Part shown: one piece after another, positions 1 through 64,000 of the stretch | How the letters are laid out: the number at the start of each line of letters is the position of its first letter | How positions within the stretch are numbered: the stretch's first letter is position 1 | Source: Thermoproteota archaeon | GTDB taxonomy: Archaea > Thermoproteota > Methanomethylicia > Methanomethylicales > Methanomethylicaceae | NCBI GenBank assembly: GCA_020832905.1 | Contig: JAJHRG010000001.1 | Coordinates: forward strand, 564,940 to 628,939 | Length of the DNA: 64,000 nt | Reading direction: 5' to 3' | Translations under genes and position numbers: made by a program | The notes under the pieces: model-generated | The model's database searches: none | Told to the model about the DNA's origin: nothing | The model's input: the letters and a program-made list of their open reading frames with translations, nothing else

Positions 1-9
1 TTATTTACT

Positions 10-1296
10 TCACATACTCAATGCTTGAAATACAAGTATAATGAATGGTGGTAGGAATGTAGAAATGGCAAAAGGTAGACTAATTTTTGAGAATTCCTTG
101 AAAGAAACAGAATCTCCTTCTTTTCTACAAAGACCAACTGCTACTATATTTGAAGGTGCTGAAATCATTGTAGCAGTGCTTCCTGCATATCCAGCAAACA
201 TAATTACTAAATAAAGAAATACAGGATCAACACCAATTTTAGTCGCAATTCCTTGCATTACGTAAATCATTGTTATTAAATATGGAATGTTTATGATAAA
301 TGCACAAGTTAAAAATGTAATGAGTGATACTAATATTACTATCATTATTATTTTTTCACCAGCTAATGTAACTATACTATTTGCAATTAGTTGAATTACA
401 CCTGAGACATTTAAACCACTAACCATAATGAACATTCCAGTAAGGAATAATATTGTTGGCCAGTCTACAAAAGAGAATATTTCAATTATATCAGACTTAG
501 CTATTCGACTACATATTACCCCAAGAATAGATGCTATGAACAATGCTACTATAGATTCAGGAATTTTTGTCACAGATCTAAAGCCTATGAGTGTACATAA
601 CAATATAAATCCTATGGTAGCTACTTTTGCTAAGTTTTTATTTTCAAATGAAAAATTACGTGTAACTTCTACTTTTGGTTTCTTTATATTCTTTCCAAAG
701 AAATAATAAAGATAAAGTGTTCCACCGATAGCACTTAATATTGAATAGAAAAAGAATGAAGGTGCACCTTTATAGATAAAAAATTCTGGCATAGTTAAAT
801 GTGCAAAACTACCCAAGAATACTACAGGAGGATCAGATATTAAAGTTGCATATCCAGTTATATTTACAGAAATTGCCATTGGAATTAAAACATAAGCTTT
901 TCGAATACCTGCAAGAATAGCTAATTCCAATGTTAAAGTTGATAAAGCCAACATTGTTGTAGTATTGTCAATGAAACATGATAAGAAGGATCCCATGAAA
1001 CACATAATAGTAAGTATCAATCTTACATTTCCTTTTAGAGCTTTTGTAACTTTTTGAGCAATCCATATTGGAACTCCTGATTTACTAAAATAACCAACAG
1101 TCATCATTAAGCCTGTAAGTAATCCCAAAACATTCCAATCAACTTGTGTAACAACTTCTTCTGGTTTTATGACACCAGTAAGAATCATAAGCATACCACC
1201 AATAATGGCGGCAATGCTTTTTTCAATCTTGTTGGAAACAATCAACGCTAAAGTACCAATAAATATTATAGTAGCAAGAATTTGCTCTATCGTCAT
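10..1296 (-). CDS. Polytopic anion/cation permease, ArsB/NhaD (CitMHS-like) superfamily
   Basis: 428 aa, about 12 hydrophobic segments. Composition and C-terminal block (MISAPSNIVAVG) are typical of ArsB/NhaD-type permeases. A truncated paralog remnant lies at 41.4-41.8 kb. Confidence 0.5.
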   Translation of the reverse strand: MTIEQILATIIFIGTLALIVSNKIEKSIAAIIGGMLMILTGVIKPEEVVTQVDWNVLGLLTGLMMTVGYFSKSGVPIWIAQKVTKALKGNVRLILTIMCFMGSFLSCFIDNTTTMLALSTLTLELAILAGIRKAYVLIPMAISVNITGYATLISDPPVVFLGSFAHLTMPEFFIYKGAPSFFFYSILSAIGGTLYLYYFFGKNIKKPKVEVTRNFSFENKNLAKVATIGFILLCTLIGFRSVTKIPESIVALFIASILGVICSRIAKSDIIEIFSFVDWPTILFLTGMFIMVSGLNVSGVIQLIANSIVTLAGEKIIMIVILVSLITFLTCAFIINIPYLITMIYVMQGIATKIGVDPVFLYLVIMFAGYAGSTATMISAPSNIVAVGLCRKEGDSVSFKEFSKISLPFAISTFLPPFIILVFQALSM

Positions 1297-1487
1297 AATA
1301 TTTTCTTTAATGCAAAAAGATAAATATACTTTTTCTTTCTAATAATTCCTTTTATCACTTTATTATAATAATTATACTTTTTACAATTATACTTTTGATC
1401 TATGGATACTTTTGATTATAATGATATCTAAAAATATTAGAACTTTTCCTAAAAACTAATAAGTATTTTTCTATTTTAATAAATAAT

Positions 1488-1958
1488 ATGAAATTCAAAT
1501 TATTTGATATATCAATTGAAACTCCAAAAGATTGGAGAATTAGGATAACTGAAAGTTCAAATTATGAATCTGGTAGAATGGCAGTAATATCTCCAAAAAA
1601 ACTATATATTGCAATTAGATGGCAAAATACTGATATTAAAAAAACTTCTCTTAAAGATTATATAGAAGAAGTATTAACTCAAAGAAAAGACAAGAGAATA
1701 AAAGATTTAAAGATATTAGAAAATACAGGATTTGAAAAAGAAGGTCATGAATATAGATTCATAAGAGTAAGTTTTATTTATAAAAAATTTCTAAATCCTC
1801 CAAAACCACAAGAATATATTGGATATTTGATATTATGTAAAAGAACAAATAGATTAATTGGTGCTTTTACAAATTATCCAATTGAAGCTGTAGATGAAAG
1901 TATTGAATATTTAGAAAAACCTTTAAAAAGTATTAATTGTGAATGTAATAAGCAATAA
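1488..1958 (+). CDS. Hypothetical protein
   Basis: 156-aa ORF after an AT-rich promoter-like gap. No recognisable motif. Confidence 0.35.
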   Translation: MKFKLFDISIETPKDWRIRITESSNYESGRMAVISPKKLYIAIRWQNTDIKKTSLKDYIEEVLTQRKDKRIKDLKILENTGFEKEGHEYRFIRVSFIYKKFLNPPKPQEYIGYLILCKRTNRLIGAFTNYPIEAVDESIEYLEKPLKSINCECNKQ

Positions 1959-2061
1959 ATAAAATAAAGTGAATTAATAATAATTTTCTTATAAAACTTA
2001 TTTATAGAAATAAGAAACTTTATAAGTTAAAAAAAGAATAAAAATAGACTAGGGAGTTTTT

Positions 2062-3510
2062 ATGGGGCAAGAGCTTAAAATAGGAAGAGGCCCTCCTTTA
2101 GAACTAAGAGTTCTAAATGATCCAGGACCAGTATCTATAAGAAAAATTATAGGTCCAGGGCTTATTCTTGCAGCATTAGGTGTTGGAATGGGAGAAACAT
2201 TCATGTGGCCAAGACTTGTTATTGTCTTTGGTCCTGAAATTCGTTGGATTGCAACAGTTGGTTTAATAATACAAATATTTGTTACTGCAGAAATTGCTAG
2301 ATGGACATATTTTACTGGAGAAAGTATATTTGCAGCTGCAAGAAGAATTCATCCAATTATAATGTGGTACTTTTATATTTTAGCTATTTTTGTTTATATT
2401 TGGCCAGGTCATGTAGTTACAGGTAGTGGTGCATTAGCCTTACTATTAGGAGTGGATTGGATTCCTATTGCAATAGCAAGTATAATAGCAATAGCAGCAA
2501 TATTAATTTTAGCTCCATATCAAGTCTATAAAACTGTAAAAACAATTCTAGTAATTGCTATAGCAATAATGGTTGGAGTATCATTTATTGTAGCAGTATT
2601 AGTTGGTAGACCAGAACATTGGGCAGGAGCATTATATGGTACTGTTGCATTTGGATATTGGACAGATTTAATGAGCTCAAAAACATGGCTTCCATTAATA
2701 GTTGGTGCTATGGCATTTATTGGTCCTTCAGGTATGCAACAAATGTGGTATACATTATGGGCTAGAGAAGAAAATGCAGGAATGGGTGCTTATATGCCTA
2801 AAATAACTGGATTAATATTTGGAAAGGAAGAAACATGGAGAGAAGCTGGATTTTACTTTGATGTTAATTCAGATGAGGAAATTGCAAAATGGAAGCGTTG
2901 GAGAAGATTAAATATTTATGATGCTGTAATAACCTTTGGTCTTCTCACCTACTTTACAACATTATTCTTTACAGTATTAAGCATGAAGGCTGCTGAATTA
3001 AGTCCTGAAGCTCTTTCAGCAATAAAAGCAGGTAAGACATTAGTAGCAATAAAAGCAATTGCTTCTGCATTTACTTACATTTCTCCAGTATTATATCCAT
3101 TATGGTTTATAGTAATGTTCTTAGTAGGATGGAAGATGAGCTTTGGAATATTTGATGCTTTTGCAAGAGGACAAGCAGATATGACTTTCTATTTATTCAA
3201 AAAAGCACAAAAACTTGGAATGAGAAAATGGTATTATATATGGGTTGCAATAGTTACAATTTTTGGTATAATAACTACATTAGCAGGTGCTGCAAGAGGA
3301 CCTGTATTTCTACTTGATGTATTAGCATTTATGTCACCACTAATTATGGGAAGCTACTGCTTATTACTATTATATGTAAATAATAAAATGGTTCCAAAGA
3401 GAATAAGAATGTCTTGGATTTCAACAATAGTTTTAGCAGGAGGAGCCGCATTTTACTTAGTCTCATTATTCTACTGTACATTTGTTGTAGGTGCAGTACC
3501 AACAGGATAA
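2062..3510 (+). CDS. Polytopic membrane transporter (possibly Nramp/APC-like, uncertain)
   Basis: 482 aa, 11-12 TM segments. An N-terminal GPG-containing TM resembles Nramp TM1 but lacks the DPGN motif. Confidence 0.4.
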   Translation: MGQELKIGRGPPLELRVLNDPGPVSIRKIIGPGLILAALGVGMGETFMWPRLVIVFGPEIRWIATVGLIIQIFVTAEIARWTYFTGESIFAAARRIHPIIMWYFYILAIFVYIWPGHVVTGSGALALLLGVDWIPIAIASIIAIAAILILAPYQVYKTVKTILVIAIAIMVGVSFIVAVLVGRPEHWAGALYGTVAFGYWTDLMSSKTWLPLIVGAMAFIGPSGMQQMWYTLWAREENAGMGAYMPKITGLIFGKEETWREAGFYFDVNSDEEIAKWKRWRRLNIYDAVITFGLLTYFTTLFFTVLSMKAAELSPEALSAIKAGKTLVAIKAIASAFTYISPVLYPLWFIVMFLVGWKMSFGIFDAFARGQADMTFYLFKKAQKLGMRKWYYIWVAIVTIFGIITTLAGAARGPVFLLDVLAFMSPLIMGSYCLLLLYVNNKMVPKRIRMSWISTIVLAGGAAFYLVSLFYCTFVVGAVPTG

Positions 3511-3543
3511 AATAATTCTTTTTTTTTATTTTAGGTGTTAATC

Positions 3544-3708
3544 TTGGAAAGATATGGAGAATGTGAATTTACATATGAAAAATGTAAGAAATGTGGAAGA
3601 AACTTTTATACTAGAGTAGATTCTCCAAAAGAATATTGTCCAGATTGTGAAAAAATAATAGAACTTGAAATTTTAGAAAAAAGAAAAAAATCAAAGACTT
3701 CTCCTTAA
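3544..3708 (+). CDS. Small zinc-ribbon protein (CxxC...CxxC), not in the ORF track
   Basis: TTG start 7 nt after AGGTG. 54 codons containing CKKC and CPDC pairs. Overlaps the 3' end of the convergent epimerase gene by 18 nt. Confidence 0.3.
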   Translation: MERYGECEFTYEKCKKCGRNFYTRVDSPKEYCPDCEKIIELEILEKRKKSKTSP

Positions 3709-4614
3709 CTCTATAGTAGCTTTTAAAGCTTTTTTAAAAGCTTCTTTTGCTTTTTCATTAGGAATAAAACTCAATTCTTTTCTTATTTTTTCATCATTTA
3801 ATATCCAATTACCAGTTAAGAAGCCAGGTCCTTTCCATTCTGAAGGATCTACTTCTATAATATTAGATTTTGATCCTGAAAGTTCAATAATCATTTCTAA
3901 AATTTCCTTCCAAGTAGTATTAAAACTTAAGATATTATATATCTTTCCAAAGGCATTTTTATTTAATAAAGCTAATTCAAATGCTTTTATTAAATCATTT
4001 ATATAAAGAATACTTCCTGCAGAACCTTTAGGTACATATAATACTTCATTTTTTAAAGCACTATCTATTATTTTTCTTAATGTCCCCCCTGGTATTCTTT
4101 CATCACTAAAAGCCCACCAAAATCTAAATATTGTAAATGGAAAACCTCTTTCTTTATAATATATTTCCATGGCTTTTTCTACTGCAAGTTTTGTAAGAGC
4201 ATGAGTTGGAGCTCTTGATTTTTCTACTAATAAAGGATGATCTTCTTTTATTGGAACAATAACAGGCTCTCCATAAATTACTGAGCTACTTGGAAATATT
4301 ATTTGCTTAACACCATACTGACAACATGCCTCAATAACATTTAAAAATCCAATAACATCAATTTTAAATCCATCTAGCATTTTTTCTGAAAATGACCATG
4401 CTGAATAGAATACAACATCACAACCATTTACTACATTTCTAACAGTATTTTCATCTTCTACTCCTCCAATTATGAATTTCATATTTGGATGTTCAAAGCC
4501 TTCTAATTCTCCTTTTGTTTTATCTAATACTATAACTTCATGATTTTTTTGAAGAAGTGCTTTTACTAGTCTACTTCCAACAAATCCTCCTCCACCAGTT
4601 ACTAAAATTCTCAT
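3691..4614 (-). CDS. NAD-dependent epimerase/dehydratase (SDR family, UDP-sugar epimerase-like)
   Basis: N-terminal Rossmann motif VTGGGGFVGSRL. Length 307 aa. Confidence 0.8.
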   Translation of the reverse strand: MRILVTGGGGFVGSRLVKALLQKNHEVIVLDKTKGELEGFEHPNMKFIIGGVEDENTVRNVVNGCDVVFYSAWSFSEKMLDGFKIDVIGFLNVIEACCQYGVKQIIFPSSSVIYGEPVIVPIKEDHPLLVEKSRAPTHALTKLAVEKAMEIYYKERGFPFTIFRFWWAFSDERIPGGTLRKIIDSALKNEVLYVPKGSAGSILYINDLIKAFELALLNKNAFGKIYNILSFNTTWKEILEMIIELSGSKSNIIEVDPSEWKGPGFLTGNWILNDEKIRKELSFIPNEKAKEAFKKALKATIELRRSL

Positions 4615-4663
4615 AAATATAAATTTAAATTCTTAACTATTAAAATTTTAATAGGGAAATAAA

Positions 4664-6022
4664 TTGAAAATTTGGCAAGGAGTTGAAGTAGAATACTGTG
4701 TTCCATATATTAATAGAAAAAACTATGTTAATGAATTATTAGAATCACTAAGAAATTATAAAATGCCATTAAAAAATACATCTCCTTTTCTAATGAAAAA
4801 AGATGGAAAATATACACAATTTCTTATTAATGGTGGAAGAGCATATGGAGATATAAGCTTTACACCAGGTGTATATGATATTTTAGAAATAACAACTCCA
4901 GAATGTCCAAATCCATTTTATACTCTTGCATATGAAAAAGCAACAGAAGTTTATGCAAGAATAGCATCAGATGAATTTGAAAGAACATCAGGAATGAGAG
5001 TACATTGTTATAAAATAAGTGTAGTAAAATCTGAATATGAGTATACCACTAGAGGACTTCATGAAAGTTATTTAGTAGAAAGAAAAGCTTTTGAAAATAA
5101 AATTATGGAATTAATTCCTTATTTAGTTATAAGACAAATATTTACAGGAACTGGTGGATATTATTTTGGAAGATTTTTAATATCACCAAGACAAATGTTT
5201 ATAAAATCAGTAGTTGCTGAGAAAATATTTGGAAATTGGCCATTAATTGCAGAAAGAGATGAACCACATGCAGATCCTAAATACAAAAGATTGCAAATTA
5301 CAAATGGAGAAGGAGCAAGAACTGAATGGACAATATTTATGAGACAAGCAATAACATCATATATAATTAAAGCTATTGAACTTGGATTAATAAAAGAATT
5401 ACCAAGAATTAAAGATCCTATTGAAGCTGCAAAATTAATTGCTATATCTCCAGAAGGAGATTGGAGTTTAGAATTAGAAAATGGAAAAGAAATTAAAGCA
5501 TTAGAAATTCTTTCATATTATTTAGAAGGTATAGAAAAATTATTTATGAATGAAGAAATAGATGATTATGATAAATATGCATTAAAAGAATTTAAATTTG
5601 TATTAAATAAATTAGAAGAAGGAGATTTTGAATCATTAAAAAATAGAATAGAATGGATTGTAAAACTTGAAATTTTAGAAAATAATTTTAATAAATATTT
5701 TGAAGGAAATGGAAGCGAAGAAGAAAAAATTATTGCAAATAATCAATTTTGTGCAATAACAGATGGAACTTTTGAAAGAATACAAGAAGAAATGAACTTA
5801 ATTACATTATTAAAAGATGAAGATTTATCAAAAGCAGTTCTATTTCCACCAGAAAATTCTAGAGCATATGCAAGAATAAAAATTGCTCAAATTTTAAAAG
5901 ATAAATTAGATGATATTGGATGGTCTTATATTATTGTAAATAGTAATAGATATCATATGCTAGAATTAGATGGATGGAATGATGAAAAAATTTCAAAATT
6001 TTTAAATGAAATTATTTCTTAA
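4664..6022 (+). CDS. Pup-ligase/deamidase family (PafA/Dop-like) carboxylate-amine ligase homolog, paralog 1
   Basis: 452 aa. Blocks matching my recollection of PafA: GVEVEYCV (GIETEFGV), HESYLV (HENYLI), IPYLVIRQIFTGTGG (LPFLVTRQLICGAGK), RDEPHADPKYKRLQI (RDEPHADAEKYRRLHV), IKDPIEAAKLIAISPEGD (LDNPIRAIREVSHD), IEWIVK (DWVIK). Confidence 0.75.
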   Translation: MKIWQGVEVEYCVPYINRKNYVNELLESLRNYKMPLKNTSPFLMKKDGKYTQFLINGGRAYGDISFTPGVYDILEITTPECPNPFYTLAYEKATEVYARIASDEFERTSGMRVHCYKISVVKSEYEYTTRGLHESYLVERKAFENKIMELIPYLVIRQIFTGTGGYYFGRFLISPRQMFIKSVVAEKIFGNWPLIAERDEPHADPKYKRLQITNGEGARTEWTIFMRQAITSYIIKAIELGLIKELPRIKDPIEAAKLIAISPEGDWSLELENGKEIKALEILSYYLEGIEKLFMNEEIDDYDKYALKEFKFVLNKLEEGDFESLKNRIEWIVKLEILENNFNKYFEGNGSEEEKIIANNQFCAITDGTFERIQEEMNLITLLKDEDLSKAVLFPPENSRAYARIKIAQILKDKLDDIGWSYIIVNSNRYHMLELDGWNDEKISKFLNEIIS

Positions 6023-6093
6023 TTTATAACTCTATTTATAAGAAGTTTAAACATTTAAAAAAATTTTTATAATTTTAAGAATAATTTAATATT

Positions 6094-7665
6094 ATGAAAA
6101 TATTAAAAGAAATGGCAAGAGGTTGTGAATACGAATTTAGTGTAAATAGATATCCACCAATTCTTCCTGGTATTCAACTTTCAGATATTATAGGAAGAAC
6201 AATACTTGCATTAAAAAATTTAGGATTTATATCTAAAGTAATGTGGAGTGTAGAAGATGAAATTGGAAATTTAACTTATGAACGTGGTTTATTTGATTCT
6301 TGGTTATTTGCAGAAGGACCTTATGAAATTGCTTTTAATGGAATGAGAATATATGATGATGCTCAACATTTAGAATTTTCTACTCCAGTATTTAGAAGTC
6401 CAATTGATGCAGTAGTTTATGATAAAGTTGCTGAAAGATTAGCTTTTTTAGGAATAGAACAAATAAGAAAAACTCATGGAGAATTATATTGTTATAAAAC
6501 TAATAATAGTCTATTAAAAGGATCTTATGGTTATGAAGCAGTAGCATGGGGGACTCATGGATGTTATTGTGTTAGTAGAAGAATTTTTAATTTTGAAAAT
6601 TGGAAAAATGTAGAAAAAATTCTTATTCCCTTCATTATAAGTAGAATTCCATTAATTGGTAGTGGAGGAGTATTACCTATAAGAAATGAATTTTCATTTG
6701 AACCTCCAACAAGTTCAAGATTATGTGGTGATAAAATAATATATGTAATTTCACCAAGAGCAATTTATATAAAACAATTATCATCTATTGATACTACAGT
6801 AGATCGTGGATTTTTAAATCTAAGAGATGAACCACATGCTAATCCTAATAAGTATTGGAGATTACATGATATAAATTTTGAAGCAATAAGAAGTGATTTT
6901 CAAATATTTATTAGAGATGCATTAGAAGTTTTTACATTAAGAGCAATTGAAGAAGGATTATTACAAAATCCACCAATAATTAAAGATCCAATAGAAGCTA
7001 TAAGAAAAGTTTCAATGAATATAAATGAAATTGATCAATTTATTGAATTAGAAGGAAGTAATAAAGCAAGATTACTATCAGATATACTTTCATATTATAT
7101 TTCTGCAATTGAAAAACTAATAGAATTAAGAGGAGATAATGAAGACCATAAAGTTTTTAAGGTTATAGAAAGTGTAATTCAGAAACTAAAAGAAGGATTA
7201 TTTGAATATTTAAATGGAGCTATTGATTGGATTGCAAAAATGATGCTAATAGAAGAATATAATGCTAAAGATATGGATATGGCTATTATATGTAATCAAT
7301 ATGGATTATTAGATGAAAATACAGGTTTTTATGAAGGAAGAATAGAAAAAGGTGATACTTTATTTGATCCTGAATCTTCCTTAGCTTTTCTTGAAGAAGT
7401 ATTTCCTTTTGTAAAATCAATAAAAGAGAAAATAAAGTATGGTATGAATAATCCTCCTACAGATACTAGAGAATATTTAAGAACAAATATTTTAAAAGAA
7501 CATGAATCAGAAATAATAAAAATGAATTGGTGGAAAATTTACTTTAAAGGAGGTTTAATTACTTTAGATGAGCCATTAAGATATGGAAAAGAAGAAAGTG
7601 AAGAAATTTTAAAGATAAAAGACTTAAAAAAATTATCTGAAGTTATAAGAGGTGAAGCTAAATGA
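6094..7665 (+). CDS. Pup-ligase/deamidase family (PafA/Dop-like) homolog, paralog 2 (longer, Dop-like length)
   Basis: 523 aa. The same conserved blocks are present: CEYEFSV, IPFIISRIPLIGSGG, RDEPHANPNKYWRLHD, IKDPIEAIRKVS, IDWIAKMM. It is about 70 aa longer than paralog 1, as Dop is relative to PafA. Confidence 0.75.
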   Translation: MKILKEMARGCEYEFSVNRYPPILPGIQLSDIIGRTILALKNLGFISKVMWSVEDEIGNLTYERGLFDSWLFAEGPYEIAFNGMRIYDDAQHLEFSTPVFRSPIDAVVYDKVAERLAFLGIEQIRKTHGELYCYKTNNSLLKGSYGYEAVAWGTHGCYCVSRRIFNFENWKNVEKILIPFIISRIPLIGSGGVLPIRNEFSFEPPTSSRLCGDKIIYVISPRAIYIKQLSSIDTTVDRGFLNLRDEPHANPNKYWRLHDINFEAIRSDFQIFIRDALEVFTLRAIEEGLLQNPPIIKDPIEAIRKVSMNINEIDQFIELEGSNKARLLSDILSYYISAIEKLIELRGDNEDHKVFKVIESVIQKLKEGLFEYLNGAIDWIAKMMLIEEYNAKDMDMAIICNQYGLLDENTGFYEGRIEKGDTLFDPESSLAFLEEVFPFVKSIKEKIKYGMNNPPTDTREYLRTNILKEHESEIIKMNWWKIYFKGGLITLDEPLRYGKEESEEILKIKDLKKLSEVIRGEAK

Positions 7666-7757
7666 GTGATATTTTACCATCTTTTAAGAAAAAAGAAAAA
7701 GTAGATAAAAAGTTAAAAAAAGAACATGCTGAACTTATTGCTCCACCTGGTGAATAA
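7662..7757 (+). CDS. Small ORF (31 aa, MSDILPSFKKKEKVDKKLKKEHAELIAPPGE) ending in Gly-Glu; candidate Pup/UBact-like modifier
   Basis: ATG overlaps the stop of the upstream Dop-like gene (ATGA). SD GGTGA lies 6 nt upstream. The C-terminal GE resembles mature Pup (GGE). Not in the ORF track because it is below the length cutoff. Confidence 0.4.
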   Translation: MSDILPSFKKKEKVDKKLKKEHAELIAPPGE

Positions 7758-7762
7758 TAAAC

Positions 7763-7791
7763 TTTTTTAATTATTTTTTATAATTAAAAAA
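7763..7791 (+). terminator. Inverted repeat TTTTTTAATT/AATTAAAAAA plus T-rich tract downstream of the small ORF
   Basis: Perfect 10-nt inverted repeat with a 9-nt loop, followed by oligo-T. A 16-nt palindrome TATAAACATGTTTATA sits at 7828-7843. Confidence 0.3.
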
Positions 7792-7893
7792 TTTTTAATG
7801 AAATTATTTAATTAAGTCAATAATCATTATAAACATGTTTATAACTGATTAATTTTTATAGAAATATTTTTATAGCTTTTTAAAAAATTTAAA

Positions 7894-8193
7894 TTGGGGG
7901 TTCTGGTGCCAGAAATAATACTTCGTATAAAAACATCTGATATTAAAGGCAATATAGGTCTTCTAAATCCACAAGATTTATCAAAACTTGGTGCAAAGGA
8001 AGGAGATGAAATAGAATTGTATTCAACTTCAAGAGCATGGACTATAAAGACAAAATCTGATTCTTCAGTACCTATAGGAGAAGTAAGAGTAAGCACAGAC
8101 GTTCTGAGAAGACTTGATGTAGAAGATGGAAGTGAAGTAAGAGCTTATTGGGCTCCTCCAGTAGTAGAAGAAAAATATGAACCCCCACCATGA
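7894..8193 (+). CDS. Stand-alone Cdc48/VAT N-terminal-like (double-psi beta-barrel) domain protein
   Basis: IILRI...G.IGL...LSKLGAKEGDEIEL...IGEVRVSTDVLRRLDVEDGSEVRA follows the VAT-Nn pattern (ILRV...SRVRLD...LG..GD.VEIE...G.IRID...G.S.GD.V.V). The likely start is GTG at 7906, after a GGGGG run. Only 9 nt separate it from the OFOR gene. Confidence 0.45.
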   Translation: MGVLVPEIILRIKTSDIKGNIGLLNPQDLSKLGAKEGDEIELYSTSRAWTIKTKSDSSVPIGEVRVSTDVLRRLDVEDGSEVRAYWAPPVVEEKYEPPP

Positions 8194-8202
8194 GGTGAGA
8201 TT

Positions 8203-9264
8203 TTGGCTATATTTGCAGTTGAATTTGATGGAAGAGGTGTAACACAAACTGCATTAATGAGAGCTGCTAGTGAAATCATTTGTACTGCTGCAGATAAGGA
8301 TGGATTTCCATCAATTGGATATGAAAGATACGATGATGCTCCTGATAGAGTTGGTGTACCAATTAAAGGATTTTCAGTAATATCAAGAACAGCTCCCGCT
8401 TCATATGAAAAAGATTTAGAAGATGTTGCAGTTGATGTTGAAAAACTTAGTCCTCCAACACCAGATTACTCATATTATCAAGTATGCTATGATGAATTAG
8501 CACCTGAAGCAATGCTATATGAGCCAAGAGCTGTAGATGCTGTACTAGTACTAGATGATACTTTAGTAAAAGGAGAAGAACCATGGGCTTATATAGGAGT
8601 ACAACCAATACATGAGAAATTAAAAGATGGAGGAGCAATAATAGTAAATAGTAAAAGAGATCCAGAATATCTTTTAGAATTTATTCATCCAACAACTAAA
8701 AGATATAAATTAGCAGTTATTGATGCAGATTCTATGGATAAAATAATTATATTACCATTAATAGGTGCTATGCTAAAAGTAGCTCCTGGTATTGTTTCAT
8801 ATAGATCAGTTATTGCTACTGTAAAGGAAAGATATAAAGCTGAAGGAATAAAGAAAGCACAAGTAATAAAAGATGCTTATAATAAAGTAAGATGGATAGA
8901 AGTTCCACCTGCTAAAGAACCAATACAAATAAAGAGAAAGAGAAAATTCCTTGAAGAATTTCCAAAATGGCATGAAATGCCTATAGGTCTTGTAGTTCCT
9001 GCACCTCCAGTAAATGGTCCAAATCCACACTTCAAAACTGATACATTTAGGACATATAGACCTGTAACAGATACAAGTAAGTGTAATAAAGATGGATTAT
9101 GTTGGTTATATTGTCCTGATTCTGCTAGAAGTCCAGATCCAGAGACATTTTTTGCTGTAAATCTTGAATATTGTAAAGGTTGTGGTATTTGTGCTGAAGT
9201 TTGTCCTGTTAAAGCAATTAAAATGGTTAATGAATTAGATTTTAGAGGTGAGAAATTATGGTAA
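8203..9264 (+). CDS. 2-oxoacid:ferredoxin oxidoreductase gamma-delta fusion subunit (POR/VOR family)
   Basis: N-terminal gamma-like region (FDGRGVTQTA). C-terminal delta-type 2x[4Fe-4S] region (CNKDGLCWLYCP, CKGCGICAEVCP). Confidence 0.8.
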   Translation: MAIFAVEFDGRGVTQTALMRAASEIICTAADKDGFPSIGYERYDDAPDRVGVPIKGFSVISRTAPASYEKDLEDVAVDVEKLSPPTPDYSYYQVCYDELAPEAMLYEPRAVDAVLVLDDTLVKGEEPWAYIGVQPIHEKLKDGGAIIVNSKRDPEYLLEFIHPTTKRYKLAVIDADSMDKIIILPLIGAMLKVAPGIVSYRSVIATVKERYKAEGIKKAQVIKDAYNKVRWIEVPPAKEPIQIKRKRKFLEEFPKWHEMPIGLVVPAPPVNGPNPHFKTDTFRTYRPVTDTSKCNKDGLCWLYCPDSARSPDPETFFAVNLEYCKGCGICAEVCPVKAIKMVNELDFRGEKLW

Positions 9265-10448
9265 GAGTTATAACAACTGGAACTGTTGCAATTGCAACTG
9301 CTGTTAAACATGCAGATGTTGATGTAATATCTGCATATCCAATTAGACCATATACAGGAGTAATGAATGAATTAGCAAGAATGATTGCTGATGGAGAATT
9401 AGATGCAGAGTTCATTGTATGTGATTCAGAACATACACAATTTGAAATTGCAAAACATGCTGCAGCATGTGGTGCAAGAGTATTTACTGGTAGTGCAGGT
9501 ATTGGATGGGCATATGCTCATGAAGCTATTGTTGTTACACCAACAGATAGAGTTCCAGTAGTTGCAATGGTTGGAAATAGAGCATTAGATGATCCAGGAA
9601 ACTTTGGTGTAGAACATACAGATGTTTTAGTTGCAAGAGATTTAGGATGGATGATGTGCTGGCCTGAAAATCCACAAGAAGCTTATGATTTAACATTAAT
9701 GGGTTATAAGATTGCTGAAAATCCTAATGTGCTATTACCATATATAGTAAATTGTGATGGAAACTTTATTACTCATGTAAGATTTCCAGTAGATCTTCCT
9801 GATGAAGAACTTGCAAGAGAATTCTTACCACCAACTCCACCACCAAGACCAAATATACTACATCCAGATAAACCAATATCTATAGCTCCACATGTAGACT
9901 ATTACTGGGGAACTGAAATAAGAAGACAAATGGATCAAGCAATGAAGAATGCTATTGAAGTAACAAAAAGAGTTCATGAAGAATTTAATAAGATATTTGG
10001 TAGAGGAGGACCTCCATTTATTGAAGAAATTAATACAAAAGATGCTGATGTTGCTATGATAGGAGTAGGCGGAATGACAATGGTAGCAAGAGCAGCAGTA
10101 AGAGAATTAAGACAAAAGGGAATAAATATAGGTTTTGTAAAGCTTAGAAGATTTAGACCATTTGCTACTGAAGAAATAAGAGAAGCTTTAAGGAAATTTA
10201 AAGTAGTTGCTGTATTAGATAATGACTTCTCATTTGGATCTGCACATTGTGGAGGAATATTATTCCAGGAAATTCGATCTGCTTTATATGATCTATCTGA
10301 AAGACCAATTGTTGTTAATTACTTAATTGGACTTGGTGGAAGAGAAATTACTGTTGATGCAATGAAGAGAATTGGTAAGGAGATATATGAAATATCAAAG
10401 ACAAAAGAAGTTAAACATATAGTTAAATGGGTTGATGTTAGGGAGTGA
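9258..10448 (+). CDS. 2-oxoacid:ferredoxin oxidoreductase alpha subunit
   Basis: Typical PorA/VorA N-terminus (GTVAIATAVKHADVDVISAYPIRP). 396 aa. Overlaps its neighbours. Confidence 0.85.
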   Translation: MVRVITTGTVAIATAVKHADVDVISAYPIRPYTGVMNELARMIADGELDAEFIVCDSEHTQFEIAKHAAACGARVFTGSAGIGWAYAHEAIVVTPTDRVPVVAMVGNRALDDPGNFGVEHTDVLVARDLGWMMCWPENPQEAYDLTLMGYKIAENPNVLLPYIVNCDGNFITHVRFPVDLPDEELAREFLPPTPPPRPNILHPDKPISIAPHVDYYWGTEIRRQMDQAMKNAIEVTKRVHEEFNKIFGRGGPPFIEEINTKDADVAMIGVGGMTMVARAAVRELRQKGINIGFVKLRRFRPFATEEIREALRKFKVVAVLDNDFSFGSAHCGGILFQEIRSALYDLSERPIVVNYLIGLGGREITVDAMKRIGKEIYEISKTKEVKHIVKWVDVRE

Positions 10449-11382
10449 TAATATGAGTTGGGAGAAGATAGAAATAAGAACACTTAAAGATGTTCCTAAA
10501 GAGGAATATTATGTAGCAGGACATAGAACATGTCAAGGATGTGGTCCTGCTCTTGCATGTAGATTAATAGCAAAAGCTGCAGGTCCAAGAACTGTATGTA
10601 TTGTTGCTACTGGATGTATGTATGTAGCAAATAGTAGTTATAATACAACTCCATGGGCAATACCATGGATGCATGCACAATTAGGAGGAATAGGCTCAGC
10701 AGTAGCTGGTGCAGCAGCTGCATTTAAAGCTATGATGAGAAAAGGAAAAATAAAGAAAGAAGAAATTCATGTTTTAGGAATTGCAGGAGATGGTGGTGCT
10801 GCAGATATAGGTCTTTCAGCTATATCTGGTGCTATGCTATCAGGTGGTGATCACTTAATAATTACATATGATAATGAATCTTATGCAAATACTGGAATTC
10901 AAGCTTCAAGTTTAACTCCATGGGGTGCTTGGACAACATTTACTCCTCCAGGAAAAATGTTAAGACTTGGAAATGTAAGAGTTAAAAAAGATTTACCAAG
11001 AATGATTGCTGCAGGACATCCTAATGTACGCTATGTAGCAACTGCAAGTATATCATTTCCATTTGATTTAATGACAAAAGTAAGAAAAGGATTAGCTGTA
11101 AAAGGTCCAGCTTTTATACAAATTCATACACCATGTCCTAAGGGATGGAAATTCCCACCAGAATTAACCATAAGAATAGGTAGATTAGCTGTAGAAACAG
11201 GAATGTGGACATTATATGAAGTTGAAGATGGACAATTTAGATTAACTTTCAAGCCTCCAAAGAGAAAACCAGTATCAGAATACTTAAAACTTCAAGGAAG
11301 ATTTGCTCACTTAAGAGAACCAGATATTAGATATATACAAGAACAAGTAGATGCTGCTTGTAAGCAATTAGGTATTGACTAA
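10432..11382 (+). CDS. 2-oxoacid:ferredoxin oxidoreductase beta subunit (TPP-binding)
   Basis: CQGCG motif and the TPP-binding block GDGGAADIG...YDNESYANTG. Confidence 0.85.
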   Translation: MMLGSDNMSWEKIEIRTLKDVPKEEYYVAGHRTCQGCGPALACRLIAKAAGPRTVCIVATGCMYVANSSYNTTPWAIPWMHAQLGGIGSAVAGAAAAFKAMMRKGKIKKEEIHVLGIAGDGGAADIGLSAISGAMLSGGDHLIITYDNESYANTGIQASSLTPWGAWTTFTPPGKMLRLGNVRVKKDLPRMIAAGHPNVRYVATASISFPFDLMTKVRKGLAVKGPAFIQIHTPCPKGWKFPPELTIRIGRLAVETGMWTLYEVEDGQFRLTFKPPKRKPVSEYLKLQGRFAHLREPDIRYIQEQVDAACKQLGID

Positions 11383-11805
11383 ATTTTTTTCTTTTTTTAT
11401 TTTTTCTAAAGCTTTAATAACAGTAGGAGATATTTGAATATTTTTTAATTCACTTATATCAAACCATTTAGCATCTAAAACATCATCTCCTGGTTTTAAT
11501 TCACCACCTATTAATTTTCCTATGTAATCTATTATTATATAATGATATTTTATTCTACCATCATTATCTTTAATAATTATATTAAAAACTCCTAATAGTT
11601 TTTCAATAATAGCATTAAGTCCTGTTTCTTCTTTTAATTCTCTAATTGCAGCTTCTTCAGGAAATTCTCCAAGTTTAATCAATCCTCCAGGTATAGACCA
11701 TAATCCCTTATTTGGTTCATTTCCTCTTTTTACAAGTAGTATTTTTCCATTTTCTATGATTAATACTCCTACACCAACTAAAGGATGATCATGATATTCA
11801 CGCAT
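11368..11805 (-). CDS. NUDIX hydrolase
   Basis: Nudix box GGLIKLGEFPEEAAIRELKEETGL. Confidence 0.8.
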   Translation of the reverse strand: MREYHDHPLVGVGVLIIENGKILLVKRGNEPNKGLWSIPGGLIKLGEFPEEAAIRELKEETGLNAIIEKLLGVFNIIIKDNDGRIKYHYIIIDYIGKLIGGELKPGDDVLDAKWFDISELKNIQISPTVIKALEKIKKEKNLVNT

Positions 11806-11874
11806 AATATTAATTTTCTTTCTCTAATATTTAAATAATAATATTTTTAAAGAAAATATAATAAAATATCTAAG

Positions 11875-12501
11875 GTGAGTATTCTGTTATCAATTATTAC
11901 ATACTATGAGTACTTTGGAATTTTCTTAATATCAATACTTGGAAATCTCTTACCTTTTATACCAATACCATATTTAATTCCTATATTTATATCAAGTTAT
12001 TTTTTAAATCCCTTAATTATTAGTCTATGTGTAGGATTTGGAGCGACTATTGGAAAATGTTTTTCTTATTTTATAGGAAGAGGAGGAAGAATATTACTTA
12101 ATGAAAAGAAAAGAAAAGATTTTGAAGTTTTTGGTAGATTATTAGGAAAATATGGAATAATAGCTGTATACATATTTGCTGCTTTTCCCTTACCAGATGA
12201 TATAATTATTATACCACTTGGTATGTGTAAGTATAATTTTAAAAAGTTCTTTTTATCATTACTATTAGGAAAAATTACTTTAGGAGCAATAGTTGCATTT
12301 ACTGGAAAATATTATTTTGAACTATTAAGGATATTTATTGGAGGAGAATCTACTATTCCTATTATTTTAATATCAATAATATTCATGATATTAGTTGTAT
12401 GGATAATATATAAAATAAATTGGATTGAAGCTATAGAATATATAGAAAAACATGGATTAATTGCTTATCTTAAGTACTTACTAAAGATTAATAAGAGATA
12501 A
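11875..12501 (+). CDS. Membrane protein, DedA/VTT-like (tentative)
   Basis: 208 aa, 4-5 TM segments, G/P-rich loops. Weak resemblance only. Confidence 0.3.
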   Translation: MSILLSIITYYEYFGIFLISILGNLLPFIPIPYLIPIFISSYFLNPLIISLCVGFGATIGKCFSYFIGRGGRILLNEKKRKDFEVFGRLLGKYGIIAVYIFAAFPLPDDIIIIPLGMCKYNFKKFFLSLLLGKITLGAIVAFTGKYYFELLRIFIGGESTIPIILISIIFMILVVWIIYKINWIEAIEYIEKHGLIAYLKYLLKINKR

Positions 12502-12526
12502 AGAACAGTAGTTTTATGGGATAAAA

Positions 12527-13207
12527 ATGAAAGTCACATTATTAACTTATACACCTAATCCTGAAAAAGTTATAGCAATAGCTGCAAGACAATGTCATTC
12601 TAAATTAAGTGCTACTGAAATAGCAGAAAATATTAAAGATGAAGATATTGAGAGAATAATAAGAATGGTAATAGAAAGAGGACATCTTTCTGTACTTGAA
12701 CATGCATATTTTACTTTTGCTATAGAAGGAGTATCAAGAGCATGTACTCATCAATTAGTAAGACATAGAATTGCATCATATTCTCAGCAAAGTCAAAGAC
12801 ATGTAAGAATTGAAGAAGATTTCATAATACCAGATACTATTAAGAAAAATGAAAAAGCAAAAAAGATATTTAATGATACTTTAGAATTATGTAAAAAATC
12901 CTATAAAGAGTTAATAGAAATGGGAATACCATTAGAAGATGCAAGATATATTTTACCACAAGCATCTCCTACAAAGATTATAGTAACAATGAATGCAAGA
13001 GCACTTTTAAATTTCTTTGAATTAAGATGTTGCTTAATGGCACAATGGGAAATAAGAAGAGTTGCTGAAGAAATGTTATCTTTAGTTAAAAAAGTAGCTC
13101 CTCATGTATTTGAAAAAGCAGGACCATTTTGTGTTACAAAAAACATATGTCCAGAAAAAAAATATGATTGTCCAAAATGGATTGAAATTCATAAATTAAG
13201 TAAATAA
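12527..13207 (+). CDS. thyX: FAD-dependent thymidylate synthase ThyX
   Basis: ThyX motif RHRIASYSQQSQR. Length 226 aa. Confidence 0.85.
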   Translation: MKVTLLTYTPNPEKVIAIAARQCHSKLSATEIAENIKDEDIERIIRMVIERGHLSVLEHAYFTFAIEGVSRACTHQLVRHRIASYSQQSQRHVRIEEDFIIPDTIKKNEKAKKIFNDTLELCKKSYKELIEMGIPLEDARYILPQASPTKIIVTMNARALLNFFELRCCLMAQWEIRRVAEEMLSLVKKVAPHVFEKAGPFCVTKNICPEKKYDCPKWIEIHKLSK

Positions 13208-13849
13208 TGATTTTACAGCATCTATACAACCCTCTCGAACAATCATGTCTAGTACATAATCAGGCTGAATAATAACTGATGGTGAAAATGGAATATATCT
13301 TCCATCTTTATCTCTTATTCTAATTATCATCCAAGATTCTTTAAGAGGAAGATCTTCTATTTTTTTACCAATTACTGGAGCATCTTTTCCTACTTTTATT
13401 TGTATTCTTCTTACACCAACATAAGGAATACGCTCTTCTATCTTTCCAGAATAGCCTCTTATAAGTTTAGAAATTTTTTCTGCTACTGCCTCTTCTGGAC
13501 ATATTATCTCAGAAATACCAAGCTTATGGGCAATTCTTGATAATCTTGGATCACTTACTCTTGCTATTACTTTTTTTACACCCATTTCTTTTGCTAAAAG
13601 ACATCCTAGTATATTCTTTTCATCATCTCCAGTTACACAAATAAAAACATCATATTCCTTAGGATTTATATTTTCAAGATCATCTATACTAGTAACATCA
13701 CCTTTAAAAACAAGAACATCATATTCATTCGAGATTTCTTTACATATATCTTCATCAAGATCCATTACTGCAATATCATGATTGTCTTCTTTTAATTCTC
13801 TAATAAGTGTCTTTCCTACTCTTCCTGCACCAACAATAATTATCCTCAT
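13196..13849 (-). CDS. trkA: TrkA-type K+ transport NAD-binding regulatory protein (TrkA-N plus TrkA-C)
   Basis: IIIVGAGRVG Rossmann motif. Adjacent to trkH. Confidence 0.8.
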   Translation of the reverse strand: MRIIIVGAGRVGKTLIRELKEDNHDIAVMDLDEDICKEISNEYDVLVFKGDVTSIDDLENINPKEYDVFICVTGDDEKNILGCLLAKEMGVKKVIARVSDPRLSRIAHKLGISEIICPEEAVAEKISKLIRGYSGKIEERIPYVGVRRIQIKVGKDAPVIGKKIEDLPLKESWMIIRIRDKDGRYIPFSPSVIIQPDYVLDMIVREGCIDAVKSLFT

Positions 13850-13895
13850 ACTTAATTTAAGTAAAAAATTAAAAAATTAATATTTTTTACTAATA

Positions 13896-15353
13896 GTGAT
13901 AATAATGATAAAAGAAGAATATAATGAAATTATCTCTGGAATTGTAGGAATATTGATAATTTCAGGTATTATAATGTTAATTCCAATTATTCCCTTAGTG
14001 GTATATAGTGAGTATGCTCAATTGCCTTTCTTTTTATTTTCCTCCATCATCTTATTAATAATAGGAGGATATTTCTATAGAAAATACCCCCTTCCTGAAG
14101 ATATTACAATGAAATCTGCAATTGTTATTGCTAGTATTGCTTGGCTTTTAATATCACTAATTGGAACAATACCATACTTAAGTATAGGTATGAATATTAT
14201 TGATGGATTTTTTGAATCAATGAGTGGATTTACTACAACTGGTATGACATTAATTAGTGTTTTGGAAATATGTCCAAGATCTATATTATTTTGGAGGAGC
14301 TTAAGTGAATGGATTGGAGGAATTGGAATAATCTTTCTTTTTACAATATTATTAAAAGGAAGTATAGGTACATGGAAATTATATAGAATTGAAGGAAGAG
14401 AAAAATTTACAATAAGTGTAAAAGAAAGTATAAGAAATATAATGATTATATATACAACTTTAACTATAGTTTGTACAATTTTATTATATTTAAGTGGATT
14501 AGATGTTTTTGATTCAATAAATCATGCAATGACAACCATTTCTACAGGAGGATTTTCTACAAAAACAGATAGTATAACTAACTTCAGTATCTTGACAAAA
14601 ATAATAATAATTATGTTTATGATAATTGGTGCAATTGATTTTGCATTAATTAATGAAATTATAAAACTTAAGATAAAAAAAGTAATAAGCGATCCTGAAT
14701 TCAAAGCCTTTATATTTATAATCATAATTAGTATTTTATTAGTTTACATATTGAATTCAAAGGAAATGAGCTTTAGCATAAATGAATTATTTAATACAAT
14801 ATCAATAGTAACTACAACTGGCTATACAAGTGGTGATATACTTTTATGGCCTAATTCCACTAAGGTTTTACTATTAATACTTATGACAATAGGTGGATGT
14901 GCAAATTCAACTGCAGGAGGAATAAAAGTATGGAAATTATTAATACTATTCAAACTTTTAAGAAGAGAATTAAAAAGACTATTGTTACCTCCTTCTATAA
15001 TAATGCCTATAAAGATAGGAGATAAAACATTTGATGATGAATATTTAATTAAAATATGTACTTTCTTCTTTAGCTATATAGTACTAATATTCATAATCTT
15101 CTTATTACTAAGTATTAATATTCCTGATACATTTGGAGCGTTATCATTAGCCATTTCTTCTATTAATAATATAGGACCTGCTTACTATCCTATTGATAAG
15201 CTTGATTTATTTTCAAAAATAATATTAATAATTAGTATGTGGATGGGTAGACTTGAATTATTTCCAGTAATGGCTTTTATTTTTGAATTCATTCCAGAAA
15301 CTTTTAAAAATATATTATCAAGAAGATTTAGAAAGGAGTACGAGTATACTTAA
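13896..15353 (+). CDS. trkH: TrkH/KtrB-family K+ transporter membrane subunit
   Basis: SGFTTTG and T(T)GYTSG selectivity-filter-like repeats. 485 aa, polytopic. Confidence 0.8.
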   Translation: MIIMIKEEYNEIISGIVGILIISGIIMLIPIIPLVVYSEYAQLPFFLFSSIILLIIGGYFYRKYPLPEDITMKSAIVIASIAWLLISLIGTIPYLSIGMNIIDGFFESMSGFTTTGMTLISVLEICPRSILFWRSLSEWIGGIGIIFLFTILLKGSIGTWKLYRIEGREKFTISVKESIRNIMIIYTTLTIVCTILLYLSGLDVFDSINHAMTTISTGGFSTKTDSITNFSILTKIIIIMFMIIGAIDFALINEIIKLKIKKVISDPEFKAFIFIIIISILLVYILNSKEMSFSINELFNTISIVTTTGYTSGDILLWPNSTKVLLLILMTIGGCANSTAGGIKVWKLLILFKLLRRELKRLLLPPSIIMPIKIGDKTFDDEYLIKICTFFFSYIVLIFIIFLLLSINIPDTFGALSLAISSINNIGPAYYPIDKLDLFSKIILIISMWMGRLELFPVMAFIFEFIPETFKNILSRRFRKEYEYT

Positions 15354-16590
15354 AAATTTCACAATATTTTTCATTTAATTTTAAATTTCCTACTTGTATG
15401 AGAGAAATATCATCACTTACTGGTGTTATTATTTTCATTTTTCTTTCTTCATAATTTATTTCTGATATTATTCCAAGTCCTAAGAATTTTCCATTATCTT
15501 TATAAAGACCAACAATTATTCCTTTTTCAGAACCTTTCTTTATAGCAATTAATTCATCACAAATTTTTTCTTTATTTGTTATATTTGGTTCATCTTCAGT
15601 TACTAAAAATAAGAATTTTCCATTAGTTTCTCCATAAAGTATTTTTAAGCATAATTCTTTACTTAGTTTTTCTAATAATTCTTTTGATAATGGATTACCA
15701 TAAGTATAATAAGAACATATAATTTTTGTTGATTTTAAATCTATAATTCTTTCCTTACTATTAGCAAAATATTTACTATATGCATTTTCACGTTTTTCTT
15801 TTCTTTCTTCTCTACTTCTTATTCTTGATGCTGATGAAGATGTTATTCTTATTACATTTTCAAAATTTCTTATTATATGTTCTAATTCATTTCCTTTTTG
15901 AATTGCAATAATAAAATCAGGAGAAATTATTTGAATTAATGAGCATTTATATTCTCTTGCATATATACCATTAACCCATCCACATGTATTTATAATGATT
16001 ATATCAGCATTATTATTTAAAGCATTATCAACAAGCTTTTTAGCACTTACTATCATTTTCATTGGAGCATCAGATGGTGTAGTTGTTCCAATAAATATTG
16101 CATCAGTTAATGGAATTTTATCCATAGAAATAATTGTATTATTTAAAAAGCCATAACCAATAGTTGTTGGTAATGATATTTCAGCTTGTCCTGGATCTAA
16201 ATCAATAACAGCAACTTTCATTCCATACTGAAATGCTATATTTGCTAAATATACTGAAAAAGTTGTTTTACCACTATCTGTATCTCCTATTACCATAACC
16301 TTTATTGGAGGTTTACTTTTAATTATTTTTTCAACAGCATCTTTCCAGCATAAAGGTATAGGATTAGGGATTTCTTTTATACATGCATTACTTCCAAGAT
16401 TAATTTCAATAAGTGAATCTTCTAGTACTTCTACTGGTATAGATTTTCCTTTTGGTATTATTATTTCCTCTCCTAATGTAACAGATTTTCCTAAAGCTAA
16501 AATTTTTCCATTACGTAAGCATAAATATGCAGGACCATATACTACAAAAGAGGACATTTTTGTTAAGTTCATTTGCAACAAATAATACAC
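15328..16590 (-). CDS. Clp1/Grc3-family polynucleotide 5'-hydroxyl kinase (archaeal Clp1-like)
   Basis: P-loop GDTDSGKTT followed by a DLDPGQ motif. 420 aa. Confidence 0.6.
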   Translation of the reverse strand: MYYLLQMNLTKMSSFVVYGPAYLCLRNGKILALGKSVTLGEEIIIPKGKSIPVEVLEDSLIEINLGSNACIKEIPNPIPLCWKDAVEKIIKSKPPIKVMVIGDTDSGKTTFSVYLANIAFQYGMKVAVIDLDPGQAEISLPTTIGYGFLNNTIISMDKIPLTDAIFIGTTTPSDAPMKMIVSAKKLVDNALNNNADIIIINTCGWVNGIYAREYKCSLIQIISPDFIIAIQKGNELEHIIRNFENVIRITSSSASRIRSREERKEKRENAYSKYFANSKERIIDLKSTKIICSYYTYGNPLSKELLEKLSKELCLKILYGETNGKFLFLVTEDEPNITNKEKICDELIAIKKGSEKGIIVGLYKDNGKFLGLGIISEINYEERKMKIITPVSDDISLIQVGNLKLNEKYCEIFKYTRTPF

Positions 16591-16633
16591 CCAAATAATA
16601 GATTAAATATTCTATTTGCTTAAAAAATAAACG

Positions 16634-17065
16634 GTGATTTTTTTGAAAATTGAAGAAATTGAAAATGCTATTTTATCTTTTGTTAAAGAAAGAGGAAAAG
16701 TAAGTTATGAAGAAATTGAAAAATGGGCAGAAAAAAATAATATTGGATCATATACCTTAAGAATTATATTAAATGATTTAATAAAAAGAAAGTCTTTAGA
16801 AGCACCTGATGGTTTTTATGATGAGGAATCTTATATAGAACCACCTAGACCAAAATCAATTGTATTAGCATCATCAGATTATGAAAAATTAAAAGAATAT
16901 TTAAAAGAATATAAAAGTATAGGAATATTGAGATTTTTTGATGATTTAATAAAAATGGGAATAAAAGATGTAAATGAATTATTGAGAAGAGCAATAAAAG
17001 AAGGTTATGCTGAACTTACTCCATCTGGTGTTGTAAATGCTACTGAAAAGCTTTTTAAGAGCTAA
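16634..17065 (+). CDS. Hypothetical protein with N-terminal winged-helix-like region
   Basis: 143 aa. Helix-rich N-terminus only. Confidence 0.3.
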   Translation: MIFLKIEEIENAILSFVKERGKVSYEEIEKWAEKNNIGSYTLRIILNDLIKRKSLEAPDGFYDEESYIEPPRPKSIVLASSDYEKLKEYLKEYKSIGILRFFDDLIKMGIKDVNELLRRAIKEGYAELTPSGVVNATEKLFKS

Positions 17066-17109
17066 AAGAATAAGAAATTAAAGATAAGAATAGTGCTATT
17101 GGTGGGAAA

Positions 17110-17445
17110 ATGTCAGAAAGTAAAATAGTTGGAGGAGTATTTAGTGGAACTGCAAAAATTGGAGAAATACTTGATACATTTATGCAATTAACATTAACTC
17201 CTCAAGATATTACTAGTCCAATTGCATTACAAATGGCATTAAGTAGAATTTATGAGACAATGACAAAAGCTTTAACAAAAGGTCCAAAAAAGAAGTATAT
17301 AGCTGAAGTAAGATTTACTGATGCTTTAGGAAATCCTGTAGTTATTGGTTTAGATTTAGGAGAAAAATTACCACCATTTACAAGTAATGAAGTAAAAGCA
17401 AGAATAATAATAGAACTTTTTGAAGAACAACATCAAAATCCTTAA
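17110..17445 (+). CDS. Hypothetical protein
   Basis: 111-aa ORF with an upstream GGTGGG SD-like run. Confidence 0.3.
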   Translation: MSESKIVGGVFSGTAKIGEILDTFMQLTLTPQDITSPIALQMALSRIYETMTKALTKGPKKKYIAEVRFTDALGNPVVIGLDLGEKLPPFTSNEVKARIIIELFEEQHQNP

Positions 17446-17474
17446 TATCTTCCAGTTAAACTGAGAGATATTTT

Positions 17475-18101
17475 TTATAGTTTACTAAGCAATTCCTTAA
17501 GATTACTTATAGTATTACAAGAGCATAATTTTCCACTTCTATCTAAGTGAAATGCAATTACTCCTGCTTTTCTTGCATTAATATAATCAAGTTCATAACT
17601 ATCTCCAATATGAATCATTTCTGAAGGTATTAATGAAAGATAATTACAAATTTTCAAATAAACCCAACTTTCTTTAATACTATGAAAATCAGAAATTGTA
17701 GAAAAAATATAGGAAAAGTATTTCCTTATAGGTTCTGTTGTTATTTCTAAAAATAATCTTGCTGAATTAGATATAATAATTAGCTTATATTTTTTTACTA
17801 ATTCCTCAAGTACTTCAATTACCTCAGGATATAAAGTTACTAAATGTTTATATTTACTTAAAAGTTCTTTTGCATTTATATTAAGTCCATATTTATTTAT
17901 CCAATAATCAATATCATACCATTCTAATCTTTTTGGTCCAATTTCATTATAATCATTATATAGTTTTTCTTTAGCCTCCTTGATAGATATATTATGATGT
18001 TTTGCTACTAATTCAGGTAAAACTTCAAGCCATATAGTATCAGCAAATAAAGGTGTAACTAATGTACCATCTACATCAAATGATATTACTTTAATTTTCA
18101 T
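17475..18101 (-). CDS. HAD-superfamily hydrolase
   Basis: Motif I FDVDGTL near the N-terminus. A GDS..D motif near the C-terminus. Confidence 0.75.
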   Translation of the reverse strand: MKIKVISFDVDGTLVTPLFADTIWLEVLPELVAKHHNISIKEAKEKLYNDYNEIGPKRLEWYDIDYWINKYGLNINAKELLSKYKHLVTLYPEVIEVLEELVKKYKLIIISNSARLFLEITTEPIRKYFSYIFSTISDFHSIKESWVYLKICNYLSLIPSEMIHIGDSYELDYINARKAGVIAFHLDRSGKLCSCNTISNLKELLSKL

Positions 18102-18125
18102 AAATTCAACAAAAATAAGGAAAAA

Positions 18126-19985
18126 TTAAAGCTTTTCTAATTCCTTAGCAACATCTTCTAATCCTATTTTTATTAATTTTTCTTTTGTTGGAATTCCTGT
18201 TCTTTTATCCCATCCTTTTAAAGTATAGAAATCATCTAGCATTTTATTTAATGTTTGTTCATCTGTATACATACCTTTAGATGGTCCTTCAGGTATAGGC
18301 TCTTCTAAAAATCTTCTTGGTAAAGTATCATCTTTTCTTCTTATTCCTGTTCTTACATTAAATGCTCTTTCTAGATCTAAAATTCTTTCTGCTACTTCTA
18401 CAAGTTCTTCAAATTTATAATTAAAACCTGTAACAATATTTATCATTTCTACATATTTTGGATTTAATGTAAATCCAAGTAGTCTTTCTAAGAAGTGACA
18501 TATAATCATAGAATCACCTATTGTAGTAAATTGCATTGTTCCTATTACCCATGCTGCTTTTCCTTCTACAGCTTTTCTATCTGAAGCTCCTGCATATTCA
18601 CCTGTTGGTCTTGGATCATGATGACTTCCACCTCTAGATGCAACTGCATATCCTAATGCCATTCCTCTTAATGCTCTAGCAGAATGACCAGGTATTTCTA
18701 AGCCTTTAACTTGTATAGCAAATCTTTCAGATCCTTTTCCTATAATTCTAGCTGCTCTTAATGATCCTTCAGCAATTAAATCTCCTATTCCTATTCTTTT
18801 TGCAGTTTTTTCAATTAGATCTATTACTGCATCATCATTACCAAATTTTAATTCAATACCTCCTGTAAAGTTCTTATCTATAAGTCCTTTTTCATAACAT
18901 TCCATTAGGAAAGAAATAGTAACACCACAGGATACTGTATCCATACCATATTCATCACATAAACTATCTGCTTTAATAATAGCTCCTCCATCACTTATAC
19001 CACACATAGAACCAAAAGAATAAAGTGTTTCATAATCTGGTCCTTCTGAAATTGCTCCTTTCCACTTACCTTCTTTTACACTAAATATCTTACTACAAGC
19101 AATTGGACATGCTGGACATGCCATATCCTTATCCCAATATTTCTTTTTTAATGTTTCACCACATATTCCTTCCCATCCTTCAAAATATTCAGTTTGATGA
19201 TTTCTTGTTCCCATAGCTCCAAATATATTATTTATAGAAGAAACTAGTGAAGGTGTTCCATAAGTTGGTAATATTGATGAAATTCCAGGAACTTTCTTTG
19301 ATTCTTCATTATACCATTTTAACCAGTTTTCTAATCCTTCAGGATCTGCTACTTCATTTGTACCTGAACCTCTTACAGCTATTGCTTTAAGTCTTTTAGA
19401 ACCCATTACTGCTCCTAATCCGCCTCTTCCAGCAGCTCTATATTCAGTAATAATACATGCATATCTTACAAGATTTTCTCCAGCAGGACCAATAGCAGAA
19501 ACACTTATTGTTGGATCACCTATTTCTTCTTTAATCATTTCTTGTGTTTCACTTGTTAGTCTACCCCATAATCTTTCTGCACTTCTAAATTCAATTTTAT
19601 CATCATCAATGAAAATGTAAATAGGCTTTTCAGCTCTACCAGTTATTAATATTCCATCATAACCAGCATATTTTATTTGAGCTCCCATATGACCTCCACT
19701 AATACTATCAAAGAAGCCATTTGTAAGAGGAGATTTAGAAGCTACATGATATTTTCCTGATGTTGGTATGTATATTCCTTGAAATGGACCTGTCATTATT
19801 GATATTACATTTGTAGGATCAAAAGCATCAATTCTTGGATCTATCATATCAAATAATAGTCTTGCTGAAAAACCATTTCCTCCTAAGTATTTTCTTGCAA
19901 ATTCATCAGTTATTTCTAAAATAGAAGTTTTCTTTGTTGTTAAATTTATCATTAATATTTTTCCTTTATAACCAAAATATTTCAT
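18126..19985 (-). CDS. aor: Tungsten-containing aldehyde:ferredoxin oxidoreductase (AOR family)
   Basis: 619 aa. AOR N-terminal domain pattern (KILMINLTT..., GGNGFSARLL) and conserved C-terminal blocks. Confidence 0.85.
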   Translation of the reverse strand: MKYFGYKGKILMINLTTKKTSILEITDEFARKYLGGNGFSARLLFDMIDPRIDAFDPTNVISIMTGPFQGIYIPTSGKYHVASKSPLTNGFFDSISGGHMGAQIKYAGYDGILITGRAEKPIYIFIDDDKIEFRSAERLWGRLTSETQEMIKEEIGDPTISVSAIGPAGENLVRYACIITEYRAAGRGGLGAVMGSKRLKAIAVRGSGTNEVADPEGLENWLKWYNEESKKVPGISSILPTYGTPSLVSSINNIFGAMGTRNHQTEYFEGWEGICGETLKKKYWDKDMACPACPIACSKIFSVKEGKWKGAISEGPDYETLYSFGSMCGISDGGAIIKADSLCDEYGMDTVSCGVTISFLMECYEKGLIDKNFTGGIELKFGNDDAVIDLIEKTAKRIGIGDLIAEGSLRAARIIGKGSERFAIQVKGLEIPGHSARALRGMALGYAVASRGGSHHDPRPTGEYAGASDRKAVEGKAAWVIGTMQFTTIGDSMIICHFLERLLGFTLNPKYVEMINIVTGFNYKFEELVEVAERILDLERAFNVRTGIRRKDDTLPRRFLEEPIPEGPSKGMYTDEQTLNKMLDDFYTLKGWDKRTGIPTKEKLIKIGLEDVAKELEKL

Positions 19986-19991
19986 ATTTTA

Positions 19992-20423
19992 TCACCCTGA
20001 TAACCAAACTAATGTTAGTGCATTTTTTGGACAAGATTTAATACATTGAAATTCTCCATTACATGTATCACAAATTATTGGTTTTTTTGTTTCAGGATGA
20101 AGCTTTATTCCATGAAATGGACATGCTTCAATACATTTACCACAAGAATTACAAAGCTTTTCATCTACAACTATATTTCCATTAATATAAGATAATGCTT
20201 TTGTTGGACATGCTTTTATACAAAACTTCTTTTCACATCTTGTACATATGAAGTACTTAAGAGTTTTTATTCCTCTACGAACAATAGTAATTCTTGATAT
20301 AGAGGCACCATACTTACCATAATGGTATTTTGCACATACAAATTCACAAATTTTACAAAAACAGCATTTTTGAGGATCAAATCTTATAAATGGTTTTTTC
20401 TGTTGTGCAATTACTATGCTCAT
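19992..20423 (-). CDS. Polyferredoxin (multiple 4Fe-4S clusters), probably AOR-associated
   Basis: Several CxxCxxCxxxCP motifs in 143 aa. Sits immediately upstream of aor in the same orientation. Confidence 0.75.
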   Translation of the reverse strand: MSIVIAQQKKPFIRFDPQKCCFCKICEFVCAKYHYGKYGASISRITIVRRGIKTLKYFICTRCEKKFCIKACPTKALSYINGNIVVDEKLCNSCGKCIEACPFHGIKLHPETKKPIICDTCNGEFQCIKSCPKNALTLVWLSG

Positions 20424-20532
20424 TGCTTACACCTTATTTATAAAAAGTAAGAGGTGGTTTTATTTAATTTTTTTGAAAAAAGAAAATATTTATATAATAA
20501 TTCATACTGTCATTAAGTATTGTGGTGATATA

Positions 20533-21768
20533 ATGAGTGAGCCATGGAAGAGCAATATGTGGTTTGTAAGTCCATTTAATTATGATGAAGATCTTAGAAA
20601 AAAATTTTCTTTACCAAAAAGAGTAATATTTCATGATACAACCTTAAGAGATGGAGAACAACAAGCTGGTATTATATTTAGTAAATATGATAAAATAACA
20701 ATAGCAAAAGCTTTGAATAGAATTGGAGTTGATAGAATAGAAGTTGGTATACCTGGAATATCTAATGATGATAGAGAGGTAATTAGAGCATTAGTAGCAG
20801 CATCTTTAGAAGCTAAAATATATTCATGGTGTAGAAATATTAAGTTAGATATATCTATAGCAAAAGAATGTGAAAGCCAAGGTGTTATAATAGAAGTTCC
20901 TGCAAGTAAGCCAATGATAGAAAAAGTATATTCTACAAGTATAGAAGAATTAGAAAGAATATTACCAGAGAATTTACAGTATGCTAAATCAGAAGGAATG
21001 GAAACTTCAGTACTTCTTGTAGATGCTACAAGATCTGATATTGAAACAATTAAGAAAATAATTAGTATTGCTGAGAAGTATTGTGATGGAATTGCTATAT
21101 CTGATACTTTTGGATCAATTACTCCATTTGCTATGTTTTATCTTATAAGTAAAATAAGAGAATTTACAAAGAAACCAATAGAAGTTCATTGTCATAATGA
21201 TTTTGGACTTGCTACTGCTAATACAATTGCAGCAGTAGCAGCTGGAGCTTGTTGTGTTCATACTACTGTTATTGGAATTGGAGAGAGAGCTGGTAATGCA
21301 CCACTTGGAGAAGTTGCATTAGCTTTAAAATTATTAATGGGAGTAGAATCAAATATTAAATTAAAAGAATTATATAGAATATCTGATATAGTAGCTAAAT
21401 ATTCTGGTATATCAATTCCTTCAAATAAGCCAATAGTAGGAGAAAATATATTTAGAATAGAATCTGAACAAGCAGCAATGTGGTTAATTAAAGGAGAACC
21501 TCTATTAGCTTATCCATTTACAAAAGAATTAGTTGGTAATCCTAAATTTGAAATAACATTAAGTAAAAAAAGTGGTATAAACACATTAAAATTAAAGCTT
21601 AATGAACTTAAAATTAATGTTCCAGAAGAAAAATATACAGAAATTCTCAATAGAATATATCAGCATTCATTAGAAAAGAAAAATGCATTAACAGATGAAG
21701 AAATTTTAGAAATTTTAGAAAGTCTTGGAGTTTATAAATATAAAATAGAAGATTATATGAGAGCTTAA
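20533..21768 (+). CDS. LeuA/CimA/homocitrate synthase family enzyme (short form, no C-terminal regulatory domain)
   Basis: HDTTLRDGEQ and HCHNDFGLATANT motifs. I prefer ATG 20533 over the track start 20416, which adds a non-homologous extension. Confidence 0.75.
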   Translation: MSEPWKSNMWFVSPFNYDEDLRKKFSLPKRVIFHDTTLRDGEQQAGIIFSKYDKITIAKALNRIGVDRIEVGIPGISNDDREVIRALVAASLEAKIYSWCRNIKLDISIAKECESQGVIIEVPASKPMIEKVYSTSIEELERILPENLQYAKSEGMETSVLLVDATRSDIETIKKIISIAEKYCDGIAISDTFGSITPFAMFYLISKIREFTKKPIEVHCHNDFGLATANTIAAVAAGACCVHTTVIGIGERAGNAPLGEVALALKLLMGVESNIKLKELYRISDIVAKYSGISIPSNKPIVGENIFRIESEQAAMWLIKGEPLLAYPFTKELVGNPKFEITLSKKSGINTLKLKLNELKINVPEEKYTEILNRIYQHSLEKKNALTDEEILEILESLGVYKYKIEDYMRA

Positions 21769-21783
21769 ATCTTTTTTATTTTT

Positions 21784-22527
21784 ATGAGAATATTTAAAAA
21801 TATTTATATTCCACTACCATATCCTGCTTTATTTATTAAAAATCATAATATGTTGGTAATATCTGATATTCATATAGGTTATGAAACATACTTAAGAGAT
21901 AAGGGAATATATATTCCTCATAGAACTTTTTCTCAATTAAAATCTACTATTGATAATATTATAAATAAAATAAATCCAAAATCCTTAGTAATTTTAGGTG
22001 ATGTAAAACATGAATTTGGAAAACCAAATCCACAAGAATGGATTGAAGTAAAGGAGTTACTTTCATATTTATTAAGTAAGGGAATAGAAGTAAGTGTTGT
22101 AAGAGGAAATCATGATAATTATATAATTTCCATATTGAATAAGCTTGGTATTAAACTTTATGATCCTTTTATGATTATTGATAATATTATTATGTTTCAT
22201 GGACATAAGGAAATAGAAATTCCTAAGGAAATAAGAATAATAATAATGGGACATGAACATCCTGCAATAGCATCTAAGGATTTATCTGGCTCAAGATATA
22301 AGTTTAAATGTTTTCTAATTGGTAATATAAGTAAAAATAAAAAAATAATTGTTTTACCAGCATTTTCTCCATTATTTTCTGGTATGGGAATTAATGAAAT
22401 TCCAAAAGAAGAACTTTTATCACCTTTACTTAAATCTATTGATATAGATAAATTAACTCCATTAGTTATTGAAGAAGGTATAGGAGTTTTTAGATTTCCT
22501 CAAATTGGAATTATGAGATCATTTTAA
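21784..22527 (+). CDS. Calcineurin-like metallophosphoesterase
   Basis: DIHIG, GDVKHEFG, RGNHDN, HGH and GHEHP metal-binding blocks. Confidence 0.7.
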   Translation: MRIFKNIYIPLPYPALFIKNHNMLVISDIHIGYETYLRDKGIYIPHRTFSQLKSTIDNIINKINPKSLVILGDVKHEFGKPNPQEWIEVKELLSYLLSKGIEVSVVRGNHDNYIISILNKLGIKLYDPFMIIDNIIMFHGHKEIEIPKEIRIIIMGHEHPAIASKDLSGSRYKFKCFLIGNISKNKKIIVLPAFSPLFSGMGINEIPKEELLSPLLKSIDIDKLTPLVIEEGIGVFRFPQIGIMRSF

Positions 22528-22613
22528 AACTAATAAAAAAGTATTTATTAATGAATACAAAATTTAAAGAATAATGTGTGTTTATTTAGAATTAGTAGTA
22601 TTGAGGGCTCATT

Positions 22614-24299
22614 ATGAGAATCTTAGGTGCTAAAGCAATTGTAGAAGCCTTAAAAAGAGAAAAAGTTGAAGTAATCTTTGGAATCCCTGGTGGTGCAACT
22701 ATTCCTTTTTATGATGCTCTTTATGATAGTGATATAAGACATATATTAGCAAGACATGAACAATGTGCTGCTCATATGGCAGATGGATATGCAAGAGTAA
22801 AAGGAGTACCAGGAGTTTGTACTGCTACTAGTGGACCTGGTGCTACAAATCTTGTTACAGGAATAGCTACAGCATATATGGATAGTTCACCTGTTATTGC
22901 TATTACTGGACAAGTTCCAAGATCTATGATAGGAAAAGATGCATTTCAAGAAGCAGATATTGTTGGAATAGTAACTCCAATTACAAAATATGCTTTTCAA
23001 ATTACTTCAGCATCACAAATACCAGATGCAATAAGAACTGCATTTATAATTGCAAATACTAATAGAAAAGGACCTGTTCTAATAGACATACCAAAAGATG
23101 TACAACTTGAAGAAGTAGATTTTGATTATTCTGAAAGAATTATAATAAAAGGATATGTAGTAAGAAGTGGAGAACCACATCCATATTCTATAAAAAGAGC
23201 ACTTGGACTAATAATGAATGCTGAAAGACCTTTAATTATTGCAGGAGGAGGAGTTATTGCATCCAATGCAAGTGAAGAATTAATAAAATTTTCTGAATTA
23301 ATATTAGCACCTGTAGTTACAACATTAATGGGAAAAGGAGCAATTCCTGAAAATCATCCTCTTTGTTTAGGAATGATAGGAATGCATGGAAGAGTAGAAG
23401 CTAATAAGGCTGTAGAAGAAGCTGATGTTATAATAGCTATTGGAACAAGATTTGGTGATAGAACTACAGGAAAACTTGAAGAATTTGCAAAAAATGCAAG
23501 AATTATTCATATTGATATAGATCCTGCAGAAATAGGAAAAAATGTAAAAGTTGATGTACCTATTGTAGCAGATGCAAAAAAAGCTTTATCAGTATTATAC
23601 TCTAAGCTAATTGAAGTTGGATATTCTAAAAAAGAAAGTGAATGGATAAAAAGAGTAAATTATTTGAAGGAATATTATGCTCCAAATTATGAAGAAAAAG
23701 GAGAAGGATTAAAACCATCTAAATTAATGAAAATTTTAAGAAATATAATACCAGGAAAATCTATTATTACTACAGGTGTTGGACAAAATCAAATGTGGGC
23801 TGCATTACATTTTAAAGTTTTAGAACCTAGAACCTTCATAACATCAGGAGGATTAGGAGCAATGGGTTTTGGATTACCAGCAGCAATAGGTGCAAAAGTA
23901 GCAGCACCTGATAGACCTGTATTTGATATTGATGGAGATGGAAGTTTCTTAATGACAGAACAAGATTTAGCTACTGCAGTATCAGAAGCTATACCAATTA
24001 CTGTAATAATTTTAAGAAATAAAGCTTTGGGAATGGTAAGACAGTGGCAATGTCTATTTTGTAATAAGAGATATGCTTATACTGATCTTGGTAATACTCC
24101 AGATTTTGTAAAACTTGCAGAAGCTTATGGAGCTGAAGGAATAAGAGTAGAAAGTTATGAAGAATTTGAAACTGTAATAAGAAGAAGTCTAAATGCAGAA
24201 ATGCCTGTAGTAATTGATATACCAATATCTCCTGATGAAAAAGTATTACCAATGATTCCACCTGGAGGTAGCTATAAGGAGGTAATTTGGTATGGTTAA
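22614..24299 (+). CDS. ilvB: Acetolactate synthase large (catalytic) subunit
   Basis: TPP enzyme blocks (GIPGG, GDGSF). 561 aa. Followed by ilvN and ilvC. Confidence 0.9.
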   Translation: MRILGAKAIVEALKREKVEVIFGIPGGATIPFYDALYDSDIRHILARHEQCAAHMADGYARVKGVPGVCTATSGPGATNLVTGIATAYMDSSPVIAITGQVPRSMIGKDAFQEADIVGIVTPITKYAFQITSASQIPDAIRTAFIIANTNRKGPVLIDIPKDVQLEEVDFDYSERIIIKGYVVRSGEPHPYSIKRALGLIMNAERPLIIAGGGVIASNASEELIKFSELILAPVVTTLMGKGAIPENHPLCLGMIGMHGRVEANKAVEEADVIIAIGTRFGDRTTGKLEEFAKNARIIHIDIDPAEIGKNVKVDVPIVADAKKALSVLYSKLIEVGYSKKESEWIKRVNYLKEYYAPNYEEKGEGLKPSKLMKILRNIIPGKSIITTGVGQNQMWAALHFKVLEPRTFITSGGLGAMGFGLPAAIGAKVAAPDRPVFDIDGDGSFLMTEQDLATAVSEAIPITVIILRNKALGMVRQWQCLFCNKRYAYTDLGNTPDFVKLAEAYGAEGIRVESYEEFETVIRRSLNAEMPVVIDIPISPDEKVLPMIPPGGSYKEVIWYG

Positions 24300-24789
24300 T
24301 GATTTTCATATAATATCTGCACTTGTTGAAGATAAACCAGGAGTTTTATTCAGAGTAACATCATTAATAAGAAGAAGAAACTTCAATATAAATACTATAA
24401 CTGTAGGTGCAACTGAAAAAGAAGGAATTTCAAGAATTACATTAACAATGAGAGGAGATGAAAAAACTGTTGAGCAACTTATAAAACAATTAAGTAAAAT
24501 TCCTGATGTTATAAAAATAAGTGAAGTTAAGCCAGAGGAATCTGTATATAGAGAATTAGCTATTATTAGAGTTTCAGCAGAAGATCCTTTAAAGAGATCA
24601 GATATAATAAATTATGTTAATGTTTTTAGAGGAAGAATAGTAGATGTATCAAAGGATTCTCTTACTATAGAAATAATAGGAAGACCAACAAAAATTAATG
24701 CTTTTATAGAAATAATAAAAGGATTTGGAATAATAGAAATGGCAAGAACAGGTATTGTAGCATTACCAAGAAAATTAAAGACAGAATAA
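24292..24789 (+). CDS. ilvN: Acetolactate synthase small (regulatory, ACT) subunit
   Basis: [17 protein letters not shown]-domain start. 165 aa. Overlaps ilvB. Confidence 0.85.
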
Positions 24790-24820
24790 TTTTTTAAGTA
24801 AGTATGATTTTTATAAAATT

Positions 24821-25804
24821 ATGGTAGAAATATACAGAGATGGAGATTTATCTGTTTTAAAGAATAAAACCATAGGCATTTTAGGCTATGGAAGCCAAGG
24901 AAGACATCAAGCACTTAATATGAGAGATAGTGGACTAAATGTAATAATAGGATTAAGAAAAGGAAGTAAGTCATGGCAAAAAGCAAAAGAAGATGGTTTT
25001 GAAGTATATGAAGTAGCAGAAGTCTCAAAAATATCTGATTTTATAATATTTCTAATACCAGATGTAGAACAACCAGCTGTATATAATAAAGAAGTTGCAC
25101 CATATATGAAAGATGGAAAAATTCTTGGTTTCTCTCATGGATTTAATATACATTTTGGATTAATAAAACCACCAAAAACTGTAGATGTAATTATGGTTGC
25201 TCCAAAAAGTCCAGGAGTTAGAGTACGTGAAGAATTTCTTAAAGGCTCAGGAGTTCCAGCTTTAGTAGCAGTTTATCAAGATGCAACTGGAAAAGCTTGG
25301 GATGAAGTACTTGCATGGGCAAAAGCAATAGGTTCTACAAGAATTGGAGTAATAAAAACAACATTTAAAGAAGAAACAGAAACAGATTTATTTGGAGAAC
25401 AATGTGTACTAGTTGGAGGTTTAATGGAACTTATAAAGAAAGCATTTGAAGTTCTTATTGAAAATGGATATCAACCAGAAATAGCATATTTTGAAGTATT
25501 GAATGAAGCTAAACTCATTATGGATTTAATATATCAAGGAGGATTAGAGAATATGCTAAAAGGTGTAAGTGATACTGCAAAATATGGAGGATTAGTTTAT
25601 GGTCCAAAAGTAATAGATGATCATGTAAAATCAAATATGTATAAAATACTTGAAAATATAACAAGTGGAAGATTTACAAAAGAGTGGATGGGAAATCCTG
25701 AAGAAAGCTATAAGAAATTAAATGAATTAATGAATAAAATTAAAGAACATCCAATAGAAAAAACAGGAAAAGAATTAAGAAAATTAATAGGAATTGAAAA
25801 ATAA
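24821..25804 (+). CDS. ilvC: Ketol-acid reductoisomerase
   Basis: GYGSQG Rossmann motif. Class I KARI length of 327 aa. Confidence 0.9.
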
Positions 25805-25827
25805 GAAAAAAGAGGGAGAGCAAATGG

Positions 25828-27417
25828 GTGGTTATCAAATCCAAAGTAGTTGAAATATATGATACTACATTACGTGATGGTGCTCAATCAAAAGATGTAA
25901 TTTTTTCACTTCAAGATAAATTAAGAATTACATCAAAACTTGATGAATTTGGAGTACATTACATAGAAGGAGGATGGCCTGGTTCAAATCCAAAGGATGA
26001 AGAATATTTTAAAAAAGTAAAAGAGCTTTCATTAGAAAATTCTGAAATTGTTGCTTTTGGAAGTACTAGAAGACCTAATCTAAAAGTTCATGAGGATTCA
26101 AATATTAATGCATTAATAAAAAGTGATGTAAGAACTGTTACAATATTTGGAAAGAGTTGGGATTTACATGTAAAAAGTGTATTAAATACAACATTAGAAG
26201 AAAATCTTAATATGATTTTTGAATCTATTTCTTATCTTAAAGAACATGGATTAAGAGTATTTTTTGATGCTGAACATTTTTATGATGGCTTTAAGAATAA
26301 TAGGAATTATGCTATAGATGTTTTAAAAACAGCAGTTGAAGCTAAAGCTGATGTAATAATATTATGTGATACAAATGGAGGTACATTACCTCATGAATTT
26401 TTTGAAATAACAAAGGAAGTAAAATCTCTTATAAATATACCAATAGGTGTACATTGTCATAATGATTCTGGTGTAGCAGTAGCAAATTCCTTACTTGGTG
26501 TAATTGCTGGAGCAATACAAATACAAGGAACAATAAATGGAATTGGTGAAAGATGTGGTAATGCTGATATATGTCAAATAATACCTGCTTTAGAATTAAA
26601 AATGGGTATTCGTGCATTAAAAACACCAAAAGAAAAATTAAGATATTTAAAGCAACTTTCTCTATATCTATATGAAGTTCTTCATATGAAACCTAATCCA
26701 TATCAACCTTATGTTGGTGAAAATGCTTTTGCACATAAAGGAGGAGTACATGTAGATGCTGTATTAAAGAATAGAATTGCTTATGAACATATTCCACCTG
26801 AAGAAGTAGGAAATATAAGATTATTTTCTGTATCTGAATTATCAGGAAGAGCAAATATTATTGCAAAAGCAAAAGAATTTGGATTTGATATTAAAAAAGA
26901 TGATCCTGTTGTTACTCGTATTTTAAATAAAATAAAAGAATTAGAATATAAAGGCTATCATTTAGAAGGAGCTAATGGAACTTTATACTTAATAATAGCA
27001 AAAGAACTTGGACTATATAAAAAATTATTTCATGTAATAAAATGGCGTACAATAAGTGAATCATATAATGGTAATACATTTGCAGAAAGTTCTATTAAAA
27101 TAAAAGTTGGTGATAAGGAAATATTTGTTATAGCAGAAGGAAATGGACCAGTAAATGCACAAGATAGAGCTATAAGAAAGGCAATGATAGAATTCTTTCC
27201 TGAAATTGAAAAAGTTCAATTAATAAATTACAAAGTATCAATTGCAGATACTGCTCAAGGTACAGCTTCATCTGTTAGAACATTTATAGAATTTACAGAT
27301 GGAAAAACTAATTGGATTACTGTAGGTGTTTCTACAAATATATTAGAAGCAAGTAAAGATGCTCTTATTGATGGATATGATTACTATTTGCAAAGATTAA
27401 GAAGTAATAGTAAATAG
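25828..27417 (+). CDS. 2-isopropylmalate synthase / (R)-citramalate synthase (long form with C-terminal LeuA-dimer regulatory domain)
   Basis: GTG start after AGAGGGAGAG. TLRDGAQS and HCHNDSGVAVANS motifs. 529 aa including the C-terminal regulatory domain. Confidence 0.85.
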   Translation: MVIKSKVVEIYDTTLRDGAQSKDVIFSLQDKLRITSKLDEFGVHYIEGGWPGSNPKDEEYFKKVKELSLENSEIVAFGSTRRPNLKVHEDSNINALIKSDVRTVTIFGKSWDLHVKSVLNTTLEENLNMIFESISYLKEHGLRVFFDAEHFYDGFKNNRNYAIDVLKTAVEAKADVIILCDTNGGTLPHEFFEITKEVKSLINIPIGVHCHNDSGVAVANSLLGVIAGAIQIQGTINGIGERCGNADICQIIPALELKMGIRALKTPKEKLRYLKQLSLYLYEVLHMKPNPYQPYVGENAFAHKGGVHVDAVLKNRIAYEHIPPEEVGNIRLFSVSELSGRANIIAKAKEFGFDIKKDDPVVTRILNKIKELEYKGYHLEGANGTLYLIIAKELGLYKKLFHVIKWRTISESYNGNTFAESSIKIKVGDKEIFVIAEGNGPVNAQDRAIRKAMIEFFPEIEKVQLINYKVSIADTAQGTASSVRTFIEFTDGKTNWITVGVSTNILEASKDALIDGYDYYLQRLRSNSK

Positions 27418-27463
27418 TAACTTTTATAGTTTTTATTTAATCAAATTATTTTGTGAATTAAAG

Positions 27464-27709
27464 ATGAGTGATTTAAAACAATACATAGAAGAGACAATAT
27501 ATAAAATACTAATAGAAAATCTTAAGAAAGGAAATTTTTCTGCAAATCTTAAAATAGAAATAGATATGCCAATAGAAATAAAAGGAGTAAAAGGAAGAAT
27601 AGTAGGTGAAATTACAATTGGAGATACTTTAAAAGAAGTAAAAATAAATAAAACTGAAGAGGTTAATTTAAATGAAATTGAAAATATATTAAAATCTCTT
27701 GGAGTATAA
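27464..27709 (+). CDS. Hypothetical small protein
   Basis: 81-aa ORF. Confidence 0.3.
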   Translation: MSDLKQYIEETIYKILIENLKKGNFSANLKIEIDMPIEIKGVKGRIVGEITIGDTLKEVKINKTEEVNLNEIENILKSLGV

Positions 27710-27768
27710 TAAGAGACAAATTTTTAAGATTTACTTCCCTTTATATTATTTGGAGAAAATAATTTGCA

Positions 27769-28578
27769 ATGAAAATCATTAACTTATTATTACTAAGTCT
27801 ATTATTTTCACTTATACTAGCTTATCCTATATTAGCTCAATCTAATAATATGTACATAAAACTTCAAAAATTTACAATTTATGATATTAATCGTGATTTT
27901 ATATACATAGAATATTTAGGAGAAGAAGATATTATAGTTTTAATTGTAAAATCAGATTCTAATTTAGATATAGTAAAACAAAGTATCGGTATTGGTTATG
28001 GTAGTATTACAATACATATTAAAAATACTTCATATAAATTAGGATCATGTATAATTGCTTTATTCTCTACAAAATCCTTTTTACTAAATATATCTATGAG
28101 AATGGGAGAAATACCACTACAAACTCAAACAATTTCTGTACCTGCTAATATTACATTACAAATGGAAATACCAATAGAATATGGTGGTTATCAACAGCCA
28201 ATATATACTATTACTAATGTTTCATATACTCCATATTTTCCAATATGGACTCTTTTAACATATGCTATAATATTACCAATGTTTATTATAACAGGATATT
28301 TAGATAAAAACTCATTGAAAATTATGAGAAAACGTTGGACACAATTAGATACATTTGCCATTATAATAAGATATGCTTTTTATGCTTTTTTAGTAATATT
28401 CATTATAGTAACTATTGAAATTGTAGTAGAATACATATTATCTAGACTTAATATTTATGCAATAAGTTTACATATAGGAGATTGGTTTATCTCATGTATT
28501 TTATTTTCTATATTTACTATAATATATGGAATAGGAAAATGGAGGGGAATATTTGAAAATGTTGATGGAGAAGAGTGA
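27769..28578 (+). CDS. Hypothetical membrane protein with N-terminal signal peptide
   Basis: Signal-like N-terminus plus C-terminal TM helices. Confidence 0.35.
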   Translation: MKIINLLLLSLLFSLILAYPILAQSNNMYIKLQKFTIYDINRDFIYIEYLGEEDIIVLIVKSDSNLDIVKQSIGIGYGSITIHIKNTSYKLGSCIIALFSTKSFLLNISMRMGEIPLQTQTISVPANITLQMEIPIEYGGYQQPIYTITNVSYTPYFPIWTLLTYAIILPMFIITGYLDKNSLKIMRKRWTQLDTFAIIIRYAFYAFLVIFIIVTIEIVVEYILSRLNIYAISLHIGDWFISCILFSIFTIIYGIGKWRGIFENVDGEE

Positions 28579-31267
28579 AGATTATTGGTGGTGGATTAAA
28601 AGACCTATTTTAAGAAAATTATTATGTTTACCATTATATTTAGCTAATAGAGAATATAGAAGATGGAGAAATGCAAGATTAAATCCAAGAATTATTAAGA
28701 AAAAATTAGCAGAAATAGATAAAAAATTTCCAAAAAAGAAAGAAGATCTTATTGGAAGAGATAAAGAATATCAATTGATAATGAGTGCAATTGGTTATCA
28801 TGTTATAAGAGATCCTTCACTATTAAATATATTTAAGGGAGCACCTCCACCAAAATTCTTTATACTTAAGGGTACAACAGGTACTGGAAAAACATTACTT
28901 GCAGAAGTTTGTATAAGAGATGCTATAGAATATGGAATAAGTAAGGGAGTAAATGTACAACCAATAGTTGTTATGGGAAGTGATATATTTAATCCATTAT
29001 ATGGACAATCAGTTATTAATTTATCATATATATTTAGAAAAGCAAAGGATACTCCAAGTATAATATTCTTTGATGAATTTCAAAGCATAGGTATACGTGT
29101 AGAAAGACCAATGTATGGTGCAGATAGAGAAGATATGAGAGTACAAGATGCATTTATAGAGCATATTAATAAAATACTAAATACACCTCAAAGAACTATT
29201 GTTATTGCTGCTACAAATAAATTTGAAAGTATTAGAGAAGATATTAGAAGAAGAGCATATGTAATTGATTTAGATCAGAATATTACAAGAGAAATGCTTC
29301 TTGCAGTTCTTAAAGCTGAGTTAGAAAAATATGGATGGACACATTTATCACCTAATGAAGTTTTAACAGTATTAGAAAAAGCTGTAAGTACATATAGACA
29401 AACACAACTTACACCTTTTGATATAATTGATGCATGTAATAGAGTTAGAAGTAAAAAAATAGAACCTTTAAGAGAAAAGTTTTTCAAAAAGATGATATTT
29501 AGTAAAAAAACTACTTCTGATGATTTGAAGTTATTAGTAACAATAGATGATTTTAAGTTAGTTGCAAGAGAGTTAAGAGGATATACAGAACAAGAAAAAA
29601 GCGATGAAGTTATGGCTTCAGTATTAAGAATAAAACCAGCTGTTAGCTATAAAGATATTGGAGGACTTTTTGGAATAAAGGAAAAACTATTTAAAATAAT
29701 ATCTCTAAGTCTTTCTCCTGAATTAGCAAGTAAGTTAAACTGGGTTCCACCAAAAGGCTTTTTACTATGGGGAGAACCTGGTTGTGGAAAAACATATCTT
29801 TCAAAAGCAATTGCAAAAGAAAATAATGCAACATTCTTTTATGTTCCTGCAGCTCAACTTTTAATTAATGCAAAATGGGTTGGAGAACCTGAGAAAAATG
29901 TAAGAGATTTATTTGCACTTGCAAGAAGACATGCACCAAGTATAATATTTTTTGATGAATTTGATGTTATTGCTGGAAAAAGAAGAGGAGATCCTGTAAG
30001 TGATAGATTAACTGCACAAATATTAACAGAACTAGATGGTTTACAGCCATTAGAGAATGTAATAGTAATAGCAGCAACAAATAGATTAGATGCAATTGAT
30101 GAAGCAATAATTAATAGATTTGAACCATATGTAATAGAAATTCCCTTACCAAGAAATGATGCAGAACGTTTAGATATTATAAAGGTTCATTTAAGACATT
30201 ATATTGCTCATCTTCATCCTGAAGTTACTCCTGAGAAAGTATTAAATATACTAAAAAAACATAAAGTAGTTTCTCCAAGAGTAGTTAGTGAAATTATAAG
30301 AGAAGCAAATAGATTAAGATCACAAGAAGTTAATGCAGCAATAGAAATTACTAGAAATAAAGATAGATTAGCAGAAATTTACAATCTTTATAGAGAAGAA
30401 ATTGAAAGATTAAAAGAAGTTTTAGGTGCTTTAGATTATGAAGTACTAAAAGAAGTTAAACCAGAAACCTATAAAATAAGACTTTATCATTTTGAAAAAG
30501 CTGCTGAAGAACTTGAAAGTGAAATTGAAAAAGAAATAATGGATGCTCAGGAAAGTATGATTTATGAGAAACTTAATCCTGGTGTAGCATTAGGTCTTGC
30601 TACAGATCCTCAAGGTAGAAAAGGAGTAATACTAATAGTTGAATGTGCATCAAAACCAAATGGTAGTGGTAAAATTACAGTAACAGGAGCAGCAAAAACT
30701 GCAGTTATAGGTCCTGGTACAACAGTTGAAGATGTAAGTGTTATTGAAAGTGCTACTAATGTCATAGAGTTTATTAAGAGATATATCTATGAAAAACTAG
30801 GAATAGATATTTCAAATTATGATTTTACATTTCAAGTTATAAGTCCACTTGAGGGAGCACCAGGAATGGGAGTAAGTGGTCCAAGTCTTGGTCTTGCTTT
30901 TAGTGTAGCTGCTATATCTGAACTTGCAGGAATAGAAGGAAGAAAAGATGTAGTTATGAGTGGAAAAGGTGATATAAAGGGAAATGTTGGTCCTGTAGGA
31001 GGAATGAGTTGGCGTGGATCAGGAAAAATTTTAGCTGCAATTCAAACAAAAAGAATAAAGATTAAAAAATTTATAATTCCAAAGTGGAATTATGAGCATT
31101 CTCCTGATGAAATAAATATACTTAAAGAAGAAGGTATTGAAGTTATACCTGTTGAAAAGCAAGTAGAAGCATGGCTTAATGTATTCTCAATAACTGAAGA
31201 AGAATTACTAAATAGAATTGCTAAAAATATTGAATTAAAGTCTAATATTAAAGCAATATTAAGGTAA
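28559..31267 (+). CDS. Tandem-AAA+ ATPase fused to a C-terminal Lon (S16) protease domain
   Basis: Walker A/B pair 1: GTTGTGKT / IIFFDEFQ. Walker A/B pair 2: GEPGCGKT / IIFFDEFD, with a classic-AAA IAATNR sensor. The C-terminus GPSLGLAF...DVVMSGKGDIKGNVGPVGGM...GKILAA aligns with the Lon catalytic Ser/Lys region. Confidence 0.75.
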   Translation: MLMEKSEDYWWWIKRPILRKLLCLPLYLANREYRRWRNARLNPRIIKKKLAEIDKKFPKKKEDLIGRDKEYQLIMSAIGYHVIRDPSLLNIFKGAPPPKFFILKGTTGTGKTLLAEVCIRDAIEYGISKGVNVQPIVVMGSDIFNPLYGQSVINLSYIFRKAKDTPSIIFFDEFQSIGIRVERPMYGADREDMRVQDAFIEHINKILNTPQRTIVIAATNKFESIREDIRRRAYVIDLDQNITREMLLAVLKAELEKYGWTHLSPNEVLTVLEKAVSTYRQTQLTPFDIIDACNRVRSKKIEPLREKFFKKMIFSKKTTSDDLKLLVTIDDFKLVARELRGYTEQEKSDEVMASVLRIKPAVSYKDIGGLFGIKEKLFKIISLSLSPELASKLNWVPPKGFLLWGEPGCGKTYLSKAIAKENNATFFYVPAAQLLINAKWVGEPEKNVRDLFALARRHAPSIIFFDEFDVIAGKRRGDPVSDRLTAQILTELDGLQPLENVIVIAATNRLDAIDEAIINRFEPYVIEIPLPRNDAERLDIIKVHLRHYIAHLHPEVTPEKVLNILKKHKVVSPRVVSEIIREANRLRSQEVNAAIEITRNKDRLAEIYNLYREEIERLKEVLGALDYEVLKEVKPETYKIRLYHFEKAAEELESEIEKEIMDAQESMIYEKLNPGVALGLATDPQGRKGVILIVECASKPNGSGKITVTGAAKTAVIGPGTTVEDVSVIESATNVIEFIKRYIYEKLGIDISNYDFTFQVISPLEGAPGMGVSGPSLGLAFSVAAISELAGIEGRKDVVMSGKGDIKGNVGPVGGMSWRGSGKILAAIQTKRIKIKKFIIPKWNYEHSPDEINILKEEGIEVIPVEKQVEAWLNVFSITEEELLNRIAKNIELKSNIKAILR

Positions 31268-31317
31268 TTTCTATCATAAAATAATTTTATTAGTTACTTA
31301 ATTACACAAAGAAGTTT

Positions 31318-32988
31318 ATGGAAGAAATTTTAGCACTAGTATTTATACTTCTGATATCTACTATATGTGCTTTAATATTTGGAAAATTGAAAATTCCATC
31401 AATAGCCTCTTATATAATAGCAGGATTATTAGTAGGACCAATATTAAGAATTGTAGAACCATCTTCTGTACAATTTTTAGCTGATTTAGGTATTGCATTA
31501 ATGACATTTCAAATAGGATTAAACTTTAGATTTGAAGTATTACAAAAAAGAAGAATAGAATTTTTCTTATTATTCATATTTGAACTCATATTCATTTCCT
31601 TTTTATGTATAGTTCTCTCTACTTTACTAGGATTTCCACTTTATGTATCATTTGTACTGATACTTATTGCAATTAATTCTAGCACAATAATTTTCTTTAA
31701 ATTAATAGAAAATAAAATAGATAAAAGAAGTGAATTATTTGAAATTATAGTAGGTTTGGGTATTGCTGAAGATATTTTTGTTATGAGTGGAATTTCAATT
31801 CTTCCATCATTAGTTAGTTTAGAAAAATTTAGAATAATGGAAGCATTTGCTTTAATTGGAAATAGTATTTTAATAGCTATGGGGATTTTGGCTTTTAGTC
31901 TTAATATTGTACCTTATATCATAAATTACTTAATAAAAGAAAAAAATGAAGAAATTTTAATATTACTTATATTAAGTATTGCAATAGGCTATGGTATTAT
32001 AGCTAATTGGTTTGGTCTTTCTTTTGCTTTTGGATCTTTTATTGGTGGTATTTTAATATCTAGATTAAATATACCAGAAGAAACACTTGAAAAAATAAAA
32101 TCATTAAGAGACTTATTTGCTATTATTTTCTTTGTATCTATTGGTCTTTCTACCCCCTATCTTAAAAATATTGAAATGCTACCATTAGCAATTATTATTG
32201 CATTTATGTTAATTATGATAAGATTTATTTCAATTATTTTATCAAGTTGGATAATTTTAGGATATGAAAATGCATTTAAAATGGGAATTGATTTAATGAT
32301 ATTAAGTGAATTTGCTTTAATTGTATCAAGAGAATCTTATAGATTTAATTTAATAAATGAAATAATATTCATTGCTTCAGTATTTTCTGTATTATTTTCA
32401 TCAATTATTGGTTCTATTTTTATTGAAAGAGAAGAATACTTAATAAGAAAAATTGATACTATATTACCATTAAGAATAAAGAATTTTATGAATAAATTTT
32501 CATATATTTTTACATTAACATTAAAGAAAGTAAATATTTCATCTGAAGGTTATAAATTACTACTAAGTTTAATTGAAAAAATGATAATATTAATCAGCAT
32601 ATTGATAGTAGGTTCTATATTATTACAAAATATCATAAGTATATATGGAATACAAAGTTTTTCAATTATTATTTCTACAGTAGTTATAATATTACTATTT
32701 ACTTCATCATTTATAATATTATTAAGAATGCGAAAGGATATAGATCTCTTATTGAATTGGTATATAAATACACTAGAAAGGAAAAATACATTTAAAAAAT
32801 CAATTTACAAACTTATCTTTTTCATAATTAATATAACAATAATCCTGAATATATTTATAATAATAACAAGAATTTTAAGTAGTTATTTTGAAATAACAAA
32901 TATTTTTTCATCTTTAATTTTCTTAGTTTTTGCAATAATTGTAATACTTATACTCTATAGGGAGATAAAAATACTCTTAAGAATTTAA
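31318..32988 (+). CDS. Cation:proton antiporter (CPA2/Kef-type) membrane protein
   Basis: 556 aa, polytopic, with a KefB-like N-terminal TM pattern. Confidence 0.7.
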   Translation: MEEILALVFILLISTICALIFGKLKIPSIASYIIAGLLVGPILRIVEPSSVQFLADLGIALMTFQIGLNFRFEVLQKRRIEFFLLFIFELIFISFLCIVLSTLLGFPLYVSFVLILIAINSSTIIFFKLIENKIDKRSELFEIIVGLGIAEDIFVMSGISILPSLVSLEKFRIMEAFALIGNSILIAMGILAFSLNIVPYIINYLIKEKNEEILILLILSIAIGYGIIANWFGLSFAFGSFIGGILISRLNIPEETLEKIKSLRDLFAIIFFVSIGLSTPYLKNIEMLPLAIIIAFMLIMIRFISIILSSWIILGYENAFKMGIDLMILSEFALIVSRESYRFNLINEIIFIASVFSVLFSSIIGSIFIEREEYLIRKIDTILPLRIKNFMNKFSYIFTLTLKKVNISSEGYKLLLSLIEKMIILISILIVGSILLQNIISIYGIQSFSIIISTVVIILLFTSSFIILLRMRKDIDLLLNWYINTLERKNTFKKSIYKLIFFIINITIILNIFIIITRILSSYFEITNIFSSLIFLVFAIIVILILYREIKILLRI

Positions 32989-33032
32989 TAAATTTTTTAT
33001 ATTAGTCATTTCTAATCATTAATGTGGTTTAA

Positions 33033-34202
33033 ATGGAATATGATGTAGTTGTAGTTGGAGCAGGACCAGCAGGTCTTATGGCTGCAAGAAAAATAGCAGA
33101 AAAAGGATTTTCAGTTTTAATATTAGAAAAAGAAAAAGATTTAGGAGTAAGAGCTTGTGCAGAAGCTGTTTCTGCAAATGCTTTTGATACTGCAGAAATT
33201 TCTCCTTCTCCTTCTCTTATATCAAATAAAATAGATGGAGCTTATGTTTTTCCTCCTGATGAAAGTAAAGTAGTAAAAATTTCAGGAGAAAATTATAAAG
33301 GATATATATTAAATAAATCATTGTTTTTATATGCATTAGCAAGTAAAGCAGTAGCTGCTGGTTGTGATATAAAAATGCAAAGTGAAGTTATTAATGTAGA
33401 ACTTTCAAATAATAAGGCTACTTCTGTAATCTATAAAGAAAAAGGTGAAATTAAAAAAGTAAATCTTAAATATTTAGTAGGTGCTGATGGTACAAATTCC
33501 ATAGTTGCACGTTCATGTGGTTTTGATTTAAGTAACTATGAAATAATTCCAACAATTCAATATGTAATGGTAAATTGTAATATTCCTGAAAAAAATATGA
33601 TAAGAATTTATCTTGGAAATGAAGTTGCTCCTCTTGGATATGCATGGATTTTTGCAAAAAATGAATATATTGCTAATGTTGGAATTGGTGTAAGAGGAAA
33701 AACTGCAAAAGTATATCTTGATAAATTCATAGAAAATCATAAAGAATTTTTCAAAAATGCAAAAATCATAAAGGAAGGTGGTGGTGGCGTACCTATTGGA
33801 GGACAATTAAAAGAAATTGTAAAAGAAAATATTGTATTATGTGGAGATGCAGCTGGACAAGTAATTCCTTTAACAGGAGGAGGAATTAGAAGTAGTATGG
33901 AAGCAGGAAAAATTGCAGGTGAAGTAATTGCAAAAGCATTAGAAGAAAAAGATATAACAATATTAAAAGAATATCCAAAAAGATATGAAGATCCTTGGGG
34001 TATGAGAATTTCAAAAAGCTTAAAGGTATTAAGAATTTTTGAAAAACTTTCAGATGATGATATGAATATGCTTGCAGAAGTTATTAGTGGAGATGATATT
34101 GTTGATCTTGCAAATGGACTTGATATAAAAAGAGTAGCAAAAAAGCTTATGTCACATCCAATTTTTGCTATTAAAATAGCTTCTAAGATTTTATCATCAT
34201 AA
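33033..34202 (+). CDS. Geranylgeranyl reductase family (digeranylgeranylglycerophospholipid reductase)
   Basis: FAD motif DVVVVGAGPAG. GGR-family length and blocks. An archaeal lipid biosynthesis marker. Confidence 0.85.
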   Translation: MEYDVVVVGAGPAGLMAARKIAEKGFSVLILEKEKDLGVRACAEAVSANAFDTAEISPSPSLISNKIDGAYVFPPDESKVVKISGENYKGYILNKSLFLYALASKAVAAGCDIKMQSEVINVELSNNKATSVIYKEKGEIKKVNLKYLVGADGTNSIVARSCGFDLSNYEIIPTIQYVMVNCNIPEKNMIRIYLGNEVAPLGYAWIFAKNEYIANVGIGVRGKTAKVYLDKFIENHKEFFKNAKIIKEGGGGVPIGGQLKEIVKENIVLCGDAAGQVIPLTGGGIRSSMEAGKIAGEVIAKALEEKDITILKEYPKRYEDPWGMRISKSLKVLRIFEKLSDDDMNMLAEVISGDDIVDLANGLDIKRVAKKLMSHPIFAIKIASKILSS

Positions 34203-34234
34203 ATTTTTTAATATTTTTTTAATTACTATAATTT

Positions 34235-34774
34235 ATGAAAAAAGCTCTTTTGATAATAGATATGCTAAATGATTTTATATATGGATCATTAGCAAGTCCA
34301 ACAAATAAAGAAATAATTCCTAATGTTAAGAAATTACTTTTATGGGCAAGAAAAATAAAAATTCCAGTTATTTACATATGTGATTCTCATTATCCTGAAA
34401 TAGATTGGGAATTAAAAATTTGGGGGCCTCATGCAATTATTGGAACTAAAGGTGCTGAAATAATAGATGAACTTAAGCCAGAACCTAATGAATATATTGT
34501 TAGAAAAAGAAGATATAGTGGATTTTTCCAAACTGATTTAGGAATTTTATTAAGAGAACTTTCAGTTGATACATTAATACTTACAGGATTGGATACTTCT
34601 ATTTGCATAAGACATACTGCTGCAGATGCATTTTTTAGAGGATATAAATTAATAATTCCAAGAGATGCTGTAATAACATTTAATCCAAAGGATAATGAAG
34701 AAGCATTAGAATATTTAAAAAAAGTATATGGAGCAGAAATTAAAACTACAGATGAAATAATAAGAGAGGAATAA
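34235..34774 (+). CDS. Isochorismatase-family cysteine hydrolase (nicotinamidase-like)
   Basis: LLIIDM..D N-terminus and catalytic Cys region LTGLDTSICIRHTA. Confidence 0.8.
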   Translation: MKKALLIIDMLNDFIYGSLASPTNKEIIPNVKKLLLWARKIKIPVIYICDSHYPEIDWELKIWGPHAIIGTKGAEIIDELKPEPNEYIVRKRRYSGFFQTDLGILLRELSVDTLILTGLDTSICIRHTAADAFFRGYKLIIPRDAVITFNPKDNEEALEYLKKVYGAEIKTTDEIIREE

Positions 34775-34776
34775 TT

Positions 34777-35313
34777 ATGAAAAAAGATGTTGAGAATTTT
34801 TATTATTTATTACATCCAAGACCTGTAGTTCTTATATGTTCAGGTAATGAAAAAATAAATATAATGGCATGTTCATGGATAACTCCAGTAAGTGAAGAAC
34901 CGCCAATGATTGCTATATCATTATGGAAAGAAGGATATACATGTAAGCTAATAGAATCATGTAAGGAATTTACAGTTAATATTCCATCTATTGATTTAAT
35001 AAAAGCAGTATGGATTGCAGGAACAAAAAGTGGAAAAAATGTAGATAAAATAGCATTAACTGGATTAAAGCTTAGTCCATCAAAAAAGATTAAAGTTCCA
35101 ATAATTGAGGATTGTATAGGTCATTTAGAATGTAAATTATCTAAATCAATAGAAGTTGGAGAATGTAATTTATATATAGGAGAAGTTCTAGCTGCATATG
35201 CAAAAGAAGAATTATTAGAAAAAGGAGTATGGAGTGAAAATGCAAAAGTATTATTACATTCAGGTGGAAAAATATTTACAATACCAGGTAAATTAACTAC
35301 AGTGAGAATATGA
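34777..35313 (+). CDS. Flavin reductase-like FMN-binding split-barrel protein
   Basis: RPVVLI..MACSW..P..I pattern. Confidence 0.65.
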   Translation: MKKDVENFYYLLHPRPVVLICSGNEKINIMACSWITPVSEEPPMIAISLWKEGYTCKLIESCKEFTVNIPSIDLIKAVWIAGTKSGKNVDKIALTGLKLSPSKKIKVPIIEDCIGHLECKLSKSIEVGECNLYIGEVLAAYAKEELLEKGVWSENAKVLLHSGGKIFTIPGKLTTVRI

Positions 35314-35690
35314 GAATTGTAATTTTATTTGAATCTGGAATTTCTATAGAGTGTGAATTAAATGAAAAAGAAAATCCAAAAACAATTAAGGCTCTTTTAA
35401 ATTCATTACCTTTTGAATCAAGAGTAAATCTCTGGGGAAAAGAAATTTATTTTGCAGTACCTTTTTCTGCTGAAATTGAAAATCCAAAAGAAATTGTTGA
35501 GATTGGTGATATAGCATACTGGCCTGAAGAACCATCATTATGTTTATTTTTTGGACCAACACCAATAAGTCCATCTCCAGATATAATAAAACCATATAGT
35601 CCAGTAAATGTAATTGGAAAAATTATTAGTGATTTAAAAATCTTAGAGAAAATTAAAGAAGGAGAAAGAGTGAGAGTAATGCTTAAATAA
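35310..35690 (+). CDS. Cyclophilin-like fold small protein (tentative)
   Basis: 126 aa. GDIAYWP...LCLFFGPTP block. Confidence 0.35.
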   Translation: MRIVILFESGISIECELNEKENPKTIKALLNSLPFESRVNLWGKEIYFAVPFSAEIENPKEIVEIGDIAYWPEEPSLCLFFGPTPISPSPDIIKPYSPVNVIGKIISDLKILEKIKEGERVRVMLK

Positions 35691-35712
35691 AATACTTATT
35701 TTTGCAATTTTT

Positions 35713-36576
35713 ATGAAATTTGCTACATGTGAATATAAAGGAAGAACATATGCTTGTGTAATTATTGGAAATAATGTAATAAGACTTTCATTATTAGAAT
35801 GTACAAAAGGAATTCCAGATAGAGATCTTTTACCATTTATTGAAATTGCAGATGAAAAATTATTAAATTCTTTAAAAGAAGAAATTGAAAGTAAAAATTA
35901 CAATGATTTAAAATTAGAAGAAGTAAGATTAAGAGCTCCTATATTAAGACCACCTGCAGTATATTGTCTTGGATTTAATTATAAAGCTCATTCAGTAGAA
36001 TTAAAAAGAAAAATACCAGAAGAACCAATTGTATTTTTAAAACCATCAAAAGCTGTTATTGGACCTGATGATTATATAATACTTCCAAAAGTATCAAAAA
36101 GAGTAGATTATGAAGTTGAATTGGCCATAGTTATTGGAAAAGGAGGAAGATATATTAAGAAGAATGAAGTTTATGATAGGATTTTTGGTTATACTATATT
36201 AAATGATATAACAGCAAGAGATATTCAAGAAAAAGATTTTATGGAATCAAAACCATGGTTAAGATCTAAGGGATTTGATACTTTTGCACCAATAGGTCCA
36301 GTAATTGTTACAAAGGATGAAATTGGAATTTATCCAGAACTTGATTTAGAACTTAGAGTAAATGGAGAAATTAGACAAAAATCAAATACTAGAGAAATGA
36401 TTTTTGATATTCCAACAATAGTAGAATACATTTCATCATTTACCACACTAGAACCTGGAACTATAATAGCTACAGGAACACCAGAAAAAGTAGGTCAATT
36501 AAAAGATGGAGATATTGTTGAAGCATATATTGAAAAGATAGGTATATTAAGAAATAAAGCAATTCAAGAATTATGA
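35713..36576 (+). CDS. Fumarylacetoacetate hydrolase (FAH) family protein
   Basis: DYEVELAIVIG and the LNDITARDIQ metal-binding region. Confidence 0.85.
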   Translation: MKFATCEYKGRTYACVIIGNNVIRLSLLECTKGIPDRDLLPFIEIADEKLLNSLKEEIESKNYNDLKLEEVRLRAPILRPPAVYCLGFNYKAHSVELKRKIPEEPIVFLKPSKAVIGPDDYIILPKVSKRVDYEVELAIVIGKGGRYIKKNEVYDRIFGYTILNDITARDIQEKDFMESKPWLRSKGFDTFAPIGPVIVTKDEIGIYPELDLELRVNGEIRQKSNTREMIFDIPTIVEYISSFTTLEPGTIIATGTPEKVGQLKDGDIVEAYIEKIGILRNKAIQEL

Positions 36577-37241
36577 ATATAAGAAAATTAACAGTAATTG
36601 TAATATTTTCAGCTATTTATGCAGTAATTAGCTTACTTCCTGGATTTCAAGTAATTGGAATGCCAGGTGTTGATATAAAAATTACTAGAAGCTTAGATAT
36701 AATCTATGGAATAATATTAGGACCATTATTTGGCTCTTTAGCTTCTTTTATAGGAGCAATTATAGGAAGAATAATTACAGGTGGAGGAATTGGTTTATTA
36801 TTTACACCACTTGCAATAGTTTCCTCATTTATCTCTGGAATTACCTATGTAAAAGAAAAAGGATGGATAATATCTTCAATAATTTTCTCTATTATAATAA
36901 CATCTTGGTATATTGGGCTTGGAAAAGAAATTCCATTTTATGCTATTCCACATATTATTGGATTACTAATTTTAATTATTTTAGGATATAGAATAAGGAG
37001 TTTAATTAATTCAAAAAATAATAAAAATACATTATTAGGATTAATCTTAATAAGCTATTCATCAACAATGGCAGGACATATGGTTGGAAATATGATTTTC
37101 CTAGTATTAATTAATCCCCCTCCAATTTTCTTTATGACAATACTTCCATTAACAATTTTTGAAAGAATTACAATAACATTAATAAGTGCTTTAATAGGAT
37201 TACCATTAATAAGAATAATAAATAAACTCATTAAGTTATAA
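36573..37241 (+). CDS. Hypothetical polytopic membrane protein
   Basis: 222 aa, 5-6 TM segments. Confidence 0.3.
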   Translation: MNIRKLTVIVIFSAIYAVISLLPGFQVIGMPGVDIKITRSLDIIYGIILGPLFGSLASFIGAIIGRIITGGGIGLLFTPLAIVSSFISGITYVKEKGWIISSIIFSIIITSWYIGLGKEIPFYAIPHIIGLLILIILGYRIRSLINSKNNKNTLLGLILISYSSTMAGHMVGNMIFLVLINPPPIFFMTILPLTIFERITITLISALIGLPLIRIINKLIKL

Positions 37242-37664
37242 TTTATGTTTTTGCTTTTTATTTTCATCAAAAATATGAATTACTTCATATCCTTTTTTAA
37301 CAAGAATATTAGCAATAAATCTTCTATGACATTTAAACCATAATTTTTCACTACACATTATTGCTAATATTTTTGATTTTGAAAGTTCTTCTATTTTATT
37401 AATACCTTCTTTAAATTTCTCACTTTTAATATAATTTTCATATCCTTCTTTTCTATAACCTCCAAGTTCTTCACCAAGCCATACATAATTTATATTTTCC
37501 TTCATTAATCTTTCAGGTAATTTATTTATTGAAAACCATGGAAATTTTTTACTAGTAGGAAATCTCCTAACATCTACTACTAATTCTATATCATAATATT
37601 TTAATATCTTAATGAATTCTTCTATATTTCTATTTCCATGTCCAATAGTATATATAATCATCAA
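37236..37664 (-). CDS. DUF488-like protein (tentative)
   Basis: IYTIGHGNR N-terminus pattern. Confidence 0.35.
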   Translation of the reverse strand: MMIIYTIGHGNRNIEEFIKILKYYDIELVVDVRRFPTSKKFPWFSINKLPERLMKENINYVWLGEELGGYRKEGYENYIKSEKFKEGINKIEELSKSKILAIMCSEKLWFKCHRRFIANILVKKGYEVIHIFDENKKQKHKL

Positions 37665-37761
37665 AATTCTAAAAGAAAATAAGTTTTATAAAATTAGAGA
37701 AACATTTTAGAAGAAGTCAATTCCATTAGTTTTTTATTAATCCTCTTTTTTATCATTAATT

Positions 37762-38349
37762 ATGAAAAAGACAATACTAATATCATTTATAATTGCAATA
37801 TTAATAACATTATTTTCTAGTGTATATGCTAAGGATTTATCAAAATCTGAAATAGTACACTTCTGGATAGCTGTACCAGCAGGTAATATAACAGAACCTA
37901 TTACTATTATAAAAGCAGGTTTACCTCCAATAAAAATGGCTCCATTAGTAATTGATTTAGATCAAAGAGGCATACTTAAGAAAATATTAAATCCAAATAC
38001 TGAAGCTATATCTACTCATTGGATTTATAATATTGGTAAAAAACCAATAAGAATTAAACTTGAATTAATTGAAGCTAATTATCCAATTAGATGGGAAGTA
38101 AAAGCAGCATGGCCTTATGATCCTGAAACACATACATTTACAAAACCTTTACCTCCAGGTATGGGAATACCTAAGCTAAGTATTGATTGGATTTTTGAAA
38201 TACCAAATTACTATATGGATGAAAAAGTAATTTATGATGGTGGATTATTAGTAATAGATGCAGATACTAATGAACTTCTTACTTTTATACCAATAAAACT
38301 CATTAGAGGAGGAATTTCTCAAGGAGGAGGAGCAAGTTGTTGTGGTTAA
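37762..38349 (+). CDS. Secreted protein with signal peptide and C-terminal GGGASCCG tail
   Basis: N-terminal signal sequence. A Gly-rich C-terminus ending in Cys-Cys-Gly. Overlaps the downstream NapH-like gene. Confidence 0.4.
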   Translation: MKKTILISFIIAILITLFSSVYAKDLSKSEIVHFWIAVPAGNITEPITIIKAGLPPIKMAPLVIDLDQRGILKKILNPNTEAISTHWIYNIGKKPIRIKLELIEANYPIRWEVKAAWPYDPETHTFTKPLPPGMGIPKLSIDWIFEIPNYYMDEKVIYDGGLLVIDADTNELLTFIPIKLIRGGISQGGGASCCG

Positions 38350-39218
38350 AAAGTTTAATGAGAAATAAGTATAGATATATTTCTTGGATAATTGGCTTCA
38401 TATTATTTGTAGGACCATTTGCAATTATAATGCATATTTACTATTACTTAGCAGGAATATTAAGAGAACCAGATTTACATATGACATGTTTTAGAATGCC
38501 AATTGATTGGATATTTTCAGGAAGAATTTACTATATATTTAGCTATCCTGAAATGTTTTTATTTATATTTGTAGTACTAATAACTTCATTAATATTAGGA
38601 CCAGTATTTTGTGGTTGGTTATGTCCAGTTGGTGCTTTTAGTGAAGCTATTAGTAGAATAATTCCCTTACCAAATAAGTATAGAATTCAAATAAAAGATC
38701 CAAAGATAACAAGAGCAATAAGATATGGATTTCTTACTGGATTTATTATGATTTCTATATTGATTCTCTTAGGATTTTCAGAAAGATTTGCAGCAATATG
38801 TTGTTGGTATTGTGCATCATCAGTATTACAGCAAATAATTAATGGAATTATCAATCCAATAGAATTAGAATATTGGTTTAGTGGCTCTATAATTGTTTTA
38901 ATATTTTGGTTAATAATTGGTGGAATATTTACTGTAGGAGGAAGAGGATGGTGTTTATTCTTCTGTCCACTAGGTGCACTATCAGGTATATTTCATAAAA
39001 TTGGTTCTAAACTTGGATTTTATAGAACTATAAGAATAGAAGGTAAATGTATTAACTGTGGTAAATGCATATCAGTATGTCCAATGCAAGCAATTGATTC
39101 TAATTTCTCAATTGAAAGAACACTTTGTATAAATTGTAAGGAATGCATATCAAGATGTCCAAATAAACTTTATAAAATGATTTGGAGGAGTAAAAATGCT
39201 TCTTCAAAAATTAATTAA
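38337..39218 (+). CDS. NapH/MauN-like membrane polyferredoxin
   Basis: Two CxxxCP TM motifs (CGWLCPVGA, FFCPLGALSG) plus two C-terminal 4Fe-4S motifs (CINCGKCISVCP, CINCKECISRCP). Confidence 0.6.
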   Translation: MLWLKSLMRNKYRYISWIIGFILFVGPFAIIMHIYYYLAGILREPDLHMTCFRMPIDWIFSGRIYYIFSYPEMFLFIFVVLITSLILGPVFCGWLCPVGAFSEAISRIIPLPNKYRIQIKDPKITRAIRYGFLTGFIMISILILLGFSERFAAICCWYCASSVLQQIINGIINPIELEYWFSGSIIVLIFWLIIGGIFTVGGRGWCLFFCPLGALSGIFHKIGSKLGFYRTIRIEGKCINCGKCISVCPMQAIDSNFSIERTLCINCKECISRCPNKLYKMIWRSKNASSKIN

Positions 39219-39411
39219 AAGATTTAAACTATTGTGGATTTATATTATAACAGCCTCATCATTACCTTTTTCTTATATTTTATCTCTTAATTGTAATTTT
39301 TTATGTTTTTCATGTCCACTTAGTGGATTATGTATTATTTTTTATCCAATAATTATTTTGGCTATTATTTTTGTAAAATTAATAAGAAAAATTAAAAATT
39401 TTAAAATATAG
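39196..39411 (+). CDS. Small Cys-rich membrane peptide
   Basis: 71 aa. CFSCPLSGLC echoes the CPLGALSG motif of the upstream gene. Confidence 0.3.
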   Translation: MLLQKLIKRFKLLWIYIITASSLPFSYILSLNCNFLCFSCPLSGLCIIFYPIIILAIIFVKLIRKIKNFKI

Positions 39412-39459
39412 AAAAAAGTTAAATTTAAGTAAAATGTTTATCAATAAGAGGTTGAAAAA

Positions 39460-39993
39460 ATGAATTTCTTACATGATATAGAAACTGGTAATAAAGCACC
39501 AGATATTGTAAATGTTGTTATAGAGAATGTAAAAGGATCTTTGAATAAAATAGAATATAATGAAAAAGAAGGAATTTTTAAATTAGATAGAGTTCTTTAT
39601 TCTGATATTACTTGGCCATTTGATTATGGTTTTATACCAAGAACTTGGCATGAAGATGAAGATCCAGTAGATGTTGTAGTTCTAGTAACTCAATCTACTT
39701 TTCCAGGCTGTATAGTAGAAGTAAGACCAGTAGCTTTATTAATTATGGAGGATGAAAAGGGAAAAGATGATAAAGTAGTTGCAGTTCCTGCAAAAGATCC
39801 AAGATTTTTTGGTATAAAAGATTTAAATGATATTCCAAAAGAAAAAATAAAGGAAATAGAGTACTTCTTTGAAAACTATAAAAAATTAGAACCTGGAAAA
39901 TTTGTTAAAATTAAAGGATGGAAAAATGCAGATGAAGCTAAAAAAGTTATAATAGAAGCAATGAAATCATATGAGAAAAAATTCAAAAAATAA
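39460..39993 (+). CDS. ppa: Inorganic pyrophosphatase (family I)
   Basis: DPVDVVVL and VVAVPAKDPRF blocks. 177 aa. Confidence 0.85.
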   Translation: MNFLHDIETGNKAPDIVNVVIENVKGSLNKIEYNEKEGIFKLDRVLYSDITWPFDYGFIPRTWHEDEDPVDVVVLVTQSTFPGCIVEVRPVALLIMEDEKGKDDKVVAVPAKDPRFFGIKDLNDIPKEKIKEIEYFFENYKKLEPGKFVKIKGWKNADEAKKVIIEAMKSYEKKFKK

Positions 39994-39997
39994 TTTT

Positions 39998-40723
39998 TTA
40001 ATATGCAGTTTTATAACCAGTAGGTTTTACAATAATTAATCCTGCTTTCATTGCTTCATGATATACATTAGGCTTATATTCAATTACTAAATAAAAAGCT
40101 ATAATCCATAGTAAAAATAAAACTAATGAATAAAAAATCATAATAGAAAATCCCAATAATATTAACAACTTAATAATTCTTATTCTTCTTATCTTTTCCT
40201 TTAATAGATTAATATCAATATCTTTAGAACTTTCTTCAAAGAAATTTCTTAATATATCTATACTCATGTAATATGCTGAACAAATAATTTCCTTGGGATT
40301 ACTAGAGGATTTTTTAATAATTTTTTCTTTGCATAATTCTAAAATCATATCTGATAATTTTTCTAATTCATTTTCAATTTCTTCATGAGCATCTATTATT
40401 AACATTTTTCTTCTTTTAATAATACTATCATGAATATAATGAAGACATCTTCCTAACATTAAACCTGAGAAATACCACTTATTTCTTCTTACATAATATA
40501 ATGATAGCTCATAATAGTATCTTATGAGATTATTATGAATATCATGATGAGTAATTTCTTTTTCATATTTTCTTTTTTTAGAAATAATAATTTTCTTATC
40601 TTGTTTTATATCAGGATCAATAATTCCATTAAATAATCCATCTAAAAAATCTTTTCTTAAATTTAAATTAAAATTACTTAAAGCTTTTTCAAGAATAATT
40701 CTATGAGTTCTCCATTTTGGCAT
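39998..40723 (-). CDS. Hypothetical protein with C-terminal TM anchor
   Basis: 241 aa, His-rich motifs, C-terminal hydrophobic helix. Confidence 0.3.
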   Translation of the reverse strand: MPKWRTHRIILEKALSNFNLNLRKDFLDGLFNGIIDPDIKQDKKIIISKKRKYEKEITHHDIHNNLIRYYYELSLYYVRRNKWYFSGLMLGRCLHYIHDSIIKRRKMLIIDAHEEIENELEKLSDMILELCKEKIIKKSSSNPKEIICSAYYMSIDILRNFFEESSKDIDINLLKEKIRRIRIIKLLILLGFSIMIFYSLVLFLLWIIAFYLVIEYKPNVYHEAMKAGLIIVKPTGYKTAY

Positions 40724-40794
40724 ACAATATTTTATATGTTTATCATTTATTTAAATAAAGTATTTTTATGAATTTTTCTAAATTTCTTCTTATG

Positions 40795-41380
40795 AGTGAA
40801 AAATATAAAGCTCTTGGTGTAGATGTTCATAAAACTAGAATTTCACATTTTTAAAAAAAAATTATAAAAAGAAATTTTTCCTGGCTCTTTTTGTACAGTA
40901 ATTAAACATCCTCTAGATTCTTCAAAAGGTATTATACTACATGAGGATGGTGCTAGTAGTAAGCCTATTATTTCATATTTATATTATAAGGAAAATAATG
41001 ATCCAAAATATTTTCAAAGCTTAGTAAAAGATGTTATTGCAATGAATATTGATGATGTAATATGTATTGGAGCAAATCCTTTAGCACTATCTGATTATAT
41101 AGCATTAAATCCTTTAGTAATAGATAAAGAAGTTCTTTTAAGTAATATTGCTAAAGGTTTTTCAAAAGTACTACAAGAAGTTAATTTATGTTTTTGTGGA
41201 GAAGAAACTGCTGAATTACCAGATATAATTAGAACATTTGATATTTCTTGTACAGTTTATTCAGAAATTTCACTTGATTCTGTAATTACTGGCTATCAAA
41301 TCTCTCCTGGTGATATTATTATTGGATTAAGAAGTGGAGGTAAAGCATTAAATGAAGATTTGGTACTTCTATTGGACTAA
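40795..41380 (+). pseudogene. purM (AIR synthetase) remnant: N-terminal domain only, internal stop/frameshift
   Basis: MSEKYKALGVDV (PurM start YKDAGVDI), then a stop. The frame resumes with DVICIGANPLALSDYIAL, GEETAELP and PGDIIIGLRSGG, which are PurM N-domain blocks. It ends about 200 aa short. Confidence 0.55.
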
Positions 41381-41382
41381 TT

Positions 41383-41810
41383 TGGAAGAGAGAAGAAGCA
41401 CGCTCTATAGTAGAAAAAGGAGTAGATTGGTGGATATTAATTTTCTTTATGTTTCTATTTGCTAAAGCAGGAGCACTTAAGTATACTGGACTAATAAATG
41501 TGCTTGCTTCTGGAATAGCATCTATTGCATCATCTCAGCATCAAATTCAATCTTTTATGCTTTGATTAGTGGATTTGCATCTTTAATTCCTGTAGTCCAA
41601 AGTATTGGTAACTTAGGATTTTCCATGGCCCCTCTTTGGTGGGCACTTCTCTTTGGAGGGACTTATGGAGGTAACATTACTATGATAGGTAGTACAGCCA
41701 ATATTGTTGTATTAGGTATGTTAGAAAAAGAATGTAATTATTATATGAAATTCTTTAAGTGGCTTCCTATTGAGTTGCTTGGTGGAGTTTTACCAATGCT
41801 TGTAGCATAA
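41383..41810 (+). pseudogene. ArsB/NhaD-type permease C-terminal remnant with frameshift
   Basis: VDWWILIFFMFLFAKAGALKYTG, then a frame change. GSTANIVVLGMLEKE parallels the C-terminus of the intact permease at 10-1296. Confidence 0.5.
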
Positions 41811-41913
41811 ATATGGCTAATAATGATATTTCATTAGTTTTTTATTGAATATTATCTATTATGCAACATCAATTAGCACTTTTTGTATTTCAAAAATAAT
41901 TTTAAAAATAAAT

Positions 41914-42939
41914 TCAAGTCTGTATTATTTGTTCTATGCTTAGGTTTAAAACTATCTCAGCTATATCACTTGAATAATCGATAATCCTTCTCAGATTTTC
42001 TAAAATAAGTGCTAATTCTGCTGATTGTTTTTTATTTCTTTTGATTATATCTCTAACTATTTTCATTCCTTTTGTTATTGTTTCTCTAATTTTTTGTATA
42101 TTTTCTTCTGCTAATTGATAATCTCTCTTAAAGAAGGCTTCTACTGAAGTTTCAAAAACTGATTTTGAAAAAGAACTTATTTTCATTATTTCATCTAATA
42201 TTGATTTATCAAGTTTAGAATTTAAAGTAGTTGTAATTTCAGCTATTCTAACAGAATGATCAGCTATTCTTTCTACGAATTTTACCAACACTCTATAAGC
42301 TAAACATTCTCTTGGATTAGAAAGTCCAATTTCTTGCATTATCTTACTATTTTGAATAGCAACCTTTAATTGACGAATTATATAAAAGCTTAAACGATCA
42401 ACTTCATCATCTAATTCTATTACATTATTAGCAAGATCTTTATCTAAATTTATTAATGCTTTTATAGCATTTTCATGAAGTGAAGAAGTTATTAAACACA
42501 TACGCCTTAAAGTACTACTAATTGAAAGTTCAGTAGAGTCTACTAAGACCTTTAAAATCATTTCATTGGGCATATCAGATATTATTTCCACTCCTATAAG
42601 CTTTCTTTTAGTTAATCCCCTTATGGTATTTTTATGTGAAGGAGTAATTTGTCCATCAATAGCCATAATCCTAATAGAATCATAACCATTAAGGTATACT
42701 GAAATTATTGCTCTTATTATCTTTTCCAAAGGATAGTCCTTTGATATTTTAATAATTGCCTCTCTAAGATTTACCTTTGGCTTAATTAAATCCTTAGGAG
42801 TTATAATAAGTGATGAGCCTTCTTGTGTTATTACAAGTTGATCACCAACTTTAAGACCCATATCTTTAATCCATTTTTTTGGTAGAGAAATTATAAATGA
42901 TGATCTACCAGTAAGTTGGATTTTTCTAATTTCTTCCAT
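41914..42939 (-). CDS. Phosphate uptake regulator, archaeal AbrB/SpoVT-PhoU fusion type
   Basis: N-terminal swapped-hairpin domain (GRSSFIISLPKKWIKDMGLKVGD) plus two PhoU repeats (ADHSVRIAE, DYSSDIAE). Divergent from the pst operon. Confidence 0.75.
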   Translation of the reverse strand: MEEIRKIQLTGRSSFIISLPKKWIKDMGLKVGDQLVITQEGSSLIITPKDLIKPKVNLREAIIKISKDYPLEKIIRAIISVYLNGYDSIRIMAIDGQITPSHKNTIRGLTKRKLIGVEIISDMPNEMILKVLVDSTELSISSTLRRMCLITSSLHENAIKALINLDKDLANNVIELDDEVDRLSFYIIRQLKVAIQNSKIMQEIGLSNPRECLAYRVLVKFVERIADHSVRIAEITTTLNSKLDKSILDEIMKISSFSKSVFETSVEAFFKRDYQLAEENIQKIRETITKGMKIVRDIIKRNKKQSAELALILENLRRIIDYSSDIAEIVLNLSIEQIIQT

Positions 42940-42950
42940 AATTTTTCACA

Positions 42951-43003
42951 AATCTATATATCTATATATAGAGCTATATATTTTATTTCGACAAACTATA
43001 TAG
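42951..43003. promoter_or_regulatory. Divergent promoter/operator region with palindromic CTATATAG-type repeats
   Basis: TCTATATATAGA palindrome (42961-42972), flanking CTATATA copies, and a second CTATATAG (42996-43003). Confidence 0.3.
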
Positions 43004-43036
43004 ATAACCATTTCTCAAAAAATCTTGGGGATTTAA

Positions 43037-44161
43037 TTGAAGGGAAGAAGTATTGCCATTATTGCCATAATTATAATAGCAGTAATAAGCATAGCAACTT
43101 GGTATTCTCTTAATCCAGCAGGTACAACTCAAGAAACACCTCAAAAAGAGATATCTTTGAATGGTGCTGGTGCAACTTTTCCCTTTCCTTTAATTGATAA
43201 GTGGATATCAGAATACAATAAAATTTATCCTAATATTAAAATAAACTATCAACCTATTGGTAGTGGGGGCGGTCAGAGAGCACATATTGAAAAAACTGTT
43301 CATTTTGCAGCAAGTGATGCTCCATTAAGTGATGAGCAACTTAAGAATGCTACCAATACTCTTCATATACCAATAACTATAGGTGCTGTGGTTCCAGTAT
43401 ATAATATTCCTAATATACCAAAAGGACTTAATTTTACTGGAGAGGTCTTAGCAAAAATATTTCTTGGAGAAATTAAGAAATGGAATGATCCAGCTATATT
43501 AGCATTAAATCCTGGCATTTCATTACCAGATGCTGATATAACAGTAGTTCATAGAGCTGATAGTAGTGGAACTACATATGTATGGACTAACTATTTATCA
43601 GCTATTAGTAGAGAATGGAAAGAAAGAGTAGGAATGGGTGTTGCAGTTAATTGGCCTGTTGGTCTTGGAGCTAAAGGTAATGATGGTGTAGCTGCTTTAG
43701 TTCAACAGACACCATACTCTATAGGTTATGTAGAATTCACATATGCAATGAAAACAGGATTATGTTATGGAAAAGTAAAAAATGCTGCAGGAGAATTCAT
43801 AGAACCAAGTATTGATTCTATTATGAAAGCAGTTGAATATGCTGCCATTACTTTACCTAAGGGTTATGAGAGTTGGTCTAAAGTTTCAATAGTTAATAGT
43901 ATTGTAAATAATACACAAGCTAAAGGAGCTTATCCAATAACTAGCTTTTCCTATATAATAGTTTATAGAGAACTAAATGTCCTGCCTGGCATGGATAGAG
44001 TAACTGCTAAGGCTTTAGTAGATTTCTTATGGTGGTGTATACATGAAGGACAAAATTATTCAGCTGGACTTTATTATGTTCCTTTACCTTCTAATGTAGT
44101 TAAACTAAATGAAGAGACAATTAAAATGATTACATTCAATGGACAAATAATTAAAACCTAA
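43037..44161 (+). CDS. pstS: Phosphate ABC transporter substrate-binding protein
   Basis: PstS blocks (GAGATFP, DSSGTT). N-terminal signal anchor. Confidence 0.85.
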   Translation: MKGRSIAIIAIIIIAVISIATWYSLNPAGTTQETPQKEISLNGAGATFPFPLIDKWISEYNKIYPNIKINYQPIGSGGGQRAHIEKTVHFAASDAPLSDEQLKNATNTLHIPITIGAVVPVYNIPNIPKGLNFTGEVLAKIFLGEIKKWNDPAILALNPGISLPDADITVVHRADSSGTTYVWTNYLSAISREWKERVGMGVAVNWPVGLGAKGNDGVAALVQQTPYSIGYVEFTYAMKTGLCYGKVKNAAGEFIEPSIDSIMKAVEYAAITLPKGYESWSKVSIVNSIVNNTQAKGAYPITSFSYIIVYRELNVLPGMDRVTAKALVDFLWWCIHEGQNYSAGLYYVPLPSNVVKLNEETIKMITFNGQIIKT

Positions 44162-44177
44162 AACTGAGATGAGAATC

Positions 44178-45159
44178 ATGAATACTCATAAAAAATCTTT
44201 TTTTTTCTAAGTTTGAAAATAAGAGAAAAATTAAAACTATCTTAATAGGTGATAATATATTTAAGATAATAACAGCTACTATAGCATCAAGTATAATTTT
44301 AATAATTGGTTTAATGTTTTATGAGCTTTATCTTGGCTCATGGCTTTCTATCAATAAATTTGGCTTAGGGTTTATAATTGGATCAGTATGGGATCCAGTT
44401 AAAGGAATTTTTGGAGCTCTTCCATTGATTTTAGGTACTTTATTTACATCAGCTATTGCTATTTTAATATCCTTTCCTATAAGTCTTGGTATAGCACTAG
44501 CACTTTCAGAATATATGCCTAAACAACTTAGTAATCTCTTCTTTTTCTTTGTTGAATTATTAGCAGCAATTCCTAGTGTTATCTATGGACTTTGGGGAAT
44601 TTATGTCTTAATACCTTTTTTACGTGAGGTAATATATCCATTCATTCAATCAAATTTTGGTTTTATTCCATTATTTTCTGGTCCAATATATGGAGGAGGT
44701 TTTCTAACTACTAGTATATTACTTGCTATAATGCTTATTCCAATTATGTCTACGATTATGAGGGAAATTTTTATTTTAGTACCTTCAGCATTAAAGGAAG
44801 CAGCAATATCATTAGGAGCTACAAAATGGGAGGTTATTAGTGTTATGATAAGTTATGCTCGTCTTGGTATTATAGGTGCTATTATGCTGGGTTTGGGAAG
44901 AGCTATTGGTGAAGCCATGGCTGTAAGTATGGTTATAGGAAATAAGTTTCAACTTTTTCCTTCTTCATTATTTGATGCATGGTATACTATGGCAGCCATA
45001 TTAGCTAATGAATTTATAGAAGCAATTAATCCTCTTCATATAAGTGCTCTTATAAATGTTGGTTTATTACTTTTGGTAATCAATTTAATTGTATCAATAA
45101 TTGCTAAAATTATTGTTCGATATCATTTAAGAATAATTGGAGGGATAATGAGAGAATGA
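44178..45159 (+). CDS. pstC: Phosphate ABC transporter permease PstC; 5' end interrupted by a frame change in a T9 run
   Basis: The track ORF starts at ATG 44314, inside the first TM. The pstC frame is open back to 44182 with no start codon. ATG 44178 is in the adjacent frame and joins at T9 (44198-44206). Confidence 0.75.
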
Positions 45160-45992
45160 ATGAATTATATAGTAAATTCAGATCACTTAAGGATAAGATA
45201 ATGCATATTCTTGTATATTTAGCTCTCATAATTGCATTAATTCCTTTATTTAGTATTCTCTTCGAAGTATTCATAAGAGGTATAAGTGCTATAAATCTTG
45301 ACTTTTTTATTAAGCCAACACCAGCTGTTGGAGAAATTGGCGGTGGTGTTGCAAATGCCATACAAGGAACTCTTATAACCATTGGATTAGCTTCTATTAT
45401 AGGAGTACCAATAGGTATTATTACAGGAATTTTTTTAAGTGAATATAGTGAAAATAAACTATATACAATTATAAGATTATTAAATGAGCTATTAAATGGA
45501 ATGCCCTCAATAGTGATAGGACTTTTTGCATATGTTTTAATAGCTACTGTGGTAGGCTTTTCTGTAATGGCAGCATCTTTTGCTTTAGCTTTAATAATGA
45601 TACCAATAGTGAGTATAACAACTGAAGAAGCTCTTAAACTTGTACCAGCAAGTATAAGAGAAGCAGCAATTGCTTTGGGGACGTCAAGATGGAAGACTGT
45701 AATATTTGTTGCTTTGAGAATCACAAAAAAGGCAATTATAACTGGTATTCTTCAAGCAATAGCTAGAATAGCTGGAGAGTCAGCTCCTATTCTTGTAACT
45801 ATGGGATATTGGAAGTGGTGGTTTGCTGGACTTGATCGACCAGTAGCTAATTTAGCTCTGGATATATTTTTATTTGCAAAATCACCATTTGAGAATTGGA
45901 TAGTATTAGCTTGGGGTTCTGCATTAATTCTTATTATTATTATATTAAGTATAAATATAGTTGCTAGAATAATTATGAAGGAGAGATATTGA
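45156..45992 (+). CDS. pstA: Phosphate ABC transporter permease PstA
   Basis: 278 aa. EAA-loop region. Overlaps pstC and pstB. Confidence 0.85.
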
Positions 45993-46756
45993 TTATGTCT
46001 GCCTACAAAATTGAAGTTGAAAATTTAAATGCATGGTATGACTATAAACATGTCTTAATAGATATAAATATGAAGATTAAAGAAAGAACAGTAACAGCTA
46101 TAATGGGCCCATCTGGTTGTGGTAAAACTACTCTTATTCGTTGTTTAAATAGAATGCATGAGCTAGTACCAAAGGCTAAAGTTTCTGGAAAAGTTATCTT
46201 CAATAATTTAAATATATATGATAATAATGTAGATCCAACATGGATTAGAAGAAAAATAGGTATGGTATTTCAGAAACCAAACCCATTTCCTATGATGTCA
46301 ATTTATGATAATGTTGCTTTTGGTCCAAAAATACATGGTATTAAAAAGAGAAGCATTCTTGATAAAATTGTCAAACAAAGTCTTGAAATGGCTGGACTTT
46401 GGGAGGAAGTAAAAGATGATCTTCAAAAGCCTGCATCGGCTCTTTCAGGAGGACAACAACAAAGACTTTGTATTGCTCGTGCACTAGCTCTTGAACCTGA
46501 AGTAATATTAATGGATGAACCAACATCTCACTTAGATCCTATATCTGCAACTAAAATAGAGATGTTAATTAGAAAACTTGCTGAAAATTATACAGTAGTT
46601 ATTGTAACCCATAATATGCAACAAGCAGCTAGAATATCAGATTATGTTGCTTTTCTTTATATGGGTAGATTAGTAGAGTATGGTCCTACTAAGGAAGTTT
46701 TTGAAAGACCAAAGAATGAATTAACTGAAAGATATATAACTGGAAAAATTAGTTGA
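45989..46756 (+). CDS. pstB: Phosphate ABC transporter ATP-binding protein
   Basis: Walker [10 protein letters not shown], signature LSGGQQQR, Walker B ILMDEP. Confidence 0.9.
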
Positions 46757-46767
46757 GGTGATAAATT

Positions 46768-47406
46768 ATGGAAAGAATTATTGATTCAAAATTAAAAGAT
46801 TTAGAAACTACTATTAACAAAATGTGCATATTAGCAAATAGAGTTATCTCAATAGCTATTTATGAATCATTAAATTATGGAGATTCATATAATGAAATAA
46901 AGGAAATCTCTGATTTATTAATGATGTTAGCTGATCAAGTAGAAGATAATGCAGTTGAAATAATATTAAAATTTCAACCTGTAGCCTCAGACTTACGTAC
47001 AGTAAAGACATTCATGAGAATTTCATACGATCTAGCACGATTAGGTAGGTATGCTTTAGATATAGCTTATGTTAATAAGCACTTTGATGGAATTAGAAAT
47101 TGTAAAGAATGGATTCGTAATTATATTGAAAATATGAGCACAAAAGTTCTAAAAATGATAGAATTAACTATAAACTCTATAGAAAATAAAACTTTAAAGG
47201 ACATTAAAGAAATTTCAGAATTAGAGAAAAATATAGATAAACTTTATTTAGAATTCTTAGAAAAAATTACTGAGAATAATGATAATAAAACTATTGTTTC
47301 AAGTGTATTAATTGTAAGATATTTAGAAAGAATAGCAGATCATATGGTATATGCTTTTGAAGCTCTAATATACATGATTACAGGAAGAAGAGAGCTTATA
47401 GAATAA
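46768..47406 (+). CDS. phoU: Phosphate transport system regulator PhoU
   Basis: Two PhoU repeats. ERIADHM motif. Confidence 0.8.
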   Translation: MERIIDSKLKDLETTINKMCILANRVISIAIYESLNYGDSYNEIKEISDLLMMLADQVEDNAVEIILKFQPVASDLRTVKTFMRISYDLARLGRYALDIAYVNKHFDGIRNCKEWIRNYIENMSTKVLKMIELTINSIENKTLKDIKEISELEKNIDKLYLEFLEKITENNDNKTIVSSVLIVRYLERIADHMVYAFEALIYMITGRRELIE

Positions 47407-47513
47407 ATACTAAATAGAGTAAATACCATAAAATTCAACACAATTTCAATATTTTTTCCATACTCAGAGATAAAATAAGTCTTTTCTTTCATTTGATCTT
47501 AAAAATAATACCT

Positions 47514-48620
47514 TCAGATGTTTATTTTGTAGATTTTTGCTGGTAAATCTCCATGCTTTACATCTCTAACTTCAATATAATTAATATCTAATTTTTCAAG
47601 GACTTTATATGCAGCTGTTATTAATACAATAGTAGCACCACTTAAAGAATTTTTTAATGCATTAAAAAATTCTCTATAGAGCTTTTCAATTATTTTAATT
47701 CTACTTTGTCTAATTCCATATGGTGGATTTAATACAATATACTTTGCATCAATTCCTTTATAGCTTTCTTTTCTTGTAGCATCTCTTATTGAGAAATTAA
47801 TAGTATCATATACATTAGCTGATTTTGAATTTAATATTGCTCCTTCTATATGCTTTTTTGAAATATCAAAAGCATAAATACTAAAAAAATTACTATTTGA
47901 TTCTTTTAATGCTTTTTCTAATTCATTTTTATATAAATTTTCATCAAAAAATGATAATCTCTTAAATGCAAAATCTTTTCTGAATATGCCAGGAGGAATA
48001 TTTCTTGCCATAAGTGCAGCTTCAATAGGTATTGTTCCACCACCACACATTGGATCTAAAAATACTTCTTTAAAATTCCAATTAGAAATTTTTATCATAC
48101 CACATGCAATTGTTGTTCTTAAAGCAGCTGGATGATCATATACTCTATAATTTCTTTTATGCATTGAATCCCCTGTAGTATTAATACCAATATTTACTTC
48201 ATCATCTTTTACATATGAAAATATTTCAATATCTGGATTTTCCAAATCAACTTTTGGTTTCTCTATACTAAAGCTATCTAGTATTGCTTGACCTATAGTA
48301 GCAGAAATTTGACAGCTATTATAATTATGTGAACCTACTCTTGTTGTTCTTACTGCAAATTTTTTATTTTTTAAAAAATTATAATCAACTGATTTTGCAA
48401 GATTATAAATTTCCTTTAGACTTGTTGCTTTTCCTTCTATTAGTAATAATATTAATTTATGTAGACATCTACATCTTAAATTTAATTTATAAATTAATTC
48501 AATATTTCCTTCAAAAAATACTCTTTCACTTCCTAATCTTATAAAACATCCTCCTAATTCTTCAATTTCCTTTCCAGCAATATCTTCTAAACCTTTAACA
48601 GTAGTTGCCATGAACTTCAT
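47514..48620 (-). CDS. THUMP-domain RNA (guanine-N2) methyltransferase (Trm-G10/COG0116-like)
   Basis: N-terminal THUMP-like region. C-terminal class I methyltransferase with NPPYG motif. Confidence 0.7.
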   Translation of the reverse strand: MKFMATTVKGLEDIAGKEIEELGGCFIRLGSERVFFEGNIELIYKLNLRCRCLHKLILLLIEGKATSLKEIYNLAKSVDYNFLKNKKFAVRTTRVGSHNYNSCQISATIGQAILDSFSIEKPKVDLENPDIEIFSYVKDDEVNIGINTTGDSMHKRNYRVYDHPAALRTTIACGMIKISNWNFKEVFLDPMCGGGTIPIEAALMARNIPPGIFRKDFAFKRLSFFDENLYKNELEKALKESNSNFFSIYAFDISKKHIEGAILNSKSANVYDTINFSIRDATRKESYKGIDAKYIVLNPPYGIRQSRIKIIEKLYREFFNALKNSLSGATIVLITAAYKVLEKLDINYIEVRDVKHGDLPAKIYKINI

Positions 48621-48777
48621 TTTTACTTCACTAATTTTAAGTATTCACAATTCAATATAGAGATAATAATAAGTTATTGATGAATCTTAGCTACAATTAC
48701 CTCAGCTACCCCAGGTAACATCATCAATCTGTATGCATGACTCTCTTCATTGGCAATAAAAATTTATGAATTTTTAT

Positions 48778-49101
48778 TTATAAAATTTTTTTAAAATATT
48801 TTGAAGCATTCATTAAAATAGCTGATGTTTTAATTTTTTCATTAAATTCTTTTTTAGTTAAAGGAATAACTTCAATATGTGGTCTAATTTTCATTTCCCA
48901 TTGAATTTTTTCCATTATATCTAATCTTTTTATATATGGAATTTCATTAAAATCCTCAGAAATAATTATTAAATCAATATCACTATTTTTTAACCAATCT
49001 CCTCTTACTCTACTTCCAAAAATATAAACTTCATCAATTTTTATTTTCTTAGATAATTCACTTAAAAATAATTTTATTTTTTCTCCAATATCTTCTTGCA
49101 C
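48778..49101 (-). CDS. Minimal nucleotidyltransferase (MNT) antitoxin-type protein
   Basis: GS..RG.....SDIDL motif (FGSRVRGDWLKNSDIDLII). Confidence 0.75.
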   Translation of the reverse strand: MQEDIGEKIKLFLSELSKKIKIDEVYIFGSRVRGDWLKNSDIDLIIISEDFNEIPYIKRLDIMEKIQWEMKIRPHIEVIPLTKKEFNEKIKTSAILMNASKYFKKIL

Positions 49102-49469
49102 TCTTCTATCACCATTTCTGCAATTTTAATAGCTCTTTGAGCTTCTTCCATATCTACTGATTGACTTGGTAATCCATTTGCAGCATCTGGATATCTTGTT
49201 ACTGTATAATATTTATTTAAAATATACAAGCTTTCTTCATTTTCAATTTTAAAACCACTTTCCTTTAGTAATAAATATAATTCAGTAACTGAATGAATTT
49301 TTGGAGGTTCTTCTCTTCTTAAAATAAAAAATAATGATTTTAATGCTTTTTCAACACATTGTTGTGAGAAAAAAGCAGCTCTAAACCATCTTCTTCTATT
49401 AAAAGCATCTTTTGCATCTTCTAAATCTTCATATGCTGCTTGAAACCATAGTAATACTTCTCTTCTCAT
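49074..49469 (-). CDS. HEPN domain protein (partner of MNT)
   Basis: 131 aa, helical. Overlaps the MNT gene by 28 nt in the classic HEPN/MNT arrangement. Confidence 0.65.
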   Translation of the reverse strand: MRREVLLWFQAAYEDLEDAKDAFNRRRWFRAAFFSQQCVEKALKSLFFILRREEPPKIHSVTELYLLLKESGFKIENEESLYILNKYYTVTRYPDAANGLPSQSVDMEEAQRAIKIAEMVIEECKKILEKK

Positions 49470-49520
49470 TTAATATTAATTATGAAAATACTAATATTTT
49501 AGAGATTCTGTTTAAACTAT

Positions 49521-50372
49521 ATGGAAGATGAACATATAATAGAAGCTTTAGGAAAAACAAGAATTATCATAAGAAATGGAAAAATAGTAGAAATTGGAGA
49601 ACCAATGATAAGATCATGTCCATTAGCAAAAAGATTTTTAAAACCAGTAATAAATTTTACAAAAGATGAAATTAGAGATAATATAGAATTTCGTATTAAA
49701 GAATTTGGAATGTGTACTAAGAATAGAAAAGTAATTCTTAAGGAAGATTTTGTTCCATTTGGTTCTTCTGAATTAATAAGCTTTGGAATTAGAAATTCAT
49801 TAATTGATAGTGCTGTAATAGTATGTGATGGAGCTGGTACAGTTATTACAAATAATCCATGGCTTGTACAGGGAATAGGTGGAAGAATGTCAGGATTAAT
49901 AAAAACAAGTCCAATAAAAGAAGTTATTGAAAGAATAGAAAGAGAAGATGGTATTGTATTAGATAAGGAAAAAGCAATAATTAATCAAATTGCTGGTGTA
50001 GAGTTAGCATATAAAATGGGATTTAAAAATGTAGCAGTTACTGTTATAAATGCAGATGATGCTGAAATTATAAGATCAAAATTTAAAAACACATGGATAT
50101 TTGCAACACATCTTACAGGAATTTCAAAAGAAGAAGCTGAAAGATTAACAAATGTTTGTGATTTTATAACTGCATGTGCATCAAAATGGATTCGTGAAAT
50201 TTCAAGTAAAAAAGCAATAATGCAAGCAGGAATTTCTATACCAGTATTTATAATGAGTAAAAGAGGAAGAGATTTATTATTAGATAAATTAAAAGAATTA
50301 AATCAACAATTTATTGTAAAAATAGGTAATCTTCCATATATTAAAGAAAATCAACCTTATCCTCTTGTATGA
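49521..50372 (+). CDS. Conserved hypothetical protein
   Basis: 283 aa. Gly-rich central block (DGAGTVITNNPWLVQGIGGRMSG). Confidence 0.3.
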   Translation: MEDEHIIEALGKTRIIIRNGKIVEIGEPMIRSCPLAKRFLKPVINFTKDEIRDNIEFRIKEFGMCTKNRKVILKEDFVPFGSSELISFGIRNSLIDSAVIVCDGAGTVITNNPWLVQGIGGRMSGLIKTSPIKEVIERIEREDGIVLDKEKAIINQIAGVELAYKMGFKNVAVTVINADDAEIIRSKFKNTWIFATHLTGISKEEAERLTNVCDFITACASKWIREISSKKAIMQAGISIPVFIMSKRGRDLLLDKLKELNQQFIVKIGNLPYIKENQPYPLV

Positions 50373-51130
50373 TTAATTAATATCCATTCATTTTTTATTT
50401 TTTTAATTTTACCTTCTTTTTTTAATTCTCTTAAAATAGGAATTATAATACTTTTATCTACTTTTATTATATTTGCAATTTCTGAAGAAGTTAATGATTT
50501 ATTTTCTAATATACTTAAAATAATATTTTTTAAATATTTTGATCTTGATGTTTTGGATATATTTTCTCTTAATGAATATATCTTATTTGGAATTCCAAAA
50601 ACTAACTTACCATTATTAAGTCTATAAAGCTTAATTATTTCTCCTTTTAATAATAATTTTCTAATTTGTGATTTTATAGTCTTCTCATTAAATCTTAATT
50701 TTAATTTATCAATAATTTCATTAGTAGTAAGAGCCTCATCTTTAATTATTTCTAGTATTGAATTTCTACATTCTTTTGCTATTATTTTACTCTTTACATT
50801 CTTTTTAGTATTATTATTTATTTCATATATATCTTCACCATTAATTACTTTAATTACTCCATCATCATCTTTTACTATATAAATTGAAAAACTAGTTGCT
50901 AAATCAATAAGTTCTAAATCAATAGGTTTTTTTAAGAATAATATTGTTTTTGCATATAATGTTTTTTGTAAATCTAATAATTTAACAATTTTTTCATAAA
51001 ATTCTTTTTTCTTATTTAATAATTCTATAACAATAGGTGGAGGACCTTCATAATAATAATCTATAATCCACTTTTTTGCTCCTATTATTTCTATTTTTTC
51101 TTTCCATGGAAGAATTTTCAACCATTCCAT
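50357..51130 (-). CDS. Winged-helix DNA-binding protein (two wHTH-like segments)
   Basis: LTTNEIIDKLKL and LTSSEIANIIKV...ILRELKKEGKI resemble HTH recognition regions. Confidence 0.35.
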   Translation of the reverse strand: MEWLKILPWKEKIEIIGAKKWIIDYYYEGPPPIVIELLNKKKEFYEKIVKLLDLQKTLYAKTILFLKKPIDLELIDLATSFSIYIVKDDDGVIKVINGEDIYEINNNTKKNVKSKIIAKECRNSILEIIKDEALTTNEIIDKLKLRFNEKTIKSQIRKLLLKGEIIKLYRLNNGKLVFGIPNKIYSLRENISKTSRSKYLKNIILSILENKSLTSSEIANIIKVDKSIIIPILRELKKEGKIKKIKNEWILINHTRG

Positions 51131-51193
51131 AGAATATTATAAGATCTTAAAATAAAAAAGTTTATTAATTGGATGGATAATCTATCCGTATAG

Positions 51194-51763
51194 ATGACAT
51201 ATTTAGAAAGATTATTACCAACATCAAGAAGAATTGCATACATAGGAATACTTACTTCTCTAGCTATTCTTCTAAGAGTAATAAAACATATGATAATAGG
51301 ACCAATACAATTTATAAATTTTCCAGCAGCTTTTACAATTATAGGTAGTTGTTTACTTGGTCCTATAACTGGTCTTATTATTGGATTTTCATCTTATTTT
51401 ATTTCAGATATAATGATAGGATTACCTGGATTATGGACATTTACAAATGGTTTTCTCATGGGATTTTTTGGTATAATCAATGGATTAATATGGGGAAGAA
51501 ATAAAAATTATAATAAAATTGGAATTGCAATTAGTAGTTACATAATTTTATTTTCATTTGATATCTTAAGCTCATGGATATTATATATTTTAATGGGATT
51601 TGATTGGATTTATGCATTAATAATAAGTATTATTGGATTATTTTTACCAGTTGCTGGTGGATTTTTATATGCAATTGGTCCAATAACAGAATTCATTACT
51701 ATTTTATTAATTATTTCAATAATTCATATAATTAGAAAAAATAATATTTTTAGAATTTTGTAA
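51194..51763 (+). CDS. Small polytopic membrane protein (ECF-transporter S-component-like, tentative)
   Basis: 189 aa, about 6 TM segments. Confidence 0.3.
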   Translation: MTYLERLLPTSRRIAYIGILTSLAILLRVIKHMIIGPIQFINFPAAFTIIGSCLLGPITGLIIGFSSYFISDIMIGLPGLWTFTNGFLMGFFGIINGLIWGRNKNYNKIGIAISSYIILFSFDILSSWILYILMGFDWIYALIISIIGLFLPVAGGFLYAIGPITEFITILLIISIIHIIRKNNIFRIL

Positions 51764-52199
51764 GCTCCCATTTTATTATTTCATTATTTTTCAAAATGTA
51801 TTGATCTGAACCAATAGGACCAAATTCCCAAGTATTATTAGCATATCTATACCAAATCCAATACTTTCCTTCTTTAGGATTTTCAGATACTCCATTTATT
51901 GATGTTATGTATATACCAAATGGATATACTTTATATTCAATTTTACATAATTTTACTGTTGCATTAAATAAAGACCATCCATTAGGAATATATGTATTAT
52001 TATACCAAATAATTGTTCCATTGCCATAGCTTATAGCAATATTAACTTTAATAGCAACATCAGAAATAATTGATTGAAGATTTTCTATTGTAGTTTGTTG
52101 TTTTTGTGATATTTGATAGTAATTAACAAAACCTGTTGTTGCTATAATTGCCCATATTAAAAATATAATAGATGTAATAGCCCATAGATTTATCTTCAT
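51750..52199 (-). CDS. Secreted DUF4430-like protein (tentative)
   Basis: Signal anchor. C-terminal GKYWIWYRYANNTWEFG...YILKNNEIIKWEL resembles the DUF4430 Trp-rich beta domain. Confidence 0.35.
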   Translation of the reverse strand: MKINLWAITSIIFLIWAIIATTGFVNYYQISQKQQTTIENLQSIISDVAIKVNIAISYGNGTIIWYNNTYIPNGWSLFNATVKLCKIEYKVYPFGIYITSINGVSENPKEGKYWIWYRYANNTWEFGPIGSDQYILKNNEIIKWELTKF

Positions 52200-52271
52200 A
52201 ATATCCCCATTTGGATAGTTAATCCATCCTAATATTTAAATTTTTTATATATGTTATTTTTATTTTAAACT

Positions 52272-53447
52272 ATGAATAAAATAATAGTCATACCATTAGC
52301 TTCAAAAATTCATAGTAATTATGAAAATATTTTTAAGATATTTAAAGAAAAACTTGAAAATTATAATATTTTAGATATTATTGATTCTGAAGATAAATTA
52401 AATGATAAAATTGAAATAATAAAAAATTCTTTTCCAATATTTTTAATTCTTACAGGAGGAACAAGTCCATTAGCTTCTATAATAATAAATAAATGTAATA
52501 TTAAAAAAGGATTAATATTAGCACATTCAAAAAATAATAGCTTAGCATCAGCAATTTCAATAAGAAATAAAATTAATTCAAGAATTTATCTTCTTGATAA
52601 TGAAATTAATAAAGCAATTAAAATTATTAAAGCATTAAGTAAATTAATTAATATTAAAATAGGAATAATAAGTGAAAATTTACCTAACGATGTAAATAAA
52701 ATTAAGGAATTATTAGATTGTAATATTGAATTAATTAATTATAATGAAATTAAAATTGAAGAAAAACTTGATTATAATTTAATAAAAAATATTGATATAG
52801 AAAATACTAATGAAGATTTACTTAAAAAAGCTATTGGTATATATAATTCAATTAAAAAAATAGTAGAAGAAAGAAAAATTAATGCTTTAGCAATTGATTG
52901 TTTTCCATTTTTAATTAAATATAAAATAACTCCATGTTTAGCAGTATCTTTACTTAATGATGAGGGTATTATTACTGCATGTGAAGCAGATTTAAGATCT
53001 TTATTCTTAATGCTTATTATAAATTCATTATATAATATTCCTTCATGGATTGCAAATATTGCATTAGTAAAAGAAAATAAAGTTATATTTTCACATTGTA
53101 CTATTGCTACAAAATTGGTAGAAAAATGTAAATTAGTTAATCACTATGAATCTAATTATCCATATTCACTTTCATGTAAATTAAAAAGTGGATTTTATTC
53201 AATATTATCAATAGATAGAAATTTTGAAAAAATTGCAATAATAAAAGCAAATCTTTTAGAAAGTGGAATGATTAGAAATGATATGTGTAGAACTCAAGCA
53301 CTTTTTGAAATAAATTTAAAAGATTTTCATAATATTGCTTTAAGTAATCATCATGTATTAGTTCCTTTTGATATTGAAGATGATTTAAAGGAATTAGCAA
53401 GTATACTTGGAATTAAGCTATTAAATTATGAAAGATTAGTACATTAG
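52272..53447 (+). CDS. Hypothetical protein
   Basis: 391-aa Asn/Ile-rich ORF. Confidence 0.3.
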   Translation: MNKIIVIPLASKIHSNYENIFKIFKEKLENYNILDIIDSEDKLNDKIEIIKNSFPIFLILTGGTSPLASIIINKCNIKKGLILAHSKNNSLASAISIRNKINSRIYLLDNEINKAIKIIKALSKLINIKIGIISENLPNDVNKIKELLDCNIELINYNEIKIEEKLDYNLIKNIDIENTNEDLLKKAIGIYNSIKKIVEERKINALAIDCFPFLIKYKITPCLAVSLLNDEGIITACEADLRSLFLMLIINSLYNIPSWIANIALVKENKVIFSHCTIATKLVEKCKLVNHYESNYPYSLSCKLKSGFYSILSIDRNFEKIAIIKANLLESGMIRNDMCRTQALFEINLKDFHNIALSNHHVLVPFDIEDDLKELASILGIKLLNYERLVH

Positions 53448-53710
53448 CTCACTTTTTCTCTTCTGATGGAATATATTCAATTTTTCCAGTTATTCCTATA
53501 CTACCTATTTCTGTACCACCAATTACTATTTTTAAATTTGTTTCAATATTCCATATTCTTTTTTTAGATAGTAAAATCTCAATAAGATCAATAAGAGTCT
53601 TTTGCATCATAATTAAATATTCTATAGCATAGAATTTAAGAATTTTTATAGAATAAAATAAATGTTCATTGTCCATTTTGTCTACTGTAATTAACAAAAT
53701 TTAAATATTT

Positions 53711-55225
53711 TTGTCTGTTAAAATTAACAATATGGTTGAAATTTTAAAAATTATAGAGCAAAATCCATGGTGGAAGGGAAAAGAATTTCCATTTTGGAAA
53801 TATGATGAACAATTAAATAATTATGAAAATGCTAAATTTAAAATTAAAAGAAATTTTATTTCTTCTCAATGTAATAATATATATTCTATTTCAGGTCCTA
53901 GACAATCTGGTAAAACCACATGGATGAAATTAATGATTCTTAATATTTTAAAATCAAAAGAAGTTAATCCTTCTAGTATTTGTTATTTTTCATGTGATAC
54001 TCTTCTTTCAAGATCAAGAAAAGAATTGAGAAAAGTAATAGATTATTTCTTAGAAAAATTAGAAAAATTTAATGAAGGTTATATATTTTTAGATGAAATA
54101 AGTTATGTTCATGATTGGGCTTTTGAAATAAAAAATCTTGTAGATATGGGAAAAATTAGTAAAATTCATTTCTTTATTTCAGGATCACCTTTAGGTATAA
54201 GAGAAATAGAATTTCTTCCAGGTAGACATATAGAAGGCAATAGATATTTCTTAAAACCACTTAGCTTTAGAGAATTTATTTTAAATTTAGATGAAAACTC
54301 TATTCCTTTATTAACTAAAAATGAAAAAATTAAAGGAGGAATGATGATTTTAAAGAAAAAATTAAGAGAGAATTATTTAACATTAGAAGAATCTTTTGAG
54401 TTAATAAAAGAAAAACTTGAATTAATTCTACCATTTAAAGATGTATTAGATTTTTTATTAGGCTTCTATTTAAGAACTGGAGGATTTCCAAATTCAATAG
54501 AAAATTATCTTAGAGAGGGAGTAATAGATAAGAGAAATTATGAAACAATAGTTAATATTATTTTAAGTGATATTTCTAAGCGTAATAAATCAGAAGATAT
54601 AGCAAAGCAAATTTTTTATGCAATAATAAAAAGAATGGGATCATCTTATGATTTTAGAGCATTAACAAAAGATACTGAAGAAGGAATTAATGTTAATACA
54701 ATTATAGATTATTTAAAGATATTTGAAGATTCTTTTTTAATAAAAATTCTTTATTCTTATGATTTTGAGAAAAAACAAAAAAGACCAAAAGGAAATAAAA
54801 AAATTTACTTTACAGATCCATTTTTATTTTATTCAATATTAAGTTGGATAGAAGGAAAAAATGGTTTTGAAGTTACAGAAAATATATTATCTCAAGAAGA
54901 AAAAATCTCTATAATTTTAGAGTCTATTGTATTTTCTTCATTAGAAAGAATAAAAGAAATTCCTTTAATAAGAGATAGCTCAACTTTTCTTTGGTTTTAC
55001 TATGATAAGAGAAGAGAAATTGATTTTATCTTTAAGAGAGAAGATGGAAATTATTTAGGAATTGAAGTAAAATATAAGCCTGAAGTTTCTAAAAGAATAG
55101 AAATTAATAAAGTAAAAAATTATATTATTCTCAGTAAGGATACTTTTGAATTAGAAGATAGAATTGTAATTGTTCCTATTAGTATATTTCTTGCTCTTAT
55201 AAAGAGTTCTGATTTTCATTTATAA
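53711..55225 (+). CDS. AAA+ superfamily ATPase, COG1373/DUF4143-type
   Basis: P-loop GPRQSGKTT, Walker B FLDEI. 504 aa. Confidence 0.65.
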   Translation: MSVKINNMVEILKIIEQNPWWKGKEFPFWKYDEQLNNYENAKFKIKRNFISSQCNNIYSISGPRQSGKTTWMKLMILNILKSKEVNPSSICYFSCDTLLSRSRKELRKVIDYFLEKLEKFNEGYIFLDEISYVHDWAFEIKNLVDMGKISKIHFFISGSPLGIREIEFLPGRHIEGNRYFLKPLSFREFILNLDENSIPLLTKNEKIKGGMMILKKKLRENYLTLEESFELIKEKLELILPFKDVLDFLLGFYLRTGGFPNSIENYLREGVIDKRNYETIVNIILSDISKRNKSEDIAKQIFYAIIKRMGSSYDFRALTKDTEEGINVNTIIDYLKIFEDSFLIKILYSYDFEKKQKRPKGNKKIYFTDPFLFYSILSWIEGKNGFEVTENILSQEEKISIILESIVFSSLERIKEIPLIRDSSTFLWFYYDKRREIDFIFKREDGNYLGIEVKYKPEVSKRIEINKVKNYIILSKDTFELEDRIVIVPISIFLALIKSSDFHL

Positions 55226-55230
55226 AATAA

Positions 55231-56178
55231 TTATTGAAATTTACTTACAACCTGGCTTATTGTACCATTTACAAATAAAGTATAACTACCATCAGTCACA
55301 TTTATTTTATATAGTGCCATATTAGTAATTGCTCCTGCAGTATCTGACCAATAATTTGAATATGCTTGTAACTCTGAAAGAGCTTCTTTTGATGTTATCA
55401 TATCTTCAGATTTTGTTAGATAATGTCCAGCAGGATCTATTATGCAGAGCTTTCCGCCTTGAACTGGTAAAATTACTGAAAGGTGCTCATCACCTTTTGA
55501 AAATTTAATAAGTGCTATGTATAAGTCATGTTCTGTACCATTAATATACCTCATATAATACTTTATCATAGCATAAGCAAGAATTGCTTGATCATCACAA
55601 TCACCTTGTTTTATCTTTAGTGTTAACTCTGAAGTTTGAACATATTGTTCTATAGTTTTTACTTCATCATAGAATTTTGTTACATATTCTTTTCCATCAT
55701 AAGTAACACTCCAATATGTGGAAATGTATGGCATTTCAATATCATAAGCATATTTAATATTTGTAGTAATATAGTCATAGATTTTCTGTATGGATACCCA
55801 TAGATTCGATGGTACAACTCCTGCATTTATTACTGCATTTGAAGTTTTCTTAATAGCATCTTCATTAAGTACGCGAGGAAATGCTTCTGGAATACCAATA
55901 TATGAATAAATAAGATTTTTAAATTTTAATACATCATTACTTAAATTTCCATAATATTCCTTCATTTGTAGAAGTGTAGAATATTCAGATTTTAATGAAG
56001 TATAGTTCATCATCAGATCGTTATACTTTGTACTTAATTCATTATAATTATTATATAGTGTTTTATAATTATCATAAACGACTTGGTAATTGTTATATAG
56101 AGTTATGTTAAAACTTATTGAGAAAACTATTATAATGAGAAATATTATTGCTATGCTTTTGTATTTACTATATAACAT
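55231..56178 (-). CDS. Membrane-anchored transglutaminase-like (papain-fold) domain protein
   Basis: N-terminal TM segment. QGDCDDQA Cys block with downstream His and Asp. Confidence 0.45.
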   Translation of the reverse strand: MLYSKYKSIAIIFLIIIVFSISFNITLYNNYQVVYDNYKTLYNNYNELSTKYNDLMMNYTSLKSEYSTLLQMKEYYGNLSNDVLKFKNLIYSYIGIPEAFPRVLNEDAIKKTSNAVINAGVVPSNLWVSIQKIYDYITTNIKYAYDIEMPYISTYWSVTYDGKEYVTKFYDEVKTIEQYVQTSELTLKIKQGDCDDQAILAYAMIKYYMRYINGTEHDLYIALIKFSKGDEHLSVILPVQGGKLCIIDPAGHYLTKSEDMITSKEALSELQAYSNYWSDTAGAITNMALYKINVTDGSYTLFVNGTISQVVSKFQ

Positions 56179-56539
56179 TTATATCACCTCGATATTCATT
56201 AAGCATTTATTTTTTAGTATTTTTTACTGAACAATAAATATAATTGAAATAATAGAGCTATGAAAATCATTATAGGTAATAAATTTAACATAAAAAACAT
56301 TAAGCAAATTTGAAATGCCATAATGACTTTAATACTTTTTGGAAAATTCTTCAATTTAGTATTTTTCGAATAGAATTTGCTGTTTAGCTGTTAAATCAAT
56401 CATTCTTTTTGGCATTTATTATACCTCTATTTATCTTATTTTTTATTATGTAGATTTTTTATTATTAGATTAACACATAGCTTATTTTACATTTATTTGT
56501 ATTTCTAAATAATTTTTATAAAAACATATAACTAAAAAA

Positions 56540-56556
56540 AAAAAAAAAACAAATAG
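56540..56556. repeat. A16 homopolymer tract (CTA16CAAATAG) just upstream of the next CDS
   Basis: Read directly from the sequence. The longest homopolymer in the window. Confidence 0.9.
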
Positions 56557-56562
56557 ATTATT

Positions 56563-58632
56563 ATGCAAGATCATAAAATAAAAATTCCCGGCATGATCTA
56601 TATATTCATTTCCTTTATTCCATGGATTATGTATTGGATATTATGTGGGTTTGAAAATATCCTAGGTATTGTTATTCCTTTTTTATTTTCCTTATTCCTA
56701 ATAATCCTTCAAATCTATGAAAGAGAATTCAATTTAATGGATATTATTTCTATGATTTATTTTAGTATTTCTTTAGTAATTACTTTTATTTTTAAGTTAA
56801 ATATATTCATAGAAAAGAGTGGTCTTTTGGGATATTTTGCTTTATTTTTCATGTCATTATTCTCTCTAATTATTAAAAGACCTTATACCCTACAAGTTTC
56901 TAAAAGAGATTATCCAGAAATATATTGGAAAGATGAAAGATTTTTAAAAATCAATAACATAATAACAGAAGTTTGGACTATTATTTTCCTAATAAATGCC
57001 CTTATATTTTTTATTATGAGTAATTATGTTACAATAATTATTTCAAATACTTTAATAGTCTTTGGTATAATCTTTTCAATATTATTTCCTACAAAGGCAC
57101 CTGCATATTTTGTTTCAAAAGAATTTAAAAAATATGACTGGAATGTTAAAATTGATTCTAAAAAAGATTCTAAAAAAGAAAATGAATATGATGTTATAAT
57201 AATTGGATCTGGAATTGGAGGATTAACATGTGGTGCTTTGCTTTCAAAAAGAGGATATAAAGTATTAGTTTTAGAGCAACACTATCAAGTTGGTGGTTAT
57301 TGTTCTTCTTTTAAGAGAAAGGAATTTGTTTTCAATACTGGAGTGGAAGATGTAAGTGGATTATGGGAGAAAGGACCTATTACATATCTTTTGAAAGAAT
57401 TTGGATTAAAAAAAGATGATTTATTTGTTAGAAATACTATGAGATATATTTTTAAAGGTGAGAAAATTGATATTCCTCATGATTTAAATGAATTTATAAA
57501 ATTACTTTCAGAGAGATTTCCAGAGGAAAAAGAAAACATAATTGCTTTTTTCAATGAGGCTAAAAAAGCTTATGAAGAATGTTATAAAGATAGTGAAATT
57601 TATGGCGTTCCTTTACCTGCTGAGCTTATTGTAAAGGTTTTTGGAGCAAAGAAATTATTGAATTATCCTAAAGAACATCCTCATTTTTATGATTGGATGA
57701 ATAAGACCTTTAAGCAAAAACTTGATGAATTTTTTAAAAATGAAGATTTAAAAAGAATTCTTAGTGCTTTATTAGCCTATACTGGAACAGCACCAGATAA
57801 AACCCTTGCAAGTAGTGCGCTTACAGCAAATATTTCTTATTATATTTATGGAGGTTATTCTATAAAAGGAGGAGCACAAAATTTTGCTAATATATTAAAG
57901 AATATTATTGAAAATAATAATGGAAAAGTTTTATTAAATCATAAAGTAGATGAAATATTAGTTGAAAATGGAAAGGTTAAAGGAGTAAAAGTTAAAGATA
58001 AAATTTTCAAGAGCTCTATTATTGTTGCTAATGTAAATGCTAAGACTACATTTTTAGAGCTTATTAAAGAGAAAAATTTGGATAAGAATTTTATTAACTA
58101 TATAAAAAGCTTGAAAATGTCTCCTTCTTGCTTTATGGTATTTTTAGGAGTTGACATGGATTTATCTGAATATCCCATACTCATTAAAAATTTAGATGAT
58201 GGTTATGGAATTATTATTAATTCTAATGCGGATTCAAATCTAGCACCAAGAGGTAAATCAAGTATTACAATAATTACTTTTGCTAATTATTATGATTTTC
58301 CAGAGAGAGAAACAAAAGAATATTTGAAAAAGAAAAAAGAATATGCTGAGGAATTAATTAAAAAAGCTGAGAATATCATTCCTAATTTAAGTAAGCATAT
58401 AATTATTCAAGATGCTGCAACACCAAAAACTTTTGAGAGGTATACATCAATGCCAGAGGGTGCAATTTATGCTTTTGATCAATCAATTGAAACCAAAAGA
58501 CCTTACTTTAAAACACCAATAAAAGGTCTATATTTAGCAAGTGCCTCAACTTTTCCAGGTGGAGGAATAGAAGCAGTTGTAATATCGGGAATTATTTGTG
58601 CAAATGATATTTGTAATTGGAAATTGAAATAA
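56563..58632 (+). CDS. N-terminal polytopic membrane domain fused to FAD-dependent oxidoreductase (phytoene desaturase/CrtI-like)
   Basis: About 200 aa with 5-6 TM segments, followed by DVIIIGSGIGGL...VLEQHYQVGGYCSSF (a GxGxxG FAD fold). Confidence 0.65.
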   Translation: MQDHKIKIPGMIYIFISFIPWIMYWILCGFENILGIVIPFLFSLFLIILQIYEREFNLMDIISMIYFSISLVITFIFKLNIFIEKSGLLGYFALFFMSLFSLIIKRPYTLQVSKRDYPEIYWKDERFLKINNIITEVWTIIFLINALIFFIMSNYVTIIISNTLIVFGIIFSILFPTKAPAYFVSKEFKKYDWNVKIDSKKDSKKENEYDVIIIGSGIGGLTCGALLSKRGYKVLVLEQHYQVGGYCSSFKRKEFVFNTGVEDVSGLWEKGPITYLLKEFGLKKDDLFVRNTMRYIFKGEKIDIPHDLNEFIKLLSERFPEEKENIIAFFNEAKKAYEECYKDSEIYGVPLPAELIVKVFGAKKLLNYPKEHPHFYDWMNKTFKQKLDEFFKNEDLKRILSALLAYTGTAPDKTLASSALTANISYYIYGGYSIKGGAQNFANILKNIIENNNGKVLLNHKVDEILVENGKVKGVKVKDKIFKSSIIVANVNAKTTFLELIKEKNLDKNFINYIKSLKMSPSCFMVFLGVDMDLSEYPILIKNLDDGYGIIINSNADSNLAPRGKSSITIITFANYYDFPERETKEYLKKKKEYAEELIKKAENIIPNLSKHIIIQDAATPKTFERYTSMPEGAIYAFDQSIETKRPYFKTPIKGLYLASASTFPGGGIEAVVISGIICANDICNWKLK

Positions 58633-58703
58633 TTAAAATATTCATTTACTGGGATAGTTATGTTATAAGTGAATGTTGAATGATTTTAAAATTATCTTAA
58701 TTG

Positions 58704-59366
58704 CTACGTGAAGAATACCAAGGAGAAACCTATAGCATCAATAAGCCAGTGAGCCATCATTAAAGGTATTAACTTTCTAGTTTTAACATATATAAAACCT
58801 GTTATGAGTCCAAAGATTAATGTGTATATTATGCCAGGTCCATGATAAAGGCCAAACAGTATTGCTTGAATAATAACTGCTATTACTGAATTATTTGCAA
58901 GTCTTTCAAATCTTGTTAGTAAATATCCCCTCCAGATGAACTCCTCACAAATACCAGCGATTATGGAGCCAATAGTAGCTAAATAGAGTGATGTATGTAG
59001 TGGTAATTTCTTAAGAATATTATTACCATCAAACATTAGTGATGTTACGTAACTTAAGAAGAAGGATATTATTACTAATCCAATAATTATAGATATTGTG
59101 AGTAGTAGTTTATCTTGCACACTACCAACTAATGCTTTAATATTCTCATTCTCATGCTTAAGGAATACATATGTTAAGTAAGTAAATAAAACATCGTAAA
59201 TACTCCATAGATACGGCCCATAAAGGAATACATAGTATGTTGGATTAGTAATGAACTCTTTAAAACCAACTAAAATTATTACAATGGCTGGAGTTAAGAT
59301 AGTATTAAATATTATAGGTAATACACTAAGGATTAAGACATGTGAGCAAATTGATTTCAAATTCAA
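58704..59366 (-). CDS. CPBP-family (CAAX/Abi) intramembrane metalloprotease
   Basis: EEFIWRGYL and FGLYH motifs. Confidence 0.7.
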   Translation of the reverse strand: MNLKSICSHVLILSVLPIIFNTILTPAIVIILVGFKEFITNPTYYVFLYGPYLWSIYDVLFTYLTYVFLKHENENIKALVGSVQDKLLLTISIIIGLVIISFFLSYVTSLMFDGNNILKKLPLHTSLYLATIGSIIAGICEEFIWRGYLLTRFERLANNSVIAVIIQAILFGLYHGPGIIYTLIFGLITGFIYVKTRKLIPLMMAHWLIDAIGFSLVFFT

Positions 59367-59493
59367 CCAAACCTCTAATGATGAGATTTATATAATATAT
59401 AAATTTTATAATTGTGATTAATTTATTTTTCTTATTAATGAAAAAATATTATAAAATAACTATATTATATTAATTATAATTAGGTGAAAAATA

Positions 59494-60126
59494 TTGAGTT
59501 GGAAAGCATTTGATACCTATGCAAAAGAATATGATGTATGGTATAAAGAAAATAAAGAAATTTTAGAATCAGAATGTAAGCTTATTAAATCATTAGATCT
59601 AAAAGGATTTGGTATAGATATTGGTGTAGGAACTGGTATATTTGCACCTTTTTCAAATGTATCAATTGGTATTGATCCTGCAATTAATATGCTTAAAATA
59701 GCAAAAAGTAAGGGAATAGAAGTTATTAGAGCAAGTGGAGAATTTATACCATTTAGAGAAAAAGTATTTGATTTTGCAATAATGATTGCTACTCTTTGCT
59801 TCCTTGAAAGACCAAGAGAAGTTTTAAAAGAAATTCATAGAATTTTAAAAGATAATGGTATTTTTGTAGCATGTATATTACCAAGAAATTCAAAATGGGG
59901 AAAACTTTATGAGAAAAAGAAGTTAGAAGGTCATAGATTATATAAGTTTGCTCATTTCTATACTGTTGAAGAAGCATGCTCTCTTATAAATGAGATGGGA
60001 TTCAAGGTTGTAATGATAAGATCTACTTTACGTCAACCTCCAGGAGCCTTTCTTCATGTAGAAGAACCAGAAGATGGTTTTAAAGATCATGGATTTTCAT
60101 GTATAAAAGCTATTAAATCTAAATGA
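59494..60126 (+). CDS. Class I SAM-dependent methyltransferase
   Basis: Motif I GIDIGVGTG. Confidence 0.7.
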   Translation: MSWKAFDTYAKEYDVWYKENKEILESECKLIKSLDLKGFGIDIGVGTGIFAPFSNVSIGIDPAINMLKIAKSKGIEVIRASGEFIPFREKVFDFAIMIATLCFLERPREVLKEIHRILKDNGIFVACILPRNSKWGKLYEKKKLEGHRLYKFAHFYTVEEACSLINEMGFKVVMIRSTLRQPPGAFLHVEEPEDGFKDHGFSCIKAIKSK

Positions 60127-60172
60127 CAAAATTCTTATTTTTATATTAATTATTAGCTTTTTATTTTTTAAG

Positions 60173-60553
60173 TCATTTTACTTCTACTATTTTCTTCATT
60201 TTTCCTTCTTCTTCAGCTATTTTTAAAGATAACTTCATTTCAAATTCAATGAGCATTTTAACCATTGGATTTTCTAAGTTTATTTTATATAATGTAGCTC
60301 TTCCTATCTTCCTAGATGGGATTACTAAGCCTAAATCGATAAGATCTTTAAAATTTTTATAAAAAGTAACCTTGCTCATACCTAATGCTTCAATTATTTC
60401 TTTCTTTGTAAAATCATTTAATTTATAATCTAGTAAAAAATCTAAAATTCTAAGCTTAGGAGATTTTCCAAAGGCCTTAATTAACATTGAATCATATTCA
60501 TTAGTCATATTCATTATCAATCTATCTCGCTCTATATATACATATATACACAA
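60173..60553 (-). CDS. Winged-helix transcriptional regulator
   Basis: PKLRILDFLL...FTKKEIIEALGMSKVTFYKNFKDLIDLGLV HTH region. Confidence 0.45.
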   Translation of the reverse strand: MCIYVYIERDRLIMNMTNEYDSMLIKAFGKSPKLRILDFLLDYKLNDFTKKEIIEALGMSKVTFYKNFKDLIDLGLVIPSRKIGRATLYKINLENPMVKMLIEFEMKLSLKIAEEEGKMKKIVEVK

Positions 60554-60617
60554 ACAAATATATCTACAAAAGGTATATATATATATTTAACCGTCTAGAG
60601 GTATTATAAGTGTACTT

Positions 60618-60893
60618 ATGAAAAAAGAATATGAAGATTTTGAACTTAAAGCTTTAATCCTAGACTGGTTACATAGACGTGGAAGATGGGGATCACATTA
60701 CTTTCCTATTGATAGTCTAGTGAATAGACTTTCACACGTCGTTAAGAATGATGGAAAGAAAATAAAAAAGATTATAAAGGAGCTTATAGGGGATGGCTAT
60801 TTACTAGTGCATAAAAAGGGAGAAGTCATATCACTTAATCCCACAAAATCAAGAGAAATAATAGAGTATATCAAAAATAGTTTTAAAATTTAA
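60618..60893 (+). CDS. Hypothetical protein
   Basis: 91-aa ORF divergent from the regulator across a TA-repeat-rich gap. Confidence 0.3.
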   Translation: MKKEYEDFELKALILDWLHRRGRWGSHYFPIDSLVNRLSHVVKNDGKKIKKIIKELIGDGYLLVHKKGEVISLNPTKSREIIEYIKNSFKI

Positions 60894-61009
60894 GAATTGG
60901 ATACCTTTAATCAAGGGTAAAATTAACACTTAATAGTATATTAAATAATTAGAAGTTAATGAATATCATAAGAACTATAAGTAATTAAAACAATATTTCT
61001 TATAAGATA

Positions 61010-61729
61010 TTAAATCTTTGAAAGAATTTTTGAATATTTCTCTATTCTCATTGCTTTTCCCTCATATTGGATAAACCATGTCATAAAACAAAGCTCAATT
61101 GGTCTATAGCCGCATGATAATGCTATTTCTTCAGTTTTTCTAATAAACTCTATATCATTATTTATTGGTTTTAATCCTGCTTTAATTAAAATTTCATTTA
61201 TTACTCTTTTGACAATTTTATCTGGCATAATAGTATCAATACCACCCATCATTCTCAAGTACTGAAAAGTTACTAATCCAACACCTTTAATTCTTCCAAT
61301 AGGATCTTCTTCCCAATTTTCAATCTTAGCATTTTTAGCCCATGTTCTTAGTGCTATTTTATCATTTTCATTTATTGATGAAAGATAAGAAGAAATTTCC
61401 TTAGCAATAATCCATGATCTTTTATTTTTCCATACTTTTCTTAATTCATCAATATTAGCATTTGCAAGATCCTTTAAATTTCTTATTTTTCCACTTTCAA
61501 TAAATTTCTTATTAAATTCTTCAACTTTTGGAATAATAACTGTAAAGTAATTTAATCCAATTGATGTAAATGCAGCATCAACAATCATTAAGACAACATT
61601 TCCTCCATATCTTTCAGTTCTAAGACATTTTTCACAATATTCTTTTAATCTAGGAACTTTTTTCATATAATTATCAATAATTTCTTTTAATGATATCACT
61701 TTCATCATTGGAAATATCCTAAGACCCAA
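61010..61729 (-). CDS. Hypothetical protein with helix-hairpin-helix-like segment
   Basis: IKGVGLVTFQYL resembles an HhH motif. Confidence 0.3.
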   Translation of the reverse strand: MGLRIFPMMKVISLKEIIDNYMKKVPRLKEYCEKCLRTERYGGNVVLMIVDAAFTSIGLNYFTVIIPKVEEFNKKFIESGKIRNLKDLANANIDELRKVWKNKRSWIIAKEISSYLSSINENDKIALRTWAKNAKIENWEEDPIGRIKGVGLVTFQYLRMMGGIDTIMPDKIVKRVINEILIKAGLKPINNDIEFIRKTEEIALSCGYRPIELCFMTWFIQYEGKAMRIEKYSKILSKI

Positions 61730-61838
61730 AGGTCTTCATCACATATCAGACTAATAATAAAATTAGGAAGGTCATTTATAAATCTTAATTTTTACTATTT
61801 TCGAAGAATTTTAATACTTGCTCTACTTTATAATAATT

Positions 61839-61897
61839 GCAATGATTGAACCGGGGAAAATGTGATTGATGAGCAAAGCGCTTGCCCCCAACTGAGC
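61839..61897 (+). ncRNA. GC-rich intergenic island; candidate small RNA (C/D-box-like motifs), tentative
   Basis: AATGATTGAACCGGGGAAAATGTGATTGATGAGCAAAGCGCTTGCCCCCAACTGAGC. UGAUGA-like and CUGA elements are present. Locally about 50% GC within an AT-rich spacer. Confidence 0.2.
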
Positions 61898-61962
61898 ATT
61901 TTTAAAGCTTTTACTAATCTTTAAATATCCTTAATACATAGAAATCCTATTGGGGATATTCT

Positions 61963-62151
61963 ATGTCTGAAGTAGAAAAAGTAAAAGAAGTTTTAAAACA
62001 AAATCCTCAAGGACTTTCTTCAACTAAAATAGCAGAACTAGCAGGTATAAGCAGAGGAAAAGTAACTAAAGTATTACAGGAATTAGAAAGTAGTGGAGAA
62101 GTAATAGTTGAAACAAAAGGATGTAGAAAAATCTATAAGCCAAAAGCTTAA
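61963..62151 (+). CDS. Small winged-helix DNA-binding protein
   Basis: 62 aa. LSSTKIAELAGISRGKVTKVLQELESSGEV. Confidence 0.4.
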   Translation: MSEVEKVKEVLKQNPQGLSSTKIAELAGISRGKVTKVLQELESSGEVIVETKGCRKIYKPKA

Positions 62152-62182
62152 CTTTTTATTATTATTTTTTTATTAAGCAATT

Positions 62183-62950
62183 TTATTTTTGATGTTTAAA
62201 AACACATACTTTTATTTCATTTTTAATAGAATATTGTAGTAGAATTAATGTAGTAATTAATAATAGTATTGGAGCAATTAAAAATGCAACATGATAACTA
62301 TTAAATCTTTCAATTATGGCTCCAAATATTATAGGACCACTTAGATTTCCTATATCCATGCCCATTATGTATATACTTAAAAGAAAACCTCTGTTATGAG
62401 CTGGTGCTTTAGCTAAAGCAAGAGTTTGAGATGCAGGAATATATATTCCAACACCTATGCCAAATATTAATGATGCTATATAAAGAAGTTGTGGTACTTC
62501 AAAAATATATATGGCAAAGAAAGATATTGATATAATAAAGAGACCGATAGTTGTTGTTAAATATGGTCTAATATCTGATAATCTTCCAGCGAATACTCTA
62601 ATAATTATGCTTACTATAGCTTGAATTGCAATGAACATTCCTATTTCTAAATCTCCATAATTTTTAATTTTTAAATAAGCTGATAAAAATGTTAATAATC
62701 TCATCCATGCAGTTGAGTATATTATAAGAGTTATTAGAGCTAAGAGAAAATGTTGTTCTTTTAATCCCATTAAATAATTACTAGACTTAGGAGTTTGTTG
62801 ATGTGGGCATTCTTTACATGAGATTATAATTGGTATTATAGAAGGTAATAATAATGATGTAATCATAAATGTATTATTATATCCTAAAACTTCAGCCATA
62901 AATCCTCCTAGACTAGGTCCTAATGAAAATCCAACTCCTATTGTTAAAAA
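62183..62950 (-). CDS. MFS transporter, C-terminal six-helix half only (N-terminal half absent; possibly truncated)
   Basis: Six TM segments. The frame is closed by TGA immediately upstream of ...TIGVGFSLGPSLGGFMAEV. Only about 60 nt separate it from the next gene. Confidence 0.45.
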   Translation of the reverse strand, partial: FLTIGVGFSLGPSLGGFMAEVLGYNNTFMITSLLLPSIIPIIISCKECPHQQTPKSSNYLMGLKEQHFLLALITLIIYSTAWMRLLTFLSAYLKIKNYGDLEIGMFIAIQAIVSIIIRVFAGRLSDIRPYLTTTIGLFIISISFFAIYIFEVPQLLYIASLIFGIGVGIYIPASQTLALAKAPAHNRGFLLSIYIMGMDIGNLSGPIIFGAIIERFNSYHVAFLIAPILLLITTLILLQYSIKNEIKVCVFKHQK

Positions 62951-63014
62951 TCATTTTTTCTCATTTGAAAATCTTTTATAAACTATATTTTCTGATTAAA
63001 TAATAGAGATTATT

Positions 63015-63650
63015 ATGAGTAATGAATTAGAAAATAAACTTAAAGCTTTTGGTATAGGAAGATTTCAAGTTATGGCTTTATTACAAGCTGCTAGATATTA
63101 TAAAATTCATAAGGATTTAGAAAAAGCAAAAAGTTTTGGACTTAATAGAGCTATTTTCTATGCATGGGCTAAACATTATGGACCTAGAAAATCAAAAATA
63201 CCAAATAATATATTAAAAGAACTTGAAGAAATAAAAAAATTAGATGAAATTAAACAAAGTGAAAAACTTAAGGATTATAAAGAAGTTCTTGGTGAATATG
63301 TTAAAATTTCTCCAAGTGGATTATTTATATTTGGAGGTATTGAGCAATCTCCAAGTGATTATGATCATCAAGTTACAATGAAAATTGATAAGCTAATTAA
63401 TGCTGAAAAAGCATGGCAAGTAGCATTAAATTATATTTCAAAATTTCCTGAGTGGATTTTAAAAGATGCTAGTAAATTCTATAAATATGTTTATGAGCCA
63501 ATAAGAGATATATTTTTCATGGAGCTTTTAAATAAAGGGACTGTAGAACCAAAAAAGGATATAATTGAGCGAATAAAATCATTAGAGATTATGCTTGAAA
63601 GAGCTAAGAAAACACAGAGGACTTTAATGGATTTTACACAAAATAAATAA
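63015..63650 (+). CDS. Hypothetical protein
   Basis: 211-aa ORF. Confidence 0.35.
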   Translation: MSNELENKLKAFGIGRFQVMALLQAARYYKIHKDLEKAKSFGLNRAIFYAWAKHYGPRKSKIPNNILKELEEIKKLDEIKQSEKLKDYKEVLGEYVKISPSGLFIFGGIEQSPSDYDHQVTMKIDKLINAEKAWQVALNYISKFPEWILKDASKFYKYVYEPIRDIFFMELLNKGTVEPKKDIIERIKSLEIMLERAKKTQRTLMDFTQNK

Positions 63651-63682
63651 TGATTTAAGTTTTGTAACTCTTACTGAAGTGA

Positions 63683-64000
63683 TTAATGTATTATATCATT
63701 AAGGCTTATTACTTGAATTAAATCTCTTGATTTCTTCATAAGTTCTTTATCTTCAGTTACTAGTATTAGCTTGTACTTTATTGCTAAAGCTATATATGAT
63801 GCATCATAGACCGTCATTTTTCTGCTTATTGCTAACTGAATAATATCATGTTCAAGTCCTTTTATATCAAGTATTATCATTTCATGAATTAAATCTAAGA
63901 AACTATTGACTAATGATAATACTTCATCAACTGTTAGTAAATGTAATAAAGTAAATTCCTTCCAAATAGCATTAAGAACTTCGTAGATTGTTAAATACTG
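63683..64000 (-). CDS. PIN-domain (VapC-like) protein, 5' end beyond window
   Basis: C-terminal PIN block DASYIALAIKYKLILVTED. The frame stays open upstream of the track's Met to the window edge. Confidence 0.5.
   Translation of the reverse strand, partial: QYLTIYEVLNAIWKEFTLLHLLTVDEVLSLVNSFLDLIHEMIILDIKGLEHDIIQLAISRKMTVYDASYIALAIKYKLILVTEDKELMKKSRDLIQVISLNDIIH

What the first reader, a model, noticed from the sequence alone, without database searches (positions are those of the whole stretch)
4664..7757. Tandem PafA/Dop-family (Pup-ligase/depupylase-like) enzymes in an archaeon
Both ORFs carry, in the same order, the blocks I recall from actinobacterial PafA/Dop. These are the N-terminal GIETEFGV-like strand (GVEVEYCV / CEYEFSV), HENYLI (HESYLV) and LPFLVTRQLICGAGK (IPYLVIRQIFTGTGG / IPFIISRIPLIGSGG). 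Further blocks are RDEPHADAEKYRRLH (RDEPHADPKYKRLQ / RDEPHANPNKYWRLH), DNPIRAIREVSHD (IKDPIEAAKLIA / IKDPIEAIRKVS) and DWVIK (IEWIVK / IDWIAK). Their lengths, 452 and 523 aa, mirror the PafA versus Dop size difference. Pupylation is known from Actinobacteria and a few other bacterial phyla. I know of no described archaeal system. In Archaea the known small-protein tagging route is SAMP/E1-like. A ligase plus a deamidase/depupylase-like paralog, followed by a coupled mini-ORF, is the complete logic of a Pup-type tagging module.
Basis: partly seen in the sequence, partly recalled or inferred. Interest (0 to 1): 0.9.

Follow-up and report, generated by a model that had tools for sequence, protein, structure and literature searches.

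The report
Pup-like protein-tagging module in archaea
An archaeal genome carries two enzymes of the bacterial Pup-ligase/depupylase family followed by a tiny conserved gene for a 31-residue peptide ending in Gly-Glu, which together look like a protein-tagging system of the "pupylation" type, so far described only in bacteria.

Summary
ORF1 (4664-6022) and ORF2 (6094-7665) both match Pfam Pup_ligase PF03136 (E 1e-59 and 6e-54). Their AlphaFold models match Dop and PafA crystal structures (TM about 0.8) far better than small-molecule GCS2 ligases. The window is archaeal, close to Methanomethylicaceae MAGs.

The 31-aa mini-ORF is a real gene:
- It recurs beside the enzyme pair in about 40 independent loci.
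- 116 distinct sequences all end in Gly-Glu (56) or Gly-Gln (60).
- It evolves under purifying selection.
- It has no detectable similarity to Pup and no Pfam or NCBIfam match.

ORF1-type (G1) and ORF2-type (G2) enzymes are not orthologues of PafA and Dop. Actinobacterial PafA and Dop group together, apart from both (99-100% bootstrap).
- G2 keeps every canonical active-site residue checked except the Glu of HENY, and has Dop-type signatures.
- G1 has lost the catalytic Asp or key Arg residues in many lineages, and is absent beside G2 in at least two loci.

In Methanosarcinales MAGs the pair sits between a PAN-like AAA ATPase with a C-terminal GxYx tail and an 89-aa ...SGE protein.

Best reading: a Pup-type conjugation system with a new tag family. 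All biochemistry is inferred. No paper describing it was found.

The parts
4664..6022 (+). ORF1, 452 aa, 'G1' paralogue of the PafA/Dop (Pup_ligase, PF03136) family. It lacks a Dop-loop. It has a 7-residue insertion right after the catalytic Asp (YGD-ISFTPGV-YDILE). It keeps the canonical active-site residues except His241 (Acidothermus Dop numbering), which is Gln.
   Evidence: Pfam E 1.1e-59. NCBIfam Dop/PafA equivalogs score far below their cutoffs. AF2 pLDDT 92; Foldseek matches Dop 4b0r at E 1e-28, TM 0.83. Site table. Orthologues in Methanomethylicaceae, Bathyarchaeia and Methanosarcinales MAGs.
6094..7665 (+). ORF2, 523 aa, 'G2' paralogue of the PafA/Dop family. It has a short Dop-loop-like insert with the conserved Trp (VMWSVEDEIGNLTYERG; residues 59-76 are low-confidence in the model). 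It has a second insert after the GSGG strand. All canonical catalytic residues checked are kept except the Glu of HENY (HGCY).
   Evidence: Pfam E 5.7e-54. PDB phmmer: Dop 1e-29 versus PafA 6e-12. AF2 pLDDT 88; Foldseek: Dop 7oyh E 2e-26, PafA 2e-21, GCS2 6e-5. 19 active-site and signature positions are invariant in 44 G2 sequences.
7662..7757 (+). Mini-ORF, 31 aa: MSDILPSFKKKEKVDKKLKKEHAELIAPPGE. It belongs to a new family of small basic proteins with consensus ..LFPSFKKRxLKRxKxxIKKEHxEVVAPPG[EQ]-COOH. It is the proposed conjugated tag.
   Evidence: Found next to the enzyme pair in about 40 loci. 113 clusters in the protein database, all 27-63 aa, named only 'hypothetical protein'. 116 sequences end only in Q (60) or E (56), with invariant G(-2) and H(-10). 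Synonymous codon changes exceed nonsynonymous ones. No hit to Pup, Pfam or NCBIfam.
7650..7655 (+). Shine-Dalgarno-like AGGTGA, 6 nt upstream of the mini-ORF ATG. That ATG overlaps the ORF2 stop codon (ATGA at 7662-7665), which suggests translational coupling.
   Evidence: Read directly from the sequence. Function is inferred.
7763..7779 (+). Two T6 runs just after the double stop TAATAA of the mini-ORF. This is a likely archaeal oligo-T transcription stop and the end of the three-gene unit.
   Evidence: Read directly from the sequence. Inference only.

Best explanation
This is a three-gene protein-tagging module of the pupylation type in a Methanomethylicia-like archaeon.

Proposed mechanism:
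- The 31-residue peptide is the tag.
- A PafA/Dop-family enzyme binds ATP-Mg and phosphorylates the gamma-carboxylate of the peptide's C-terminal glutamate.
- It then passes the activated peptide to the epsilon-amino group of a lysine in a target protein, forming an isopeptide bond.
- In relatives whose tag ends in Gly-Gln, the glutamine must first be deamidated to glutamate, as Dop does for mycobacterial Pup.

Proposed roles of the two enzymes:
- ORF2 (G2) is the fully equipped, Dop-like enzyme. It most likely acts as deamidase and de-tagging enzyme, and may also ligate.
- ORF1 (G1) is a deeply divergent paralogue. It is either the ligase or a partly degenerate partner.

The fate of tagged proteins is not shown. 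The most likely fate is delivery to an AAA unfoldase and the 20S proteasome, because in Methanosarcinales the same pair is flanked by a PAN-like ATPase gene. A purely regulatory role is possible.

Shown here: family membership, fold, active-site conservation, gene linkage, and the tag's conservation and E/Q terminus.
Inferred: every chemical step, the division of labour, and the downstream fate.
For: Enzymes:
- Both enzymes are PF03136 members by sequence.
- Both match Dop/PafA by predicted fold, at TM 0.74-0.84. GCS2/YbdK scores 0.40-0.59.
- GhExE, Asn87, Tyr92, Glu99, His155, Arg180, Arg205 and Arg239 are invariant in both paralogue groups.

Tag:
- It is linked to the pair in about 40 loci from Methanomethylicia, Bathyarchaeia and unassigned metagenome contigs.
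- It usually sits right after G2. In two lineages (L085, L091) it sits right before G1.
- 116 distinct tag sequences end only in Gly-Glu or Gly-Gln. Near-identical tags (L116 and L123) differ in just that residue.
- This matches the G[EQ] signature and PafA adjacency that define Pup in Iyer et al. 2008 (PMC2588565).
- The tag gene shows purifying selection and is translationally coupled to ORF2.

Division of labour:
- G2 is invariant at the catalytic Asp94, Arg90, Arg227, His231 and His241.
- G2 is Dop-like at Ser101, Asp/Glu216, Thr217 and Trp453, and lacks the PafA insertion after Asp94 (discriminating positions from PMC7947786).
- Lineages with Gln-ended tags have a G1 lacking Asp94 and Arg90. 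Any deamidase there must be G2.

Link to the proteasome, in Methanosarcinales operons (GxYx role from PMC6466877):
- An AAA ATPase comes first. Its N-terminal region gives PAN coiled-coil/OB domains as best hits, and it ends in GMYY, the GxYx docking-tail pattern.
- G1 and G2 follow.
- An 89-aa protein ending ...YATSGE comes last.
Against: - No biochemical or proteomic data exist. Everything comes from MAGs and metagenome contigs.
- The tag has no detectable similarity to Pup (hhalign probability 0.06%). It is half Pup's size and has the opposite charge (+2 to +7 versus -12).
- Outside the Methanosarcinales type, no proteasome or AAA gene is linked to the module. The recurrent neighbours are PFOR, a peptide-deformylase homologue and an amidohydrolase.
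- G1 lacks the catalytic Asp in 17 of 35 sequences and Arg227 in 10 of 35. It is missing or reduced to a remnant next to G2 in L132 and L092. A clean ligase-plus-depupylase split is therefore doubtful.
- G2 lacks the Glu of HENY, which is invariant in Dop and PafA. The consequence is unknown.
- The PAN similarity of the Methanosarcinales ATPase N-terminus is weak (E 0.04).
Confidence: 0.7

Rival explanations
1. Same tagging chemistry, different division of labour. G2 alone does deamidation, ligation and removal, as the single-copy planctomycete homologue would have to. G1 is then a non-catalytic or regulatory partner, for example a substrate adaptor or tag chaperone.
For: G2 keeps all canonical catalytic residues in 44 of 44 sequences. 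G1 has lost Asp94 (His in 16 of 35), Arg90 (18 of 35 kept), Arg227 and His231 in various clades. L132 has G2 and no G1 beside it, and L092 has only a 99-aa G1 remnant. PafA itself can both ligate and remove Pup (PMC5358908 abstract).
Against: G1 is present immediately upstream of G2 in nearly every locus with enough DNA. It keeps the metal and nucleotide ligands (GhExE, Glu99, His155, Arg180, Arg205, Arg239) in all 35 sequences, and its model is confident (pLDDT 92). The window's own ORF1 retains Asp94, Arg90 and Arg227. A His in place of Asp94 could still act as a general base.
Confidence: 0.3
2. The peptide is not a protein tag but the substrate or scaffold itself. Two versions are possible. 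(a) A carrier like LysW, whose C-terminal Glu gamma-carboxylate is loaded with a small-molecule amine. (b) A RiPP-like peptide whose C-terminal Glu is joined to one of its own many lysines or to polyamines.
For: The chemistry (ATP-dependent amide formation at a C-terminal Glu side chain) would be the same. The peptide is tiny and carries 4-16 lysines. Most loci show no proteasome linkage. LysW/LysX is a precedent in archaea (my own knowledge, not tested here).
Against: No biosynthetic, export or immunity genes are conserved around the module across lineages. Gln/Glu alternation at the terminus, a Dop-like deamidase, an 89-aa variant and an adjacent PAN-like unfoldase fit a Pup-like tag better. 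Both enzymes fall with Dop/PafA rather than with small-molecule ligases.
Confidence: 0.12
3. The enzymes are small-molecule gamma-glutamyl ligases or amidases, and the mini-ORF is unrelated or spurious. Alternatively the locus is bacterial contamination or a decaying horizontally acquired relic.
For: The PafA family descends from GCS2-like ligases (PMC2588565). NCBIfam equivalog scores are far below cutoff. One close locus (L002) is labelled a Tectomicrobia bacterium.
Against: The mini-ORF is conserved with an invariant G-[EQ] end in 116 sequences and moves together with the pair. GCS2 structures are distant matches only (E 1e-4 to 1e-7 versus 1e-26 to 1e-28). The window has archaeal marker genes and synteny with several independent archaeal MAGs. 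G2 is under strong constraint.
Confidence: 0.04

Closest known systems
Actinobacterial pupylation (Pup, ligase PafA, deamidase/depupylase Dop, Mpa/ARC, 20S proteasome)
   Same: Same enzyme family and fold, with a tandem pair of paralogues. The small protein is encoded next to the enzymes and ends in Gly-Glu or Gly-Gln, with both endings occurring among close relatives. G2 shares Dop-type residues and, in part of the family, a Dop-loop Trp. In Methanosarcinales a coiled-coil/OB AAA ATPase with a GxYx tail is adjacent, as mpa is.
   Different: The host is archaeal. G1 and G2 are not orthologues of PafA and Dop: three deep lineages, each 24-27% identical to the others. The tag has no sequence similarity to Pup, is 27-47 aa rather than 50-90, and is basic rather than acidic, ending ...VVAPPG[EQ] rather than ...FVQKGG[EQ]. 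No prcA/prcB genes lie in the neighbourhood. G1 is often degenerate at the catalytic Asp.
UBact systems of Nitrospirae, Verrucomicrobia and other Gram-negative bacteria (recalled from memory; the paper was not available in the library)
   Same: A non-Pup small protein ending in G[EQ], encoded with PafA/Dop homologues outside Actinobacteria.
   Different: As I recall it, UBact is longer and ends ...RQR[TS]G[EQ], and it is clustered with proteasome genes. No NCBIfam or Pfam model matched any of the 26 tags tried. The phylogenetic relation of G1 and G2 to UBact-associated enzymes could not be tested here.
Proteasome-unlinked Pup/PafA pairs of Plesiocystis and Rhodopirellula, and single-copy planctomycete homologues (Iyer 2008; Hecht 2020)
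   Same: A Pup-type module without adjacent proteasome genes. Possibly an ancestral-like enzyme that partly keeps a Dop-loop.
   Different: Those ligases carry a 4-TM insertion and are linked to a membrane protein (PMC2588565). The archaeal enzymes show no such insertion in the alignments or in the AlphaFold models. The tags differ.
SAMP/Urm1-type ubiquitin-like tagging in Archaea (E1-like UbaA)
   Same: Covalent small-protein tagging of lysines in archaea, with links to the proteasome.
   Different: Unrelated chemistry and folds. SAMPs have a beta-grasp fold and are activated at a C-terminal Gly-Gly by adenylation and thioester formation. Here the tag is a disordered peptide whose terminal Glu side chain would be activated by phosphorylation by a glutamine-synthetase-fold enzyme.
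LysW/LysX amino-group carrier system (recalled from memory)
   Same: ATP-dependent amide bond formation at the gamma-carboxylate of the C-terminal Glu of a small protein, in archaea.
   Different: LysX is an ATP-grasp enzyme. LysW is an acidic zinc-ribbon protein embedded in lysine/arginine biosynthesis operons. None of this applies here.

Membership tests
PafA/Dop family (Pfam Pup_ligase PF03136) | Significant full-length match to the family HMM, above the gathering score | tested here: met
   ORF1 scores 203 bits and ORF2 184 bits against a cutoff of 25, covering about 390 of 441 profile positions.
PafA/Dop family (Pfam Pup_ligase PF03136) | Glutamine-synthetase-like beta-sheet cradle plus the C-terminal helical domain, closer to Dop/PafA than to GCS2 or GS | tested here: met
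   AF2 models have pLDDT 92 and 88. Foldseek: Dop/PafA at E 1e-28 to 1e-15, TM 0.63-0.85; GCS2/YbdK at E 1e-7 to 1e-4, TM 0.40-0.59.
PafA/Dop family (Pfam Pup_ligase PF03136) | GhExE nucleotide/metal motif and the catalytic Asp (Asp94 of Acidothermus Dop, Asp64 of C. glutamicum PafA) | tested here: met
   Both window proteins have GxExE and the Asp. Across the family G2 has the Asp in 43 of 43 residues at that column; G1 has it in only 18 of 35.
Dop (depupylase/deamidase, TIGR03688 equivalog) | Score above the equivalog cutoff, i.e. orthology with actinobacterial Dop | tested here: not met
   ORF1 scores 157 bits and ORF2 176 bits against a cutoff of 492. In the NJ tree Dop groups with PafA and excludes both archaeal groups, with 99-100 of 100 bootstraps.
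Dop (depupylase/deamidase, TIGR03688 equivalog) | Dop-loop of 40-65 residues before strand beta2, with a conserved Trp47 (PMC8599861) | tested here: inconclusive
   ORF2 has a shorter insert (about 25 residues) whose Trp aligns with Trp47 and which is disordered in the model (residues 59-76). Only 17 of 44 G2 sequences have it, and Bathyarchaeia-type G2 lacks it. ORF1 has none.
Dop (depupylase/deamidase, TIGR03688 equivalog) | Dop-specific residues around the catalytic Asp and in the alpha-loop (no insertion after the Asp, Ser101, Glu216, Thr217; Ser452 region and Trp453) | tested here: met
   This applies to ORF2/G2 only. It has no insertion, and Ser101, Asp216, Thr217 and Trp453 are invariant or nearly so (positions from PMC7947786). 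ORF1/G1 does not share Glu216 or Thr217.
PafA (Pup ligase, TIGR03686 equivalog) | Score above the equivalog cutoff, plus PafA-specific residues (Val insertion and Gly-Ser after the Asp; alpha-helical H-x-W-E-G-x-S-S-A segment) | tested here: not met
   The scores are 145 and 121 bits against a cutoff of 551. ORF1 has a different, 7-residue insertion after the Asp and no HxWEG segment. Neither group clusters with PafA (0 of 100 bootstraps).
Pup (prokaryotic ubiquitin-like protein, as defined by Iyer et al. 2008) | C-terminal G[EQ] signature | tested here: met
   The window tag ends PPGE. All 116 family members end GE (56) or GQ (60).
Pup (prokaryotic ubiquitin-like protein, as defined by Iyer et al. 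2008) | Gene adjacent to a PafA-family gene | tested here: met
   The tag gene overlaps the ORF2 stop in the window. It is adjacent to G2 or G1 in about 40 loci.
Pup (prokaryotic ubiquitin-like protein, as defined by Iyer et al. 2008) | Sequence homology to Pup (conserved LDEID..VLE.NAE.FV..[FY]VQKGG[EQ] core); length 50-90 aa | tested here: not met
   hhalign of the tag profile against a profile of 16 Pups gives probability 0.06%. There is no Pfam or NCBIfam hit. Lengths are 27-63 aa with a mode of 38. The Methanosarcinales variant is 89 aa.
Pup-proteasome system | Genomic linkage to a coiled-coil/OB AAA ATPase (Mpa/ARC) and to 20S subunit genes | tested here: inconclusive
   None is found in the 64-kb window or in most loci. 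In Methanosarcinales-type loci a PAN-like AAA gene with a GMYY end directly precedes G1. No 20S genes were seen next to any locus.
Pup-type conjugation (function) | ATP-dependent isopeptide ligation of the tag's C-terminal Glu to protein lysines; deamidation of Gln; reversal | not testable with these tools
   This needs in vitro reconstitution or proteomics.

The most novel reading that the evidence does not exclude
Archaea of at least three lineages (Methanomethylicia, Bathyarchaeia, Methanosarcinales) possess an old, vertically maintained protein-tagging system. It uses PafA/Dop-type chemistry with its own tag family. It feeds substrates to the archaeal proteasome through a PAN-like unfoldase. 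Its two enzyme lineages branch outside the actinobacterial PafA+Dop clade. Pupylation-type tagging would then be not an actinobacterial invention but a system shared with, or derived from, Archaea, possibly travelling with the proteasome.
Probability: 0.25. Interest if true: 0.92.

Novelty: new variant of a known kind. Interest (0 to 1): 0.82.

Why it matters
Pupylation is treated in the papers I could read as a bacterial, essentially actinobacterial, invention. Hecht et al. 2020 (PMC7947786) argue that the full pathway emerged in Actinobacteria, and the review PMC6466877 regards the actinobacterial proteasome as horizontally acquired. In Archaea the known tagging route is SAMP/E1-like.

A conserved archaeal module with the same enzyme family, a Gly-Glu/Gly-Gln-ended peptide and, in one lineage, an adjacent PAN-like unfoldase would have four consequences:
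1. It would add a second, chemically unrelated protein-tagging route to Archaea.
2. It would define a third tag family beside Pup and UBact. This tag is only about 31-40 residues long and basic, so it could be attractive as a minimal ligatable tag for proximity-labelling tools such as PUP-IT.
3. It would supply deep outgroups for the question of how a hydrolase (Dop) and a ligase (PafA) diverged. This includes natural variants in which the catalytic Asp is His.
4. It would reopen the question of where pupylation-type tagging arose.

It is directly testable with three small recombinant components. Methanomethylicia-class methanogens have recently been brought into culture (for example Methanosuratincola petrocarbonis, PMC12244365, seen).

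Tried and rejected
- Genome-contig scan with the G2 alignment. It was swamped by actinobacterial Dop through the RDEPHA pattern. It returned only one close locus (L002, labelled Tectomicrobia) and no archaeal genomes. It did supply 79 actinobacterial loci, from which Dop, PafA and Pup were extracted for comparison.
It was repeated with an alignment headed by a 40-aa member.
- Exact look-up of neighbouring proteins, to assign L085, L002 and the deformylase-bearing loci to Bacteria or Archaea, gave no names. The domain of those sub-clades remains open.
- Net charge of the enzymes, as a test of complementarity to the basic tag, was uninformative. G1 (-17), G2 (-23) and Dop (-20) are all acidic.
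- The minus-strand ORF ...IASPGQ in L002 lies inside the G1 coding region and was discarded as chance. The L002 tag is probably upstream, cut off by the contig end.
- Rfam and tRNA scans of the window found nothing.
- I considered that the loss of the HENY Glu in G2 means inactivity, and rejected it as unsupported. Every other catalytic residue is invariant, and I found no stated role for that Glu in the papers read.
- A complex prediction of enzyme plus tag could not be run with the tools allowed.

Full report
**1. What is in the window**

Three same-strand ORFs occupy 4664-7757:
- ORF1: 4664-6022, 452 aa, TTG start.
- ORF2: 6094-7665, 523 aa.
- A 31-codon ORF: 7662-7757, encoding MSDILPSFKKKEKVDKKLKKEHAELIAPPGE.

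The mini-ORF's ATG overlaps the ORF2 stop (ATGA). An AGGTGA lies 6 nt upstream, and two T6 runs follow its double stop. ORF1 is separated by 49 nt from a divergently transcribed NAD-dependent epimerase gene.

**2. Family and fold of the two enzymes**

- Both proteins match Pfam Pup_ligase PF03136 nearly end to end, at E 1.1e-59 and 5.7e-54.
- The NCBIfam equivalogs for Dop and PafA are hit far below their cutoffs: 121-176 bits against 492 and 551. The proteins are family members but not orthologues of either enzyme.
- Among solved structures, both are closer in sequence to Dop than to PafA.
- AlphaFold2 models are confident, with pLDDT 92 for ORF1 and 88 for ORF2.
- Foldseek places both models with Dop and PafA (E 1e-28 to 1e-15, TM 0.63-0.85). 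The small-molecule ligases YbdK/GCS2, gamma-glutamylcysteine ligase and glutamine synthetase lie far behind (E 1e-7 or worse, TM 0.6 or less).

**3. The host is an archaeon**

- The window encodes the following:
  - an archaeal/eukaryotic-type Clp1 kinase domain;
  - PolB1-binding protein 2;
  - aldehyde:ferredoxin oxidoreductase;
  - geranylgeranyl reductase;
  - DUF2099 ('conserved in archaea').
- The source contig (Logan SRR10916987, 72.7 kb) also carries the archaeal-type FBP aldolase/phosphatase.
- The closest homologues of both enzymes come from MAGs labelled Candidatus Methanomethylicaceae (67-76% identity) and from unlabelled metagenome contigs (up to 95%). More distant homologues come from MAGs labelled Methanomethylicota, Bathyarchaeota/Bathyarchaeia and Methanosarcinales, deposited by several independent projects.
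- Gene order around the pair is shared with GCA_026414165.1: FBPase, TauE, IlvD, CitMHS, two unknown genes, epimerase, G1, G2, PFOR, NUDIX.
- Part of that order is shared with a Bathyarchaeia contig.
- Contamination by a bacterial contig is excluded.

**4. The mini-ORF is a conserved gene and defines a new small-protein family**

Scanning loci that encode relatives of ORF2 gave the following.
- A small ORF sits directly after G2 on the same strand in about 40 loci.
- Its consensus is ..(D/E)xxLFPSFKKRxLKRxKxxIKKEHxEVVAPPG[EQ]-stop.
- In two lineages (L085/L086 and L091) the same ORF sits directly before G1 instead. The linkage survives rearrangement.
- A profile search of 5.8 billion proteins found 113 clusters. 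All are 27-63 aa, none has a Pfam domain, and the only name given is 'hypothetical protein'.
- An exhaustive HMMER search of 1.84 billion cluster representatives found just 8 representatives. All are 27-47 aa, and the match always runs to the last residue.
- In 116 distinct sequences:
  - the last residue is only Gln (60) or Glu (56);
  - Gly at -2 and His at -10 are invariant;
  - Pro-Pro occupies -4 and -3 in 113 and 114 sequences.
- Near-identical tags (L116 and L123) differ only in Glu versus Gln.
- Codon comparisons show more synonymous than nonsynonymous differences: 12 versus 6, 12 versus 5, and 15 versus 3 over 27 codons among three Methanomethylicia loci.
- The family has no detectable similarity to Pup. 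hhalign against a profile of 16 Pups extracted from actinobacterial loci gives probability 0.06%.
- Neither Pfam (window tag) nor NCBIfam (window tag and 26 family members) has any matching model.
- The tag is basic (net charge +2 to +7, about 31% Lys+Arg), whereas Pup is strongly acidic (-12).

**5. The two enzymes are not PafA and Dop orthologues**

I built a tree from three sets of sequences:
- archaeal-type proteins from the loci;
- 18 Dop and 18 PafA sequences extracted from actinobacterial loci;
- several database proteins.

Results (433 trimmed columns; neighbour joining, 100 bootstraps):
- There are four clean clades: G1 (ORF1-type), G2 (ORF2-type), Dop and PafA.
- Dop and PafA group together in 99-100% of replicates. 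G2+Dop and G1+PafA never appear.
- Mean identities are G1-G2 26%, each against Dop or PafA 24-27%, and Dop-PafA 41%.
- The archaeal pair therefore stems from a separate, deeper split. The 452 versus 523 aa difference is not evidence of PafA/Dop correspondence.

Caveats: simple distance methods were used, and UBact-associated or planctomycete homologues could not be included.

**6. Active-site anatomy (Acidothermus Dop numbering)**

Residue roles are taken from PMC8599861 and PMC7947786.

*G2*
- It is invariant in 44 sequences (43 or 41 where the residue lies outside a truncated copy) at Glu8, Glu10, Asn87, Arg90, Tyr92, Asp94, His97, Glu99, His155, Arg180, Arg205, Thr217, Arg227, His231, Arg239 and His241.
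- It carries Dop-type rather than PafA-type residues:
  - Ser101 is invariant; PafA has Ala there.
  - Asp216 is present in 42 of 44 sequences; Dop has Glu and PafA has Ala.
  - Trp453 is invariant; PafA has Val.
  - It lacks the one-residue insertion PafA has after Asp94.
- Seventeen of the 44, including ORF2, have a shortened Dop-loop-like insert whose Trp aligns with Dop Trp47. This segment is the only low-confidence stretch of the ORF2 model, residues 59-76.
- Its one departure is the Glu of HENY, which is Ser, Gly or Ala in G2 and Gly in ORF2 (HGCY).

*G1*
- All 35 sequences keep the metal and nucleotide ligands Glu8, Glu10, Asn87, Tyr92, Glu99, His155, Glu156, Arg180, Arg205 and Arg239.
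- Other residues are only partly kept:
  - Arg90 in 18 of 35 sequences; Leu or Val in most others.
  - Asp94 in 18 of 35; His in 16.
  - Arg227 in 25 of 35.
  - His231 in 25 of 35.
  - His241 in 29 of 35.
- The window's ORF1 keeps all of these except His241, which is Gln. It has a clade-specific 7-residue insertion directly after the catalytic Asp.
- G1 lies immediately upstream of G2 in almost every locus with enough sequence.
- In L132 an amidohydrolase gene abuts G2 with no G1 present. In L092 only a 99-aa G1 remnant is left.

*Inference*
- Lineages whose tags end in Gln have a G1 without Asp94 and Arg90. The deamidase needed there can only be G2.
- G2 is therefore the core, Dop-like enzyme.
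- G1 is either a ligase that tolerates His as general base, or an accessory partner.

**7. Neighbourhood and the proteasome question**

- No proteasome, PAN or Cdc48 gene lies next to the module in the window, nor in the Methanomethylicia- and Bathyarchaeia-type loci.
- The recurrent neighbours are lineage-specific:
  - pyruvate/2-oxoacid:ferredoxin oxidoreductase subunits in 8-9 loci;
  - a peptide-deformylase homologue directly after the tag in 10 loci;
  - an Amidohydro_3 protein upstream in 10 loci.
- All archaea are stated to encode proteasome components (PMC12288473), so linkage is not required.
- The Methanosarcinales-type loci (L140, L142, L143) read Clp1(-) | AAA ATPase (538 aa) > G1 (531 aa) > G2 (521 aa) > 89-aa ORF.
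  - The ATPase has a single classic AAA module closest to VAT/Cdc48 D2.
  - Its N-terminal 200 residues give PAN coiled-coil/OB domains as best, though weak, hits (2wg5/2wg6 at E 0.04, 6he5).
  - It ends ...EETGMYY. That fits the GxYx tail by which Mpa docks on the 20S core (PMC6466877).
  - The 89-aa protein has an acidic N-terminus and Lys-rich repeats, and it ends ...ILPYEIYATSGE. It is a Pup-sized, Gly-Glu-ended protein.
- This arrangement parallels mpa-dop-pup. It is the only direct hint that the archaeal system feeds an unfoldase and the proteasome.

**8. Mechanism proposed**

By homology (inferred, not shown):
- The tag's extended ...VVAPPGE tail enters the beta-sheet cradle of a PF03136 enzyme.
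- ATP-Mg, held by GhExE, Glu99, His155 and the arginines, phosphorylates the terminal Glu gamma-carboxylate.
- A target lysine attacks, giving an isopeptide bond.
- Gln-ended tags are first deamidated.
- The Dop-like G2 can also hydrolyse the isopeptide bond with its bound phosphate, as Dop does.
- The conserved N-terminal LFPSFKKR motif and the basic stretch are free to act as the recognition element for a receptor. In the 89-aa variant the long N-terminal extension could serve as the threading end for the adjacent ATPase.

I put 0.7 on Pup-type conjugation as such. I put about 0.35 on proteasomal targeting as the main outcome in the window's organism. I put about 0.5 on G1 being the ligase.

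**9. Rivals**

- (a) G2 does everything and G1 is an adaptor (0.3; compatible with the main reading).
- (b) The peptide is a LysW-like carrier or a self-modified RiPP-like product (0.12). Against it: no conserved biosynthetic or export genes, the Gln/Glu alternation together with a Dop-like enzyme, and the Methanosarcinales operon.
- (c) Small-molecule ligases with a spurious ORF, contamination, or a decaying relic (0.04). Against it: sections 2-6.

**10. Comparison with the known, and novelty**

- The module works like pupylation and meets the operational definition of a Pup system used by Iyer et al. 2008: a G[EQ]-ended small protein encoded next to PafA homologues.
- Its tag fails the homology test for Pup, and its enzymes fail the orthology tests for PafA and Dop.
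- The papers I could search list Dop/PafA homologues only in bacterial phyla (PMC7947786; PMC2588565).
- No paper mentioning archaeal PafA/Dop or archaeal pupylation was found in eight full-text searches.
- Public annotation pipelines already label the enzymes 'proteasome accessory factor PafA2 family protein' in archaeal MAGs. Their mere presence is therefore visible in databases. The tag family is unannotated.
- I rate it a new variant of a known kind: same chemistry expected, but a new domain of life, a new tag family and deep enzyme lineages.

**11. Limits**

- All evidence is computational and rests on MAGs and metagenome contigs.
- The domain assignment of some sub-clades is open. These are L085/L002, one of them labelled Tectomicrobia, and the deformylase-bearing loci.
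- The tree lacks UBact-type and planctomycete sequences.
- The PAN-like assignment of the Methanosarcinales ATPase N-terminus is weak.
- My recollection of UBact and LysW is from memory.

Noticed in passing
L142:6299-11482 (also L140, L143; Methanosarcinales MAG contigs): The operon reads AAA ATPase (538 aa; PAN-like coiled-coil/OB N-terminus at weak E 0.04; C-terminal GMYY = GxYx), then G1-like, then G2-like, then an 89-aa protein ending ...YATSGE. It is a longer, Pup-sized version of the tag next to a candidate proteasomal unfoldase.
   Followed up: partly
L087:6661-7212 (-) and nine other loci (L088, L089, L092, L103, L110, L113, L114, L121, L137): A peptide-deformylase homologue (Pfam E 5e-35) sits in the same orientation directly after the tag gene. 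The contigs appear to be Bathyarchaeia-type. This is odd for archaea, which do not formylate initiator Met. It could be a tag-processing or de-tagging amidase, or a sign that these contigs are bacterial.
   Followed up: partly
window 28553-31267 (+): A 904-aa protein with two P-loop/AAA regions (residues 101-249 and 404-525) fused to a Lon protease C-terminal proteolytic domain (670-869). This is an unusual double-ATPase Lon-like architecture, about 21 kb from the module.
   Followed up: no
window 15328-16590 (-); L141:6203-7489 (-); L142:4887-6086 (-): A Clp1-type polynucleotide kinase gene (CLP1_P) recurs within 0.2-8 kb of the module in three distant lineages (Methanomethylicia, Bathyarchaeia, Methanosarcinales). 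It may be coincidence, retained synteny or a functional link.
   Followed up: no
window 8203-11382 (+); also L082, L083/L084, L093, L097, L099, L100, L102, L122, L141: A 2-oxoacid:ferredoxin oxidoreductase gene set lies right next to the module in about 10 loci, on either strand. In the window the gamma and delta subunits are fused (353 aa), followed by alpha and beta. It may be a preferred neighbour or only lineage synteny.
   Followed up: partly
window 1488-1958 (+), 2062-3510 (+), 7894-8193 (+): Three ORFs without any Pfam match (156, 482 and about 95-99 aa). They are conserved at the same positions around the module in related Methanomethylicia loci (L082, L104, L122, L135; L099, L102). 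Their function is unknown.
   Followed up: no
L132:65-2007 and L092:1-3322: Two loci where G2 and the tag persist but G1 is absent (L132) or reduced to a 99-aa remnant, with an epimerase gene inserted before G2 (L092).
   Followed up: partly
L002 (JACPSX010000109.1, labelled Candidatus Tectomicrobia bacterium) and L085 (GCA_041642995.1): A G1-G2 pair at 37-44% identity to the archaeal ones lies on higher-GC contigs (56%) with ABC exporters and periplasmic binding proteins. The tag in L085 lies upstream and ends in Gln. This may be a bacterial branch of the system or misbinned archaeal DNA.
   Followed up: partly
window 41914-42939 (-): A fusion of a MazE/AbrB-type antitoxin-like DNA-binding domain with two PhoU domains, next to a phosphate ABC transporter operon (43037-47406). 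It is probably a phosphate-regulon regulator.
   Followed up: no

What the first reader, a model, noticed from the sequence alone, without database searches (positions are those of the whole stretch)
7662..7757. Translationally coupled 31-aa ORF ending in -Pro-Pro-Gly-Glu directly after the Dop-like gene
The ATG overlaps the upstream stop (ATGA), and the SD GGTGA sits at optimal spacing inside the upstream gene. The product MSDILPSFKKKEKVDKKLKKEHAELIAPPGE ends in Gly-Glu. Pup modifiers end in GGQ or GGE and are ligated through the side-chain carboxylate of the terminal Glu. Unlike Pup, this peptide is Lys-rich and basic rather than acidic. If it is a modifier, it is a divergent family. Alternatively it may be a lysine-donor substrate or a regulator.
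Basis: seen in the sequence. Interest (0 to 1): 0.8.

Follow-up and report, generated by a model that had tools for sequence, protein, structure and literature searches.

The report
Archaeal Pup-like tag peptide gene
A 31-codon gene in a methanogen-related archaeon encodes a small basic peptide that sits next to two Pup-ligase-type enzymes and always ends in Gly-Glu or Gly-Gln, which suggests that a bacterial-style protein-tagging system, never described in archaea, exists there with a new kind of tag.

Summary
ORF 7662-7757(+) overlaps the stop of the upstream Dop-like gene (ATGA), has a GGTGA Shine-Dalgarno 6 nt upstream, and encodes MSDILPSFKKKEKVDKKLKKEHAELIAPPGE.

It is a real gene:
- All 28 archaeal-type loci with sequence available carry one copy next to the Pup-ligase-family (PF03136) genes.
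- Synonymous sites are saturated while pN is 0.01-0.12.
- A profile search finds 75 unnamed peptide clusters.

Across 78 peptides the tail is almost fixed: H at -10, A at -5 and G at -2 are invariant. The last residue is only Gln (40) or Glu (38), which is the dimorphism that defines Pup (GGQ/GGE).

Both enzymes have the Dop/PafA fold (TM 0.82-0.85). B keeps all named Dop active-site residues and a Trp-acidic "Dop-loop"; A lacks the loop. Three divergent relatives place a proteasome-type AAA+ ATPase directly upstream.

The peptide is not a sequence member of Pup or UBact (no HMM hit; hhalign ≤0.08%; controls positive). The enzymes form two deep archaeal clades outside bacterial Dop+PafA.

Best reading (about 0.6): a third class of Pup-like modifier, the first in Archaea (Methanomethylicota, Bathyarchaeota, Methanosarcinales). 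Conjugation itself is untested.

The parts
4664..6022 (+). Paralog A (452 aa): a Pup-ligase family enzyme without a Dop-loop. It is the candidate ligase (inferred).
   Evidence: PF03136 E 1.1e-59. It is below the NCBIfam PafA and Dop equivalog cut-offs. It has GhExE (QGVEVEY), R-x-Y-x-D (GGRAYGD), a 7-aa insertion after that Asp, HE, DEPHA and the C-terminal Trp. The alignment register A51=Dop82 and A39=PafA41 shows there is no Dop-loop. The AF2 model has pLDDT 92.4; Foldseek gives Dop TM 0.84-0.85 and PafA-Pup 0.81.
6094..7665 (+). Paralog B (523 aa): a Dop-like Pup-ligase family enzyme. It is the candidate deamidase/deconjugase (inferred).
   Evidence: PF03136 E 5.7e-54. TIGR03688 Dop scores 176 bits against PafA 121. 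In the PDB, Dop 9cku gives 1e-29 against PafA 6e-12. R85/Y87/D89, H155, R244, H248, R256, H258 and W479 are invariant; they correspond to Dop R90/Y92/D94, H155, R227, H231, R239, H241 and W453 (PMC8599861). The N-terminal insertion carries W51-S-V-E-D-E, resembling Dop-loop W47-DFEEE. The AF2 model has pLDDT 93.7, and its best fold matches are Dop-Pup complexes at TMt 0.82-0.83.
7651..7655 (+). Shine-Dalgarno-like GGTGA, 6 nt upstream of the ATG and inside the 3' end of gene B.
   Evidence: Read directly. The element is conserved as (A/G)GGTGA or GAGTGA 6-9 nt upstream of the peptide ATG in L001-L008.
7662..7757 (+). The 31-aa peptide gene (MSDILPSFKKKEKVDKKLKKEHAELIAPPGE). Its ATG overlaps the stop of B (ATGA).
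   Evidence: It is conserved in all archaeal-type loci. Purifying selection is shown. The peptide family has 75 clusters. There is one copy in the window. No Rfam family matches here.
7734..7754 (+). Codons for the conserved C-terminal tail L-I-A-P-P-G-E. This is the proposed active-site-entering tail with the reactive terminal Glu.
   Evidence: Over 78 family members, column -7 is V/L/I, -6 is V/I, -5 is A in 78/78, -4 is P in 77, -3 is P in 75 and S in 3, -2 is G in 78/78, and -1 is Q in 40 and E in 38. Relatives use different synonymous codons for the same residues.
7763..7796 (+). Oligo-T runs (7763-7768, 7774-7779, 7792-7796) after the double stop TAATAA. This is the likely archaeal terminator of the A-B-peptide operon.
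   Evidence: The sequence is. Function is inferred from the general knowledge that archaeal transcription terminates at oligo-T tracts. The next genes (PFOR subunits from 8203) have their own upstream AT-rich region.

Best explanation
The ORF encodes a small, basic, probably unstructured protein-modifier peptide. It is the cognate substrate of the two adjacent Pup-ligase-family enzymes and represents an archaeal analogue of Pup and UBact. Proposed mechanism, with the status of each step marked: (1) The peptide is translated by coupling to gene B (shown: ATGA overlap and a conserved SD). (2) Its invariant, proline-stiffened tail V-[VI]-A-P-P-G-[E/Q] enters the beta-sheet-cradle active site of a Dop/PafA-fold enzyme (inferred from the fold and from the invariance of the tail). 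(3) In lineages that encode a terminal Gln, the Dop-like paralog B deamidates it to Glu. In this window the peptide already ends in Glu and is ligation-ready (inferred from the E/Q dimorphism and from B keeping the full Dop active site and a Dop-loop). [quoted passage not shown] Paralog A, which lacks the Dop-loop, is the likelier ligase (inferred; this is the weakest step). (5) B also removes the tag (inferred). The fate of tagged proteins is unknown. Adjacent Mpa-like or Cdc48-like AAA+ unfoldase genes in three divergent relatives point to unfolding or proteasomal delivery. The short (27-47 aa) forms such as this one have no such neighbour and hardly more sequence than the 27-residue ligase-binding part of Pup, so a regulatory, non-degradative role is equally possible.
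For: The gene is real and tied to the enzymes. One copy lies next to the PF03136 pair in 8/8 close relatives, in 12 more divergent loci with enzyme identity down to 30%, and in 7/7 metagenome loci with room downstream. The gene order changes between lineages (A-B-pep; pep-A-B in L015; AAA-B-pep-A in L017) but the trio stays together. Selection: pN is 0.01-0.12 while pS is 0.3 to about 1. Tail chemistry: among 78 peptides the last residue is only Q (40) or E (38), G at -2, A at -5 and H at -10 are invariant, and E/Q switches occurred in at least two separate lineages. This matches the defining G[EQ] signature of Pup and its position next to a PafA paralog (PMC2588565). Enzymes: both pass the Pfam PF03136 threshold. 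The AF2 models have pLDDT 92-94, and their best fold matches are Dop and PafA-Pup at TM 0.80-0.85, against about 0.45-0.59 for other carboxylate-amine ligases. B keeps all Dop residues named in PMC8599861 and has a W-acidic loop; A lacks the loop, as PafA does (PMC7947786). Positive control: the same small-ORF scan on bacterial loci recovers canonical Pup in about 45 of 72 loci and UBact in one, both confirmed by NCBIfam. The archaeal peptide therefore occupies the positional slot of Pup and UBact. Unfoldase link: an AAA+ gene lies directly upstream on the same strand in L017 (CDC48 family, 668 bits), L025 (Methanosarcinales; PAN 176 and pup_AAA 173 bits) and L026 (pup_AAA 275 bits).
Against: There is no biochemical, proteomic or expression evidence of any kind. 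The peptide has no detectable sequence similarity to Pup or UBact, so homology of the tag is not established. At 31 aa the peptide is barely longer than the 27-residue ligase-binding part of Pup (PMC8599861), which leaves little to engage an unfoldase. No AAA+ or 20S gene is adjacent in the window; the ten largest ORFs were checked, and the nearest AAA+ gene is an odd Cdc48-Lon fusion 21 kb away. The assignment of A as ligase is weak. In the window clade the Dop H241-equivalent is Gln. The R227-equivalent is Ile or Val in close relatives. In the Bathyarchaeota clade A lacks the catalytic Asp and Arg altogether. In L003 no A gene lies within 6 kb of B and the peptide. B lacks the Glu that follows His155 in Dop, PafA and A. 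Phylogenetically, A and B are not one-to-one orthologs of PafA and Dop, so functions cannot simply be transferred.
Confidence: 0.6

Rival explanations
1. Carrier or scaffold peptide for small-molecule chemistry. The terminal Glu gamma-carboxylate is ligated by the GS/GCS-like enzyme to a small amine (an amino acid, polyamine or cofactor precursor) rather than to protein lysines. This is how LysW carries alpha-aminoadipate, or how RiPP-type scaffold peptides are extended. B releases or recycles the product.
For: [quoted passage not shown] YbdK and GCL are the next-best fold matches. In Bathyarchaeota the operon is flanked on both sides by several amidohydrolases, a peptidase M55, DUF3830 and a PhzF-like protein. 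The peptide is very short for a degradation tag. The E/Q dimorphism fits this reading equally well.
Against: No accessory enzyme is conserved across lineages: the neighbours are Nramp, epimerase and PFOR here, amidohydrolases in Bathyarchaeota, and AAA+ ATPases in L017, L025 and L026. Only the trio is constant. The closest folds by a wide margin are Dop and PafA, including their family-specific C-terminal domain. The peptide has no Cys or zinc motif such as LysW has, and there is no ATP-grasp partner. AAA+ unfoldase neighbours make sense for protein tagging and not for metabolite synthesis.
Confidence: 0.15
2. Non-covalent regulator. The peptide binds the groove of A and/or B as an activator, inhibitor or assembly factor, and is perhaps itself deamidated, without ever being conjugated to other proteins.
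For: Translational coupling gives near-stoichiometric synthesis with B. B and the peptide stay together even where A is absent nearby (L003). [quoted passage not shown]
Against: A pure regulator would leave the two enzymes with no identified substrate in any of about 28 loci. Strict retention of a free terminal E/Q, with nothing after it, together with an invariant G at -2 is what a reactive terminus requires rather than a binding peptide. No PF03136 enzyme is known to have a substrate other than a G[EQ]-terminated peptide (PMC2588565, PMC7947786).
Confidence: 0.1
3. Lysine-donor (acceptor) substrate. The Lys-rich peptide supplies the amine, and some other carboxylate is ligated onto it. A variant of this idea is that peptides are joined head-to-tail into chains.
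For: The peptide has 8 Lys in 31 residues. Positions -12, -20, -24 and -25 are almost always Lys and not Arg.
Against: Most other basic columns interchange K and R freely: -23 is R60/K13, -19 is R46/K27, and -9 is R32/K25. That indicates selection for charge rather than for an amine. The most constrained part of the peptide is the C-terminal tail and not the lysines. A pure amine donor would not need a terminal E/Q.
Confidence: 0.05
4. Chance ORF or non-coding feature. The open frame is an accident of an AT-rich spacer or an RNA element.
For: It is very short and lies in a 25% GC region. Most annotation pipelines did not call it in several genomes.
Against: Amino-acid sequence is conserved while synonymous sites are saturated. 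The ORF is found in 28 loci, with different codons for the same tail. No Rfam family matches the region. The ORF is more conserved than its flanks.
Confidence: 0.01

Closest known systems
Pup (prokaryotic ubiquitin-like protein; PF05639 / TIGR03687) with PafA and Dop in Actinobacteria and Nitrospirae
   Same: The gene for a small peptide lies directly downstream of the Dop-type paralog. The extreme C-terminus is G-[E/Q], with both E and Q forms in nature. Two PF03136 paralogs are present, one with a Dop-loop and one without. The enzymes share the Dop/PafA two-domain fold and the nucleotide and catalytic motifs. A proteasome-type AAA+ ATPase gene is adjacent in some relatives.
   Different: There is no sequence similarity (hhalign 0.05%, no HMM hit). 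The peptide is 31 aa against 60-90 aa, and basic (net +2 to +11 across the family) against strongly acidic (-7 to -14). The tail is A-P-P-G-[EQ] with an invariant His at -10, instead of Q-K-G-G-[EQ]. The hosts are Archaea. The enzymes form two deep clades outside bacterial Dop+PafA and fall far below the NCBIfam equivalog cut-offs. No 20S or Mpa genes are present in this locus.
UBact (NF033388), the Pup-like modifier of Nitrospirae, Verrucomicrobia, Planctomycetes and others
   Same: It is a short, net-basic, Lys/Arg-rich peptide ending in G-[EQ], encoded next to Dop/PafA-type enzymes. The example found here is L102, net +5, ending ...RRYRQRTGQ.
   Different: The UBact HMM does not hit the archaeal peptides although it scores the control at 84.6 bits, and hhalign gives 0.08%. 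The tail differs (R-Q-R-[TS]-G-[EQ] against V-V-A-P-P-G-[EQ]). The peptide is shorter, and the hosts are archaeal.
LysW amino-group carrier protein (with LysX/ArgX) of Thermus and Sulfolobus
   Same: It is a small protein whose C-terminal Glu gamma-carboxylate is the site of ATP-dependent amide-bond formation (from established knowledge). The ending ...G-E is superficially similar.
   Different: LysW is acidic and has a zinc-binding Cys motif. Its ligase is an ATP-grasp enzyme and it lies in Lys/Arg biosynthesis clusters. Here the peptide has no Cys and is basic, the partners are GS-fold PF03136 enzymes, and there are no biosynthetic neighbours.
SAMPs, Urm1 and ubiquitin-like beta-grasp modifiers of Archaea
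   Same: They are small protein modifiers attached to lysines in archaea, some of them linked to the proteasome (PMC3511204, PMC4569737).
   Different: Those are beta-grasp domains of 70 aa or more that end in Gly-Gly and are activated by E1-like adenylation through the alpha-carboxylate. This peptide is too short for a beta-grasp fold, ends in Glu or Gln, and is paired with carboxylate-amine ligases.

Membership tests
Pup (PF05639 / TIGR03687) | Sequence match to the family profile | tested here: not met
   No Pfam or NCBIfam hit at E<=10 for five archaeal peptides or for the 38-aa type. The archaeal profile hits no Pup chain in the PDB at E<=10. hhalign against Mtb Pup and against an 18-sequence Pup alignment gives 0.05%. 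As a control, a metagenomic Pup scores 67.2 bits.
Pup (PF05639 / TIGR03687) | C-terminal G-[E/Q] with a free terminal Glu or Gln | tested here: met
   The window peptide ends PPGE-stop. All 78 family members end in G-E (38) or G-Q (40).
Pup (PF05639 / TIGR03687) | Gene adjacent to a PafA/Dop paralog | tested here: met
   The gene overlaps the stop of the Dop-like gene. The same position is found in all archaeal-type loci. It is the slot that real Pup occupies in bacterial loci.
Pup (PF05639 / TIGR03687) | About 60-90 aa and acidic, with an N-terminal part that engages the Mpa unfoldase | tested here: not met
   The peptide is 31 aa with net charge +2, and the family ranges from +2 to +11, against Pup at -7 to -14. 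Only the divergent L017 (91 aa) and L026 (65 aa) peptides are Pup-sized.
Pup (PF05639 / TIGR03687) | Isopeptide conjugation of the terminal Glu gamma-carboxylate to protein lysines | not testable with these tools
   This needs biochemistry or proteomics.
UBact (NF033388) | Sequence match to the UBact profile, with tail R-[TS]-G-[EQ] | tested here: not met
   No hit at E<=10. hhalign gives 0.08%. The control UBact from L102 scores 84.6 bits. The tail here is A-P-P-G-E.
Pup-ligase/Dop enzyme family (PF03136), applied to the two neighbouring enzymes | Profile match above Pfam's gathering score | tested here: met
   A scores 203 bits and B scores 184 bits, against a cut-off of 25.
Pup-ligase/Dop enzyme family (PF03136), applied to the two neighbouring enzymes | GhExE nucleotide motif, catalytic-loop Asp, and the two-domain fold with the family-specific C-terminal domain | tested here: met
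   The motifs are shown. The AF2 models match Dop and PafA-Pup at TM 0.80-0.85 for A and TMt 0.73-0.83 for B over the whole chain.
PafA (TIGR03686 equivalog) | Score above the equivalog cut-off, the PafA catalytic-loop signature L-D-V-G-S-H-P-E-Y-A-T-A, and the alpha-loop signature | tested here: not met
   A scores 145 bits and B scores 121 bits, against a cut-off of 551. The A loop reads Y-G-D plus a 7-aa insert ... L-E-I-T-T-P, and its alpha-loop residues match neither PafA nor Dop (table in PMC7947786). A forms its own clade with 100/100 bootstrap. The only PafA-like trait is the absence of the Dop-loop.
Dop (TIGR03688 equivalog) | Score above the equivalog cut-off | tested here: not met
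   B scores 176 bits and A scores 157 bits, against a cut-off of 492. B forms its own clade outside bacterial Dop+PafA (97-100/100).
Dop (TIGR03688 equivalog) | Dop-loop insertion with a conserved Trp followed by acidic residues, no insertion after the catalytic Asp, and an S-T-P motif | tested here: met
   B has W51-S-V-E-D-E in an insertion of about 30 aa that is absent from A. It also has Y-D-D-A-Q-H-L-E-F-S-T-P and equivalents of R90, Y92, D94, H155, R227, H231, H241 and W453 (PMC8599861, PMC7947786). Caveat: the loop is shortened and lacks the Trp in the L018/L019 clade.
LysW-type amino-group carrier protein | Zinc-binding Cys motif, acidic EDWGE-type tail, ATP-grasp ligase partner, and a Lys/Arg biosynthesis context | tested here: not met
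   The peptide has no Cys. Its partners are GS-fold enzymes and not ATP-grasp enzymes, and its neighbours are Nramp, epimerase and PFOR. The defining features of LysW are taken from established knowledge.

The most novel reading that the evidence does not exclude
Pup-type tagging through the side chain of a C-terminal Glu is not a bacterial invention that was occasionally passed around. It is also an old archaeal system, with its own modifier family and two enzyme lineages that split from the bacterial Dop/PafA stem before Dop and PafA diverged. Under this reading, the tagging chemistry may have travelled with the archaeal-type proteasome and AAA+ unfoldase, or even originated in Archaea. The short basic form seen here would be a derived, unfoldase-independent regulatory tag.
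Probability: 0.15. Interest if true: 0.9.

Novelty: new variant of a known kind. Interest (0 to 1): 0.78.

Why it matters
Pupylation is treated in the literature as a bacterial pathway found in Actinobacteria, Nitrospirae and a few other phyla. A 2020 survey lists no archaea (PMC7947786), and a 2025 review makes no mention of archaeal pupylation (PMC12288473). Archaea are thought to tag proteins only with beta-grasp modifiers such as SAMPs, Urm1 and ubiquitin-like proteins. A conserved operon of two enzymes and a peptide in Methanomethylicota, Bathyarchaeota and a Methanosarcinales MAG would add a second, chemically different tagging system to Archaea. It would define a third modifier family beside Pup and UBact. 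It would also supply two deep enzyme lineages that help root the question of how a ligase (PafA) and a hydrolase (Dop) diverged. The 31-38-aa tag is close to the minimal ligase-binding module, which makes it a compact natural system for dissecting recognition and possibly a very small orthogonal tag for proximity-labelling tools that now use PafA and Pup. The hypothesis can be tested directly with three small recombinant components.

Tried and rejected
No complex model exists.

2. Pfam and NCBIfam scans of the peptides up to E=10 gave nothing meaningful.

3. A profile search of the PDB with the peptide alignment gave only chance hits: mL104 at E 0.28 and Atg16 at E 2.9.

4. hhalign of the peptide family against Pup, UBact and the L026 65-aa peptide gave no relationship. 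BLASTP of the L026 peptide against Pup also gave none.

5. An Rfam scan of 7300-8300 gave no match. The bacterial sigma-70 and intrinsic-terminator scan is not informative for an archaeon and showed no enrichment.

6. Assignment of A to PafA and B to Dop by orthology was rejected. NJ with bootstrap puts A and B in separate deep clades outside bacterial Dop+PafA. Only the Dop-likeness of B is supported, by motifs and the loop.

7. A conserved functional neighbour was sought and not found. The neighbours differ between lineages (Nramp, epimerase, PFOR, amidohydrolases, MFS transporters). The recurrence of PFOR, epimerase and CLP1 is probably residual synteny.

8. The ten largest other ORFs of the window contain no 20S proteasome or PAN gene.

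9. Seven literature searches for archaeal PafA, Dop or Pup found no report. The library holds open-access papers only, and the original UBact paper is not in it.

10. Charge complementarity of the binding groove could not be tested, because model coordinates and the list of Pup-contact residues were not available.
Full report
OBSERVATION

One search shows ...AGAGGTGAAGCTAAATGAGTG.... GGTGA lies at 7651-7655, and ATG at 7662-7664 overlaps the TGA (7663-7665) that ends the 523-aa ORF 6094-7665. The 31-codon frame ends GCT CCA CCT GGT GAA TAA TAA at 7740-7760 and is followed by oligo-T runs. The product is MSDILPSFKKKEKVDKKLKKEHAELIAPPGE. In-frame stops 2 and 4 codons upstream fix the start.

The upstream gene and the gene before it (4664-6022) are both Pup_ligase family proteins (PF03136), with E 5.7e-54 and 1.1e-59.

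The window is from an archaeon. The best relatives are Candidatus Methanomethylicota (Verstraetearchaeota) MAGs at 65-92% identity. The window also encodes a digeranylgeranylglycerophospholipid reductase and CLP1.

IS IT A GENE?

Yes.

- In all 8 related genome loci the same ORF follows the Dop-like gene and ends APPGE-stop. A conserved (A/G)GGTGA or GAGTGA lies 6-9 nt before its ATG, although the C-terminus of the upstream protein differs.
- Nei-Gojobori counts give pN 0.01-0.12 against pS 0.12 to about 1.0, which is mostly saturated. Omega is 0.03-0.28 where it can be computed. The tail A-P-P-G-E is written with different synonymous codons in different genomes.
- The ORF is better conserved than the 100 nt after it.
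- Nothing in Rfam matches the region.
- At greater distance, where the Dop-like protein is 30-43% identical, every locus again has one such ORF.
- The single metagenome scan gave 8 further archaeal-type loci. Seven have sequence downstream of the enzyme gene, and all seven carry the peptide.
- A profile search of 5.8 billion proteins found 75 clusters of 30-63 aa. All are unnamed or 'hypothetical' and none has a Pfam domain.

THE PEPTIDE FAMILY

Seventy-eight members were aligned from the C-terminus.

| Position from C-terminus | Residues |
|---|---|
| -1 | Q 40, E 38, nothing else |
| -2 | G 78/78 |
| -3 | P 75, S 3 |
| -4 | P 77, A 1 |
| -5 | A 78/78 |
| -6 | V 70, I 8 |
| -7 | V 74, L 2, I 2 |
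| -10 | H 78/78 |

Upstream of this tail lie a basic stretch and an [LF]-P-S-F-K-K motif. Net charge ranges from +2 to +11 with a median of +6, against -12 for M. tuberculosis Pup.

The strict E/Q alternation at the very last residue is the key finding. It occurs in at least two separate lineages: L015, and within the Bathyarchaeota 38-mers. This is the signature that Iyer et al. (PMC2588565) used to define Pup homologues: a G[EQ] end, with the gene next to a PafA paralog. It is explained in Pup by the need for Dop to deamidate Gln to Glu before ligation (PMC8599861, PMC7947786).

Many basic columns swap K and R freely, for example -23, -19 and -9. The selection is therefore largely for charge. 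Four columns (-12, -20, -24, -25) are almost always Lys.

THE ENZYMES

Both have the N-terminal GhExE motif (A: G-V-E-V-E; B: G-C-E-Y-E).

B keeps every Dop residue singled out in PMC8599861. The equivalents of R90, Y92, D94, H155, R227, H231, H241 and W453 are invariant across 26 B sequences. B has the Dop-type S-T-P motif and no insertion after the catalytic Asp (table in PMC7947786). It also has an N-terminal insertion of about 30 residues carrying W-S-V-E-D-E, which resembles the Dop-loop W47-DFEEE.

A lacks that insertion. The alignment registers are A51=Dop82 and A39=PafA41. A has a 7-residue disordered insertion after its Asp.

AlphaFold2 models are confident: pLDDT 92.4 and 93.7, pTM 0.93 and 0.94. 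Foldseek places both next to Dop and the PafA-Pup complex. For A, TM is 0.84-0.85 to Dop and 0.80-0.81 to PafA-Pup. For B, TMt is 0.82-0.83 to Dop-Pup and 0.73 to PafA-Pup. Other carboxylate-amine ligases reach only about 0.45-0.59.

Neither enzyme reaches the NCBIfam equivalog cut-offs for PafA or Dop.

An exhaustive HMMER search of 1.84 billion representatives finds only about 17 full-length B-type clusters. The rest is a tail of ordinary family members that align from residue ~79 onward.

A bootstrapped NJ tree separates three clades:

- archaeal A (100/100)
- archaeal B (100/100)
- bacterial Dop+PafA (97/100)

Mean identities are 26% for A-B, 25-26% for A or B against Dop or PafA, and 34% for Dop against PafA. 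A and B are therefore two new deep subfamilies and not orthologues of PafA and Dop.

CONTEXT

Only the trio is constant. Gene order varies: A-B-peptide here, peptide-A-B in L015, and AAA-B-peptide-A in L017. In L003, B and the peptide occur with no A within 6 kb, so B-peptide is the tightest pair.

Three divergent relatives have a proteasome-type AAA+ ATPase directly upstream on the same strand:

- L017: CDC48 family, 668 bits
- L025, a Methanosarcinales MAG: PAN 176 bits and pup_AAA 173 bits over the full length
- L026: pup_AAA 275 bits

The two of these with a visible peptide have long ones: 91 aa ending HVSGE, and 65 aa ending KDGQ. The loci without an AAA+ neighbour have 27-47-aa peptides. 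That is about the size of the 27-residue segment of Pup that binds the ligase groove (PMC8599861). With n=2 this correlation is only a lead.

COMPARISON WITH KNOWN MODIFIERS

The same mechanical small-ORF scan, applied to the 72 bacterial Dop-type loci from the metagenome search, recovered canonical Pup (...QKGG[EQ], mostly net -7 to -14) in about 45 loci. It recovered UBact in one locus (...RRYRQRTGQ, net +5). NCBIfam recognises these controls: Pup scores 67.2 bits and UBact 84.6 bits. It recognises none of the archaeal peptides. Profile-profile comparison gives 0.05% against Pup and 0.08% against UBact.

The archaeal peptide therefore occupies the Pup/UBact slot and shares the reactive terminus. 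It shares net basicity with UBact. It is nevertheless a separate sequence family.

MECHANISM

The best explanation, at about 0.6, is a Pup-like modifier. The tail enters the cradle. The terminal Glu, produced from Gln by B where needed, is activated with ATP and joined to a lysine. A is the likelier ligase and B the deamidase/deconjugase.

What is shown:
- the gene is real, is translationally coupled, and is linked to the enzymes
- the terminal E/Q dimorphism
- the fold and motifs of the enzymes

What is inferred:
- binding mode
- conjugation to proteins
- division of labour between A and B
- fate of the tagged proteins

Weak points:
- In the window clade, A has Gln at the H241-equivalent position.
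- Close relatives have Ile or Val at the R227-equivalent position.
- Bathyarchaeota A proteins lack the catalytic Asp and Arg (C-Y-[IV]-H).
- B lacks the Glu after His155.
- No complex model could be made.

Rivals are a carrier or scaffold peptide for small-molecule ligation (0.15), a non-covalent regulator (0.1), a lysine donor (0.05), and a chance ORF (0.01, refuted).

NOVELTY

Seven full-text searches found no report of PF03136 systems or Pup-like tags in Archaea. The 2020 phylogenetic survey lists only bacterial phyla. Database annotations already call the archaeal enzymes 'PafA2 family protein', so their presence is visible. The peptide, however, is unnamed everywhere. I rate this a new variant of a known kind. 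The chemistry and enzyme family are known. The modifier family, the enzyme subfamilies and the domain of life are new. The literature search covers open-access text only, so an earlier mention elsewhere cannot be excluded.

Noticed in passing
window 28553-31267 (+): A 904-aa protein combines a Cdc48-like double AAA+ module (TIGR01243, 214 bits; two PF00004 stretches) with a C-terminal Lon protease domain (PF05362). This is an unusual Cdc48-Lon fusion. It lies 21 kb from the tag locus and could be a receptor or protease for tagged proteins.
   Followed up: partly
L017:3-5670: The most divergent archaeal-type locus (B 30% identical) reads Cdc48-family AAA+ (668 bits), then B, then a 91-aa peptide ending ...KPIHVSGE (ATGA-type overlap), then A. 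It resembles the actinobacterial Mpa-Dop-Pup...PafA order and has a Pup-sized tag. The organism is unknown; GC is 34%.
   Followed up: partly
L026:449-4947: The locus reads Mpa-like AAA+ (pup_AAA 275 bits, coiled-coil N-terminus), then a Dop-like enzyme (284 bits), then a 65-aa ORF ending ...AAKKFKQKDGQ, then a second Pup-ligase. The 65-mer is not recognised by the Pup or UBact models, so it may be a further modifier class. The enzyme groups with the bacterial clade. The taxon is unknown (GCA_039731935.1).
   Followed up: partly
L025:2305-5916: A Methanosarcinales MAG (GCA_046760965.1) carries an AAA+ gene (PAN and pup_AAA about equal, over the full length), then an A-like enzyme (531 aa), then a B-like enzyme cut by the contig end. 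The system therefore also exists outside Thermoproteota. The peptide could not be seen.
   Followed up: partly
L018, L019, L021, L023 (paralog A); window 4664-6022 for comparison: In the Bathyarchaeota clade with 36-40-aa peptides, paralog A has G-G-[VL]-C-Y-[IV]-H-S-N-L-F-E instead of G-G-R-A-Y-G-D...Y-D-I-L-E. It has no Arg and no Asp in the catalytic loop. Either His takes over as the base or A is not the catalyst there.
   Followed up: partly
window 6094-7665 (B residues 154-157) and all B orthologs: B has T-H-G/V/Y/S where Dop, PafA and paralog A have H-E-N/S. The Glu that follows the conserved active-site His is missing in the whole B clade. This is unexplained.
   Followed up: no
window 4664-6022 (A residues ~197-212); L004-L008: In paralog A the Dop R227-equivalent is Arg in the window and L002, but Ile or Val in L004, L005, L006 and L008. 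The H241-equivalent is Gln in the window clade and His in most other lineages. This is unusual variability at phosphate-binding positions.
   Followed up: no
L003:1-13560: This Methanomethylicales MAG has B and the peptide but no paralog A anywhere in the 13.5 kb fetched, whereas its near relative L004 has A about 290 nt upstream of B. The B-peptide pair is the most stable unit.
   Followed up: partly
L006:4612-5943 (- strand): The 1.3-kb gap between A and B holds a stop-riddled remnant with a C-x-x-C...C-P-K-C-G zinc-finger motif typical of TnpB / IS605 OrfB. It looks like a decayed insertion inside the operon.
   Followed up: no
window 3691-4614 (-), 8203-11382 (+), 15328-16590 (-); L011, L013, L020, L025: An NAD-dependent epimerase divergent from A, a four-subunit-type 2-oxoacid:ferredoxin oxidoreductase operon next to the peptide gene, and a CLP1-type P-loop protein all recur around the trio in several Methanomethylicota and Bathyarchaeia loci, in varying orientation. 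This is probably residual synteny, but a functional link was not excluded.
   Followed up: no
L021:3795-12408, L023:5140-13827, L018:1026-2738: In Bathyarchaeota the trio is embedded among three or four amidohydrolase genes (PF01979, PF07969), a peptidase M55, DUF3830 and a PhzF-like gene. This is the only context that would favour a small-molecule or peptide-processing role.
   Followed up: no

What the first reader, a model, noticed from the sequence alone, without database searches (positions are those of the whole stretch)
28559..31267. 904-aa protein combining two classic AAA modules with a C-terminal Lon (S16) protease domain
There are two complete Walker A/B sets (GTTGTGKT/IIFFDEFQ and GEPGCGKT/IIFFDEFD), and the IAATNR sensor is typical of classic AAA (Cdc48/FtsH clade). 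The C-terminus aligns with the Lon catalytic region, GPSLG (Ser) ... DVVMSGKGDIKGNVGPVGGM ... GKILAA (Lys). Canonical archaeal LonB has a single AAA+ module with a membrane insertion. A Cdc48-like tandem AAA fused to a Lon protease looks like a non-canonical, self-compartmentalising unfoldase-protease. The N-terminal 100 aa (W-rich, basic) have no obvious homolog.
Basis: partly seen in the sequence, partly recalled or inferred. Interest (0 to 1): 0.6.

Follow-up and report, generated by a model that had tools for sequence, protein, structure and literature searches.

The report
Membrane-tethered double-AAA Lon protease
This archaeal gene encodes an undescribed type of ATP-driven protein-degrading machine, two Cdc48-like motor modules fused to a Lon protease, and it is always paired with (or in Asgard archaea fused to) a small membrane protein, so it probably works at the membrane much as FtsH does in bacteria.

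Summary
ORF 28553..31267 (+) encodes 904 aa from a TTG start. It has two bona fide classic AAA modules (Pfam PF00004 twice) and a C-terminal Lon S16 domain. In 62 homologues, both Walker A/B sets, the D1 RRR arginines, D2 R522, and the Lon Ser778 and Lys825 are invariant.

It is not LonA, LonB, LonC or LonBA, and it is not Cdc48:
- The motors are classic AAA, not the Lon type.
- The protein has no transmembrane insertion and no Cdc48 N domain.
- A Pro precedes the catalytic Ser.
- Ser and Lys are separated by 46 or 48 residues, not 42.

The gene just upstream (27769..28578) encodes a membrane protein that overlaps the start by 26 nt. A homologue sat directly upstream in all 36 closest split loci that matched it. 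A second clade (21 of 21 loci) has its own membrane protein there. In Odin-, Hod- and Promethearchaeota the same transmembrane module is fused to the N-terminus.

The family is rare and was found only in uncultured TACK and Asgard archaea. Sources call it just "AAA family ATPase", and six literature searches found no description.

Best reading: a membrane-tethered, hexameric, double-ring unfoldase-protease. Function is inferred, not shown.

The parts
27740..27747 (+). TATA-like box (TTTATATT) about 25 nt upstream of the partner gene's ATG. Possible archaeal promoter of the two-gene unit. Weak evidence, because the genome is only about 27% G+C.
   Evidence: sequence; composition. Inference from the usual archaeal TATA spacing.
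27769..28578 (+). Partner gene, 269 aa membrane protein. Layout: signal peptide or TM1 (residues 1-24), beta-rich ectodomain (about 27-138), three TM helices (about 156-258), acidic cytoplasmic tail ...KWRGIFENVDGEE.
   Evidence: ORF. No Pfam or PADLOC family. TM segments and a basic loop consistent with positive-inside. C-terminal 110 aa align collinearly with the N-terminal TM extension of Asgard fused homologues (BLASTP E 4e-12). A homologue lies directly upstream of the AAA-Lon gene in all 36 clade-1 split loci that matched it. AF2 model has mean pLDDT 63.6, about 70-84 in most ectodomain blocks.
28234..28542 (+). Three-helix transmembrane module of the partner. This is the conserved core: it is the whole partner in Bathyarchaeia clade 1 (124-127 aa) and the part that is fused to the protease in Asgard archaea.
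28541..28547 (+). SD-like GGAGGGG formed by the partner's W-R-G codons, 5 nt before the TTG start of the AAA-Lon gene.
   Evidence: An SD-like motif is present at this position in 31 of 37 split loci. Asgard fused proteins lack the WRG residues.
28553..28578 (+). 26-nt overlap of the two genes. The downstream frame is +1 relative to the upstream frame, which implies translational coupling.
   Evidence: The frame relation is the same in all clade-1 split loci examined (overlaps of 8-62 nt, all equal to 2 mod 3).
28553..31267 (+). AAA-AAA-Lon gene, 904 aa plus stop codon.
28553..28732 (+). N-terminal basic, Trp-rich helical region (residues 1-60; the first 70 residues hold 21 K+R and 4 W). Family-conserved juxtamembrane linker. 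It contains no TM helix.
   Evidence: W38 invariant, W13 nearly so; helices, pLDDT about 80; composition; maximum 19-residue hydropathy in the whole protein is 1.36
28742..29500 (+). D1 classic AAA module (residues 64-316). Walker A G107-T114 (K113), pore-loop-1 Y150-G151, Walker B D174-E175, sensor-1 N222, SRH arginines R232-R234.
29501..29623 (+). D1-D2 linker (residues 317-357), modelled with low confidence.
29624..30355 (+). D2 classic AAA module (residues 358-601). Walker A G407-T414 (K413), pore-loop-1 K441-W442-V443-G444, Walker B D468-E469, sensor-1 N510, single SRH arginine R522 (INRFE), invariant S574-x-R576 in the lid.
30356..30559 (+). Helical insert between the D2 lid and the protease domain (residues 602-669).
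30560..31192 (+). Lon (S16) protease domain (residues 670-880). Pro777-Ser778 (nt 30884-30886) and Lys825 (nt 31025-31027), with 46 residues between Ser and Lys.
31196..31264 (+). C-terminal helix (residues 882-904). The protein ends ...KAILR, which is not a proteasome-docking HbYX tail.
   Evidence: HbYX definition from PMC3493965.

Best explanation
Genes 27769..28578 and 28553..31267 form a two-gene unit encoding a membrane-tethered, ATP-dependent protease of a previously undescribed architecture.

The small partner is a membrane protein: signal peptide or TM1, ectodomain, three TM helices, and a cytoplasmic acidic tail. It anchors the large subunit at the cytoplasmic face of the membrane.

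The large subunit is expected to assemble, like Cdc48 and Lon, into a hexamer. That would stack a D1 ring and a D2 ring of classic AAA ATPases on a ring of Lon Ser-Lys protease domains. Aromatic pore loops (Y150 in D1, W442 in D2) would pull substrate polypeptides through both rings, driven by ATP hydrolysis, into the Lon chamber, where Ser778 and Lys825 cut them. The most likely substrates are damaged or unassembled membrane and membrane-proximal proteins. That would be an FtsH-like job done with different parts.

Shown here:
- the domain architecture
- intact and invariant catalytic motifs
- absence of any TM helix in the large subunit
- the strictly conserved adjacent membrane partner
- its fusion to the protease in Asgard lineages

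Inferred:
- physical association of the two proteins
- hexameric assembly
- processive proteolysis
- the substrate class
For: Architecture:
- Pfam AAA matches twice and Lon_C once.
- The CDC48 profile matches residues 56-669 in one collinear stretch.
- VAT and p97 are the best solved relatives by sequence.
- The AF2 model (mean pLDDT 81.8) aligns over about 550-660 columns to p97/Cdc48 chains (Foldseek E down to 5e-29).
- The protease domain is closest to archaeal LonB.

Catalytic competence: invariant in 62 of 62 homologues are K113, D174/E175, R232-R234, K413, D468/E469, N510, R522, P777-S778 and K825. Pore-loop aromatics are conserved: Y150 is Y in 61 and F in 1; W442 is W in 49 and Y in 13.

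Membrane tether:
- The partner's C-terminal 110 aa align end to end with the N-terminal TM extension of Asgard fused proteins, and the junction falls exactly at the gene boundary (sequences).
- A partner homologue lies directly upstream in all 36 clade-1 split loci that matched it. A clade-specific membrane protein lies upstream in 21 of 21 clade-2 loci.
- Nitrososphaerales and Marsarchaeota members also have a membrane-protein gene directly upstream.
- Gene overlap with a constant +1 frame and an internal SD-like TGGAGGGG (31 of 37 loci) points to coupled translation.
- Topology puts the partner's C-terminus in the cytoplasm.

Housekeeping character:
- Neighbouring genes differ between lineages and are metabolic here.
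- An NJ tree roughly follows taxonomy.
- Identity between phyla is 60-90%.
Against: - There is no experimental evidence for any member. All are from metagenome-assembled genomes.
- D2 lacks the canonical arginine finger at sensor-1 +11, which is N, S or D in all 62 sequences. D2 hydrolysis may therefore be slow or regulated.
- D1 is strongly diverged (46.8 bits to the CDC48 profile).
- The N-terminal region of the large subunit is not a clear amphipathic membrane binder. How the split subunits hold together is unknown.
- Homology between the clade-1 and clade-2 partners was not demonstrated (hhalign probability 9%).
- Only a monomer model was made. Ring stacking is an analogy to Cdc48 and Lon.
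- The substrate class is a guess from membrane location alone.
Confidence: 0.6

Rival explanations
1. A soluble, stand-alone cytosolic Cdc48-Lon unfoldase-protease. On this view the upstream membrane protein is only a neighbour.
For: The large subunit has no TM helix. It carries everything a self-contained AAA protease needs.
Against: The adjacent membrane-protein gene is conserved in every lineage examined, while all other neighbours change. The same TM module is covalently fused in Asgard homologues. The genes overlap with a constant frame offset and an internal SD-like motif.
Confidence: 0.12
2. A regulatory or site-specific processing protease. The partner's ectodomain senses an extracellular cue and gates cleavage of one or a few specific cytoplasmic or membrane targets, rather than general quality control.
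For: The ectodomain varies between lineages: a beta-sandwich of about 110 residues here, about 340 aa in Nitrososphaerales, and none in Bathyarchaeia clade 1 or Asgard. A peptidase M50 (site-2 protease family) gene lies within about 5 kb in Bathyarchaeia loci of both clades.
Against: The ectodomain is dispensable in whole lineages. Two rings with aromatic pore loops suggest a powerful general unfoldase. No regulator gene is conserved in the neighbourhood.
Confidence: 0.12
3. One enzymatic part is effectively inactive. Either D1 or D2 acts only as an assembly ring (as in NSF D2), or the Lon domain serves mainly as a scaffold. The machine would then act as an extractor or chaperone that hands substrates to the proteasome.
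For: D2 has lost the canonical arginine finger. D1 is very diverged. LonC shows that Lon-family proteins can lose ATPase activity (PMC9569914; PMC3391209 abstract).
Against: Walker A, Walker B and sensor-1 of both modules are invariant or nearly so, and the Ser-Lys dyad is invariant, across 62 sequences down to about 38% identity. That argues for selection on catalysis. There is no HbYX tail (HbYX definition from PMC3493965).
Confidence: 0.08
4. An anti-virus defence module of the AAA-ATPase plus protease type (Iet-like or BrxL-like).
For: The PADLOC IetA models match D2 (135.9 bits).
Against: PAN and CDC48 profiles score higher on the same region (about 170 bits), so the hit is generic AAA similarity. 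The partner matches no defence model. The surroundings are metabolic genes. The NJ tree roughly follows taxonomy.
Confidence: 0.03

Closest known systems
Cdc48 / p97 / VAT (type II classic AAA unfoldases)
   Same: Tandem D1-D2 classic AAA modules, collinear with the CDC48 profile and with p97 structures. D2 is 42-45% identical to archaeal Cdc48 D2. Both modules have aromatic pore loops.
   Different: No N-terminal substrate or adaptor domain. No HbYX tail. The SRH is of the short RRF type without the P-G-R insertion, and D2 has a single arginine. A covalently attached protease takes the place of docking to the 20S proteasome. The score is far below the family cut-off (214 against 802.65 bits).
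Archaeal LonB (MEROPS S16, membrane-bound Lon)
   Same: A Lon Ser-Lys protease domain whose closest solved relatives are the A. fulgidus and Thermococcus LonB proteins. A single-chain ATPase-protease. Membrane-associated. Archaeal.
   Different: LonB has one Lon-type AAA+ module with the membrane anchor inserted in it, an Asp before the catalytic Ser, and exactly 42 residues between Ser and Lys (PMC9569914). Here there are two classic AAA modules, no TM segment in the chain, a separate or N-terminally fused anchor, a Pro before the Ser, and 46 or 48 residues between Ser and Lys.
FtsH (bacterial and organellar membrane AAA protease)
   Same: Overall logic and topology: an N-terminal TM and extracytoplasmic module, then classic-clade AAA, then a C-terminal protease on the cytoplasmic side. 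The FtsH profile matches D2 at 126.7 bits.
   Different: FtsH has one AAA ring and a zinc metalloprotease (M41). Here there are two rings and a Ser-Lys protease, and the anchor is usually a separate polypeptide. No M41 match was found. The link is functional analogy, not membership.
LonBA (Firmicutes) and LonC
   Same: LonBA is presumed membrane-bound through an N-terminal anchor and has an A-type (Pro-Ser) active centre (PMC9569914). Both are recognised non-canonical Lon subfamilies.
   Different: Both keep a single Lon-type AAA+ module, which is inactive in LonC. Neither has classic AAA modules or a double ring.
MBA, the membrane-bound AAA proteins of Sulfolobus (Serek-Heuberger et al. 2009, cited in PMC3493965)
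   Same: Archaeal classic-AAA proteins attached to the membrane, found in Thermoproteota.
   Different: As far as I recall, MBA proteins have one AAA module and no protease domain. I did not compare sequences. In 2012 the known archaeal AAA groups were Vps4, MBA, Mm0854, AMA, PAN and CDC48, with no AAA-Lon group.

Membership tests
Classic AAA clade (Pfam PF00004) | AAA module scoring above the Pfam gathering threshold, with Walker A, Walker B, sensor-1 and a second region of homology | tested here: met
   Two modules. D1 alone scores 70 bits and the whole protein 187.6 bits, against a cut-off of 21.2. Motifs are invariant or nearly so in 62 sequences.
Classic AAA clade (Pfam PF00004) | Two SRH arginines (arginine fingers), the first at sensor-1 +11 | tested here: inconclusive
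   D1 has R232-R234 (+10, +11, +12), all invariant. D2 has N, S or D at +11 in 62 of 62 sequences and keeps only R522 at +12. The numbering rule comes from my knowledge of p97 (N348/R359) and Vps4 (N277/R288-R289).
Cdc48/p97/VAT | Tandem D1-D2 classic AAA modules | tested here: met
   The CDC48 profile matches in one stretch, residues 56-669. Foldseek aligns to p97 chains over about 550-660 columns.
Cdc48/p97/VAT | N-terminal double-psi barrel / beta-clam N domain | tested here: not met
   No CDC48_N or CDC48_2 match. The N-terminus is about 60 residues of helices.
Cdc48/p97/VAT | Score above the NCBIfam TIGR01243 cut-off | tested here: not met
   214.1 bits against a cut-off of 802.65
Cdc48/p97/VAT | C-terminal HbYX proteasome-docking motif (archaeal Cdc48) | tested here: not met
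   The protein ends ...NIKAILR, after a Lon domain. Motif definition from PMC3493965.
Lon family (MEROPS S16) | Lon_C proteolytic domain with a Ser-Lys dyad | tested here: met
   PF05362 scores 52.8 bits against a cut-off of 21.1. Ser778 and Lys825 align with the Ser and Lys of the AfLonB protease domain and are invariant.
Lon family (MEROPS S16) | Exactly 42 residues between the catalytic Ser and Lys (PMC9569914) | tested here: not met
   46 residues in 49 sequences and 48 in 13. The extra residues form the insert W-R-G-x before G-K.
Lon family (MEROPS S16) | ATPase of the Lon-type AAA+ kind directly upstream of the protease domain | tested here: not met
   D2 scores 23.6 bits to the Lon profile but about 170 bits to the PAN and CDC48 profiles.
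LonB | Membrane anchor inserted within the AAA+ module | tested here: not met
   No hydrophobic 19-residue window exceeds 1.36 anywhere in the protein.
LonB | Asp before the catalytic Ser; score above the TIGR00764 cut-off | tested here: not met
   Pro777 in 62 of 62 sequences. 60.9 bits against a cut-off of 516.6.
LonA | N-terminal LON domain plus a coiled-coil helical domain; score above the TIGR00763 cut-off | tested here: not met
   No LON domain match. 62.9 bits against a cut-off of 608.05. Only the Pro-Ser active-centre type is shared.
FtsH | Peptidase M41 zinc protease domain after a single AAA module | tested here: not met
   No M41 match. TIGR01241 scores 153.8 bits against a cut-off of 600.
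Any ring-forming AAA protease | Hexameric ring with ATP-dependent proteolysis | not testable with these tools
   Only a monomer model could be made. No biochemistry exists for any member.

The most novel reading that the evidence does not exclude
This is a new, ancient class of energy-dependent protease. It would be the only known case where a double-ring (type II) classic AAA unfoldase and its protease lie in one polypeptide. It is tethered to the membrane by a dedicated partner and inherited mostly vertically from before the TACK-Asgard split. In these archaea, which lack FtsH, it would serve as the functional counterpart of FtsH.
Probability: 0.45. Interest if true: 0.75.

Novelty: new variant of a known kind. 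Interest (0 to 1): 0.62.

Why it matters
To my knowledge (not a search result), known AAA+ proteases come in two designs:
- Single-chain enzymes with one ATPase ring (Lon, FtsH).
- Separate unfoldases with one or two rings that dock onto a separate peptidase (ClpXP, ClpAP, PAN or Cdc48 with the 20S proteasome).

A two-ring unfoldase fused to its peptidase fills an empty cell in that scheme. It also gives a natural system for asking what a second ring adds to a protease.

It shows the Lon protease domain recombining with a motor from a different AAA clade. That bears on how these machines evolved.

It points to a membrane proteolysis system, beyond LonB, in uncultured archaea that include lineages close to the eukaryotic ancestor.

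The split-versus-fused partner is a clean Rosetta-stone case that predicts a testable protein-protein interaction.

Finally, public sources call these proteins only "AAA family ATPase", "SpoVK/Ycf46/Vps4 family AAA+-type ATPase" or "hypothetical protein". A specific family model would improve annotation.

Tried and rejected
- **Literature.** Six full-text searches combined Lon, Cdc48, tandem or two AAA, archaea, Asgard, Bathyarchaeota, Lon_C and PF05362. I also looked inside five papers. None describes an AAA-AAA-Lon architecture. The 2008 survey of Lon domain architectures does not list it. The library lacks most subscription journals, so this is absence of evidence only.
- **Partner fold.** The AF2 model had mean pLDDT 63.6 from only 7 sequences. 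Foldseek against the PDB gave no match at E <= 0.001, only generic Ig-like or cohesin-like beta-sandwiches. I make no functional claim for the ectodomain.
- **Partner homologues in the 5.8-billion-protein database.** Only 7 hits, all Methanomethylicia, because the word-based search is insensitive for this protein. The locus-based phmmer search was more informative.
- **Homology of clade-1 and clade-2 partners.** hhalign gave probability 9% and E 0.0035. Same position and similar topology, but common ancestry is not shown.
- **Assigning D1 to Cdc48 D1 or D2.** Scores of 52-65 bits do not discriminate.
- **Defence-system reading.** Only generic AAA hits to IetA and TRIP13. Rejected.
- **Programmed +1 frameshift making a fused protein in the split lineages.** The frame relation allows it. 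But in-frame start codons and an SD-like motif precede the start in most loci, so coupled translation is the simpler reading. Not excluded.
- **N-terminal amphipathic membrane helix.** Hydrophobic moments of 0.3-0.5 are only about 1-2 SD above the protein's mean. Not convincing.
- **Co-occurrence with canonical LonB, PAN or Cdc48 in the same genomes.** Could not be tested.
- **One failed call.** A Pfam call exceeded the residue limit and was repeated with fewer proteins.

Full report
**1. The observation**

The ORF at 28553..31267 (+) encodes 904 aa from a TTG start. The TTG lies 5 nt after an SD-like GGAGGGG, and several orthologues have ATG at the same position. I therefore take 28553 as the start.

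- GTTGTGKT 107-114 and IIFFDEFQ 170-177
- GEPGCGKT 407-414 and IIFFDEFD 464-471
- IAATNR 506-511 and INRFE 520-524
- GPSLG 776-780 and GKILAA 824-829

- Pfam finds the classic AAA family (PF00004) twice and Lon_C once.
- D1 searched on its own still scores E 3.5e-19, and the C-terminal fragment scores E 8.9e-15 for Lon_C.
- In the alignment to the A. fulgidus LonB protease-domain structures, Ser778 sits on the Ser of that domain's G-D-S motif and Lys825 on the Lys of its Q-K-I-E-A-A motif. I read these as the catalytic pair.

**2. Anatomy**

The AF2 model was built from a 62-sequence alignment and has mean pLDDT 81.8. It gives these parts:

| Residues | Part |
|---|---|
| 1-58 | helices |
| 64-316 | D1 (alpha/beta subdomain plus lid) |
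| 317-357 | poorly ordered linker |
| 358-601 | D2 |
| 602-669 | helical insert |
| about 675-880 | Lon protease domain |
| 882-903 | C-terminal helix |

Evidence that the ATPase part is a Cdc48-like tandem:
- Foldseek against the PDB returns p97/Cdc48 chains aligned over about 550-660 columns at 26-28% identity, with E down to 5e-29.
- The NCBIfam CDC48 profile aligns in one stretch, residues 56-669 onto profile positions 169-725 of 733. That is D1-D2 without the N domain.

Domain by domain:
- D1 scores best to the D1 part of the CDC48 profile, but only 46.8 bits.
- D2 scores about 170 bits to the PAN and CDC48-D2 profiles, and only 23.6 bits to the Lon profile.
- The protease domain is closest to archaeal LonB (58.7 bits).

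Against seven archaeal Cdc48 proteins taken from fetched loci, D2 is always closer to Cdc48-D2 (145-152 bits) than to Cdc48-D1 (123-138 bits). D1 cannot be assigned.

The protein is therefore a chimera: a classic-AAA tandem joined to a Lon protease domain. It is not a Lon with an extra ring.

**3. Are the catalytic parts under selection?**

In the 62 full-length homologues (identity to the query down to 38%), the following are invariant:
- D1: K113, D174, E175, R232, R233, R234
- D2: K413, T414, D468, E469, N510, R522, S574, R576
- Protease: P777, S778, K825

Pore-loop aromatics are kept. Y150 is Y in 61 sequences and F in 1. W442 is W in 49 and Y in 13.

Counting from sensor-1 as in p97 and Vps4 (my own knowledge), the +11 position of D2 is N, S or D in every sequence. 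Only the +12 arginine, R522, remains. D1 has arginines at +10, +11 and +12. The invariant R576 in the D2 lid aligns near the sensor-2 position in the VAT alignments. It might compensate in cis, but that is speculation.

**4. Relation to the Lon subfamilies**

A structural paper on Lon classification (PMC9569914) gives these rules:
- Every Lon has an ATPase domain with an AAA+ module followed by the protease domain.
- LonB carries its membrane anchor inside that module.
- LonA has Pro, and LonB Asp, before the catalytic Ser.

Here the facts differ on each point:
- The residue before the Ser is Pro (62 of 62).
- The Ser-Lys spacing is 46 residues (49 sequences) or 48 (13 sequences).
- The chain has no hydrophobic segment that could span a membrane.
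- There are two ATPase modules, both of the classic clade.
- All curated family models are missed by wide margins.

It fits none of LonA, LonB, LonC or LonBA.

**5.

The gene just upstream (27769..28578) encodes a 269-aa protein with no Pfam or PADLOC family. Its layout is a signal peptide or TM1, a beta-rich ectodomain, three TM helices and an acidic tail. It overlaps the AAA-Lon start by 26 nt in the +1 frame.

In the multiple alignment, homologues from Odin-, Hod- and Promethearchaeota are about 100 residues longer at the N-terminus, and the extension is hydrophobic. The last 110 residues of the window's upstream protein align end to end with that extension (30% identity, E 4e-12). The junction falls exactly at the gene boundary. 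The partner here ends ...FENVDGEE, and the Asgard protein reads ...YELIDEELYGFKPWW.

A scan of one genome per species found about 64 species with full-length or near-full-length members, all uncultured:
- Methanomethylicia
- Nezhaarchaeales
- Sulfolobales and Desulfurococcaceae MAGs
- Hecatellales
- Bathyarchaeia (two clades)
- Odin-, Hod-, Prometh- and Heimdallarchaeota

Four contigs carry bacterial or unplaced labels (Methylomirabilota, Dormiibacterota, 'bacterium', 'archaeon'), probably binning errors.

Partner conservation across these loci:
- A homologue of the window's partner lies directly upstream in all 36 clade-1 split loci that matched it.
- A clade-specific membrane protein (285-308 aa) lies upstream in 21 of 21 clade-2 loci.
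- More distant members from Nitrososphaerales and Marsarchaeota also have a membrane-protein gene ending 6-21 nt before the start.
- Other neighbours are not conserved. In this window they are branched-chain amino-acid biosynthesis genes, a Na+/H+ exchanger and a geranylgeranyl reductase.

The ectodomain is absent in Bathyarchaeia clade 1 and in Asgard archaea. The TM module is therefore the conserved core.

Topology places the partner's C-terminus in the cytoplasm. The loop between TM2 and TM3 has 5 K+R, consistent with the positive-inside rule. That matches where the AAA-Lon N-terminus must be in the fused proteins.

**6. The gene junction**

In all clade-1 split loci examined, the downstream frame is +1 relative to the partner's frame. 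The partner's conserved K-W-R-G codons read TGGAGGGG, an SD-like motif, 5-12 nt before in-frame start codons in 31 of 37 loci. The Asgard fused proteins have K-H-L in place of W-R-G.

Translational coupling of the two cistrons is the simplest reading. A programmed +1 frameshift that makes a fused product is not excluded, but nothing requires it.

In an NJ tree without support values, the fused Asgard proteins form one group next to Bathyarchaeia clade 1, whose partner is the short TM-only form. The tree as a whole roughly follows taxonomy. A single fusion or fission by a one-base change is a reasonable inference.

**7. Size and spread of the family**

Residues 550-904 were searched against 1.84 billion cluster representatives. 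Only 31 matched at E <= 1e-10 and 9 at E <= 1e-30. All nine distant representatives tested have the same AAA, AAA, Lon_C architecture. Source names are only "AAA family ATPase", "SpoVK/Ycf46/Vps4 family AAA+-type ATPase", "transitional endoplasmic reticulum ATPase" or "hypothetical protein".

A 2012 census of archaeal AAA groups lists Vps4, MBA, Mm0854, AMA, PAN and CDC48 only (PMC3493965). A 2008 survey of Lon domain architectures does not list AAA-AAA-Lon_C. Six literature searches found no description.

**8. Mechanism**

By analogy with Cdc48 and Lon (established knowledge), the large subunit should form a hexamer with D1, D2 and protease rings stacked on one axis. Substrates would be gripped by Y150 and W442, translocated with ATP hydrolysis, and cut by Ser778 and Lys825 in the enclosed chamber. 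The partner, or the fused TM module, holds this assembly at the cytoplasmic face of the membrane.

The overall layout is TM and ectodomain, then classic AAA, then protease. That is the layout of FtsH, which archaea lack (my knowledge), so membrane-protein quality control is the most likely job.

- Shown: architecture, motif conservation, partner conservation and fusion.
- Inferred: complex formation, oligomeric state, processivity and substrates.

The rival readings are listed with their weights: soluble enzyme, specific regulatory protease, a partly inactive machine, and a defence module. The defence reading rests only on generic AAA similarity to IetA.

**9. Verdict**

This is a new architectural variant within the AAA protease world. 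As far as I can tell it is the first with a double classic-AAA ring and the protease in one chain. It has a dedicated membrane anchor and is conserved across TACK and Asgard archaea. It deserves experimental follow-up. Function remains untested.

Noticed in passing
P0157 (1261 aa; distant family representative): This AAA-AAA-Lon homologue carries an intein (Intein_splicing and LAGLIDADG_3 Pfam matches, residues about 569-876) lying between the second AAA match and the Lon domain.
   Followed up: no
P0152 / P0290 (1120 aa, Nitrososphaerales; locus L087 4001-7363): The marine Nitrososphaerales version has an extra C-terminal peptidase domain (Pfam BSP, PF04450, residues 970-1112) after the Lon domain. 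That puts two different protease domains on one double-AAA motor. Its upstream partner is a 441-aa membrane protein with a large ectodomain.
   Followed up: partly
L003 8745-10498 and L005 275-2142 (Bathyarchaeia loci of clade 1 and clade 2): In both Bathyarchaeia clades, a divergently oriented GNAT acetyltransferase gene and a peptidase M50 (site-2 protease family) gene lie within about 5 kb of the partner and AAA-Lon pair. They sit downstream in one locus and upstream in the other. This could be chance synteny within one class or a loose membrane-proteolysis neighbourhood.
   Followed up: no
window 28541-28578: The last 12 codons of the partner gene are dual-coding. The protein motif K-W-R-G doubles as an SD-like TGGAGGGG for the next gene, and the D-E codons create the in-frame ATG start candidates. 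The Asgard fused proteins have K-H-L in place of W-R-G.
   Followed up: yes
window 27464-27709: An 81-aa ORF lies between the leuA-like gene and the partner gene. It has no Pfam match and is rich in Lys, Glu and Ile. I did not check whether it is conserved next to the pair in other genomes.
   Followed up: no
window 31318-32988: The Na+/H+ exchanger homologue (PF00999 over residues 12-369) has an extra hydrophobic C-terminal extension of about 190 residues with no family match.
   Followed up: no
window 1-64000: G+C is very low (about 21-35%, mostly about 27%), and ARAGORN finds no tRNA gene in 64 kb. The closest relatives of the focal gene are Methanomethylicia (Verstraetearchaeota) MAGs at 92% protein identity. 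A JGI metagenome contig carries a partner protein 100% identical over 90% of the query.
   Followed up: partly
L041, L058, L059: Three contigs carrying family members are labelled as bacterial MAGs (Methylomirabilota, Dormiibacterota, 'bacterium'). Their proteins sit within the Bathyarchaeia clades at 38-60% identity to the query. These are probably binning contaminants rather than bacterial members.
   Followed up: no
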